A stretch of 64,000 bases of DNA, taken from contig JBITNC010000001.1 of NCBI GenBank assembly GCA_050084985.1, positions 18,042,001 to 18,106,000 of the forward strand, given 5' to 3'. Each line of letters begins with the position of its first letter. Positions within the stretch are counted from its first letter, which is position 1. The translations under genes were made by a program, and so were the position numbers. The notes below the pieces were generated by a model that saw only the letters and a program-made list of their open reading frames with translations, was not told where the DNA came from and made no database searches. This document shows, in pieces, positions 1 to 64,000 of this stretch. The stretch is from Nageia nagi. Its lineage: Eukaryota; Plantae; Pinophyta.

Positions 1-1530
1 ATTATTTAGGATTTATCTATTATGAATGAAACCAATTTTCTGATGGAAGATAATAAATGGAAGTAAATAACTAATTCACAAGGCAAGTGCCTTAGCAATA
101 ATTTTATAATTAACATTCAAGAGAGTGATAGGTCACCAATTGATGATGAGCTTTAGGTCCCCTTACTTGGGGATAAACTTGTTGTTATCCTTATTAACGA
201 TATTACCAAGAGAACCTATTTGTAATGCTTATAGATAGAGTTTATATGAATCAAGGCCAACAAGACTTGTAAAATTCATAAAGGAATCCATCTAGACAAG
301 GGATCTTATTATCTATCATTTGAGAAAGAGATTCATTTATCTCTTTAAGGGATATGAGTTTATTGCACTCAACTTGAAGATATGGCAAGAGACGAGATGG
401 TACAATATCTTTGCATCGTTGTAAAGGTTGAGTCATGTTTGAAGTATAGGGCTAAGTTGCAAACACTTACATGTAGTGATGAATGAAGAAATTTGCTATA
501 TCTAGAAGAGAAGTTAGTTGGATACCATTCTCATGAATAACTTTGAATTAGGTAGCTTGTCTCTAAGGTCTTAACCTTTGAAAAAAAAATTTAGATACCT
601 TATCCCTAACCTTGAGCTAGTGCAAACAAGCCTTGATTTGTGCTCCTTTGGCTTCATAGAGTTCTATCAACTGGAGCTCATACTTGATTTACTCAACATG
701 GGATTGCAGGTGAGAGCTAAAGGGATGGAATATAAGTGAAAAAAATCTTTTATAAGCTCATCTCTTAGAGCGTGGATGGAGTGATAATGAATTTGCATAA
801 CCTTCTTACCCAACCTATGAAGAAGAGTATACGTACAAAAGATTACATCATTTTACCATGCAATCCATTTCAATTCTCTTGAAGGTTTGGGAACCACATT
901 CTAAACTCTATGTATATGACATAATATGGCATCAATTTGAAGAAAATATGTATTGGGAAAGAAGTGGGATATATAATATCTTTGTAGAAGGGAGGCTATC
1001 TCAATTATGAATGTAATGGGGGAATGATTAGAGGAGATGAGTCATGGAATAGTCTAGATAAAAGGAGCAAAGGATAAACATCAGGTAAAGGAAACTTCTT
1101 GATTATGGGATAACATTTCATGATCAAAATATTTGAAAACTCTTGCATGGCCAACTTGTAAATTAGACCACGTGTACCATAAGTGTTTTAGGAAGTGCTA
1201 TACCAAAAAGCATGCATTAGGGTATGACAACCTAAGTTTATGCTTCATAAAGAACCATGTTTCACATTCCCTAAGGGCCCATTTATTAAGGGTGAGGTTT
1301 TTTTTTATTAGTTGCATTTTCAACCATATTAAAATCCCCACCCATAAGTCAAACAATTGGTGGAAGGGACAATGCATACCACTTCCATAAAGTGCATCTT
1401 TATAGGGCCTCATCTAAGACATAAATGTTAATTATTCTAAATGACAATCCATCCAATTCAAGCAAAATCCACATCGCTTAATTATTGGGATTCATTCCCC
1501 ATGTAATAAAATTAATTTTTCATCGATTGA
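1..1530 (-). pseudogene. LINE A ORF2 remnant (APE endonuclease and start of RT)
   Basis: Interrupted frames with L1 endonuclease and RT N-terminal motifs, including ORFs 251..436 and 1198..1413. Confidence 0.75.
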
Positions 1531-1899
1531 CTAATAGAATGAGGATGCCACCACTTCCATGGGGATGATTGGTAACGTACATCTAGCTTTTAGGTCAAAG
1601 AAGAGAACATGTTAATTGAAAAGTAGAATCAAATACTTTAACCTCTTACAAACAAACAAATCAATACAATAAAATAACTAAGAGCAAGATATTATTTCAT
1701 ATTAAACCAAGTAACATTGGACTAGATCCATCAACCCTTTGAAAAAATTCATTCATGAGTGTCAAGGAGCATACCTCCATCAAACTCATTAGCAAGCTCC
1801 AAATTACAAAGATACTAGAAAGAGTTAGTAGAGAAACTTTCTTGCTCTTTATTTAAAGGACTAGTGTGTCAAGGCTTACCATATTTAACAAAGGGAATT

Positions 1900-2760
1900 C
1901 CTCAAGGAGGGCTATGGGAACATAAATCCTATGCTTGAGTGTGCACACCCTCTTCCTTTTCCAACTGCTAAATATTTGTAGAAACCAAAAGAATCCCATC
2001 ATCTCCAAAAAAATCCCTTATCACCTTTGCACCATTTGGTAGTTGAGGGGGTGGGGTTTTAACCTTAAAAGGAGGCTTAATATCTACAATTTGAGAATAA
2101 ATTATATATGGATTATCAATATTGAATAACTTGGCCCCTTTACCTTTCTTGTTAGACACATTCTTCCACTCATTTTTTGTTCCCTTAACGGGTTAAGCTG
2201 GAGAGCGTGACGAGGTAGCATGATCTGAGCTCTTGGCTTTAAACTTATTTTTCATCAATGAGCAATCCTTGATTTTGTGATACCTTGATTCATATATATA
2301 ACAGGTGTTCAAAAGATTAATATATGCCAACCTTATTGACAATTAGGCTACATAGAACCAAATTGGTTCATCGCATACCAATTTTCCAATTTGTATGGCA
2401 AGAAGGCATATAAATGGAAAATGGGAAAGGGGAGATATAGGAATTCAACCCACATAGGTACAACTAGGGAAACATTATCATTGATAGTAAAATCCTTAGA
2501 CCATGGTTGAAAAATATGGAGCATGTTATGTATGTAGCTCAAACCCTTAGACAAATTAATTTTTTCATATTCAAGGTTAAATATTAAAAATGAGAAAATC
2601 CCTTAGTAAGGTTTTGAACATGATATACTTGATCATACAAGCTCCAGTATTAATCAATCTAGTTCTTAACAACTACATTAGATGGCATATGTCCCATAAA
2701 GTACCCTATGAGAGTATGGTCTCCAACCATGCACAAGCTTAATTAAACTCATGTAGAGGA
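1900..2760 (-). pseudogene. LINE A ORF1 remnant (DUF4283 / zinc-knuckle type)
   Basis: ORF 2348..2554 PW..DF...PMWVEF..LP motif; degenerate CCHC knuckle near 2270-2310. Confidence 0.65.
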
Positions 2761-5256
2761 ATGACCAAGTTGAGGGATGCATTACCTCACTATAAACTTT
2801 GGGAATGAACTTCGTATGGATGTTTTGCTATAGGTGTCATTTCTTGCTCCAATAGCTTCAACCAAAGTTGAAGTTGAAGAATGAGGTTGAGGAATTAAAA
2901 AAACCAAATTTGCCTGTGGTGGAGTAAATGCAATAGTCCTATTAGGATATGGGTAGATCTATCTCGCACACTCTTCAAAAGTAACTAGCATGATGAAAGA
3001 CTAGAAAATCTTAATACATGAGGTTCAACTTGCTTGCAACTATCTCCAATGCTCTTTAATAATCCTATAAATTTTTATTGTCAAGAGGAAAACATCCTAT
3101 TTGGTTGAATATGAGCTAATTCCAACTACAAATTGGTTTACAATAGGTACACTCAAAAAGAAGATGGAATATGGATTCTTCCTCCTAATTACATATAACA
3201 CATATACTTGGTCCAATGAACCTTATTCTCTACATAATATAATTATGAATCACTAACCATGAAAGATAGTTTATTTCTTATCATCCTTTTGGTTTCCATA
3301 TTTCTTACTAAGGAGTTGTGGTTGGGGGTGATTAGTTTGGAGGGCTTTTAAATAACCTTCTTTTATTGTATATGTTCCTTATCTATTATGTCCCTAACCT
3401 ATTTAACTAGGACCATACTTCCATAATCATGTTATCTTTTTCTAGAATTTATTTTAATTCTTCTTTTTTAGCCTCCCATTCTCCATTTAGCCAATGATCC
3501 AAAATGTGCCACTTGCATGAAGGATTTTGCTGGCTAGGATAGATAAGATAGTGAGAAATCAGGGTTAGACCTTGATTATGGAGAGCCTTTCTAAGCCCAT
3601 TTAAATGAGGGTACTATATGATTATGGGTGGTAAATGTTCCCAAGAATTATCCCATAATTTGATCTCTTTATCATCTCCTACCTTCTACTATAAATTATC
3701 CTTAACCAAAGAAGCTGCATTTTTTGATTCCTTTCCATATATTTGAGCCCTCTCTTGTGACTAGTAGCCGAGGGAGGTCTTTGATTTCATTTACTAGAGA
3801 ATATATTACTTTTAAAACTTGACTCCATAATTTGTCTTGATTTGTGATCCATCTCCAGTATAATTTCCTTAATAAGGCTTGGTTTTTTGTTATTGCAACT
3901 CTAATACCAAGTCTTCCTTCTTTCTTTGGTTGACACACCCTATCACATCTTACCAAGGTATTTTTTTACTCTCCTTTTTCTCTAGACCATAAAAACCTTC
4001 TCATTAGTTTATCTATATCATTAATGATGCTCTTAGGGTCAACTAAAATAAAGAATTTGTAAACTAGTAATGGTTGTAGAATTGATTTCAAGAGTGTGAC
4101 CCTACCTTTAAAGCTCAACCATTTATGAGTCCAATTTTCAAACTTTGAGTGCACTTTATCTATTATATTTTTCTAATCCTTCTTAAAATTTATCTTTGTT
4201 AATGGAATACCTATATATTCTAATGGGATGGAGGCAATTGAGAACCTCAAAATGTGTGTTATTTGAATCCTTATTATTTTATACATATTAAAGAAAAAAA
4301 CTTTTGACTTTTCATCATTTAGTAGTTGACCAATGGTTGTAATATAATAATATAAAATACCTTTGATATTAGTTACTTTTTTTTCTTCAACCCACAATCA
4401 TGTATCATCCATGAATTATATATAGGTTATTGCTATATCTCTATTAAAATTTATCCCTAAGATGATATTCTTTATTTTTTTCCTTTGAATAAGTCTCCCA
4501 AATTCTTCTATAAAAAAATAAATAGGTATGGTGAGATAGGATCTCCTTGTATAATACCTTTGTTAGCCTTGAATATTAAGGAAGGGCTTCTATTGATTAG
4601 GATTGATAAGGATATTGTGGATATACATTCTATAACCCAATTAATCTATTATTAAAACCAAATATTTACAAATTTTGACCTAGAAAATCTTAACTCACTC
4701 TATCATAGGCCTTTGATAAATCAAGATTCAAGAACAGTCCTTTGTTCTTCTTTTGGTCCATCTACTAAATAGTTTCTTGAGCTATCATGATTCCATCTAG
4801 AATTTTTCTACCATGTACAAAACCATCTTTTCTTAAGAGATATGATATTTGATAATATGGTTTTGAGTCTATTAGCCATCACCTTAGTTATAATCTTGTA
4901 GATCACATTACAGAGGGAAATTAGTATGAAATTAATTAGTTTCTCCATCTCTCATCCTTTAAAAATCAAGGTCAAAAAGGTATGGTTAAGGGATTTAAGA
5001 ATACTCCTACTAAACCTAGCCTCTTCCACTACTTTAGTGATATCATTCCTATGGTGTCCTAAAAGGCTTTATATAACGTAATTGGTAATCCATCAAGATC
5101 TAGGGCTTTCCCTAATTACATGGAAGATACTACCTCTTCCACCTCTTCCTCTTTGATCTCCCTCAAAATCTCTTCTTTATGCTTTAGAGATACTAATATG
5201 GGAATACTTCTCAAAACTTCCTCCTAAGCCTGTTTGGAGATATTTGGGTCTATAGT

Positions 5257-5564
5257 TGTTATGAACCCATAACATGTTATTTATATCATATTAGTATTTA
5301 TCCCACATGTATTATATTTTGATGGTGAATGATCTAACAAGACTATTTATATGATTCCTTTCGTATTGTAAATTATGGAGGAAGAAATATAGTTTCGTTT
5401 GAGAGAACTTATTCCTTAACCTCGAAGTGGAAAAGGCAATTCAATTATTTTAGTAAGTTGTATTTGTAATGGTTTTGTATATTTGAGTGGTATTTGCATA
5501 TTGGAGTGGTTTTTATATGTATTTATTAATAATCTTGTTACTATGCAAAATTAGGTTCTTAGCA
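5257..5564 (+). repeat. 5' LTR of the small LTR element
   Basis: Starts TG, ends CA, followed by PBS-like sequence; repeated at 6963-7286. Confidence 0.8.
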
Positions 5565-6962
5565 AGTAGTATTAGAGAATGATCTTGGCACTTATGGGTG
5601 GATTTGAAGAAGTTGAAGAGTTTTTTGGCAAGCTAGAGAGTAAAACATTCAGATCTCACACATCCAAAGGTATTTATTTTCTACTAAAATTTTGGGACTT
5701 TGTAGATAATCATGTCAAGAGTGCTTAGTAAATTTTTTAGATTATTCTATTAGGATTGTTCAATAAAAATTATAGATCATTTCAAGTTGTATTGGCTGAT
5801 TTATGAGAATATTGGTGATTGAGATTTTTGTAAAAAAAGGGCAAAGGTGAAATATTCATAAATTTTACATATGTTATCATTTTTTGATGAAATTTCATAT
5901 TTGGATGGGAATTCATGGTACCTATCTATAGTAAAAAAATTTAGAAATATTTTAATTATTTTGATAACTATTTTAATTTATGAAAATGGATACTCTTGTT
6001 CCACCTCTTCATATACATTCTTATAGATAATATAATATTGAATTTATAGAATTTTGTACCACATATGGATTATATGAAGAGATATCCCTTGCTTTCTTTA
6101 TTGATGGCTTATAGGGAAAAAATAAGAAGGAGGTGATAAAATGAAATCCATAAATATTAGATTCATCATATGGATCAACATTATTTGTAGAACTTTATCT
6201 TGAAAGTGAAAATCAATTTTGATATTCATATGTACCTTAGTGGACATATTTTAAAAGACCATTTTAGCATTTAGATATTGTGAGTCCAACCATTAAGGAG
6301 ACACTTGCTCATTATTTTGAATACTAATCCATTATTGATGAGGTTCTTCTTGAGAATTCTATGGAGCTAGTTTCTTTGACTTTAGTGGAGTATGTTGTAG
6401 AGTGTGAGGACATTCCTCTCACTTATATTAGCATGGAAATGATTTCATGGAGTATTCAGGTGAGGATTTTAGAGTATAATGACATGACTTCAAAGCACAT
6501 CATGAGGTTTTCATATCGTAGCAATGAGACTTCAAAGCACAACAACAAGACTCCAAAGCATAACAACAACATGGTGGTTCTTTTTTGAGTCTTTTAGGTC
6601 ATTCATTTTGTTTCCCACTACTCAAAAGCAACATAATCATTATCTTCATGGTATTTTGATACATAGATGGGATCTTGTTCATATTTGGTGCATTGTTGGC
6701 TACTTTGAATAAGTTGGATTCATTGGCTTTTTACTCTCTCTATTATTCATGGAAGGATTGTACTTTGTATTTTGGCAAGCTTTGAGGATAAAGCTTACCA
6801 AAGGGATCAACAATGTAATGACCCTCACTAGTATATTAGTAGCTATTATGGTATGACATGTGAAGTGTGTAAGCTATTATATTTTGTTGTGTGTAGGATA
6901 TTATGTTTTTATGTATGGTGTGTACAAGATTTGAGGCAAAAGCTTATTTAAGGGGGTGGCAA

Positions 6963-7286
6963 TGGTATGACCCCATAACATGTAATTAGTTATGTTATAT
7001 TCATATTTATCCCACATGTATTAGGTTTGGAAGGTGAAGGGTCTAACAAGGTTATTTATATGAGGCCTTACTTATTATAAATCATCAAGGAAGAAATATA
7101 GTTTCATTTGAGGAGAGAACTTATTCTCTAGGAGGTGCCCCCCTTGAAGTGGGAAAGGCGATTCAATTATTTCAATAAGTGATATTTATAATGGTTTTGC
7201 ATATTTGAGTGGTATTCACATATTGGAGTGGTTTTTATATGTATTTGTGAATAATTTGGTTATTATGAAAAAGTGGGTTCTTAATA
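6963..7286 (+). repeat. 3' LTR of the small LTR element
   Basis: Follows aagggggtggcaa PPT-like tract; homologous to 5257-5564. Confidence 0.8.
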
Positions 7287-10200
7287 ATAATGAAAAAAGT
7301 AGAAAAATAACCATTAGCTTTTTTTACATACCTAAAAGAGTAGTTTCTTTAATGTCTTTTGTAATGGCAAGACCATCCAAATGGTTATAATGACTTTGGA
7401 CTATGGTTGATTGATGAAATAACTTTATGTTCTTATCTCCATCTTTTAGCCAAGTTATTATGGATCTTTACCTCTAATAGATATCTTCTTTCTTATCAAG
7501 CTCCTCTCCTCTTGCATCAAAGCACTTTATTAAGAAAGTAACTCTTCTAAAATATTTTTTTGTGTGATCATTTTTTCTATTCCTTGAATTCTCCCCATCA
7601 AAGCTACCCTTTGTTGAAAATTTGTTCGTTGAGATTTACTCAAATTTTTTAACATCCATTTTATATGTTTTAATCTAGATTATAACTGGAATTGTTCTAT
7701 TCCAAATCTTGGTTTTCCTTATTGCCACCATTTTTGTATGAACTTTGGTAAATATTTATTTAGGAGCAAGACATTCTCAAATTTCAAGGGGCGATACTTA
7801 AGGTAGTCACATCTAATGGTGATGTGGATGCTTACCAAAAAGAGGTTTGAAGATAACTAGTTTAGGATCTTTGAATGATAATTCTAGAGATGTTGAATTA
7901 TTTCCTCTATCAATATTCTATCTAATCTTGATCATTTAATTGTCAATATCATTTCCTTTTATTAGTCCAGATAGTTATACAACCTGGAGGTAGAATATCA
8001 ACTAGGTTCAAATTAGTAGCTTGGATAATCAAGAGCTTATCTTTCTCACTTAATTAAGGTAGACCTCCCTCTTGTTCATTCACTAACATCTTAGCATTAA
8101 AATCTCCTCCCACTATAAATAAGTCTTCTAGGTATGCTTCTCTTAAAGCCTAAATTACCTTCTATTGGTTTTTATTTTATTTTTGTACCTCTTTCATATT
8201 GTATATATTCATTATTAATGAAATTATATTTGATTCTCTATCTCTTAGTTGGATTATTAAGAATCCTATAGCAGACACTGCTCTAACCTGTTGAAAGGTA
8301 TCTATATTCAACAAAGTAACCAATCCACCTAAATAACCTTCAGTAGCTTGGATTTCATAATCTCCTTACCTCAAACATCTTTTTGAAATGATTTGCATAT
8401 CTATAATAGATTCTTTGATTTCTTGTAGTAACACCACTTCTGGATGACTATGTTTTATCATTTTTTAATAACTAATTATCTAAGGTGATTGTTTAATCCC
8501 CTTACATCATTAGGTGTGTCTTTCTCCTGATTATACATTATTAGTGCTCCATATGTGGTTGAATGTGTCAAATATTTATACCCTATCTATTTGTCATAGA
8601 CTGTGGGTTTTGCATTTGGTTAGATGTTATATTATCTATTCCCCTCCTTCCTTATATGCTTTGTTATTCTACTATTATTATAGCTTGATGAGGGAGATTA
8701 TCTCCTACTTTAGGTTTTTAAATATTTTCAACTAGATTTGAGCTTGGTAATTCCTCCCACTTCATATGATAATTTGATCTTAGGATCTTATATTTGTTAT
8801 ATGGGTTCCTCCAATATTGGTGTTGGATTAAGTTTTCTCCCTTTTATTGGTTCCTCTCCCTTGGTTGGTTACTACTTTTTGTTCCTCTTCTCATAAAATT
8901 TTGAAAACCTTGATCACTTTCATTTTGCAAATGTTGGGTTTATGGATTTGTAATTGTTTAACTATCTCTCCTTTAGCCAATTTAGGGAAATATTTAATTG
9001 AATTTCCATATTCATGACATACTCTACATCTAAATAGAATTGATTCATAATCTATTTGTTTCTTCCATATGTCTCCTCTAAATCTAAGATCAATGTCAAC
9101 CAGTAGAGGTTTACTTAAGTCCATCTCCACATATATGCTAGCATAAGTAGTTGAACCTCCTTTTGTTAATGCTCTTGATATACCAATATATATCCCGAAT
9201 AGGTTATCAATCATTTGTAAAATCTCCTCCATCTAGTATTCCAATGGAAGTGCAAATAATTTAAGCTAAATTGAAGCTACCAAGGTCTCAATTATAAGAT
9301 CAAAATATGATATACATGGTTGCATGAATAAATCTATAGGACTTGTATTATATGGTACTCCCTTAAAGGCCATGTCCTTATCAAATATTAGTATAAATTA
9401 TACCATAAAATAACCATTCATGAGTTTCTAAATATAAATTTACCCTCATGGTTCCCAATGATTTTTGGCCTATGAACACAAGAAGCTGGAAGATGTTTGG
9501 AGTCACATAAACTTGCATATGAGGCTATATGTGGATTTGTATGCAATATCATCTTCTATGAGTTCCTCTGGTATATCCAATACTAGGTTTATTTTGGTCT
9601 ATAGTAGGCATCCATTCCTTCTAGCTCGCTTCACCTATGTCTGCTTCCTTTTTCCTATGTTTTATAGAATATTTCGAGCTTATTACCCTTTATCACCTTA
9701 TTTTCCATTACTATCTTTAAGTGAACCCATTAAATATTTCCCATGGAAATTCCTTGGGCTTTTATTTATTCTTGAATTTCCTTTCAAGGATTCTCCCATT
9801 ACTCCATATAACAGGCTCTCATTTTTTTCTTTCAAAAATAAAAAAATCTAGGGTAAAATATTAACACTAAGAAAATACTTTTAGGAAAAGATTTTATTAC
9901 CAAGCCCCTATAAAAGAGAAGGTTTTAAAATTAATACAATCCTATAATGAACCAAAAATTATGTGCCCAAGAAACTTCCCTCCATAAGCACACAAATGCA
10001 ACTCATGAGCCCAAACAACCTCTACTCACAAGTCCTTTATTTCATGTACACGTGATGCAGACAACCCCTCCCTTCACTCCATGAGGCTTATGCATAAGAA
10101 TTTTAATACCTATCACATGTCTAACAAGGTCTAATGCTCCTAAAACCTTCATGCATACCATCTAGGGACTAGTGCTTCAATGAATTTATAGATTTATCAT

Positions 10201-12506
10201 AGTCAATTTGAAATTAGTAAGAGGATCAATCAAACTCTCTAATGCTCAAACTAGTAAATTATAATTGTTAATTATTAACAATATAAAAAACTAGTAAATT
10301 GATTTTATTTGCAACTAGTTTGGGCATTTCATATTTTGATCAATCCTTCTATTGATTTTAGATCAATTAAGAGAAACCTACAAATTCATCGAAATCCTAG
10401 TCCATAGACGATGCACATGAAGGGTTGAAGAGTGTCAAACCCTTTCAGACAAGTGATATGCATTTGAATTCTAATGCATAAGCCTCATGGAGTGAAGGGA
10501 GGGGTTATTTTTTTCATTCATTCATGAACCAAAGGACTTATAAGCAAAGGTCATTTGGGATTGCGAGTTGATTCGACATGCTTGTGGAGAGAAGCTTATT
10601 GGGCATGAAATTTATGGGACATGATGGGACTATATAATGTTTAAGATGTTATTTATTTTAAGGGTTTGATAATAAAATATTTTTCAAAAAGTACTTTCTT
10701 AGTGTTAAGCTTTTGCCCTATATTTTTAAATTTTTGGAAAAAAAAATGTATAGTCTACTATATGGACTAATAGGAGAATACTTAGTAAAGGGTTGAGAAT
10801 GAAAGCCTAAGGAATTTCAATAGGAAATATTTTGTAGTAGAAATCAAAGGTAGTAATGGAAAAGGAGATAACACAAGGGAATAAGTTCAAATGATTCTTC
10901 AAAATATGGGAAAACGGAAGGAGATAGAGGAAAAGCTAGCTAGAAGGAATGGATGGCTACCACATATTGAAATAGTCCCAACATTGGCTATATTAGAGGA
11001 ATTTATAACAAATGAAATTGCATAAAAATCTACACACACCCTTATATGCAAGTCTATTGGACTTTGATCCTCTCCCAAATTCTTGTATTCACAGGCCAAA
11101 AATCACTAGGAACCAAAAGGGGAACTTGATATTTATATAATAGGGACAAGGCCTTTGAGGGAGGACCATATAATATAGGTCCTTTATGTTTACTCATGCA
11201 ACCATGGAGATTGGATTTTGATCCTAGAATTGAACCCTCAACAACTCCAATCTAGCTTAAATTATTTGTACTTCTCTTAGAATACTAGAGGGAGGAGATT
11301 ATACAAATGATTGGTAACCTATTAAGGATGTATATTGGTAGATCAAGAGCATCATAAGAAGGATGTTCAACTACTTATGCTAGAATATGTGTTGAGATGG
11401 ACTTAAGTAAACCTCTATAAGCAGACATTGATATTAAAGCTAGAGGGAACATATAGAAGCAACATATATATTATACATAAATTCCATTTAGATGTAGAGC
11501 CTATCATGAATATGGAAATTTAGTCAAATATTTCCCCAAATTAGCTAAATGTGAGACAAATCAAATAGTTTCAAACCCAAAAACCCAATATCCACAAAAT
11601 GATAGTGATCATGGTTTCTAAAATATTATGAGAAGAGGAAGAAAAAGTGATAACTAGCCAAAGGAGAGGAACCAATAGAAGGGAGAAAACATAATCTAAT
11701 GCCAAGATTGGAGGAACCCACCTAAAAAATATGAGATCCAAATATTAGATGATCCAATGAAGGGAGATGAATTAGCAAGCTCATATCTAGCTGAAAATGT
11801 TGAAAAGCCTAAAGAAGGAGAGAATACCCCTACTCAAGCTAAATAACAATAGAACAACAAAGTGTATAAGGAATGAGGGGAATAAAGGATGGAAAATCCA
11901 CCCAAATGCAAAACCCACCAATCCATTACAAGTACATAGGATATAAATATTTGACACATTCAACCACAAATGGAACACTAATAATTGATAATTGGGAGAA
12001 AACACACCTAATGATGTCATTATGTGATTAGTAGATAAAAATAGAGAAAAAACAACCTTAAGAATCACTCAAATGGAGAAAAGATAGAAAAATTAAAAGT
12101 CTCAAGGAGCTAGTAGGAAGACAAATAAGGAGAAAATGCAATAATGAGAGCATTTATGAGAATCAAATCTAAATTTTATAACTCAAACTCCTAATTATTA
12201 TAACTACATGGAATGTAAGTGGATTATAAAACCACCCTAGATAATTAGCTGTTAAAAAATGATAGAAGATAATCATCCATAAGTGGTATTACTATGGGAA
12301 ACCAAAGGATCTATGGGAGCTATGCAAATCATTTCAAAAAGATTCTAGAGGTAAGGATATTATGAATCCAAGTTACTTAGAGTCTTTTAGGTGGATTGGC
12401 TACTTTATGGAATAGAAATACCTTTAAAGAGATTGGATCAACATATGCTAGAGGAATTTTATGATCCAACTAAGATATAGATAATCAAACATAGTTTGAT
12501 TGATAG

Positions 12507-12515
12507 TATACATAC

Positions 12516-12561
<46 letters not shown>

Positions 12562-12570
12562 TAATATATT
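12507..12570. repeat. (TACA)n/(TA)n microsatellite inside the LINE C endonuclease region
   Basis: Seen directly; not expanded at the homologous position of the left arm (~8200). Confidence 0.95.
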
Positions 12571-14488
12571 ATGAAATAGGTGCAAGAATAAAAATATCAA
12601 TGGAAGGAAATTTAGATGATAAGAGAAGCATACCTAAAAGACCTATATAGTACTAGGAGAAGTTTTTAATGCCAAGATATTAATGAATGACCAAGAGAGA
12701 GGTTTAGCTTAATTAAGTGAGAAAAATAAGCTCATGATTATCCAAGCTACTAATTTTAACCCAATTGATATTCCACCTCTAGGTTGTGGAACTACTTGAA
12801 ATAATAAAAGAAAATGATATCATACAATCAAATCAAGATTATATATAATATTGATAGAGGAAAATTCAATATCTTTGGAGATTTCATTCAAATATCCTAG
12901 AGTGGTTATATTCATACCACTTTTTTATAAGCATCCACATCATCATCAAATATCACCACCTTAAGCATCACCCCTTTAGATTTGAGAATTTTTAGCTCCT
13001 AAATAAAGATTTACTAAAGTTGATACAACAATAATGGAAAAAAGGAAAACCAAAACTTAGAATAGAATAATTCCAGCTACAATCTAGGTTAAAACATATA
13101 AAATGCATATTGAAAAACTAGATTAAATCTTGATGAATAGATTTTCAACAATAAAGAGTAGTTTTGATAGGGAAAGTGCAAGGAATAGTATGAAGGATAC
13201 AAACATAAATGATTTTAGAAGAGTTACTTTCTCAAGAAAGTGCTTTGATACAAGAGGAGGAGGAACTTGATAAGAAAAAAAGTTCTTTCATTAGTCAACC
13301 ATATTCAAATTCATTATAAACATTTGGATACTCTTATTAATACAAAATACCTCAAAGAAATTACAAAAATAACTAACAATTATTTTTTTACTTTGTTCAC
13401 TATAGACCAAATCTCTCTAAATAGGCTCAAGAGAAAGTTTCGAGAAGTATTCCCAAATTAGAATCTCTAAAGTAGAATGAAGATCTTTTAAAGGAGATCA
13501 AAGAGGAAGAGTTGAAAAGAGTCATGTTTTCCATGCAATCAAGGAAAGCCCTAGTTCCTGATGGATTACCAATTGAGTTCTACAAAGCCTTTTGGGACAC
13601 CATGGGGAATGATGTCACTAAAGCTATGGAAGAGACAAAATTCAATAGAAGGATTCTTAAATCCCTCAACTATCCCTTTTTGATCTTGATTATGGAAGTA
13701 GGAAATATGGAGAAACTAATTAATTATATACCAATTTCCCTCTACAATGTGATCTAGAAGATTATAACTAAGGTAATAGCTAATAGATTCAAAATCATAT
13801 CACCGAATATCATATCTCTTGAATAAGGTGTTTTTGTACATGATAGAAAAATTATAGATAGAAGTATGATAACTCTAAAAACTATTCAGTAGATGGCTAA
13901 AAAAAAAAAGAACAAATGAATTTTCTTGAAGTTTGATTTATCGAAGGCCTATGACATAGTGAGTTAGGATTTTTTGGATCATATTCTATAAAGATTTGGT
14001 TTTAAGGAGGAATTGATTAATTAGGTTATGGAATGCATATCTATAATCTCCTTCTAACTCTTAATCAATGGAATACATTCTCCATAATTTAAGGCTAGCA
14101 AAGGTATTAGACAAGGATATTCTCTTATCATACCTATTTATTTTTTTACAAAAGGATTGAGGGTACTTATTCAGAGAAAAAGAGTATAGAATACCATCTC
14201 AAGGGTAATGTTAAATAGAGATATAACCATAACCCATATATAATTCATGGATGATATACGATTATGAGACAAAGTAATATTAAAAGAAGCAACTAGTATC
14301 ATAGGTATTTTAGATTGTTATATTGCAACCATTGGCCAATTTCTAAATGAAGAAAAACCAAACACTATTTATTTAATATGTATAAAATAATAATGATTTG
14401 AAAATCACACCTTATGAGATTCTCAATTTCCTCCCTCACATTAGAATACCTGGGTATTCCCTTGATGAAAAAATATTGAAGAATGAGG

Positions 14489-14981
14489 TGTTGGAATCTA
14501 TAATGCATTATTGTAAAGGTTTGTATTAAATCTTCTATGTAAAGTTCACTAATATTTAAGGGTATCATTTGATACCTTAAGTGTTTAAGTGAATATGATA
14601 ATGTAACTTGTCCTACACTCCATGTTATGAGCATGCCCCTTGGGTAAAAGGATGTGCATGTCATGCTTTTGTACATTGGATAAAAGGGTTATCCAAAGAG
14701 GGATTTTGGCCTATAAATAGAGGCTCCCTATTTGTGATTATACACCAATTGTGGAGTAAAATTATGCTATAGGATAGTGGTTAGAAGAAAAGAGTAGGAG
14801 GATTGTAAGAGAGTTGTATTTGTAATTGAAGTAAAGATCTAGTTAGTGGATGTACTCCTAGTTGGAGGAACCACTTACATCTTGTGTTGTAAGATTGCTT
14901 TGTGAGTTTGTTAGATGTAATTGTGAGCTTCAATGTGATCTTGGTTGATTAAGAATTATCTTGTTAGTGTTAGTTCCTTCA
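14489..14981 (+). mobile_element. Copia solo LTR, same family as the 21891-30046 element, opposite orientation
   Basis: TGTTGGAA...TTCCTTCA ends; perfect TSD TGAGG (14484-14488 and 14982-14986); reverse complement of 21891-22375 and 29562-30046. Confidence 0.95.
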
Positions 14982-15623
14982 TGAGGATTGGAAAACTATA
15001 ATAGATAAATTTCACATAAAGCTTGCAAACTGGACTCATAAATGATTGATCTTTAGAGGTAGGATGACAATTTTGAAATCAATTCTACAAGCATTACCAA
15101 TTTACAAATTTTATAATTTAGAATCCCCTAAGAGCATCCTCAATAATTTGTATAAACTAACGAGAAGTTTTTTTATGGTGTGGAGAAAAAGGAGAGCTTA
15201 AAGGTACCTTGGTAAGATGGGATAAGGTGTATCAACCAAAGGAAATAGGAGAAATTGATATTGAAGTTGCAATAACTAAAAACCAAGCCTTATTAGGAAA
15301 ATTATACTAACTATGGATCATAAATCAAGACCAATTATGGAGTCAAGCTTTAAAAGCAAGATATTTTCTAGCCCACGAAATAGAAGGCCTCCCTTAACTG
15401 CTAGTCACAAGAGAGGGCTCAAAGATATGGAAAGTATTCAAAAATGGATCTTATTTAGTAAAGGATAATTCATATTAGAATTTAGGAGATGATAAAAAGA
15501 TCAAATTATGAGATGATTCTTAGTTACTTTCACCACCCATAATCATATAATACCCTCATATGAATGGGCTTATAGAGGCTCTATGCAATCAAGGTTGTAC
15601 CTTGATTTCTTACTATCTTATTC

Positions 15624-16711
15624 TGATCCATAAATAGTAAGATTAAAACTTCACATTAACCTCTTCAAATGGATCATTCCACACTTAAAATATTTAAGTG
15701 CTTGTAAAAGAAATTTAGGAAAACAAAGTGTAAACACAAAGAAGAGAAAAGCATTCACCAAAGAAGAGATAAGCAAGATTTATCCTGGTTCACCTAGTGT
15801 GGGCTACATCCAGCTCAAAAGCTTTCTACTATTAATGGGGGAATCACTTTACAAGGCCTCTAAGGTCCTTCAAAACCTCCTCTCACATTCACAATACACT
15901 CTTAGCTCTGAAAATCACAACAAAATTGAAACACTTTCTGAAATCCTCCTTCTTTCCTCTTTTGTCCAATTTGCTCCCCTTTTATACAATTTTTGGAGCT
16001 AAAACTAGAGAGAATTACAACTAAAAATTTCAATAGAAAAGCCTATTTTTAGATACCCATTAACCTTCTTGATCTTCCTGCCAAATTTGGGCTCAATTGG
16101 TTGCAAAAATCTCTTAAAAATGAGCTCTGAATCTGAAAAACACGCTCTCTGGACTGTTACAGGCTTACAAGATAAACTTAGCCCAAAAATAGGACCTTAG
16201 GCAAATCAAAAATCTTGAAAAACCTTTGAAAAATGCCAAAATACGTTAAAATACTCCAAAAATGGGTGGGTGCACTATGGTGCTGACACATGGCACATTC
16301 TGGGCAAAAGTTAAATGGTCAATAGGCGGGTAGGCTGACTGGGCAGCTTGCATGGGCGGTTTGGCACATGTGGACGGGTTACGCGTAGGGTCAGACGGGT
16401 TGGCGGTGCGTGTGGTCAGATGGGTCTGATAGCAGTCAAATGTGGGATTTGACCTCCACATGCTCCCTTTGGACTCTGACGTGGTCCATGGTGGCTCCCT
16501 GTCACACCGATGTGGCCTCCACAGTGGCGGGCGGGTCCTGCCATTTTTTTTTTTCAAAAATACTCAAAATAGACTTAAGGCCATAACTTTCACATACGGA
16601 CTCGGATTCTCGATCCAAAAGAAGCATTGGAAAGCTGAAGACAAGATGATTACAATGAACATACTAAAATGGAGATTACTAAATGTTGAAGGGATCCAAA
16701 TTTTCATATCA
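15624..16711 (-). repeat. Gypsy 3' LTR
   Basis: TG...CA ends; adjacent PPT (tttctcccc 16712-16720 on +); highly similar to 19920-21005. Confidence 0.95.
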
Positions 16712-16751
16712 TTTCTCCCCATTAAGAGAGAGCTTTTATCCCCAAAAGCAT

Positions 16752-19700
16752 TTAGGATGATGGAATGAGGTGAGGGTAGAGCTCCCTCACCCGATCAACT
16801 GCATACCACTTGGCCTTGTGTGGATGTTGGCCCTTCACTCTAATATGCCACACCTCATGTATGCCACTACGAGATGATCATTGCTTCTTTTCCAATACTA
16901 CATCCTTAACCAACACATTCATGTGCTCAGGGGCTAAATCCTCAACTGACTGTAACATGACCTCTGTATCTTCTGCAACTAAAGCTGGTCCATACAACTT
17001 CAAATTCTCAACATTAATAACAGAATACATTTGCATATAGGGTGGTAAGTCTAACCGAAATGCATTATCCCCAACTTGACCAATAATGGTAAATGGACCA
17101 TACCTTATTGGTTTCAACTTCCTTCCCTTACCTTGCTGTCTCTCCTTGTTGAGATGAAGCCATACCTGATCCCCAACCTAAAATTTATGATCCACTTGAT
17201 AACGATCATGCTTCTCTTTATACCTGGATACATTTTCTTGCATTTTAGGCCAATAACAATACCTTTGTAGATTAGCAAGAGTTTTCCCAACACCAAAGTG
17301 TCCTAAAATATGAGAAGTATGAGCTTCCCTAATCAAATCATTTCTCTCACCATTAGGAATACAAAGTTTGCCCAAATGAAAAAGTAATCCATCATGCAAA
17401 TGAAAGTCATGATTTCCAACCTCATTACCAAGACTCAATCTTTGATATACATTTTGGAAATCAGGATCAACCACATATTGTTCTTTATACCCATCATGCA
17501 TTAAAGAACTATTTTGCAGAATCACAACACTAGCAACTATTTCAATTTCAAAAGGTTTATGAAGATTAGGCAAAGCAAGTACTAGAGCATGACTAATTTT
17601 CTTTTTAAGCAAGTCAAAAGCATGTAATTTTTTTCCTCTCCACTAAAATCCATGACTCTTTCCTATAATAGCATGAAGTGGAGAAGGCATATAAGAAAAA
17701 TTAGCAATAAACTTGCGTAAATATTGTATTGCCCCAAGAAAACTCCTAGTCTCTGTCACATTAGTGGGAGTAGGCCATTTCAACATAGCCTCAATTTTTG
17801 CAGGATCTATCCTCAATTGACCTTCACCTACAATGTGGCCAAGATAGATTAAACTCTTCTTGATAAACTCACACTTAGACATATTCAAATAGAGTTTTGC
17901 TTCCCTTAAAACTTCAAACACTTTACGCCAAGTTCCATCTTTCTTTGGAATTATAACAATAGGAGATCCACATGGTGATGTGCTAGGTCTAATGACTCTT
18001 TGATCTAACAATTCCTTGACTTGTTTCTTAATTTTTTCATTTTCCAAAATAGTATTTCGATATAAGCCAATATTAGGAAGTGCAACATCAGGATGTAATT
18101 GAATCTCATGTTGTATATCTCTTTTAGGTGGAAGTTCTTTAGGTACTTGAAATAAATCTTCAAATTCAGAAATTACCTCGTTAACTTCTTCTTTGTATTA
18201 TGGTTCACAATCTTCAAGTGCCTTTATGATTTCCACTTCATCTTGAGATTTCACCATTGCAAGTATAAACATTTGTCCATTGATTAGTTTCTTTGCTTGT
18301 CCTGCAGTAATCAAAGAAATATCCTTTTTCTTGCTTTGATGAGCACTAACCATGTATTCAATTCCATATTTAATGAGTCTATATTTGTTTTCCTTTCTAT
18401 ATAATAAAGCATCTCTTTCCCATAGATAAGGACTACCAAGCACAACACAAATATCCAAAGGAACAACATCAAGTAAAACTTCATCAATGTAATCCCTATT
18501 AATCCCAAATTGCAACTTGCATTATTGTGTTACTTTCAACTTTGAATTGTTATTAACCCATCCCAATGGATATGGGTTTGGATGGGGTTGAGTAGTGAGT
18601 GCAAGTGATTTGACATACTTTTTTGCAATCAAATTAGCTTGAGATCCAGAATCAAATAATGTATCAATCCTAGTCTTCTTAGCTTGCACCTTGATGTGAA
18701 AAAGTTCAATTTTCTTCTTTTCCTCATCTTCATTAGGTGTATTATGCAAAGCCATACATGTCATTTTCTCATCTACATCTGAACCATCTTCAATTTCACA
18801 AGTAATAGTATTTGTTTGCTTTCTTTGACCTTTAGGTTTAGGACGTAATTCAGGATGCAATTTCCAACATTTAGCCTCTAAATGACCTTCTTTTTGACAA
18901 TGTGCACATACATCTTTAGACTTTTGTGTAGTAGACATAGTTTTCCTTTCCCCCTTTTCTTTATTCCTTTCAGAATCATCATTACTATTGTAATTGGAAG
19001 CATTGTTCTTTTTCCCATCATTAACAAATTTTCCCCTTTCTTCTAAGTGAGTGGCTTGTACACAAACTTTATCCAAATCATTTGGATCAAACATCAAAAT
19101 TGTATGCCTTAAATAATTATGCAAACCAACAATATACTTAAGAAGAGTATCTTGGGAATCAAGAGGAATACCTAGCATTGTAGCTCTTCTTCAGAATTTC
19201 ATAGTGTACTCTTGCACACTTTGTCCTTTGCCTTGACGGAAAGTTTGCCATTCCATGATTGTCTTTTGCCGATAACCCAAAGGATAAAATTGATTTCTAA
19301 GCAATTGTACAAAATGAGACCAAGAAGCAATACAAGCTTGAATAGATTCATTCTTGCTTTGTAAACAACTTTCCCACCAAACAAGTGCATTACCACTCAT
19401 TTTAAGAGTTGCTAATTGGATTTTATCCTCATCTCTTACAATTCTTTGAACTCTACAATATACTTCAATTTGTTTAATCCAATGGTCTAATTTCTTAGCA
19501 TTTACTTCTCCAATAAAAGTAGGCAAATCAAATTTAACTTCCAATTTCAAAGGAGAACTATGAAAAACACTATGTGTAACATCATTGTTAATTTTATTAC
19601 TTTCACTAGTTTCACCTTCATTTTTCTTGTATTGTTGTTCTTGAAAATGTTGGAATTGTAGAGACATTTTCTGGAACATTGTGGCAAGATCAGCAATTTG

Positions 19701-19874
19701 CTTCTCCACATTAGACCCTCCTTCATTGGCCATGGCTCCAAGCTCTCTTTGCTTCTTTAGCCAAACTCTAGAACCAATTTCTGGATCCTCTTCCATAAAT
19801 TCTCCTTCTCCTTTCTTGCTTTGTGACCTAGTATACATGCAAGAACACTTTCCAAACACCAACAACAATCTCAA
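16752..19874 (-). pseudogene. Gypsy gag-pol pseudogene in a single frame with nonsense codons; RT, RNase H and integrase cores deleted
   Basis: ORFs 19191..19874 (gag), 18522..19178 (CAHCQKEGHLEAKC knuckle, LFDSGSQ protease), 18198..18515, 17643..18047, 17178..17612 and 16878..17117 (YGPF, GPY/F region) all share one frame. Confidence 0.95.
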
Positions 19875-19903
19875 AAATAGAGGTTATCCCAATGATTCAA
19901 CTT

Positions 19904-19915
19904 GCTCTGATACCA
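19904..19915 (-). promoter_or_regulatory. Primer binding site (tRNA-iMet)
   Basis: TGGTATCAGAGC on the minus strand, 4 nt from the 5' LTR. Confidence 0.95.
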
Positions 19916-19919
19916 AACT

Positions 19920-21005
19920 TGATCCATAAATAGTAAGATTAAAACTTCACATTAACCTCTTCAAATGGATCATTTCACACTTAAAATATTTAAGTGCTTG
20001 TAAAAGAAAATTAGGAAAACAAATTGTAAACACAGAGAAGAGAAAAGCATTCACCAAAGAAGAGATAAGCAAGATTTATCCTGGTTCACCCAGTGTGGGC
20101 TACATCCAACTCAAAAGCTTTCTACTATCAATGGGGGAATCACTTTACAAGGCCTCCAAGGTCCTTCAAAACCTCCTCTCACATTCACAATACACTCTCA
20201 GCTCTGAAAATCACAACAAAATTGAAACACTTCCCGAAATCCTCCTTCTTTCCTCTTTTGTCCAATTTGCTCCCCTTTTATACAATTTTTGGAGCTAAAA
20301 TTAGAGAGAATTACAACTAAAAATTTCAATAGAAAAGCCTATTTTTAGATACCCATTAACCTCCTTGATCTTCCTGCCAAATTTGGGCTCAATTGGTTGC
20401 AAAAATATCTTAAAAATGAGCTCTGAATCTGAAAAACATGCTCTTTGGACTGTTACAGGCTTACAAGATAAACTTAGCCCAAAAATAGGACCTTAGGCAA
20501 ATCAAAAATCTTGAAAAACCTTTGAAAAATGCTAAAATACATTAAAATACTTCAAAAATGGGTGGGTGCACTGTGGTGCTGACATGTGGCACATTCTGGG
20601 TAGAAGTCAAACGGTCAATAGGCAGGTAGGCTGACTGGGCAGCTTGTGTGGGCAGTCTGGCACACATGGACAGGTTGCGTGTGGGGTAGATGGGTTAGTG
20701 TTACGCATGATCAGATAGGTTTGACAACGGTCAGATGTGGGATTTGACCTCCACATGCTCCCTTTGGACTCTGATGTTGTCCACGGTGGCTCCCTATCAC
20801 ATCGACGTGGCCTCCATAGTGGCGGGCGGGTCCCGCCATTTTTTTTTTCAAAAATACTCAAAATAGACTTAAGGCCATAACTTTCACATACGGACTCAGA
20901 TTCTCAATCCGAAAGAAGCATTGGAAAGCTAAAGACAAGATGATTACAATGAACACACTAAAATAGAGATTACTAAATGTTGAAGGGATCTAAATTTTTG
21001 AATCA
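19920..21005 (-). repeat. Gypsy 5' LTR
   Basis: Direct repeat of 15624-16711, adjacent to the PBS. Confidence 0.95.
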
Positions 21006-21890
21006 TATTCATCCTAGCTAACAACATCCTTCATATAGGTATTACACTATGGATCACTAGTTAAATGGAGAATGGGAGGTAGAAAAAGAATAACTAATAA
21101 AATTTTAGAAAAGAGAACATGGTTATGGAAGGATGGTCCTAATCAATAACATTGAGGACAAAATATATAAAGAACATATATAGTAAAATAAGGTTATTTA
21201 AGATCCCTCCTAATTAATCACTCCTAACCATAACTTCTTTGGAAAGAAATATCGCAACCAAAAGGATGTAAAAAAATAAAATATTTGTCATGCATGATGG
21301 TTCACAATAACATTATGACTTAAGACAATATGCAAAGAAGAGAATTCATTGGACCAAGCATATGTGTTATGTGTAATTAGGAGTAAGAATCCATAGACCA
21401 TCTTCTTTTTTAGTATACCTATGATATAACAATTTAGAGATGGTGGCACCTAATATTCAACTAAATATAATATTTTCCTCCCAACAATAACAATTTATGT
21501 GATTATTTCTCACAACAATTTAAATTTTGAAACTTTGAGAATATCTTGGAAGCTTGGAATGGGATTTATTTGGTGGCAGTTATGGCTGTAATAAAATAGA
21601 AAAAAAATTAAGGAGAAATTTGGAACAATGGAGAGAACATGAAGAATTATAATGAGGAAATTACTTGAGATAATACGAGGTAAAGTATAGGTAGAGTATC
21701 AAATCGTAGTGGAAGAATAAGTTATTTGGGCACAAATCTAGAAGCAATTGCAGAATGAAGGTCAAAGGGTATAAAAAAGAGAGATAGAGAGAAATTGCAA
21801 ACTTACATGGGAGCATTCCCCAATAGAGAAAAAGAAGACACAAGTTAAGTTGTATGGCATACATATATCCTAAGAAGACATAAGCAAAAA

Positions 21891-22375
21891 TGAAGGAACT
21901 AACACTAACAATATAATTCTTAAACAACCAAGATTACATGAAGGCTCACAAAACACATCTAACAAACTCACAAAGATAACACAAGATGTAAGTGGTTCCT
22001 CCAACTAGGAGTACATCCACTAACTAGATCTCACTTCATAACAAATATGAACTCTTACAATCCTCCTACACTTTTCTTCTAAATATTATCCTATAGCATA
22101 ACTTTACTTCACAAATTGGTGTGTGATCACAAAGAGGGAGCCTTCTATTTATAGTCCAAAATCCCTCTTTGGATCACCCTTTTATCCAATGTACAAAAGC
22201 ATGACATGCACATCCTTTTACCCAAGGGACATGCTCATGGCATGGAGTGTAGGACAAGTTACATTATCATATTCACTTTAATACTTAAGGTATCAAATGA
22301 TACCCTTAAGTATTAGTGAACTTACATAGAAGATTATTATAAAATCTTTACAATAATGCAGTATACATACCAATA
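21891..22375 (-). repeat. Copia 3' LTR
   Basis: Direct repeat of 29562-30046; followed on + by ctccccctt (PPT complement). Confidence 0.95.
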
Positions 22376-23089
22376 CTCCCCCTTAATGCAATATTGGGAT
22401 AGATCGAATAAGAGAGAAAGTAAGAGAGTTCTCCTCCAAATAGATACAACGAAGATGAGAACTTTTTACATATTTGTGAAGTAAGAAAGATCTAGTTTGG
22501 GACTCACTACTTTGTCAAATACAATCATTAACCATAATCTATTTCAATGTACATGAAGTAGTCATCCAATTAGAGGTCATGAAATGTCTCTAAGAGCCTG
22601 CATACCTAAAGTAAGTAACCTACAATCTCAAAGGAACCTGCAAGTCATAAGCAGCTCAAATAATAAAATCAATTCAATGTAACATATTCATATCAACAAG
22701 GATATATGAATCACTTAAATGCCATCATGAACTGATCAATGGTGCACTATAAGTCATCACAAAGATGCCAAGCCAAAACTCATAGTCACCTATTGTATAT
22801 AAAACATGTGTTGATTATCATTACAAAATAGAGCATGCACATATAAGTTCCTCACATATGGATAATTGAACAGTGCCAAAAGACACATAAGAGTTCCTCA
22901 CACATGGATAACTAAACAGTGCTAGATTGGCCAATCTTTTTTCTTTAAAAACTTTTTACAAGTTCCTCACATAGAGCAAACTTACCATGAAGGTGTACAA
23001 TAAAATCAATACTATACAGTAGAAAATCCTCCTAAGGGTGAAGTTGTCATCACAAACATGAATTTAACACAAAAGTTCAAACTTCACTC

Positions 23090-26000
23090 CCCCTTGAGGG
23101 CAATTTCACCAACCCGATAGCATCCCTAAGCTTATAGAATTGAGCTTTTGAGAGGGGCTTGGTGAACAAATCAGTGGAGTTCAAGGTGGATGATGCCATC
23201 AAAAAAATTTTCCTTGATAAAATGGGCATGGATTTCCACATATTTTGTTCTCTAATGGAATATAAGATTCTTAAACAAAGAAATAGTTGACTGATTATCT
23301 AAAAAAATCAAAGATGAGCCACCTTGCTCATACCTAATTTCTTTTAGAAGATGCCTTATCCAACTAGCTTCCGAAGCTACAACAGACATAGAATGGTATT
23401 TAGCTTGTATGGTGGAAAGAGAAATAGTAAGTTGCTTCTTAGAAGCCTAAGAGATAGCACCTAAACCAATGTTAAACACATATGCAGAGGTTGATTTCCT
23501 ATCATCTTTATCTCCCCCACGGTTAGAATCTAAGAATCCAAAGAGAAAAAATGAGGGCAAATTAGAATACTTGAGAACAAGATGGTTTTTGCATGAATCA
23601 TGCCATCAAATTCATTACAAAGGTAATATCTAGCCTAGAAATAGTCAAATACAAAAGACTACCAATTAATCACCTGTAAGCTATAGCATCAGCTAACTGA
23701 GAGTTGGAGTTCAGAGAAATAGTGATTCTAGGAGAGATTGGGATCACAACATATCTACACTCTTCCATTCCAAACATCTGCAAGATGTTTGATATATACT
23801 TAGATTGACTAAGATAAGTGTAATCCTTGTATTGGTATACTTGCATTCCAAGGTAGTAGTGCAAGAGACCAAGATCAATCATTTCAAATGTTGCCTTAAG
23901 TTTGGATATGCACTCTTGAATGATTTCATCATTGTTCTTAGTTATCAGAAGATCATCCACATAAAGGAGAATCAAGACCACCTCTTTTCTTTGATTGAGT
24001 ACATATAGGTCAAAGTTAGAAAAACACTTGAAGAAAATAAAGTCTACAAAATACCTTGAAATCTTTCTATACCAAACTCTAGGTGCTTGCTTAAGTCCAT
24101 AAATGACTTCTTTAGCTTGCACACAAAGGACTCTTTACCTTTCACAATAAACCTTTCTGATTGATTCATAAGGATTTCCACATCTAAGTCACTATTGAGA
24201 AATGCACTCTTGACATTAAATTGAAAAAATTTCCATCATTGAGTTGCAGAAAGAGCAAAGATCATTCTCATAGTATGCATCTTTGGTACAAGAGCAAAGG
24301 TTTTCTCACAATCTACATTGTATTTCCAAGCAAAACCTTCGGTTACTAAACTTGCCTTGTATTTCTCAATATCCCTAATTGAATTAAACTTGACCTTGTA
24401 GATCCACTTATTGCCAATCACATTCTTCTTATTGGGATAAGAAATCAAATCTCAAGTTTCATTTTTCATAAGTATCTCATACTCTACTTTCATGGCTTCC
24501 ATCTAGCACTCATACTCAAAAGCTTCTTTGAAAGTTGAGAGCTCATGCTTATTGTCAATCTTGGAAAATAAGGATTTTTTTAAGGTCATGCTCCTTGTTA
24601 CCCTTTATGTTGGAGAATTTTGTTCTTGAGGTGACTTGTCTACATCAAAATCTAACTAGCTAGGTGCAATTGAAGTGTCCTCTAGATCATCAACATCCTC
24701 ATTAGGAGAAAATTCTTTAGGAAGTTCATTAAATTTTACATCCTTTTAAACAAACACAGCTTTGTAGGATGGAGAGTAGAGCCTGTATCCTTTATGCTGA
24801 TTGTCATAACCCACAAAGATGCATTTTTTAGCTCTTTTTTTCAACTTTTTTCTTTTTTCAAAAATAATGTAGGAGAATGCTTCACAACCAAACACCCTAT
24901 GGTGAAAAATGTTAGGTTTTCTTCCTAACCATACCTTAAGAGGAGTTTTACCCTGAACAAATTTTATGGGACACCTATTCAAGGTGTAAATACTAGTGCT
25001 CATAGCTTCATCCAATAAGAAACTAGGAAGATTACCCAACATGCATTTAGCCATTTCCATAATTATTCTATTTTTCCTTTTGGTAACACCATTTTGATGA
25101 GGAGTGTAAAGAATCATAAATTTCCTCTTGATTTCATACTTAGCAAAATGGTTATTGAACTCATTACTGTTATATTCTCCCCCATTATCTGATCTCAACA
25201 TCTTAATTTTAAAGTTAGTTTGATTCTCAACAAAGGCCTTAAAAACTTTAAAACTCTCAAAGGTTTGATCCTTGTGCTCAAGTAGATATCCAAAGGTCAT
25301 CCTACTAAGGTCATCGATAAAGATCAAGATGTAAGATGCTCCTCCAAGTGAATTAGTATTAAATAGAACCATTAAATCTAAATTCTCAAGTTGAAGAGGT
25401 TGAGATGCTCTTGCTACCTTATATTTTTCAAACTTTTGTCTATGCATCTTGCCAAGAATGCACTTCTCACATAGACCAATTGATGGAGAAATTGAAGGCA
25501 AACCTTCCATAATTTCTTTATCTTTCATGACTTGAATACTCTTGTGGTTAAGGTACCTTAAATGTTGGTGCCAAAGATTTTCTCTAGAACACACACTTGT
25601 AGTAAGACACATCTTTGATGGAACTTGATCCACAATGTAGAGATCATCTTTTATTGCCCCTTTAACCAACGTGGTAAGTCCTTTTTTAATGCACCAAGAT
25701 TGAGAATCAAACTCAAAAGAGTACCCTTTTTTAGCAACTTGGATCATGGAGAGGAGGTTCATCTTAAGCTTATAAACATAGAGAATGTTGTCAAGAACCT
25801 TTCCATGAATCAACACACTCCCAATTCCTTGGATTTCAAGGGTAGAGTTATCACCTATCACAACCACATCTTTTCTATACTTGTGAAAGTTCTTAAATTT
25901 TTCCTTTTAAAAACATAGGTGATTAATGCAATGAGAATCAATAATCCAATTAGACAAAAAATTATGAGACATGGAGTAGAGAATCATAGCAAAACTAGCT

Positions 26001-26979
26001 TGAATATCTTTTTTTCCTTTGAAGTTCTTTACATTTCCATTGCCTTTGTTCTTTTCCTCTCTTTTCTTTTTGTAGCAATCAAATTCTTTAGGACCTTGGA
26101 TGCCACAATAGTAACAATTACCATCAAACTTTTCTTTAAGATATGGATTGTTTGCTTTGCCTTTTCCATCTCTTTATTTGAAGTGGTTGTTGTTACCATT
26201 GTTCCTATTGTTATTATTGTTGTTCTTGTTGTTGCTATTGTTGCCATTGTTCCTGCTACAGTTGTAGCCATTACCTCTTTTTTCAAATATTTTTGAGGAA
26301 GAATGATAATATTTCTTTTAATGGTTGAACTTCTTCTTGAAAGAAGTTTTGGTTGCTCCAATAGCAACATTATTATCCTTAGGAGAAGAAATCAACACCT
26401 TTTTATTAAGAGTTTTCTCATGCTTCAAAAGAGCATGGAAAGGTTCTCAAGGGAGAAGACTTCTTCTTCATTATCAAAGCTTATTTCCATAACTATCACA
26501 AAGTTTTCAAATTTTGATGAAAGGCTTTAAAAAATGATTAATACCATGAAATCATCATTGATCCAATTCCATCCACAAGCAATAAGTTGGGTCCTAAGTT
26601 CAATGATTTTGTTCAAGTAGATAGCCATATTTTCATCTTCCCCTTGACAAGATTGAAGCAACTTTTGGAGAATAGTAAACCTTCTTAAAAACTTTGAATC
26701 AAGGTAGATTTACTTAAGCTTATTCCAAGCTTCCTTTATCGAGGTTGAAGATGAAATCATTAGGAGCACATCATCAAAAATTGCACAAAAAATTATGGAT
26801 GTTGCCAACTCATTCTTTGTGTTGTAAGCCTCTAGTGCCTTCTCATTTGTAGGAGGTACTAGGTTCTCATTCACTATTTGCCAAATCTTTTTTACTTGTA
26901 ATTCAGCTCTCATCTGAGGTTCCCAAATACCAAAGTTGGAACCATCAAGAATGTGTTTGGGTAAAAAGGATTCTCCCAT
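23090..26979 (-). pseudogene. Copia gag-pol pseudogene
   Basis: 26710..26979 gag start (LDGSNFGIW); 24746..25867 GAG-pre-integrase and integrase (RSDNGGEY, TPHQNG); 24236..24448 and 23670..24122 RT (YGLKQAPRVW, LYVDDLL); RNase H remnant to ~23090. Confidence 0.93.
26185..26265 (-). repeat. AAC/AAT low-complexity (Asn-rich-coding) tract within Copia gag
   Basis: Degenerate gtt/att trinucleotide run just upstream of the zinc-knuckle region. Confidence 0.7.
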
Positions 26980-29561
26980 TTGCTATATAAAAATGTAAAA
27001 AATAATAAGCATGTGGTTTAAAAAACAACATTAGATGTTAAGTTTTAACCAAATATATAATACATGTTAAATTTAACACTAGATTCATGCTTGATTTGAT
27101 TCACAAGTGCAAATGTTTTACAACACAAATAATAATCCATGTACCCAAATACTTTTTTCATCACAAAAATTGTAGATGTAGAGTGACATTGTTGAGGCTT
27201 GATTTCTTGTCTAAAATTAGGCCTTCATCTAGATGCCCACACAAGAGGAGCCCAAGTACTACCAATCCCCAACTAGTTCACCTTGGTCAGTATTATACTT
27301 TCTCACAAGGAGAAGTACTAGCTATTTTCTAAGGTTATGACATTTATTAGATCGAACAAATTATTAATCTTGATTAGGTTTCAAGTTGTCCTCCTAGGTT
27401 ATCAAGATAATCCTTGAATAGATGTGTGAACATGTGGTATCACTACACACATGCCTGTCCACCTATTGGAGTTATGTCCAGACCAATATAGGACTTAGGG
27501 GTAATTGAGAAGTACAAAATTTTCACCATTTGGATCATCGAACTTAAAGGCTCTAGTTTGCCTATCCTCACCTCATGGATCCCTAAACAAGTCATGTTGC
27601 AAAATGTACGTGTGGATGTGTTTATTTTAAGGGATTGCTCATTTCAATGTTTGCGATTTTGCATAAGTAAATAGAGCAAAAGTGCTAAGCATGAAGAAAA
27701 GTGCATAAAATTTAAACATCATCCATTCATAACTTGGAACCTTAAGAGTCCAATGGGTTTTGTTTACTAACCGCTAAAGGACATCTTTACATAGGTCTAT
27801 AATTTGCACAAGTTAACTTTGCAAAAAATGATAAATACTTAAGCATAAGCATGCATTAATTTTAAAATTTGCACAAGTTAACTTTTTATAAAGGATAAAT
27901 ACTCAACATGCATCTTTTTAACTTAAGGAATTTAATTCATTAGCAAGCATATTTAAAAAAAAATTAAGTCCTAAGCATGCATTCAATAAAATTAAAGTAA
28001 AAATTTATACAAATTCCCCCCTTTTTACTTAAGGTTTTATCCCTAAAACTTGTATGCTAAAAAAATTAGTAGACATAGATAAATTTTAAGTAAGAATAAA
28101 ATTCCCCCTTCTTCAACTTAAATATTTATCCTTTAAAGATAGCATACTTAGATTACCTTAGCAAATTTTTGACTAAATTTTTTTTTGTCTAAGCAAATTA
28201 CCATACTTAGAAGTTTTTAATAAAAAATTATACTCCCAAACAACCTCCATGTGACACATTTTCTAAAAAAATGGGATAGCATTTAAGAGTAATGATGCAT
28301 ATTTTACTCTAAAGTAATGTAATTATGATAATGCTTTAAGTTTAGAGTAGAAGTGTATAAAGGAGATGGCTTGCAAGAAAAGAAAAAATAAATGCCTACC
28401 AAAGAAGTATATGATTGCTTCTAGAATGCTTGCAAGCAACAAGGGTCATTAAATGTTAGACCCCCCACCCTTATTTGGTAAAACAAAATGCTAAAAGACC
28501 AAGGAAAAAAAAAATTCAACAGGGTCCATGAGCATTGAGGAGGAGGATGCAAAAGGGGTTGTAGTTGGTGAGGAGGAGGATGCGAGGCAGTGAGGAGGAG
28601 AGCACCAACAAGGGCCACAGGTAACAAGCCTTTGGTTAGGGAAGGGGGCCATGAGTTGAATCAGATTAAATGATTAGAGGGGCCATGTGAGGAGGAGGAC
28701 TTTGATCCATGCAAGGAAATTTTTTTTGATAGACATGCATCCACGCTCACCACACCATCGACATGCGATGAGGATAGGGTAAGAAAAAAGAAGTAGGTGT
28801 TGACCAAAAGGATGGTCGAGTGATGGAGTTCACAGTGGATCTAAAAGAAGATGGGACACACAAAATAAGGATAGGAGGAGGAGTCCAACCAGATCATCTC
28901 TCCTCAGGATGGGAGGAGATTTGTATGATTTTTTTTATTTTACAAATTTTTGTATATAAAAAAAAACTTTCTTATATATATCTGATTTGTAATAAAAAAA
29001 ATACAACTCCTCTTTTTGTTTGAAAAAGAAATTTATATAGTAAATATCCTCTAATGTTTTGTATCAACATTTTTGTAAAAAGGTGTAAAACTATATATAG
29101 AAATATAATTTTTTTAAATATTTTTCTTCACAAAGATAGTGAAGAGATAAAAAAATACAATATCTTTTCTTAAAATATTATTTATTAAAACAAATGTGTA
29201 TATATATATATATATTCAAAACCTTTGATAAAAAAAATCTCTAAACCAAATATATGCAAAATTAGAGCAATGTAACTATCAATTTTAAAATAATAGGAAA
29301 TATTAGTATAAGTAAACAAAATTGCTTCTCAATATATTGCTCTTTAACAAATTTGCCACATATATAAGAGAGAACTAACATAATACCAAATATGTTAGTA
29401 ACATTAGTTAAATATGTAAAAAAGGAAGGAGATTGTAAGTAGGAGGTTATACCTTATCTTGAATTTTACCTCAACAATGAAATGAAGAGATGAACACCAA
29501 GAAGAAGAGCTTCCACACCAAGGATGTGAAGAGGAGCCTTCAAGAAGCTCTGATACCAATT

Positions 29562-30046
29562 TGAAGGAACTAACACTAACAATATAATTCCTAAACAACC
29601 AAGATCACATGAAAGCTCACAATACACATCTAACAAACTCACAAATATAACACAAGATGTAAGTGGTTCCTCCAACTAGGAGTACATCCACTAACTAGTT
29701 CTCACTTCTTAACAAATATGAACTCTTACAATCCTTCTACACTTTTCTCTTAAAAACTATACTATAGCATAACTTTACTCCACAAATTGGTGTGTGATCA
29801 CAAAGAGGGGGCCTTCTATTTATAGACCAAAATCCCTCTTTGGATCAACCTTTTATCCAATGTACAAAAGCATGATATGTAGATACTTTTACCCAAGGGG
29901 CATGCTCATGACATGGAGTGTAGGACAAGTTACATTATCATATTCACTTAAATACTTAAAGTATAAAATGATACCCTTAAGTATTAGTGAATTTATATAG
30001 AAGATTATTATAAAACCTTTACAATAATTTGTTATACATTCCAACA
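29562..30046 (-). repeat. Copia 5' LTR
   Basis: Adjacent to PBS gctctgatacca (29547-29558 on +). Confidence 0.95.
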
Positions 30047-30580
30047 AAAAAGAAGAAATGTATTATGCACCTAACCAAGAAAGGTAGGGAGATAAAATTG
30101 GACTGTAATAATTTATTTATTTTTTAAATAAGTTTTTGACCTTTTCTCAAAACTATTAATAATATATATAAAAATAAATTAAAAATCAAATATTTGTCAA
30201 AGATATTTCTAATAAATGTTGTATTTCTTCAAATTTATTCTTTCAAATAACATTTAAAACAAAAATATATAATGGAAGAGATCACATTTGAAGTTATATA
30301 AAACATATTCAAGGTAGATGATTTTATCACCTTAATTCAATTAATGATTGTATTCAATTTACAAATGAAATTGAACATGATAGTAAGATACCTTTCCTAG
30401 ATGTACTAGTGTATAAAAAGGATAATGGGGAGTTGGGACATGAGGTATATAGAAAAAAGATACATACATACACTTGCATGCCTCATCTCATCATCATTAT
30501 GATCAAAAGATGGGGGTTCTCAATACTTTTATAATAGAGCTCTTCTATTTTTAGATAATGACCATATACATAAGGAGAAA

Positions 30581-31069
30581 ATGCATCTAACTAAAATACT
30601 AATGAGTAACGATTATTCTACTAAAGAGATTAGACATGCATGGAATAAGATAGAAAGAGGAAAAACTAATGAGAGACTAGACTATAATAATACTAATTCA
30701 TACATAGGGGTAGCCTACCATCCCTATATCAAGGGTTTAAGTGATAATTTAAGTAAAATATTAATGAAAGCATATATTAAGACAATTTTTCTTCCTCTCA
30801 ATAAATTAGAGAACATGTTCATATCTGTGAAAGACCACATAGAACCCTTACAACATAAAGGTGTATATAAGATAATGTGTGAGTGTGGAACTTGTTACAT
30901 TGGTGAAACAAGTACTTCAATACATGAAAGAGTTAAAGAACATTGTACTGATTTACAATATAATAGAATAATAAAATTTGCCCTTGTTGAACATGTAGAT
31001 AAGACTAAACACCATATACTCATGGATAAAATTGAAGTCTTGGCTAGATGTGATGAAGTCCAAGAATGA
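30581..31069 (+). pseudogene. Penelope RT C-terminus and GIY-YIG endonuclease fragment
   Basis: HPYIKGLSD...GVYKIMCECGTCYIGET..SIHERVKEH...ALVEH; continues past a stop as RIREAINI..N. Confidence 0.92.
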
Positions 31070-31394
31070 AGAATTAGAGAAGCTATTAACATTAAAATTA
31101 ACCCTAATAATATTAATGGAGATCAAGGTGTTGAGATTAGTAGGGCATGATTACCTATTATTGACCTAATTTACAAACATAGAAGGAAAAATAATATGAT
31201 ACTAAAATAGCCATAACTTTTGCATTTTAACTTGGTTTTTCATGTTCTTTACATCGTTGGAATGATATTTTTATGTAGAATTTAACTATATTTATATTTT
31301 TCATATTTTATAATAATAGAGGGCCAAAATTGATCTTATAAAATTGGGTATTACTTATCTCTACTTAAGAAGAGGTTAGACTTTATTTTCTTCA

Positions 31395-31450
31395 TTCAAT
31401 AATTCTGAAGATGGGTCCCACAGATTGGACTCGAAATGTCAATAATTCAA
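31395..31450 (+). ncRNA. Minimal type I hammerhead ribozyme (decayed) in the Penelope 3' region
   Basis: CUGAAGA-U-[GGGUCC cacagauu GGACUC]-GAAA-UGUC core; flanks ttcaataatt/aataattcaa can form an imperfect stem I; GAAAUGUC is probably CpG-decayed GAAACGUC. Confidence 0.8.
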
Positions 31451-32689
31451 ATTCATATGCAAGTAAACCTCAAACCATTAAACAAAAATAAGAAATCAAG
31501 TTCATGTTTTAGGAATTCAATTTTCAATTCTATAAGTTTTCAACAAAAAATGTTATATGTTCGGTTAAACATTATATTATTTGAAAGCTAATATATATTT
31601 TATAATAAATTTATAGTATAAAATAAATTAGCAATAAATATATAAATTTTTCATATTCATAATATATTTTTGTAAATATATTTACAATATCATTATTTAT
31701 ATTTGTAAATATAATTTAATATATTACATATGTAATATATTCACAATATTTCCATTGACCAAAAGTATGGAAATAAAAAATCTTTTATTTTTGGAAATTT
31801 TGATATCTTGAAAATAGATAAGAGATTTTTATTGCATTTTTACTATGAAGTTGGGTTATGTATTATTTTTGATGACTACAAAAAATATAAAAGAGAAGTA
31901 AGGTGAATGAAGCATCAACAATAGATATGTATATGGTGATTTGTGGCATATGAGGTCTTTGTTTTATATGTATAGGTGCTTCATTTTTCATTTTGTTTAA
32001 TTATTAATTTTTGCTTAACATGTCAAGATTGTTTCTTTTTATTACACTTTGCTATCTTTCTTACCATCCATCCTTTTTGCCATTAGTATTAACAAATTAA
32101 CTAGAAATAAGATTTGTTTTCTTTTTTTTTGTAGGAATTAGAAATAAATTTTGTTTTAAATTATAAATTCAATAATTATGTAATCAATATTTATCAATTT
32201 CATAGGGGTGATATGAGCACCAAGGATGGGTCCCAAGGTTTGGAATACTAAAAATGCATTCCTTGGAGTGAGCTTAGCTCAAGGGGTGATAGTGCATTCA
32301 CACATCATGATGTAATGTGGTGGTCATCCTTTGATTTAAGGTTTGCATGGTCTTGCATGGTGAAGTTTGTAGGGAATCATTTACATGATTTTGAGGAGCT
32401 TGAAACTTTAATAATTTCATATGCTACGATGACTTGGTGATGTTTAGTACATCATTGGAAATCTGGATTAGAAATTTGGAACCACTTTCCTTGATTACTA
32501 GGAGTGGAGGTAGTTATTATGCATGTGAGAGAAGATCTCGATGTAATTGACAAGATTTTAAAGGATAAGGGTACCTCTTTATATGTTAAAAAAACATATT
32601 TATAGCTCCCTTACATGCCATGAACACTTGTATTTATTTAGAGGTGAAATAATGGTTGATGTTTTATACTATGTAGAGCTTATTGTGTT

Positions 32690-33330
32690 GTAGGTAGATG
32701 AGGATCATCTTAGAGAAGGTGGGTTGGATGCATTTTTTGGACCAGTTCCATTCAACTAATGAAAATTTGGCTTTGGAATTATCTCATTCATGGGAGAAAG
32801 GGGATATTGATGTGGATATGATTTATTTTACTATTAATCTTGAATTGATAGTGAAGGTGATCGACTTTCCTTTGGAGGAGGAAAATTGATGAGGGAGAAG
32901 CATTCACTAGTGATTGAACTCCAATTATTAAAGGAAAAATGATAATATAGAAAATATGTAGGGCATATTAATAAGGAATACCTCCCCCATAAGTGGAAGG
33001 GCATGTTGATGGTCATTATGTAGTATCTTATGATGGATAGCCATGCCTCTATCCTTCAAAGCTTTCACTTTTCCCTCCTAAATATTTTCAAATATGGTAA
33101 GTAGAACATTTTGATCTACTTATTTAATTATTTGCATAAGTCTATCATGGAAGTAAAATAAGGGAAGTTGGTGGTTCCACATAATCATGGTTTGTTATGT
33201 GCTTTATTTAATCATGTTGTGATGAAGCAATCTAAATTGATCTTGAATCCTAGTTTGGGTTTGGATTATACTAACTCTGAGGATAATGATGGTTATAGGG
33301 TTAAGAGAAGGACCTAAATAATGGAGAGGA
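32690..33330 (+). pseudogene. Decayed ORF resembling the putative plant transposon protein (Transposase_32-like) accessory proteins
   Basis: GWMHFLDQF...ALELSHSWEKG...IDFPLE, then LPHKW...YLMMD...FHFSLLN...HNHGLL; family assignment is from motif memory, not a search. Confidence 0.5.
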
Positions 33331-33394
33331 TGAGGATTTTATTCCTATGAAAAATGATCCTATTCTAGTGGAGGAGTCTTAGCCAATGGCCACT

Positions 33395-36300
33395 TTAGAA
33401 AATGCCTAATAAATTAGCTTTCAAACTAAAGTACAATGCTTTTATAGTTCCATATTGGAACAAGATATAAAATACATGATTGATAAGAAAAAAAATACAT
33501 GTCTACAAAAAATGCATATAACATAGTCCTAAATCCATGTGAACAAGCCTATGGATACTCAAACTATGTTCACACATGTTCTACCATACTATAAATACCA
33601 TCCACTAGAGCTATTAGTTGAAATAATAAGAAAAACTCATGAAAAACTAACTAAAATCATGCTTTACCCATGTAAAATAGTCAATCGTTCATTTACAAAA
33701 TAACCGTGTAGGATCATCTAAATGATTAAGTGCAAAATTATGCTTGATGAAGATGATTGTGAAATCAAAATCATCCCTATGCTAGATGATTGGGACAAAT
33801 GTGAGAACAAAATAATGTTAGCTTGAGAAGATCAAGTTTAAACTCCAACATTATCCCCTTGATGTTGAGAGGGATCACTAAAGAGTTTCTTAGTTTCAAA
33901 AATTAAGCCTTGAAAACCCCTTTCATGAACATATTTGCAATTTTATCTAAGGTGTTACAATGTCTAAGCTCAACAACATTCTTCTCCAACATGTATCATA
34001 TAAAATGGTACTTCATATCGAAGTATGTGGACTTTCTATGGTGGACTAGGTTTCATGCTAATTTAATGATACTCTTGTTATCACAAAATAAGATGGTCGA
34101 ACCACTTTGTTTCTTACCTTGTTCTTGTAGAACCTTTCTCAACCATAATGCTTGGGCACTTACACTTGTGATTGCTATGTACTCAACATTAGTAGAAGAT
34201 AGAGTTATTGTGCTTATTTTCTTTGAGATCCATGTAATCATCCCTGATCCAATATTGAAGCAATGACCTGATGTACTCTTCATATCATAAATGTTGCCCC
34301 CTCAATCAAAATCACTATAGCCAATGAGTTTGAAATATCCATGCTTGATGTAGTGGATGCCATAATCACTTGTTCCTTTTACATATCTTTGGATTCTTTT
34401 TATTGCTTTTAGATATGATTTATATGGATTACTCATATATCTAGATACAAGTGATGTATCATATGATATAACAAGTCTTGTGTTTTTAATAAACATAAGA
34501 GTTTCTACTATTTTCCTATAAGTGATCACATTTACTTTTTCATTCTCATCATCCTTACATAATAACTTACTATTATCAATGGTAGTGACGACTGGTTTAC
34601 AATTATCCATGCCAAAAAATTTCAACATATCTTTGGAATTCTTTCTTCCATAAATAAAAATACCTTTATTATTTTGATACACTTTCAAGCTTAGGAAATA
34701 GTGCATTAACCCAAGGTCTTTCATGTCAAATTCATTCATTATTTTCCTTTTAAAATCATCATTCAAGTATGAAGACCTAACCAAATAGATGAGATCATAA
34801 ATCTACAAATATACAAGAAGCATATCATTACCTTTATTCATGTAGTAAAGGGTAGGTTCACATTTGCTTCTTTCAAAATCATACTTATGGAAGTAGCAAT
34901 ATATTAGTGAGTACAATGCCCTTGGTGCTTGTTTGAGGCCATACAATGCCTTCTTCAACTTGTATACTAGATGATATTTTCCTTTAATTTCAAATCCTTA
35001 TGATTGTTGAACATAGACTTCCTCATCCAAGAGTCCATTAAATAAAGCACTTTTGATATCTATATGGTTCATAGTATTTACCATATCTTTGTGTGAAACC
35101 TTTGGCAAGAAGCCTTGCTTTTTTTCTTTAAATGGTTCCATCACTATTATATTTGGTCTTATAGACCCATTTACAACCAATTCATTTCTATCTTTTGGAA
35201 GCTCAACTAGCTCCCAAGTATAATTCTTTTTTATGGAGGTGATTTCATCCTCCATAGCATTCACATACAAATCATTAGTAAATGTATTTTCATAATAATA
35301 AGGTTCTACATCAATACTAGCCATCAAGACATAGTTTACAACATCTCCCATAGGTTCTTCATCATCACCATACATGTTTAACTTTTCAAGCCTAGATACA
35401 ACTTGATCAAGTTCATGACATTGGCTCCTAGTGAGCCTTCTATTAAATTTTGCATCTAGCATTTGTGAATATGGATGGGAGGAGAGATATCTTTTACCTT
35501 TCTTTATGATTATATTTGTTAGATATTCATCATCAACTCTTGATCCTCTTAAAGGACTTGGAGAAGAGCTTTTATATGAACTCTTTTGAGGGATTGAAAT
35601 TGAAATTTGATGGATGGAATGTACATTGGGCTGACCATTTGAATATTTATCAACAACTGATCCATAATCCATAAATAGTTCTTGATGACCATACCTCCAC
35701 CCTTCATAAAAAATTACATCTCTTGAGATTACAACTTTGTGGGTGTTTGGATTGTAAAATCTATATACCTTTGTGGTTTCACAGTAACCAATGAAAATAC
35801 ATGCTTGAATTTTTGGGTCAAGTTTCCTTATTTTCTCATTTATAATGTACATGTGCATTTTCCAAACAACTAAAAACTCTAAAATTATTAACATTTAGTT
35901 TTCTCTTATACAAATATTCATAGTGGGTGATACCTTCCAATGAGCTAGTGGGACTTTGATTCAAAATATACATAATAATTCTACAAGAATAAACCTAATA
36001 CATGTTATTCAAACCTTTATTTTGCAACATAATTCTATCCATATTCACAATTATTCTATTTCTATGTTTAGCCACACCATTTTTGTTGTAGGGTGTAGGT
36101 AACCATGAGTTGCATCTTGATCCCATAATCCTTGCAAAATTGGAGTAAGTTATTAGAACAAAACTCTTTGCCTCTATCAATATTTAAAAACTTTATATAG
36201 CACCCACTTTTATTCTCACATTAGTTTTGGAATCCTTGAATAATTCAAAAGCCTCATCCTTTATTTTCAAAAAATATGTCTAACACATTCTTGAGAAATC

Positions 36301-38493
36301 ATCAATGAAAGCAAGGGAATAATAATTTATACTTCAAATTTTTATTTGCATTGGAACACAAATATCTGAATGCAATAATTGTAGAGGATATGATGCCCTC
36401 CATTATTGGCCTTTTGGAAAGGTTGATATAGAGTTATTCCCCAAATCATGCCCTTCACATACTTCTTTGCATTCATCCACCTTTTGTAGCCCATATACCA
36501 TTTGATGTGATGTCAACAATTTTAAACTAGCATAATTTAGACATCCATATCTCAAATTCCATAACCAACCTTTATTTTCAATTTATACATTAGCAATTTG
36601 GTCCCCTTGGCCAACAAATTTAATAGTAAACAACTTATTTTTACTTATGGGTACTATTGTGACTAACTTATTACCATGGTTTTTATCATAAATTACACAT
36701 TTATCATCTTCAAACACTAACTTGTAATTCCTTTTCATAATTTTCCCAACGCTTAGTAAATCATATTTTGGATTGGAAGTGTAATATATTTCATTTATAT
36801 TTTTGGTACCTTCCTTGTTTTGCACATTTATAGTACCAATACCTTCAACTTGTAATGCATTATCATCATCGATCCTTATCTTGAATTTGTAGTTGTCAAC
36901 ACTTGCAAGCAATTCCCCCATGTTGGTCATATAGTTGGATCATACTAAATCAAGTATCCATGTCTCTTGTATGCTTTGATTAGCCTTACCATATGTTAAA
37001 AATAAATTTGCATCCTCCTCTCCATAGTTTGCACCACTTATCCCCTCTTGAGACGCTTTGAGTCTATAATCTCTCTCATAGTGTCTAAAATTATTGCAAT
37101 AGAAGCATTTCTCATTTTGTTTATCATTATTTAGTTGGCCTCTTCCTTTCCCTATACCTTTATATGCACCTCTTATTCCTCTTCCTCTACCTTGTCCTCT
37201 ACCTATTCCTTGGCCACTCACATAGACTTTAGCCTATTTGGATGCAAAATCCTTCTCTTTGGCACCTCTAACACTTGAAGATGTAGGTTCTTGTAACCTT
37301 TATTCATGGGACATCAAGGAGCCACTGAGTTGACCAAAATTGAGAGTAGAAATATTTTTTCTCTCTTTAACAATAATAACCACATGGTTCTATTTTGGAA
37401 GAAGAGTACTCAAAACCTTCTTTACCAAAACTTAATTTCTAACCTCTTCACCAAGATTCTTCATTTTATTCATGACTGCACTATAATATAATAATCACCA
37501 AATTTACCATTGTCTTGTATTTTGAGATTTTTAAAATATATTTTCAATGTTTAGAGCTTCACTTGTTTAAATTATGCACTTCCTTGATAACCATCATTCA
37601 AATCATTCCATGTCTCTTAAGCTAATATGCATGGAGAAATCCTTTAAAATATGCTCTTATCCAAGCTCATTTGAAGATGGTACCATGCACATGAGTTATT
37701 GTTTTTGAGCCTCCTTTCTAGTAGTATTGTCATTAGCTTGAAGAGCATTCTAATCAGTAGGTTCAACATAACCTTCCTTCATAATATCCTAAAAAACTTT
37801 TCCTATGAGTAGAGTCCTCATCTTAATACTCCAATACTCGTAGTATTCATCATTGAACTCTAGGATGGGCCATGAGTTATTATTGTTGGCTACAATTGTA
37901 AGTTACACAACAAAAAATTAGATGAAAACTTTAGAGAGATTAATAAGGTCTTTCAAACTTCACCCACACGATCAAATCTAATGACCAAATTGGGCTTTGA
38001 TACCATAATGAGAGAATGGTCATTGAATTAGCTTTCAAATTGGAGTACAATGATTTTATAGTTCCATATTGGAACAAGGTTACAAAATACATGGTTGATA
38101 AGAAAAAACACATATCTATAAAAAATTACTATAAAATTATCCCAAATTCATGTGAACAAGCCTATGGACACTTGCAATATATTCACACATATTCTACCAT
38201 GATATAATAACCATCCACTAGAGTTACAAGTCAAAATAATAAAATAAACTCAAGAAAAACTAACTATAGTCAAGATCTACCCATGTAACAAAGCCAATAA
38301 TTCATGTATAGAATGACTATATAGGATCGTCTGGGTGACTAATTGTGGACTAGATTATCTTGATGATTGGGTCTGTAAAATCATGCTTGATGAAGAAGAT
38401 TGTGAAATCATAATCATCTCTATGCTGGATGATTGGGATAAATGTGAAGATATAATGATGATAGCTTAAGAAGATCCAATTCAAACTCCAACA
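33395..38493 (-). mobile_element. Ty1/Copia LTR retrotransposon, old and decayed
   Basis: LTRs 33395-33850 and 38009-38493; perfect TSD CCACT (33390-33394, 38494-38498); PBS gctttgatacca 37994-38005; gag knuckle 36940..37221, integrase 35995..36180, RT 34302..34784, RNase H 34053..34283. Confidence 0.95.
33870..37890 (-). pseudogene. Copia gag-pol pseudogene
   Basis: RG-rich segment plus CFYCNNFRHY knuckle, WILD protease, CIFIGY, EFDMKDLGLMHYFL, STSG...WISKK motifs. Confidence 0.9.
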
Positions 38494-39272
38494 CCACTCA
38501 AGTAATCATCTCTAATGCATCAATGTTGGTTCATAATTGACACAAGGAGGGAGTTCAAAGGGGGAAGGGTAAGGAGGAGGTGATCTCCAAGGACTCAAAC
38601 CTCTCTCTGTAACCTAAGAATAAGAAGGTCTTAGTGATAGGTGAATCATCCAACTTGAAGGTAATGAGGGTTATAGGAACATCTTTGCAAGAGCCACCTA
38701 AGGGCCAAGAGGATTACATAGAGCTTTTGCATGCTTTGACCCGATCCACGAGGGTGACTCTTTTCTATGTTGAACATGCATATGAGGAGTGGGTTGATGA
38801 CCATAAAGAGAAAATAAAGTTAGAGAAATCCCAAGATCTAGGAAGCTCCAAAGGGAAGTGAAGATCTTGGAGAGCCTAACTCCATGAAGCTCTAAGGGAA
38901 AGGGGAAGTCTATCTCCTAGATTATTTTTGAGATCATATTTGATACTTTTTGTTTTGTTTTAAGTTATTTTGGTTATGTTTGATTTGTATAGGGTTCTTA
39001 TGGAGATCATATTAGATGAAAATATGAAGACTTGTAAATGATATAGGGTCCTTTCAAAACCCTCTTTTTATCCTATATATATATATATCATTTTTTTATC
39101 AATATCATTTAAATATTTATGTTATAATAATGTGCGAAAGAATAACATGAATGCCAATAGATGGAAGTTTTGGTATTTTTTTATTTAAAATAATTTATAA
39201 AATAAAATGATTTAATGGTGGATTAGTTTAAGATTTATATTCAAAATTAATATTGTTTTATATTTCAAACAA

Positions 39273-39345
39273 GATGAGATGATTGGTCAATTGGTAAGAT
39301 TATCAATTTAGTGGTGAGAGGTCACAAGTTCAATCTACATAAAAG
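39273..39345 (+). other. tRNA-derived SINE-head-like remnant (Pol III A/B boxes)
   Basis: tggtcaattgg (39284-39294) and agttcaatct (39327-39336) at tRNA-like spacing; no cloverleaf. Confidence 0.4.
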
Positions 39346-39874
39346 CTTAAATTATTTTTGACATGTGATGAATTTATTTTTATAATTTTTTTAAATTATA
39401 TTAATATATAATTATTATGTAGTATATACATATTTTTTAAATGCTTATTATTTAAATTATCCATGGACCTTAACCTTTATCTTTGAAATTTATTTTGCAA
39501 AAAATCATGGAAAATATGTCAAAATGAATATATTTGAAGAGAGAAAAAAGCAACAACATATAGAACAATAAAGACAAAATTGAAGAGATTATTAGAGAAA
39601 AATATGAGAAAATATGACATACAATCAAAGATAAAATAACAATACCATGCAAAACATAAAGTGGAAACACCAATGGAATAAATTCAAGAACAAAAGTAAA
39701 GGTTGCAAAAATGGAGAGCACCAATATATAACAAACATAGAATTAGAGGTGAATAATATAGTACTTCATACAATTTATTAAACACTTATGAGTATTAGAT
39801 GATATAATGAAGAAACACAAAGGCACAAGGGTATCTAAAATGGTCATTTCGATAATGAATAAATTTTTAAAAAT

Positions 39875-40385
39875 AATGGATGATAAGAAAGATAGAGTGA
39901 GTGTAATAAGAAGAATTTGTACATGCTAAGCAAAAATTAACAATTGAACAAAATGAAAAATGAAAAACTTGTACATATCAAATAGAGACCTCATTTATCG
40001 CCAATCACCATATACATATCTATTGTTGTTGCTTCATTTGCCTTACATCTCTTTTATATTGATATTGTGAATATATTATATACATAATATAATAAAATAT
40101 TTTTACGAATAGAAATAATGATGTTACAAATATATTTATAAAAATATATTATGAATATGCAAAATTAATATTATCAATTTATTTTAGATTGCAAATTTAT
40201 TACAAAATATATAATAGATTTTAAATAACAAAGTATTTAACCAAACAAATAAACTTTTTTTGCTAAAAAGTTACAAAATTGAAAATTGAATATCTAAAAA
40301 TTAAACTTAATTCCTTATTTCTACCTTGAATCTATTTTGCAGAACTTCAAATGTGATCTCTTCCTTTATAGATTTTTTTATTAAA
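39875..40385 (-). repeat. Right arm of the AT-rich inverted repeat
   Basis: Reverse complement of 30255-30318 plus 31485-32080. Confidence 0.8.
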
Positions 40386-40454
40386 AAAAATTATGTACAA
40401 ACATTTGGGTCCTTTGCCTCCCTTGGGCTACCATTGTAGGATGCCTCCCAGCAT

Positions 40455-40613
40455 AACTAGCTTAGATATCTTAGACATATGTCTAAAACACCAAGAGGTA
40501 TCAATCTCAAGGTGCCTATCTTGGAAATCACACTTCCAAGAAAAGATATAGGCACCTTAAGATTGATATCTCTCAATATTTTTAGGTATATGTCTAAACT
40601 ATCTAAGCTAGTT
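40455..40613. repeat. ~160-bp fold-back hairpin (MITE-like or hairpin-RNA-like)
   Basis: Paired segments aactagcttagata/tatctaagctagtt, tatcaatctcaaggtgcctat/ataggcaccttaagattgata and inner cttggaa/ttccaag. Confidence 0.85.
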
Positions 40614-41629
40614 TTATTTTTTATTATAGAATTATTAGTAATTATTGATATATAATTATTTTATTTAGTATAAATTATATTACATTTTACTTGTATGTTC
40701 TAAATTCAACTAAGATAATAATTTTGTATTCATAAAATTCATATTAAGCTTAATGGGAATCCTTATATTGTTAATTAAATTATGGGAATTATTATTATTG
40801 CTTGGTCTAATGTAAATGGTATATAAAAATAAAATATCGTAATAATGTAAAAGGGAAAAAAGATATAAAAAAGGAGGTTATTATAAGTGATAATGTAAGA
40901 AGATTTGTGTTCTAAATACAACATGAGTGACACAAATATGCCTGATATCCAATATTGTGTACTCTTATTTTTTACGAAGCCTCTAAGTTAAATCTAAGAA
41001 TGGATATGGCAACATGAATCATCTTAACAACTCCATCAATACTATTACTAAAACACAAAAAAGGATCTTATCTCTTTAAAATATCAAGAATTTTTAAATA
41101 TCACCAATGTAGGAGGTGGGAGTTGAACTTGAGACATTCAATGTGGGTGCCATCACACCTCAATTATTTCTCAAATCCCTTGATAAGAGGTGATAAGTTA
41201 TTATTTGAAGGTTTTAACATCATATTGTACTTGATCTAGATTTGGAATTTTATTTTAATGATTTATTTTCATTTGGGTTCAATGTTTTTTCTTATATGAG
41301 AAATAATAATTCAAACACTTAATTGATATATATTTGCTTTTGGACAAACTTTTATACATCCTACAAACCAATGGTTTTAAAAGGATGATAAAAGACTCAT
41401 AACTACAAATGATCTAAGGATGAATAAAAGATCTAGGTCAATCCTTCAATCAAAATATTTTTTCACATAAAGCATACCTTTAACAATGACTTTAATGCTT
41501 TTTTCAATAAAGCAATAAGTAAAACTAGCTTCAAATTACACATGATGTAGTGAAGACCAATTGACTCCTAATAAGTAGAAAATGGATGGTAAGAAAGAAA
41601 AATTGAAAATGATAATAAGATAAGAAATG

Positions 41630-41930
41630 TGATTATGGATGAATATTATTGCAAACAAGTATTTTTATAGATGAATATTATTATGAACAAGTGTTGTTGC
41701 AGATGTGTGATGCTATAAATAAGTGTTGCAAGTATGTTGTGAATGTATTATGAGTGACTGTTATGGATATGCTATAAACATGGGGGCATGTATGTATTAT
41801 GAATATATGATACAAATGGATGTTGTTGCAGGTGAGTGTTGTTATATATGTCTATTGTTATGGATGAGTGCTACTATTGTTATTATTTTACTATGGATGA
41901 ATATTACTACAAATAAGTGTTATTATAAAT
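41630..41930. repeat. Degenerate short-period tandem repeat (gatgaatattatt / aagtgttgttgca units)
   Basis: Repeated ~15-16-bp motifs; accounts for the spurious Cys/Tyr-rich ORF 41723..41986. Confidence 0.65.
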
Positions 41931-42779
41931 GCACATCAATAGGGATGTATGTAGCAATATCATTGTATATTATGTTATTGATGTAAACACATAAAATAAT
42001 TTTCTATTTATACTAAAATCATGTTTTATGATATCTAAAAATAATATCATTAAAAGATGTAAATATTAAAATAAGTTCAAGTATAAAATAAGATAAAAGT
42101 AAAGTATTCCTTATAAGATTCTAATTAGATCCACACATAATCTAGATATGTCAACTTGGAGAGCATATCCAACAATTCTATAAATATCAAAAATATCTTT
42201 TAGAACCATGTATATAAGGATATAGTAGACTCTTTTGCATTAGTACATTGTTTTTTGTTATTCTTCATAATTCTTTGAGATACAGGATGTCAATGGAGTT
42301 TGTCACCTTAGCACACAACATCCACAATATGCTTTTTACACATTAAAGTCTTTATATTTTAAAGATATTTAATGATATCATTGGAGATATTAAATATGAT
42401 ATTCTATAAGAGTTTAAGATCTAACCTAGTTTGTGCATCATTGAAGAATATTTTGTGTAGTGATGCTAGATTGCCATTAATTGGCAATTCATAACTATAA
42501 GATGAATTATATATGCATTTAATTTATTTTTATCAATCTACATTAAAATTTATTTATTTTAAGGAATTTCATCCTTTAGGATAAAATTTGATGCATATAT
42601 GAGAAGGAATTGACATCGTTTGCGATGTTGATTATTTATGAGAAGGGAATCAGTATTGTAAAAAGGACCAGTTAAATGATATTACTACTCATATTCATCA
42701 ACTTAAGGCAAACCTTGATGTATTGAACCAATTCATGGAAAGATTAAGGCATTTGAGCAGTAATAATAAAAATGGATAG

Positions 42780-43325
42780 TAAGCTTCCACTAGTATTACC
42801 AAAGGGTTAGATAAATAATTTGTAAACACAAAATATGATTTGACCAACATTAGATCTTAGCTAAAGGAATAATAAAAGGAAGAGGATTATGATATATCCT
42901 TTAATAGCCTTTATGTGAAGATATATTGAATTTTCCCCTACCAAGAAATGAGGATAAGTTGATGGCAAATTATTTCCACGGAGTCTAAAGTATTATGTAA
43001 GTGAGTGGTTTTATAAGTTATCTTATAGATCCATTCATTTATTTAGTGAAATTATGAAGTTATTTATGAATAATAATAAACACAACACTAAAAACCTTAT
43101 CAAGGTAGAAGATCTATGTCATTAGTCAAGGATCCTACGAATAATTAGACAAGTTCATCCCACAATTCAAGAAGGTATGAGTACAATCTACTAAATGCAA
43201 GTTAGATGAAGATAAATAAATAGAATTTGTGCATATATTATTCTTCCAATTTTGAAACATGATATAGATTATTTAGAGCAAGATTTGAGACTATGACAAA
43301 GAAGGTTTTGGAAAAAGAACCAATT
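42780..43325 (+). pseudogene. Old non-chromovirus-type Gypsy gag remnant (host of the downstream nest)
   Basis: KLFPRSLK...EWFYKL...SI-like retrotransposon gag motif ~42960-43040; resumes at 46321. Confidence 0.6.
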
Positions 43326-46320
43326 TGTTTTAATTACATAATGCATTGAGAGTGGGGATGAATCAGTGTATTATAATTTAAAAACTCAACTGGTCAACTA
43401 ATAAAACTAAATTCATGTAAGATAAGAAATGAAATAAACCAAAGTATAGTAAGCACATCAAGAGAGCATCACACAATGTAAGATGTAACGAGGTTCACCA
43501 ATATGACTACATCCTCAAATTGGATTGCTTGGATCATGGTCCAAATTGAACCATTACAAAGCACCAAATTTACAATCATTTATCGACACCAAATAGAAGG
43601 ACAATCAATCCATTTGCTTTACCATCATCCATTGGAAGGAGCACCAACCGCTATTTTACTAGCACCAACTAGAAGAGGCACCAACCCTTAAGTTTTGTAG
43701 TACCAACTACAAGGAGCATCAACCCCTAAGCTAAGCACCATGTTGCACTTCAAACCTCAGTCATTAGTTTGATATATAAATATGCCTTTATTATTTAAAA
43801 ATCTTTATCTGATTTATAGCTCATTCAACTTCACTCTTGGCTACCTTTGTTTGAATCTTGCACTCAATCTTCATAGCCAATCCATTACCATCTTTATCAT
43901 TCTATCAATGTATAATCTTCACTAAAATCTCACTCTAACACATTCTTTGTTCTATTTTTCCTCTTCAACATTCACATGCATGAACACTACACCTTGTTTA
44001 TTTTTCATTCAAACATACTCATTGCATCTCCTTCACTCTACTACACCTCGATTAATAATAGCAACTACAAGAGCTTTAAAATTTTCTTATACTTTTATTG
44101 ATCTGCTATCTCTTACAAATACATGCTACTCTCATCCGTATACACCACACACATATCTTCATCAATTACTCATTCATGTAACTATATTTTCAATCATAGA
44201 TACTATATCATTCTCCTCTATGCCTTCTCATCTTTTCATTTTTGCTCTCCTTCTACATGCATTGCATTATGTAACTCTCCTTTCTTTAACTTACTCCCTA
44301 TTCTTCTTTAGCTGCTCAACAAGTCATTCACACCATACTATTACCATCAAAGTATTTTCAACTTATTTACAATGAAATCCACCCTGCTAGTCTATTACTC
44401 TTACTTCATCTTCCTTTTTCTCTTTACTACCTTCTTAACAGAACCAACAAATAATCTCACAATCACATTTTAACATTTTTACTTGGATATTCCAAAATAA
44501 TTCTTGCTGATCATGCTTAATTGTGATTGTCCTCAACCATATTTTCTAGTTACTTTCTTAAAATAATCACCACTCCCTAGTTATTTTTATAAGGTTTTAA
44601 TTAATTGCTTTTAATATTTCTTTCATAAACCACTCTTGATCAATAATTTTATTCATGGTGATCATTCAATTACAACCTCTTCACTTTCAGTTACAAAAGT
44701 AATAAATATAAGAAAATCCCATACATTGAAGCTACTTTAAATTTTGATACAAGTGTCCAAATGCAATAAATTTTGATACAAAAATAATAAACATAAGAAA
44801 GTCCCATACATTGAAGCTGCTATAAATTTTGATACAAGTTTCCACCATTGAATAGATTATTTTTGATAGATATGCATCGAGTGGTCATACGATCCCTTTT
44901 TCCTCAAATATGAACATTTGATAGTTATTTTCATAATTATTGCAAAAAATGAGTCATAAATGCCCAAAACAAATTATGGGATAATCACACTTAATTTATC
45001 CTCTATGTGCATAATCAAACTTATTTTATCCTTTATGTTTTTTACACCCAACAAACTTTGTTAATGGTCAACAAACTTCGTTGATGCCCGATAAGGTATG
45101 CATAAACGCCCAAACCATATTGGATAATCACACTTAGTTTATCATATACATTTTTAACATCATAAGTGCTTTATTTTGAACCCTAAAATTTTTTTATGAG
45201 ACCTAACTAACATTTTTATGCTCGATTATAAGCATTTTTGACATATTTTAATAGACTACTTTATTTAGTAGTTAATTTTTCAACAAAGGTAGTCATGCAT
45301 ATACTCGTTGGAAAGATTATTTCAATAAATATCTAATAAATAAGAAATAAAATTAATTTGAATCATGTAATAAGAGTTATAGCTCTCCAAATATTACTAA
45401 TATTTTTTCTATGATAAATTCTTACCATCATAGCTCCACTTTGCATTGTCAGACTCTTCCTTCCATTGTCAGAATTTACCTTTTATTCTCAGAATTCATT
45501 GGCTATTATCGACCTTCACCTTACATTGTTGGATATCACTTTACATTATCAACCTTAACCCTACATTTTCAAACATCACTTTGCATTATTAGGCTTCATA
45601 TTTTCTCTACCATTTTACCTTCTTTGCTATGGTGTGTTGACAATAACTCTGCTATAGTGTGTTGACAACAATGATAAACTCTTGCTTAACAATTTGACCA
45701 TATCATCATTTTTGAACAACACCTAGAAAATACATGGTATTACTTGATACTACATGTATTCAATTTTTGGTAATTCTTAACAGCATATTAACAGTTAACA
45801 ACATTAAAGCTTTCATGCCTAGTAACATTCAACACAATTGTATTAGCATAAAACATTCATCCTTTACACTGTGTTATGAATTTTTCTTTTAATATTCTCA
45901 CAAACCTATAATATGAATTCCTTAAACTTAACATTAACATGATGTGAATATTATCCTTTTTGTAAGATCATGTCCCCCAAAAATAACACCCTGCATGACC
46001 TAACAGTGTATATTTTCACTATTAGCACTCCATGACTTCTTGACTTATTCTTCATGTTATTTTCCAAATATTATATAGCTGAAATTTTTATAACTAGCAT
46101 GTGCATAATCATATTTGCATTTGATATTATTCCATTTAATAACCTTTGCCATAACCATGTTCTCATTTGACAGACCTTCATAGGAACCTACACTCTTCAA
46201 CTTTATGATAGAAACACTTAATCTGATAGTATGAATTCATAGTTACCTTTGACATTATATCAAGATTTTCTCTATGACAACAATATCCTTTAACAACAAT
46301 GACAACACCATAGTTCAACA
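43326..46320 (-). mobile_element. ~3-kb solo-like LTR (family X, SIRE-like Copia)
   Basis: Colinear with 52762-55718; TG...CA ends; host gag sequence on both sides; TSD only approximate. Confidence 0.85.
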
Positions 46321-48250
46321 ATTTTAATAGAGTTAGGAACATTAAAAAATGGAGCTCTCATAAATGCAAAAGAGATAAGGAAGCTATATATAAAAATAGA
46401 AGAAATCAATTAATATGGTGGAAGCACCAACATTGATTAGATCTACCACTCAAATGGAGTGTAATTTCACCTTCTCAATTCAACCAAGGATAATTTTTGT
46501 ATATCTTTTAAAAAGAGGTTTGTTGAATCCCCTGGAGAGGATACCACTAGATGATAATGTGGAATTTAATAATAAGGACTAGTGTTGTGCATACCATCAA
46601 AGAAAAATCACTCTAAGAATCAGTGTAAGAACTTGAAGGGTATAATTTTGGAGCTGATTTCAAAAGAAAAATATGAAGATCCAAGAGCCAAAAAGAATGG
46701 AAAATATCGATAAATAGTTTGTAAATATTATTTTCATTGATGAGGAGATTTGTGTCAACATTAAAAGAGGACACCCTAAGCTAGTAACAAATCCAGTTAC
46801 ATAAGAATAATTATTCCACCATATCCAAGAGCATATAATATATTAGAGCAATTAGAAAATACACAAGCGAACATTAGTTTATATGAGCTTATTCACAATT
46901 CCAAACCACCATAGGATGTATTATATAATGCTTTCAAAAGAGAATAAGTTTCTACAAATTTAGCTACCTCTACATTTTTAAAAGTAGTTGATGTAATGTC
47001 ATGAATTTTGATCAAAGTGAGTTTCCAAAATAAACTAAAATTGATGAATATTTAGCTCTTTATATTACACTATGTATATTATAAGGGTATCAAATTAAGA
47101 GGTCTTTGGTTAATCTTAGATCTGATGTAAACATTTACTCTTATAAATTCTTATAATATTTAGAGGAGAAAAGAGTATAAATTCCCCCCTCTGTAAATTC
47201 CCCATCTAAGTGTCCAAATGGGCTCTTGGGATAGTTACATTGCCTATATAAGTTAGTCCTAAGATCTTACAAACTCCAATTCATGTCATAAATGGAAAGT
47301 TGACATATACTTTGTTACTAATAAGGTATTGAATCCATGTTATGAGGGGTTTTACTTCAATATTGCATAGGTATTTGAAATTTGAACATAAAGGATAATT
47401 GCATATAATTGGAGGTTATCAACAACCATATGATTTTTGTAATCTTGATGATTTAGAGCTAGATGTTGTTGATGTTCTTCACATAGAAGTTGATTTGTTT
47501 ATATTATATATTGAGAAGAGTAAATCATTTTAAAAAAAGATAGAAGAATATGTTTATTTCATCAAATGTGAATTGATACATATATAATTAAAGATACAAA
47601 TCCAATGGTGTTTATAAAAACTTTGGGCCATCCCAAATATGCACAAGATTCATACCATCGATGAAGTCTAAATTTTTAGTCACAATTCCAAAATTGTACC
47701 TCTGATAGATAGATAGAAAATACCTCTCAAGAATTTATTATGGTGCTATAAAAAAAGATAAAAATTAGTAAAAATGCAAAACAGAGATCAGGTAAGACAA
47801 ATACACCATTGCTCAAAAGTCCTTTTGTTGAGAAATATAATTATTAAGGAGGAGGTTTGGGAAAATTTGAAGAAAGCATAAAAAAATATTTCTAAAAGTA
47901 CAAAAGACCCAAAGAGTAGGGTAGGATTAGGATTTCGATCATCATAAGAAGAAGATATGTTAGATTGTGCAAAATTATTCAAGGAATGTAATGTAATTGA
48001 AGCATTCAATAACATAATGAGATTGATGAGGAAATATGGGTATATAATGAAGCTCAGTTTGAATTTTATTATTTCAATGTTGCAAATGACATATTAGAGT
48101 TTTTGGGAGTAAGATTAAAATTACCAAATTCTAGCATCAAGAGACAAAGAGGTTACACTTTCAATCAACATGGATACTTTGGAAAATTAGAGAAATATTG
48201 TAATATGGACCAGGCTTAAGAGGACAAAGATCTAGATCAAGATGATATTC
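46321..48250 (+). pseudogene. Old Gypsy gag-protease segment, copy 1
   Basis: Decayed protease motif ~47100; duplicated at 55719-57545. Confidence 0.6.
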
Positions 48251-48254
48251 CACT

Positions 48255-48995
48255 TTCAATCATATTTTCTTTGCCATTTTACCTTCTTTGTTATGGTGTG
48301 TTGATAATAACTCTACTATAGTATGTTGAAAATAATGACAAATTCTTGCTCAATAAATCCAACCATGTCATCAATTCTCAATAAAACCTAGAAAACACTC
48401 GATACTACCTGACCATGCATGTCTTCAATATCTAATAACTATTGGTAACATATTAACAATTAACAATGTTAAAGCTTTCATGCTCGACAACATTCAACAT
48501 AACTATATTAGCATCCAATATTCATCCTTTACATTGCGTTATGAATTTTTATTTTAATCTTCTTACAAATGTATGGTGTGGATGCCTTAAACTTAGCATT
48601 AGCATGGTATGAACATTGTCGTTCCTGTAAGATCATATCCCTTGATAGTAAAAAAAATAACACCTTTCATGACCCAACACTATATGTTTTCACTACTAAT
48701 ACTTCATAACTTCATGGCTTGTTCTTCATGTTATTTTCATGACATTTTATGGTTACACTTCTGACAACTAGCATGTGTACAATCAAATCTACATTTGATA
48801 TTATCCCATCTTGATAATGTTTATCATAACTATGTTCTCATCTGATAAACCTCCAAAGAAACTTGTACTCTTCAACTTTATGATAGTAATATTTACTTTG
48901 ACAGTATGGCTTCATATTTACCTTTAATATTGTAGATATATTGTATCTATGACAACAATATACTTTCAAAATAATGATAATACCATAGGTAAACA
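48255..48995 (-). repeat. Partial family-X LTR (truncated 3' LTR)
   Basis: Matches ~45595-46320 and ~54980-55718; followed on + by PPT complement ttctcaccctttgg. Confidence 0.85.
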
Positions 48996-50482
48996 TTCTC
49001 ACCCTTTGGCATTGTTGTTAAAGCTTCGATCATGTTCCTCTCTCCTTGTTTTAATGAACAATGTCAAAGGTGTATGATTTGACCATGAGGGCACTACATG
49101 ACTATAGGTTCTTCAATTCAAATCATCAATATTTTTCACATCAATATATGCATCTTCAACAATAACACAATTCCATATGAAGCAATAACATCATCATGAA
49201 AACATAAGAACATGTGCATATAATAATATTTACCATAAGCACTTCAACATCTCTTATCAGTGAATCCACCATGAGAATACCAATGGTAGAAAAAGAGACA
49301 TAAGTTTTCAGGAAATGCAAGCAAGAACAACATTCTACAATCTTATCTCCCTATATTCATTAATAATGATAGATGAAATTTTTTCCTATAAAATCATATA
49401 CTATACCACTTCTTAATAGTAAGGAGCATGCAACCAACACAACAATAGTATTATGTGTAAGTACAAAAGTTATAATACATAACATTATGATAACACTAAT
49501 AACAAGATAACTTCTTTGTAAGAAAAACCACTTCAAAATGGAACATTAACTACTGTTATGAAACCAACTTAGAAAGATAACTCAATATCCATTATGATTG
49601 AGTAGAACCAATTGTATCAAACACCATGAGTGATACCCATAACACATAGGCTTGAAACCATGCATACCATCTAATTCTTTGACAATACATCAAGCCTATA
49701 ATGAGTAATAATACCATCCATATTCAAGACAATTCCATCAAAAACAACATGGGTAACTTGAGCACAAAGCATCATAAAATTCAAGTAGACCATAACCAAA
49801 ATGTATTTTGTCTCATCATCAGTAACTTAGGAATATTTAGCAGTAAGAGTATAAATAATAGTAACATCAAGTTATTGGCATGATTATTATCATATAGTAA
49901 CACATAAACATGAAAACTACATAAAAACTCTTCTACTATAGCAACAAATACTAATTCCTTAAGAAAATATTATTGTTAACTCTTTGTCAACTCCCCCTAA
50001 GTCACACCATCCATAAAGTCAGTCACATAAGAGCAGAAAAATAAGATAATAAGTAATTTCTTTCCTTGAGAATGCGATTCTAATAAGCTCTATTTAATAA
50101 TTCTGTAGCAACATTACATAAACATAACAACTTATAATACCATGATCCCAATGCAATATTACATCCAAATAATGATAGCGCCATGCTTTTACTCAATGCC
50201 TTCTCCTTTCCATAGGTACTCTATGAAGAGTGCACTCTCCTCTCTTCATACAAATAAACCATGATTGAATGTACACCATCCTTAGTGTAGTAGTAGAAAC
50301 ATAAAAAAAATAACTTCCTACTACATGCTCATCCTTATTATTTTAATAACAACATATATAGGAACAATATGACAACAACAATAAGAGCATCATTATGACA
50401 CCATGAAAATTAGTATTACCAGCATAAACCTTGCATATTCTTTCAACATCACTTAACATCATTAATATTATATCATCTTTAA

Positions 50483-50708
50483 CATCAAATTACCAATGAT
50501 AACTCCATTACCCATGGTGTGTTCACAATAGTTACAATCTTTAATAATGACAACACATTCACATTGATCTAACCAATCAACACTAAACACTTGCATCAAA
50601 GTTCCAATGACAACTCCATTACATATGGTGTGTGCACAATAGTGATAATATTCAATAATGAAAACACATTCACATTGATATAAACAACCAACACTATACA
50701 CTTGCATC
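50483..50708. repeat. Two-copy ~111-bp tandem repeat in the family-X internal region
   Basis: catcaaa...ccaatga.aactccattac...acacattcacattgat...acacttg repeated. Confidence 0.85.
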
Positions 50709-52761
50709 CTATTAAAAAATGGAAAGCATTTACTTCCCCTTACTTTTTGCTCACCATCCTCAAGTAACCATTATGAGATCATTTTACATTTGTAGGAGCT
50801 TTAACATATACTTTAATAGCTCCCCCTAAGGATGTGCTACCATTGACCTTATTAATGGTATGGAAGTATGCTAAATCCTAGCTTTTACTACCATATTTTA
50901 GTTGTCTTCATCTGTCCAAGGAGAAAGATTTCATTTTCTTATTTCTTTCTCAAGACCTTCTTGCTCTCGAGTATGGATTATTCATTTATCTTCTCTTCTT
51001 CAAAATTTGAAGAATTTTTTTTTGGGGCTTGTATCTTATGCATTCTTGATGGAAGATTATTCTCCATTCCTTGATGCACATGGTAATTTCTTCTTTATCT
51101 CTACTGCATTCTTTGTGGTTGATAAAATCTGTTATCTTTCCACCTATAGGATGCAAAGATGTTTCTAGAAAATCTTGCTATATGCCCATGATTGTTGCAT
51201 TTAAAATATCTTACATCATAATCAATTTGATAAGCATATAAATTTCTACCAATATGACTCTTTGGTCTAATATTTTATTTGCAATTAGCTACTCTATGAG
51301 TATATCAGTTGCATCTAAATCATCTAACATTATCATTTAGCATAAATTTAAATGAGCTTTTTCTGATAGAGTTTCTATGCATTACATTTGACATACATCT
51401 TATTGCCTTATGTCCATATTGATTGCATTTAAAAAAATAACCATAAAATACATTATCATAGAGAGGGTGAGATGGAAAAGACCTATTTTGCTAATGTTGA
51501 CTTGATGTAGATATTCTTTGGTAGCTTATTTGGTATTATTTCCAACTTGATTATTGGTGTTGATGTGTTGTAGTCCTTCCTTGATATCTTCTCTAATGTG
51601 CTCCTTCAATGATTTTATCTTTATATTTTATTCTCTCATTATCCAATCTTATGTGCTTCCACTGATTATTTTCCTTCGTATGCTTTGCTCCTTTTTCTTT
51701 TGTAAGAAGTTTCTATGATTTAGCTTCATACCTATTTTTCTTTTCTCTCATAACATTGAAACTCTTCTTCTCTACATCTTTAGAGGATGAAGGTTATTTT
51801 CCATCATATCCAAGATCAAATCTTATATTGGGGTCTCTTTGTTTTCTCAACATATCATCCAACAACTCAGAGCTCTTCTCAAACTTGAGGCTTGTAGTAA
51901 CTTTAGATTGGCTTCATCTAGTTACTTCCTCAATGAAACAATCTCTTCTTCAAGTTTGTAATTGGCATCCTCTTTCTCCTTAGTTTGCAATTTGAGGGCT
52001 TCTTCAATTCTTCTAGCTTCTTCCACTTGAAGCTTTAGATATTTAATTATTTTATTTTCTATCTTTTCATGCTTACTGCATTGTTCCACATGTAATATTA
52101 ATACTTCCTTCATCATTTGAGTTGTTTCAATTTTCTTCCTTAGCCCAACAAGCTTTTCTACAAGTTTACTATCTACTTGAGCATTATAATTTAATTATGA
52201 TTTTAGAGCATCTTAAATCTTCTTAGATTTTTTAATTTGTAGACATAAATCTTTAATAGTTTTATCAATTTTATCAATCTACATTCTCCAGCATTCAAGT
52301 TCTTTATCTGGTGTGCTACATGCTTTAACATTGTTATTAACTTGTGCTCTCAATTCTTCTTTGATATTCTTAGCCTTTTGAATCTATATTGAAAGGTATT
52401 CAATCATGTTACCATTTTCTTCCCCTTTCTTAGACATTCTTCTATTCTTCCTTCTTTTATTATCCAATTCATTTAAGGAAGATATGAGTTCTACTTCAAG
52501 ATCGACTACTGCTTCTATCTCTTCAACTTCAAAATCTTGCATGATGTCAAATTTGTATTCTTTATCTTCTATGGAGGATATTACACTTAATTCTTCTTTT
52601 ATATCTATAGCCATAGACATGAGTTCATATTTGCATTCTTTTGGTTGCGCTTGAGTTGATTAAGGTGCCTTCATAGATCCTTTTCTCTCCCCATTATGTA
52701 ATAAATCAAGATCTACCCTAGCTGATTAAGCCTAACTTGGGAACTTGGCTCTAATACCAAT

Positions 52762-55718
52762 TGTTAGTCACATAATGAAAATGATAGGGGGATGAATTGA
52801 TGTATTATAATTTAAAAACTTAATTGCATAATTCATAAAACTTAAATAATGAGAGATAAGAATTGAAATCAACCAAAGTAAAGTAAGCACATAAAGAGAG
52901 CATCACATAATACAAGATGTAATGAGGTTTACCAATATGGCTATACACTTGGATAAGATTGCTTAGATCATGTACAAATATAACCATTGAAAAGTACTAA
53001 GTTTATAATCATTTACCAACACCAAATGAAAGGAGCATCAATCCCTTTACTTTATCAGCACCCACTGGAAGGAGCATCATCCTCTACTTTACCAACACCA
53101 GCTAGAAGGAGCACCAACCCCTAAGTTTTGCAACACTAAATGCATAGAGCATCAACACCTAAGCCAAGCACCAACTTGGATTTCAAAGCTTAACCACTAG
53201 TTTGAAATATAAATATGCCTTTGCTATTCCTAGATCATTATCTAATCTACAACTCATTAAACTTCACTCTTGACTACCTCTATTTGAATATTGCACACAA
53301 TATCAATATCCAATCCATTGCTATCTTTTTCATTCTATCATTGTATAATCTTCATTAGCATCTCAATCTAACACATTCTCTATTCTATTTTTTCACTTTA
53401 ACAGTCACACTCATGGAGACTACAACTTGTTCAATTGTCATTCAAACATACTCATTGCATCTCCTTCACTCTATTACACTTCGATTCATAATAGCAACTA
53501 CAATAGCTTTAGATTTTCTTATACTTTTATTACTTTGCTATCTCTTACAAATACCTTCTACTCTCATTCATATACACCATACACATATATTCATTAGTTA
53601 ATCATTCATGTAATTGTATTTTCAATCACAAATACTGTATCATTCTCCTCTATGCCTTCTTATCTTTTTACTACTACTCTCTTTCTATATGCATTACATT
53701 CTGCAACCCTCCTTTTTTTGACTTACTCTCCATTCTTCTTCAGCTAATAAATAAGTCATTCACACCATATTACTACTATTAAAGTATTTTTAACTTATTT
53801 ACAATGGCATACTCCCTACTGGCCTGTTACTCTCACTTCATCTTCCTTATGCTCTCTACTACCTTCTTAACAAAACCAACAACTAATCTCATAATCACAT
53901 TTCAACATTTTTACTTAGCTAGTTGAAAATAATTCTTGATGATCATTATGCTAAGTTGCAACTATCCCCAACCATATTTTTCAATTACTTTCTTGAAATA
54001 ATCACCACTCCATAGTTATTTTTGTTAGGTTACACATAATTTCTTTTTCTATTTTATCCATAAACCATTCTTGATCAATAATTTTGTTCATGGTGGTCAT
54101 TTAGTTACAAACTCTTCACTTTAAATCACAAAAATAATAAACACAATCAATTCCCATACATTTAAGCATCTATAACTTTTGATAAAGGTGTACAAATGCA
54201 ATAAAACTCCACCATTGGATAGATTATGTCTGGTAGATGCAAATCAAGTGGTCATATATCCCTTTTGCCTAAAAAATAAACATTTGGCAGTCATTTTTGT
54301 AACTACTGCAGAAAATAAAAGTCATAAACACCCAAAACAAATTATAGGATAATTGCACTTCATTTATCCTCTATTTGGATAATCAAACTTAGTTTATCCT
54401 TAACATTTTTAACACCCAACAAACTTTGTTGATGGTTGACAAACTTCATTGATGCCCGACAAGGTGTGTATAAATGCCCAAAACATGTTGGATAATCAAA
54501 CTTAGTTTATCATATAATTTTTTACCTTGTAAGTGCTTTATTTTGATCCCCAAAAAATGTTTATGATTCTTGAATAACCTTTTTTAGCCCCAACAAACAT
54601 TTTTTATGCCCAATAAGCATTTTTGACATATTTTAGTACACTACTTTGTTTGCTAGGAAATTTTACGATAAAGGTGGGCATGCATATACTTGTTGGAAAG
54701 CTTATTTCGATAAATATAAAATAAATAAAAAACAAATTAATTTGAAATACATACTGAGATTTATATCTCTCCAAATATGATTGATCCCTTTTCTATGATA
54801 AATTCTTACCATCACAACTCCACTTTGCATTGTAAGACTCTTCCTTCCATTGTCAAACTTTACCTTTTATTATCAGAATTTAGTTGCTATTATTGGCCTT
54901 CACCTTACATTATTTGATATCACTTTATATTATTAGCCCTCACTCTGCATTGTCAAACATAACTTTTCATTTTCAAGCTTCATATTTTCTCTACAATTTT
55001 ACCTTCTTTGCTATGGTGTGTTGACAATAACTCTACTATAATGTGTTGACAATAATGATATAAAACTCTTGATCAATACATATAACCATGTCATAAATTA
55101 TTATTAATACCTAAAAAATACTCAATACTACTCAACACTACATGTATTCAATATTCGGTAACTCTTGGTAGCATATTAATAGTTAACAACATTAAAGCTT
55201 TCATTCCTAGTAACATTCAATACACCTATATTAGCATACAAAATTCATCCTTTACATAGTGTTATAAATTTTCCTATTAACATTCTCACAAACATATGGT
55301 GTGGATGCCTTAAACTTAGCATTAGCATGATGTGAACATTATCCTTCCTATGAGGTCATATTCCCTGATAGTAAGAAAAATAACAGTCTGTATGACTTGA
55401 TACTATATGTTTTCACTATCGATACTCCATGACTTTATGGGTTGTTCTTCATGTTATTTATCCAACATTGTATAGCTACAATTCTAACAAATTGCATGTG
55501 CACAATAATATGTGCATTTAATATTATTCCATCCTGATAACCTTTGGCATAACTATGTTGTCATCCTACAAACCTCTATAGACACCTACACTCTTCAACT
55601 TTATGATAGCAACACTTAATTTGATAGTATAACTTCATAGGTACCTTTGAAATTGTAGCTGAATTGTCTTTATGAAAATAATTTTCTTAAACAACAATGA
55701 AAAAACCACGTGTCAATA
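52762..55718 (-). repeat. Family-X 5' LTR (~3 kb)
   Basis: Adjacent to PBS; colinear with 43326-46320. Confidence 0.88.
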
Positions 55719-57545
55719 GTTTTGAAAGAGCTAGTAACATTAAAAAATGGAGCTATCACAAATGCAAAAGAGATAAGGAAGCTATATACTAAAAAGAGAA
55801 GAATCAATTAATATGGTGGAAGCACCAATATTGATTAGATATACCACTCAAAGGGATTATAAGTTAACCTTCTCAATTCAACCAAGGATAATTTTTGTAT
55901 ATCTTGTAAAAAGAGGTTTGTTGAAGCCCATGGAAAGGAGACCATTAGATGATAATGTGTAAGTTAATAATAAGGAGTAGTGTTTTGCATATCATAAAAT
56001 AAGGATCACTCTAAAACTTAGTGCAAGAACTTGAAGGGTGCAATTTTAGAGCTGATTGCAAAAGTAAAATATGAGATCCAAGAGCCAAAAATAATATAAA
56101 ATATTGATCAATAGTTTGCATATACAATTTCCATTAATGAGGAGATTTATGTCAACATTAGAAGAGTACATACCAAGCTAGTATCAAATCCAATTACATA
56201 AGAATTAGTATTCCACATATCCAAGAGCATATAATATGTTGGAGCAATTGGAAAATACACAAGCAAACATTAATTTATATGATCTTATTCAAAATTTCAA
56301 ACCACATAGAGATATGTTGTATAATGCTTTCAAAGGTGAATAAGTTTCTACAAATTTGGCTATCTCTACATTTTTAGAATTAGTTGACTCATGGAAATAA
56401 TGTAATGTCATAAAGTTTGATCAAAGTGAGTCTCCAAAATAAGCTGAAATAGATGAATATTTGGCTCTTTATATCACACTATGTATATTAGAAGGGTATG
56501 AAGTTAAGAGGTCTTTGATTAATCCTAGATCTAGTGTAAACATTTGTTCTTATAAATTATTGTAAAATAGTTGCATTTCCTATACAAGTTAGTTCTAAGA
56601 TCTTAAAAACTCCAATTCATTTCATAAATAGAAATTTGACATATAATTTGTTACTAGGAAGGCCTTGAATCTATGTTATGAGGGTTTTTCCTTCAATATT
56701 GCATAGGTATTTGAAATTTGAACATGAAGGATAATTGCATATAATTAAAGCTTATCAACAACCATATGAGTTTTCTAATCTTGATGATCTAGACCTAGAT
56801 GTTATTGATGTTCCTCACATGGAAGTTGATTTATTTAGATTACCTATTGAGGAGAGTAAATAAATTTTAAAAAATATAGAAGAACATGTTTATTTCATCA
56901 AATGTGACATGATACATATATAATTAAATATACGAATCCAATGTTGTTTGTAAAAACTTTGGATAATCCCAAATATGCACAAGATCCATTAATGAAGTAC
57001 AAATTTTTAGTCACAATTCCAACATTGTACCTTTGATAGATAGATAAAAAAATACCTCTCAAGAAGTTATTGTGATGCTATCAAAAAATATAGAAATTAG
57101 TTAAAGTGCAAACTAGAGATTAGGTAGGACAAATACATCATTGGTCAAAAGTCCTTTTATTGAGAAATATTTTGAGAAATATAATTGTTAAGGAGGAGGT
57201 TTGGGAAAATTTAAAGAAAGCATAAAAAAATATTTATAAAATTACAAAATACCTAAAGAGTAGGGTTGGATTAGGATTTTGGTCATCACAAGAAGAAGAT
57301 ATGTTAGATTATGCAAAATTATTCAAGGAATGTAATGTATGCATATCAATAATATAATGAGATTGATGAGGAAATGTGGGTATATAATAAAGCTCAATTG
57401 GAATTTGATTATTTCAATGTTAAAGATGATATATTAGAGTTCATGGGAGTAATATTAAAATTACCAAAGTCTAGTATCAAGAGATAAGGATGTTACTCTT
57501 TCAATCAACTTGGATAGTTTAAAAATTTAGAGAATATATTGTAAT
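55719..57545 (+). pseudogene. Old Gypsy gag-protease segment, copy 2
   Basis: Colinear direct repeat of 46321-48204. Confidence 0.65.
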
Positions 57546-60500
57546 TATTAAAAATAATACATTAGATAATAATGGATACTTTAGGTATCTACATGTTTAA
57601 TAAATACATTAGTATTTATACTAATGTCTCGTATTTTAATATTAGGGTTTATGGGTAATTTTGTTATCTCTATGGGAATGTAACTCCCTCTCTATTGTAT
57701 TTAAACCCTTATCAATAATGGAATATCAATTCTATCTTCCTTCCAAAATGGTATTAGAGCATGATGTATTATCTTCCTTCTCTTCTCAATCTACCCAATG
57801 AAGCTATGGTTTCTTTCCATAGCCTAGGGATGATTGTGTTGAGAAAGTGAAGTACAAAAGAATATCTTTGAGGCACAACCATTTTGTGTTCAAGATCTAG
57901 AAAGAGAGGAGAAGATCTATTGATCTCTCCCTCCCTCCTAGCCTTTGAGAATCTCCATTACAACCATTCTGTGAAAGAGAGTTTGAAAAGTAGAGAGAGT
58001 AGTTTGAAAAAGTTGAAGGCTTGTTGAAATGCTGAGAGTGTGCAAAAACTTTTGATCTTCCTATTCAAATAATGGACCTCCAAGGTATAAACTATTTGAG
58101 TTTGGCTCAAAAATAATTAAATACCTTCAATTTTTAAATCAAATGCCTAAAAAAGTGAAGAAAATATCAAAAAATTGATTTTTAGGATGTGGTGGAGGTT
58201 TTGAACTTGAGACTTGCAAAGTAACATGGCCTAAATAGCCCAAAAATTTTTATTTCCTAATTCGCAAGTGTTGAAGGGTAATAATTATGCCTCTTGGAAA
58301 ATGAAGATTTAGATAATCTTGGAGCTCAAAGAATTATGAGACATTACAACTGGTAAAGAAACTCATACAAGGATAACTAGTGATGACCAGAACAAGTTTG
58401 ATCAAAGAAGCAAGAAATCCTATATGATCATTTTTCTTAGCATTTTAGATTACGTACAACCTCATGTTCAAAACTTCAAAGATATTGCAGAAGCATGGAA
58501 GAAATTATAGCAAGTGTTTGCCTCAAAGAATAAAAATAAAATTCTACACTACAAGGATAATTAAATACCCTAAAACTAAAAATTTGTGAACAAATTGAAT
58601 CCTTTCTTCCTAGAGTTGCAAAACTCCATGCCTCCATATTGGAATTAGGTGAAGATGTAGAAGATATGCTCCTTGTACCCATTTTTTGGAGAGCATTCCT
58701 AGATAAATATCACACCTTTGTGATGATATTGAACATCTTGAAGCAAACACATAAATTTGAAGAGTTGGTAAATATGTTGCAACAAAAAGAAGCTTCTCAT
58801 GCGACCTCTCATAAAGTTGAACAAGCCATGTTATCCAATTAAGAGGCAAGAAACCTTTCCAATAGGAAGGTAAAGGCAAAAATTTCCAGCAGGCTAATGA
58901 TAAGTAGTAGAAAAGTTGCATGATTTGTGGTAAGAAAGAGCATGAATTACAAGATTGATAGTACAATTATTTTGCTCAAGGCTCTTCAAATAATAAGAAT
59001 AAAAAATAAAAAGGGAAAAATCCTCATAATCAGGGGAAGTGGAAACAAAGACAACCATAATGAAAATGATAGGTCAATGTTGTAAATATGTTTGATCAAG
59101 TGATTGAAGATGTTAGCAATATCACATTTGTTCATCAAGAGAACCCTTCAGTATCCTTTGCTTGGTATATTGATTCCAGTACTTACAAGTATATGAATGG
59201 CCAAAAGGATTGGTTCTCTTCCTTGGATGGTAATGCAAATCTTGGTCAAGTTCAAGTGGGTGATGATACATCCCATGAAATTGAAGGTAAGGGTGATGTT
59301 CATGGTCAACTTCAAAAGAATAACTATCATTTCAAAGAGGTCTTGTATGTGCCAAAGCTCAAAAAGAACCTCCTATTAGTTAGCTAGATGCTGGACAAAA
59401 ATATGAAAGTGGAGTTTGATAGTGTAAAATGAGAAAAGGTTTTCTTCATTCATGATAAGTCCAAAGGATGTCGAATTGTAGCAAAAGCAAAAAGAGTTGG
59501 GAGAATATTCCTGCTTAATGTTGTAGCTTCCAACAATTAGGAACTCAATGTTCATGTTACGAATGTCATCACTCATTAGTACCATAGATTTGGACACATG
59601 AATCCAAACTAACTAATCACTCTGCAAAAGAAGGATATGATACATGCTCTTCCATCTCTTACTAATGTTTGTTCTACTTGCATAGTAGGAAAATAACATA
59701 GAATCCCATTCAATGATAGCACACATCATGCTAAAGGACCTCTTGATGTGATCCATACCGATCTATGTGGTCCCATACAAGCTACTATTTTTGGCCTCAA
59801 ATACTTTCTATTATTTGTTGATGATTACTCCAGAAAAATATGGGTGTATTTCTTGAAGACAAAGGATTAAACATTTTCTTCCTTCAAGGAATTCAAGAAA
59901 CTTGTGGAGAAATAAACTTCTAATCATATCCATGTTCTTTTCTCAAATCAATGGGGAGAATACTTATCAAATGAGTTTTCTACATTCCTAAAGCTACATG
60001 GAATTTGATGATAGTTGACCACATCCTATACACCACAAAAAAATGGAGTTTGTGAATGTTGAAATTGAACCATTATGGAAATGGTAAGAAGCATGTTGAA
60101 AGATGTAAAAATGGATGGATATTTTGGGTTGAAGTAGTGAATAATACTACAAATCTATTGAATAGGGTAGCCACAAAAGCTCTTTATGGGATGACACCTG
60201 AAGAAGCATGGTCAGGAGAGTGACCAAATAATCACATCTATAAGTGTTTGGTTGTACTACCTACATGCACATTTCTAAGGAGCAAAGGAAGAAGATTGAT
60301 GATAATTCAAAGAGGTGTATTCTTCTTAGGTACAATAGTGAATTTAAATCCTATAGAGTCATGGATCCTACTACTCAAAATACTTATATCAACAGAGATG
60401 TAATCTTTGATGAGATTGGTGAATCTTCAATTAGTCTACCTGTAGAGGTACTTGAACTTGATAGTGGCCCCGTGATCAATTATGATGATGAGAGTGAAGT

Positions 60501-62412
60501 TATAGTTATGAATTTTCCACCTCAAAGACCTAAATGGTATGAAAAAACACTCCAAGATTCAACCTTGAGTGCTTTACCAAAAATTTCAACTTCCAAACCA
60601 AGGCTATAGAGCATGGCTCATGAAGAAGTGAATTTGGCACTGATGAGCATAGTTGTAAATACACTTGAACCTAAAATAGTTATTGAAGCTATTGAGCTAC
60701 TACATTGGAAGTCAACTATGTAGGTTGAATTTGATGTATTGATAAAAAATGGTACATGGAAGTTGGTAGATATTCCACCAAGGAAGAAAACCATTAGATG
60801 CAAATGGGTGTTCAAAAGCAAGTATAAAGCTGATGGTACACTCGATAAGCACAAGGCTTGACTCATTACCAAAGGGTATGCTCAACAAGAAGGTATTAAC
60901 TATGAGGAGACTTTTTCTCCCACAGCAAAGATGAAGACCATCAGAATTACTTTTGTAATGGTAGCTCAATTTGGCTAGAAAATCCATCAAATGGATGTCA
61001 AGAATGCCTTCCTAAATAGAGACTTAGAGGAAGAAGTCTACATGCTGCAACCTAAAGGATTTGTGATTGATCCAAAAAAAATAAAAGTTTGTAGAATAAT
61101 CAAGTCTTTGTATGGTTTGAAATAGGCCCCTCGAGCCTGGTACATAAAAATTGATTCCCACCTACTACAACATGACTTCAATAGGAGTCCATATGATCCT
61201 AACCTCTACCTTTGACAACATGGGGGGAGATTGTCATAGTTGAAGTTTATGTTGATGATTTAGTTATCAAAATAAGTACTGAGGAGTTGATCATATCTTG
61301 TAAATATGACCTAAAATGATCATTTGACATGATTGACCTTGGTTTACTTAACTATTACCTTGGATTAGAGGTATAACAGATGAAGGATTATATATTTATT
61401 TCATAAATGAAGTACACCAAGAAGCTATTGAAGAGATTCAGGATGATAGAATGTGATCCGATAGCCATGCAAATTGAACCTAGTTTACATTTTTCACACC
61501 ATGATTATTCTCCATTGGTAAATGCAACTCTCTACTATCAGCTGATTGGAGGGTTAATTTACCTAGCATACACCAAGCTGGATATTTGCTATGCCATCAA
61601 CTATCTTTCCAGATTAATGCATGAACTGAAGAAGGCCCACTAGATAGTGGTAAAGCATATTTTTAGGTACATCCATGGCACTGATGATTATGGCCTAGAG
61701 TACAAGAAGAATAATAAGTTTATCTGTATGGATATATGGATGCAAATTATGGAGGATCCTTGGATGATAGAAGATCGATGATAAGATAAGTGTTCTTCCT
61801 TGGATCTGGACCAATTTCATGGGGTAGTAAGAAGCAAATCATCACATCTAAGTACACCATAGAGTTAGAATATCATGTTGTAGGAGATACTATTTGTGAA
61901 GTAGTATGGTTACGTTGTATTTTGAAAGACATTGGAATTTCATAGACATATGCCATAGTTCTGCATTGCGATAATCAAGTTGTATTGAAACTAGTTCAAA
62001 ATCCTTATTTTCATGAGTGCACCAAACACATTGAGATACATGTACACTTGATTCAAGATAATGTTTCACTACACAACATTCAGCTCCAATACATTTCCAT
62101 GAAAGAGCAAATTACAAATGTCTTCACTAAATCTCTTGACAATGGAAAGTTTGAATACTTTCGGAGCTTCCTCTCATGTCATCTAAATACCTAATGTATT
62201 ATGGGGTGGTATTATAAATAATACATTATATAATAATGGATACTTTAGGTATCTACATGCTTAATAAATACATTAGTGTTTATACTAATTTCTAATATTT
62301 TAATATTAGGGTTTATGGGTAATTTTGTTATCTCTACGGGAATGTAACTCCATCTCTATTTTATTTAAACCCTTCTTAATTATGGAATATCAATTTTGGA
62401 TTCTCTCCAATA
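57546..62412 (+). mobile_element. Ty1/Copia LTR retrotransposon with short (~200-bp) LTRs
   Basis: LTRs 57546-57748 and 62210-62412; PBS tggtattagagc 57749-57760; PPT 62201-62209; TSD GTAAT/GTAAC; empty site at ~48200. Confidence 0.94.
58255..62194 (+). pseudogene. Copia gag-pol pseudogene
   Basis: LKGNNYASW gag start, WYIDSS protease (59088..59387), HTDLCGP integrase ~59755, RT ~60750-61700, HECTKHIEIHVH RNase H (61985..62194). Confidence 0.92.
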
Positions 62413-62417
62413 GTAAC

Positions 62418-62574
62418 ATAGATCAAACTTCATTAGGCCAATTGATTACTTAGATTATATGTTAAATGTTGTTCCCATTACAAAGCCAAATGAAGAAGTT
62501 AGAGTTTGTATAAATTTTAGAGATATCAATAAGGCTTGTCCCAAAGATGATTTCTCATTTCCAAACATAGATAT
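62418..62574 (+). pseudogene. Old Gypsy RT N-terminal fragment
   Basis: Translates to FIRPIDY...NVVPITKPNEEVRVCINFRDINKACPKDDFSFPNID. Confidence 0.85.
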
Positions 62575-64000
62575 TGATGATATTTTCAATTACTTTCAAA
62601 TAAGTTATTCCTAATATCCTATCAATGAACCTTTCATTTTTTTGATAGGATTGGACTAATTGGATCCAAGGAGTTGTTACTTAAACCTTACAAGGGTTCA
62701 CCTGTACGAAGGAGAAAGTTATTCTTTTCACTTTTAATTTGAATTTAGGATTTGATTTAAAAAGGCTTGGTTCTCTGTATGAGATAATATTATTCCTTGA
62801 ATTTGTTGAGTGGTTCTATTCCTAAGAAAATATAAAAGAATTTGAAAGCAAATGAACATGAGATAAAACTTACTATAGATCTGCAACTATGGCCAACAAA
62901 CAATTGCAATCAAAATAAATACAAGAAAGAAATTAGAGTAAAATTAAAACATAAAAGAACTTTATTTACATTCTAAACCTATGGGGAAGAGACTTTAGGG
63001 ATTGGATGAACTTTGTGTGCCCTTGCTAAGTTCATTCTAGTATAATGTTATTTACCTTACATTGAAACTGAAACTATTTCAGCTCAATGCATCATGTTAC
63101 AAACATCATACTTAGAAAACAAAGATAATATGAAGCATAAAAACTTTATTGATTTCCAAATATTGGATTTGCAATTACAATCAAATAGTGTATCTAAAAA
63201 CATGACTGTACATGATTCTTAGCCTATACTAATAATACAGTCATAAAACTAAGTGTGAACTAAACTCTAATGATTTTCCTTTACAATGTGATCCATGGGC
63301 CTACATTAACCTCTCCTAGATCCATATTTTTTCTCAACAAAAAAACTAAACAAAGTAAATGACATGCTAAAAATAGATTGTTTGTTACAACAACTATCCA
63401 TTTCATGAAATATGGATTAGATTTATGAATCTCCATAATATCTATAATTCATTACAGTTTAGATTCATTGGTGATGGATTCCTCAAGCTTAGGTCACGTC
63501 CTCAACTCTTCTTAACTAAAGTCTCCTCCCTTATTACATTTCTAGGTTTCTAGGAATAGGCCTAATGTACTTTCTGAAACCATGAATTTCCATAGCCATT
63601 TCTGTAGACATTCTATAGTATTGACAAAAAACATCTTGTAGATCATATAAAATGTCCAACACACCAAAATATATACAAATAGTAACTAATAGAAACATTT
63701 TATCATAAATATCACTTATATCAATCCATTTTATTTTTATAAGCATAAGTAATCCATATTAGTAAAACTCATCAAAGTGTCCATACACATCTTCAACATA
63801 TAAGCACTTTTAGGGGTATATGAATAGGAAACTAAGTGAAATATGAGTGTAAATTATAAACTCATAAAATATTATTATGTACAATATATAAGGACATGAT
63901 ATTCTATCATTCATGGATGGTTTTTAAGGATACAATCATATTTTAATCAATTTATAATATCAACATAAAACAAACTTCACCACTCCTTAGGGAATTTTTT
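62575..64000. mobile_element. Probable LTR of a further element interrupting the Gypsy RT; runs off the window
   Basis: RT homology stops abruptly at a TG-initiated non-coding stretch; there is no second copy in the window to confirm it. Confidence 0.4.

Follow-up and report, generated by a model that had tools for sequence, protein, structure and literature searches.

A covarying stem-loop with a predicted loop-E-like core in Copia and Gypsy LTRs, and a lead to poly(A)-site choice

Retrotransposons with long terminal repeats (LTRs) account for the greater part of many plant genomes; for the most part, neither their R/U5 boundaries nor their poly(A) signals have been mapped. A stretch of 64,000 nucleotides from Nageia nagi (contig JBITNC010000001.1, positions 18,042,001 to 18,106,000; hereafter the window) raises the question of why Copia and Gypsy LTRs that are otherwise unlike each other should carry one and the same short motif, and what that motif may do in their transcripts. 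An earlier note, drawn from the sequence alone, had described it as a structured RNA element. Our data lead us to regard it as a real, selected RNA structure and, with high confidence, as a conserved, covarying structure of the sense strand common to Copia and Gypsy LTRs. Its architecture is that of a 5-bp stem, an AYGUA/GAA internal loop, a hairpin of 4-7 bp, a UA(A/C)AU tail and a U-rich tract. As a stem-loop of the R region with a loop-E-like core, it offers a concrete clue to how poly(A) sites are chosen.

Elements carrying and lacking the motif

The pattern GGATGTA-N8-20-GAACC was matched six times in the window, against 0.06 matches expected in shuffled window sequence, and none of 100 shuffles reached six. 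All six copies lie on the sense strand of their LTRs, are followed on their 3' side by UA(C/A)AUCUU and have an outer stem of about 5 bp; the sequences and coordinates first given for them proved right on re-checking. They belong to three independent families, one of type Copia (A), one of type Gypsy (B) and one unclassified (X).

Family A was assigned to Copia because its integrase precedes RT_2. It comprises a solo LTR (14489..14981, plus strand) flanked by a TGAGG target duplication, and an element on the minus strand (21891..30046) with integrase, RT_2, broken frames and an AAAAA target duplication. In the solo LTR, the motif (14845..14875, plus strand; 41 bits in the motif model) displays the outer stem, the AUGUA/GAA loop and a 4-bp hairpin, after which come a UACAUC tail and a U/G-rich tract; a putative TATA-like box (14712..14719, plus strand) stands 136 nt upstream. 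The copy in the 3' LTR of the full element (21991..22021, minus strand) was found by both pattern and motif model, and that in the 5' LTR (29662..29692, minus strand) lies 103 nt upstream of the LTR end and of an iMet-type primer site. Between copies of this family, the 50 nt around the motif are identical at 49-50 of 50 positions versus 88-93% overall, a level that one other 50-nt window likewise approaches (48-50 of 50).

Family B is represented by a shortened Gypsy element (15624..21005, minus strand; TATTC target duplication) encoding gag, protease, partial RT, RNase H and the integrase zinc domain, and its domain order (gag-PR-RT-RNaseH-IN) is that of Gypsy. The motif of its 5' LTR (20081..20109, minus strand; 50 bits) is located 175 nt downstream of a TATA-like box and 163 nt upstream of the LTR end, and that of the 3' LTR (15785..15813, minus strand) has CUGG and one inner C.A mismatch. 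Families A and B thus both display the LTR pair, target duplication, primer site and domain order of LTR retrotransposons, with 5-bp target duplications at all three insertions (the solo LTR and both elements), and the motif occupies similar positions in them, 135-175 nt 3' of the TATA-like box and 103-163 nt 5' of the LTR end.

The third family (43330-57545) consists of a pair of 4.9-kb repeats that are 82-87% alike and includes a 740-nt block present three times; it could represent either a duplication or a non-autonomous element of large size. The motif (43490..43516, minus strand; matched by pattern and motif model) is found near the 3' end of the first repeat (43330-48204). The second repeat (52764-57545) holds a decayed version at about 52905..52960 (minus strand), below detection by the motif model, and an iMet-type primer site follows. 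A primer site is therefore present, but no recognisable coding region or protein domain was found in this family, whose class is not assignable.

Scanning the window with the motif model revealed no new intact copy. Two further Copia elements (33412-38493 and 57540-62410) have LTR pairs, near 33412/38026 and 57540/62210, in which neither the motif model nor BLAST detected a copy, so that the motif is patchy within one genome. The second of these elements starts at about 57540, where the likeness to family X stops. It is also worth recording that an inverted duplication, old and very long, occupies positions 3058-21507. Its centre is near 10285, its arms are 75-83% alike, and the right one is interrupted by both the Gypsy element and the solo Copia LTR.

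Covariation, strand and internal loop

A wider set was obtained by scanning metagenome contigs with TGGAYGTA-N9-17-GAACCA-N1-4-TAAAT, a pattern that places no constraint on the inner stem and on two outer pairs but fixes the loop letters and the TAAAT tail, whose constancy outside the window is therefore partly imposed. At least 128 loci were recovered, and long flanks were taken for 80. All four inner positions were paired in 92 of 130 matches, among the matches listed. With a related pattern, this was the case for only one of 70 matches in viral contigs. Scans of viral contigs yielded chance matches only (70, 7 and 0 loci) and no Copia relative, plasmids gave a single weak match of 33 nt, and two scans of prokaryote genomes returned 0 and 10 matches, one of the ten with four inner pairs and probably located in host DNA. 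A fully paired motif was present in non-coding DNA of 31% GC (L211, 1993-2049) in a contig titled as a phytoplasma assembly; it is likely to be host-plant DNA.

Both superfamilies recur among the motif-bearing metagenome loci. Comparison with the window proteins matched only seven loci, and Pfam was used instead on sense-strand frames, 79 of 108 being scanned. Copia-type gag was found in eight loci (L082, L107, L113, L116, L119, L152, L153 and L156) and Gypsy-type gag in L128, where the primer site is of a different kind. In the latter locus, a GC-rich LTR (205-360) carries the motif about 95 nt from its end, followed by a non-iMet primer site and the gag frame, which makes it a second Gypsy lineage with the motif; we take this lineage to be Tat/Retand-like. 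Another locus (L109) holds one motif-bearing LTR in three copies within 1.6 kb (1073-1126, 1559-1612 and 2644-2697), which suggests a very small or tandem element.

The pairing was evaluated on 131 metagenome and six window hits, clustered by flanking sequence into 26, 37 or 41 groups, six unpaired and chance-like rows being kept. At 37 clusters, the inner positions were paired in 33, 33, 33 and 28 of 37, against 25.6, 16.8, 20.2 and 17.4 after shuffling (p 0.0004 or less), these p values being shuffle-based rather than R-scape values, for clusters that are related and not phylogenetically independent. The first free outer pair was formed in 28 of 37 clusters (shuffled 14.7, p 0.0002) and the second in 23 of 37 (shuffled 16.7, p 0.024), the latter without significance at 26 groups (14/26, p 0.27). 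A third free outer pair that was considered is unsupported and pairs in 3 of 36. A 42-row alignment, which leans towards structure since the six chance-like rows and a truncated one were dropped and 12 members of large clusters added, had 91.9% of its cells paired, two-sided changes in seven of nine pairs and a covariation score of 0.587, versus 0.182 when shuffled and at most 0.115 in slid registers. RNAalifold, unprompted, returned the same two helices. The stability of single sequences was unremarkable (z from -1.09 to +1.13), the motif fold being the minimum-energy structure in three of eight and the centroid in five of eight; this fits a module held by non-canonical pairs or by a protein, without being evidence for one.

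These pairs could in principle be maintained in DNA, as a transcription-factor site or as a cruciform beside the TATA-like TATAAAT that follows many copies, or they could be a neutral relic of common ancestry. TATA-like motifs have indeed been proposed to serve at the same time as poly(A) signals in plant Copia LTRs, in the accessible text of PMC3601003. However, free stem positions change in pairs, and G-U oppositions, which double-stranded DNA does not favour, outnumber A-C oppositions by 37 to 8 in 31 cluster representatives (binomial p 1.5e-5). Decay of a DNA palindrome would be expected to give both equally, so this excess points to RNA. A separate TATA-like box exists 100-250 nt upstream, with 17 sense versus two antisense matches over 103 hits. 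Against the relic stands flanking LTR sequence that cannot be aligned, as had been claimed: the best cross-family BLAST match among five window LTRs was the island around the motif in A and X (E 0.018), all others having E 0.06 or worse. Both versions of this explanation appear very improbable. In 22 of 129 distinct hits (nine of 37 clusters), the same strand carries an iMet-type primer site 61-255 nt further downstream, and the mirrored arrangement was seen in none, among the matches listed. Taken together, pairing, G-U excess and same-strand primer sites indicate a sense-strand RNA structure. The earlier note had proposed, from the window copies, stems that vary yet still pair, across Copia and Gypsy and on one strand, and this now finds support in a much larger set, through covariation and primer-site orientation.

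The internal loop opposes AYGUA to GAA, in a register set by covariation. Its supposed invariance was confirmed within the window; outside, it is imposed by the search patterns and supported indirectly by decayed copies. In the 80 loci, the motif model found nine further copies of at least 26 bits that the pattern had missed, and their core changes, where present, are G>A or C>T, which fits decay after insertion. Score by itself is no proof of structure, as unpaired pattern matches reach 34.5 bits in this model.

The note had also assigned the loop to the sarcin-ricin/loop E module, which, in the available passages of PMC6633198, is defined by a sheared A.G top pair, a U.A handle with an extra G and an A.A pair below. 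The upper block is compatible with this label: sequence and register provide the A.G pair and the handle (GUA opposite GA), although these letters are pattern-fixed outside the window. The label would, however, require a one-base insertion. An A.A pair directly below the triple calls for AGUA, whereas all 42 rows read A-Y-G-U-A, set by the pattern in general but unprompted in the window copies. The motif does have an A on each strand for such a pair, with one pyrimidine inserted between A and G, and insertions at this very step are noted for SRD-like junctions in the same passages. Further non-canonical pairs below, as in sarcin-ricin/loop E structures including PSTVd loop E, are absent from it. 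The loop is thus predicted to be SRD-like and not a canonical sarcin-ricin member. Two other identities were rejected. In a k-turn, the bulge is followed by GA, whereas GU is found here; and the bases after GUA covary as a stem, which does not fit a splice donor.

The poly(A) reading and its rivals

As the earlier note had suggested, strand and position within the LTR are biased: all six window copies are in sense orientation, and in Copia and Gypsy LTRs alike the motif stands in the 3' half, between the TATA box and the LTR end. The functions put forward at that time were packaging, export, 3'-end formation and host-protein binding, and 3'-end formation is the one best supported, through data on tobacco Tto1. 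We consider it about an even chance that the motif promotes cleavage and polyadenylation some 20-25 nt downstream and so marks the end of R. The sequence after the tail has 50% U and 16% A, versus 37% U and 28% A upstream. In plant poly(A) regions, an A-rich hexamer precedes a U-rich cleavage region by 10-30 nt. A U-rich, A-poor tract is present here; the A-rich element is less clear, the tail being pattern-fixed in the wider set and reading UACAU in families A and X of the window, which resembles an A-rich signal poorly.

In Tto1, the 3' LTR was deleted stepwise, and end point A was placed where the longest mRNA had been mapped to have its major termination site (PMC3061985, here and below for the portions available). 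Taken as its reverse complement, the element-specific part of the deletion-A primer corresponds to the 23 nt after GAACC in six of 205 loci (three with one mismatch), from which cleavage would occur about 23 nt after GAACC. We infer that a hairpin of the present type may lie just upstream of the primer site. Termination was retained in construct A, and constructs B-D, from which the region was gone, read through to the added terminator. If Tto1 has the hairpin, the motif would be at the 3' end of R, within the sequence on which the downstream poly(A) site depends. It must be kept in mind that deletion B removes 114 nt, more than the motif, and that a second major, early poly(A) site is reported near the start of the repeated region (PMC3061985). 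Contigs from sequencing runs of presumed RNA or of unspecified type, compared with the window, had no loose poly(A) end among the rows listed; this carries no weight, since transcript ends are not visible in contigs, and a depth peak over the motif and the TATA region in these runs reflects shared words.

The same experiments bear on a role in first-strand transfer or another step of reverse transcription in R. The motif is in the repeated region, and for Tto1 hairpins have been suggested as starting points of strand transfer; nevertheless, constructs B and C, without the region at the 3' end, still gave full-length cDNA, for which 100 nt further upstream were needed (PMC3061985). If Tto1 has the hairpin, these constructs imply that the motif is dispensable at the 3' end for strand transfer, and a position at the primer match would largely refute this role, which is hardly credible at present.

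A 5'-leader signal for packaging, dimer linkage or nuclear export, read by Gag or a host export factor, is the main rival, though a doubtful one; closeness to the poly(A) site would then merely reflect the end of R. Being in R, the motif is in the 5' leader of every genomic RNA, the Tto1 deletions spared the 5' copy and so do not bear on this signal, according to the accessible part of that study, and loop-E-type modules are protein-recognition points (PMC6633198, available passages). On the other hand, Copia and Gypsy Gag are different Pfam families, for which one Gag-specific signal is unlikely, and the distance to the primer site is variable (61-255 nt). Dimer linkage fits poorly with hairpin loops that vary in length and sequence, and a dimer initiation hairpin of retroviral type was rejected, since such a hairpin has a self-complementary loop whereas a 4-nt palindrome occurs in two of 31 loops and a 6-nt one in none.

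An unlikely alternative is a regulatory switch or stability element. It would act like the HIV-1 polyA hairpin in keeping the poly(A) site of the 5' LTR silent, favour elongation in the manner of TAR, or shield the 3' end of the RNA; GAUGUA could pair with the UA(C/A)AUC tail in an alternative fold, by which the signal would be masked. The loop strand GAUGUA and the tail UACAUC are exact complements in families A and X (14848-14883 and 43480-43514), which provides a second fold that excludes the first. This perfect 6-bp match, the minimum-energy fold in X, speaks for a switch, as do the stem-loops found at the poly(A) signal in retroviral R regions (PMC2664473, in the text available). By contrast, 12 of 31 representatives combine a loop C with a UAAAU tail, which breaks the alternative pairing, an argument weakened by the pattern-fixed tail; and a U-rich internal loop of ENE type is lacking.

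To return to polyadenylation, a mechanism can be outlined in which the 5x3 internal loop would offer proteins a platform to bind, and the outer stem would expose the UA(A/C)AU tail, which precedes the U-rich cleavage tract, as a near-upstream poly(A) signal. The whole unit would be read by a host 3'-end factor, and a long R region would thereby be secured in elements without AAUAAA. The spread across two superfamilies might then result from exchange of LTR modules or from convergence on one host factor. This mechanism has its limits, as the motif is also part of the 5' leader and could have been conserved for other functions there, and two Copia families of the window lack it. More tentatively, and with somewhat more doubt than confidence, we propose a structured RNA family, so far undescribed and of very high copy number, across plant Copia and Gypsy elements, a loop-E-like aptamer that would recruit one host 3'-end (or export) factor and set the R/U5 boundary. 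Such a portable LTR module would be the missing structural poly(A) signal and would shape the ends of host transcripts entering solo LTRs. No conserved polyadenylation signal was found in plant Copia LTRs, according to the accessible text of PMC3601003.

Whichever function prevails, a covarying module common to both superfamilies is a marker by which solo LTRs can be oriented and the end of the RNA predicted. As a short target, it makes testable how a single sequence is passed over in the 5' LTR yet used in the 3' one. It further suggests a host factor required by many elements, and has a bearing on the question of whether superfamilies exchange parts of their LTRs.

Comparison with known systems

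The motif is apparently uncatalogued. Rfam 15, which the earlier note had named as a check, contains no match to it: the window gave no hit at the gathering threshold, and seven weak hits between 14480 and 16750 (E 1.4-9.9) did not include any over the motif. Similar sequence occurs in many plant LTRs, and specialists may know the motif informally. Full-text literature searches retrieved no description of it, although figures, supplements and subscription papers, such as a 2005 paper on the Tto1 leader structure, may bear on the matter. It is unnamed in the available portions of PMC3601003, PMC2829016, PMC4918200, PMC11656987, PMC3735527 and PMC2664473, and those of PMC12218528 make no mention of transposons. 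Supplementary alignments of PMC3601003 contain scattered matches in gapped alignments, and the motif is absent from the six passages displayed. The motifs catalogued in plant LTRs, in the accessible text of PMC3601003, PMC2829016 and PMC11656987, are the TATA box, terminal inverted repeats, Sirevirus repeated motifs and the integrase signal. These are likewise short conserved islands in divergent LTRs, but none of those listed there corresponds to this motif or to its RNA fold.

Hammerhead ribozymes have a CUGANGA/GAAA core, three stems and a cleavage triplet, and the ...A / GAA flanks of the motif loosely recall their stem II junction. A hammerhead was nonetheless rejected, as the alignment supports two coaxial helices and no third stem, and no Rfam match was obtained. 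Like the hammerheads of retrozymes, the motif is a small structured RNA inside plant LTRs; unlike them, as far as the available part of PMC4918200 describes, it lacks a cleavage triplet as well as conserved stems I and III, its strands close as one stem, and it resides in coding elements of both superfamilies.

The termination region of the Tto1 3' LTR is linked to the motif by a match between the motif's tail and the 23 nt that lead up to the poly(A) site mapped there. The hairpin discussed for strand transfer in the accessible text of PMC3061985 is a different one, further upstream, and that text describes no conserved loop at the termination site. Finally, the stem-loops of retroviral R regions (the HIV-1 polyA hairpin and TAR, the R hairpins of MLV and HML; PMC2664473, portions available) share with the motif a hairpin in R that adjoins an A-rich signal and a U/GU-rich tract and is present at both RNA ends. 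In contrast to those retroviral hairpins as presented there, the motif has no AAUAAA, its A-rich tail is placed 3' of the stem and not in the loop, and its fixed internal loop is common to two superfamilies instead of being lineage-specific.
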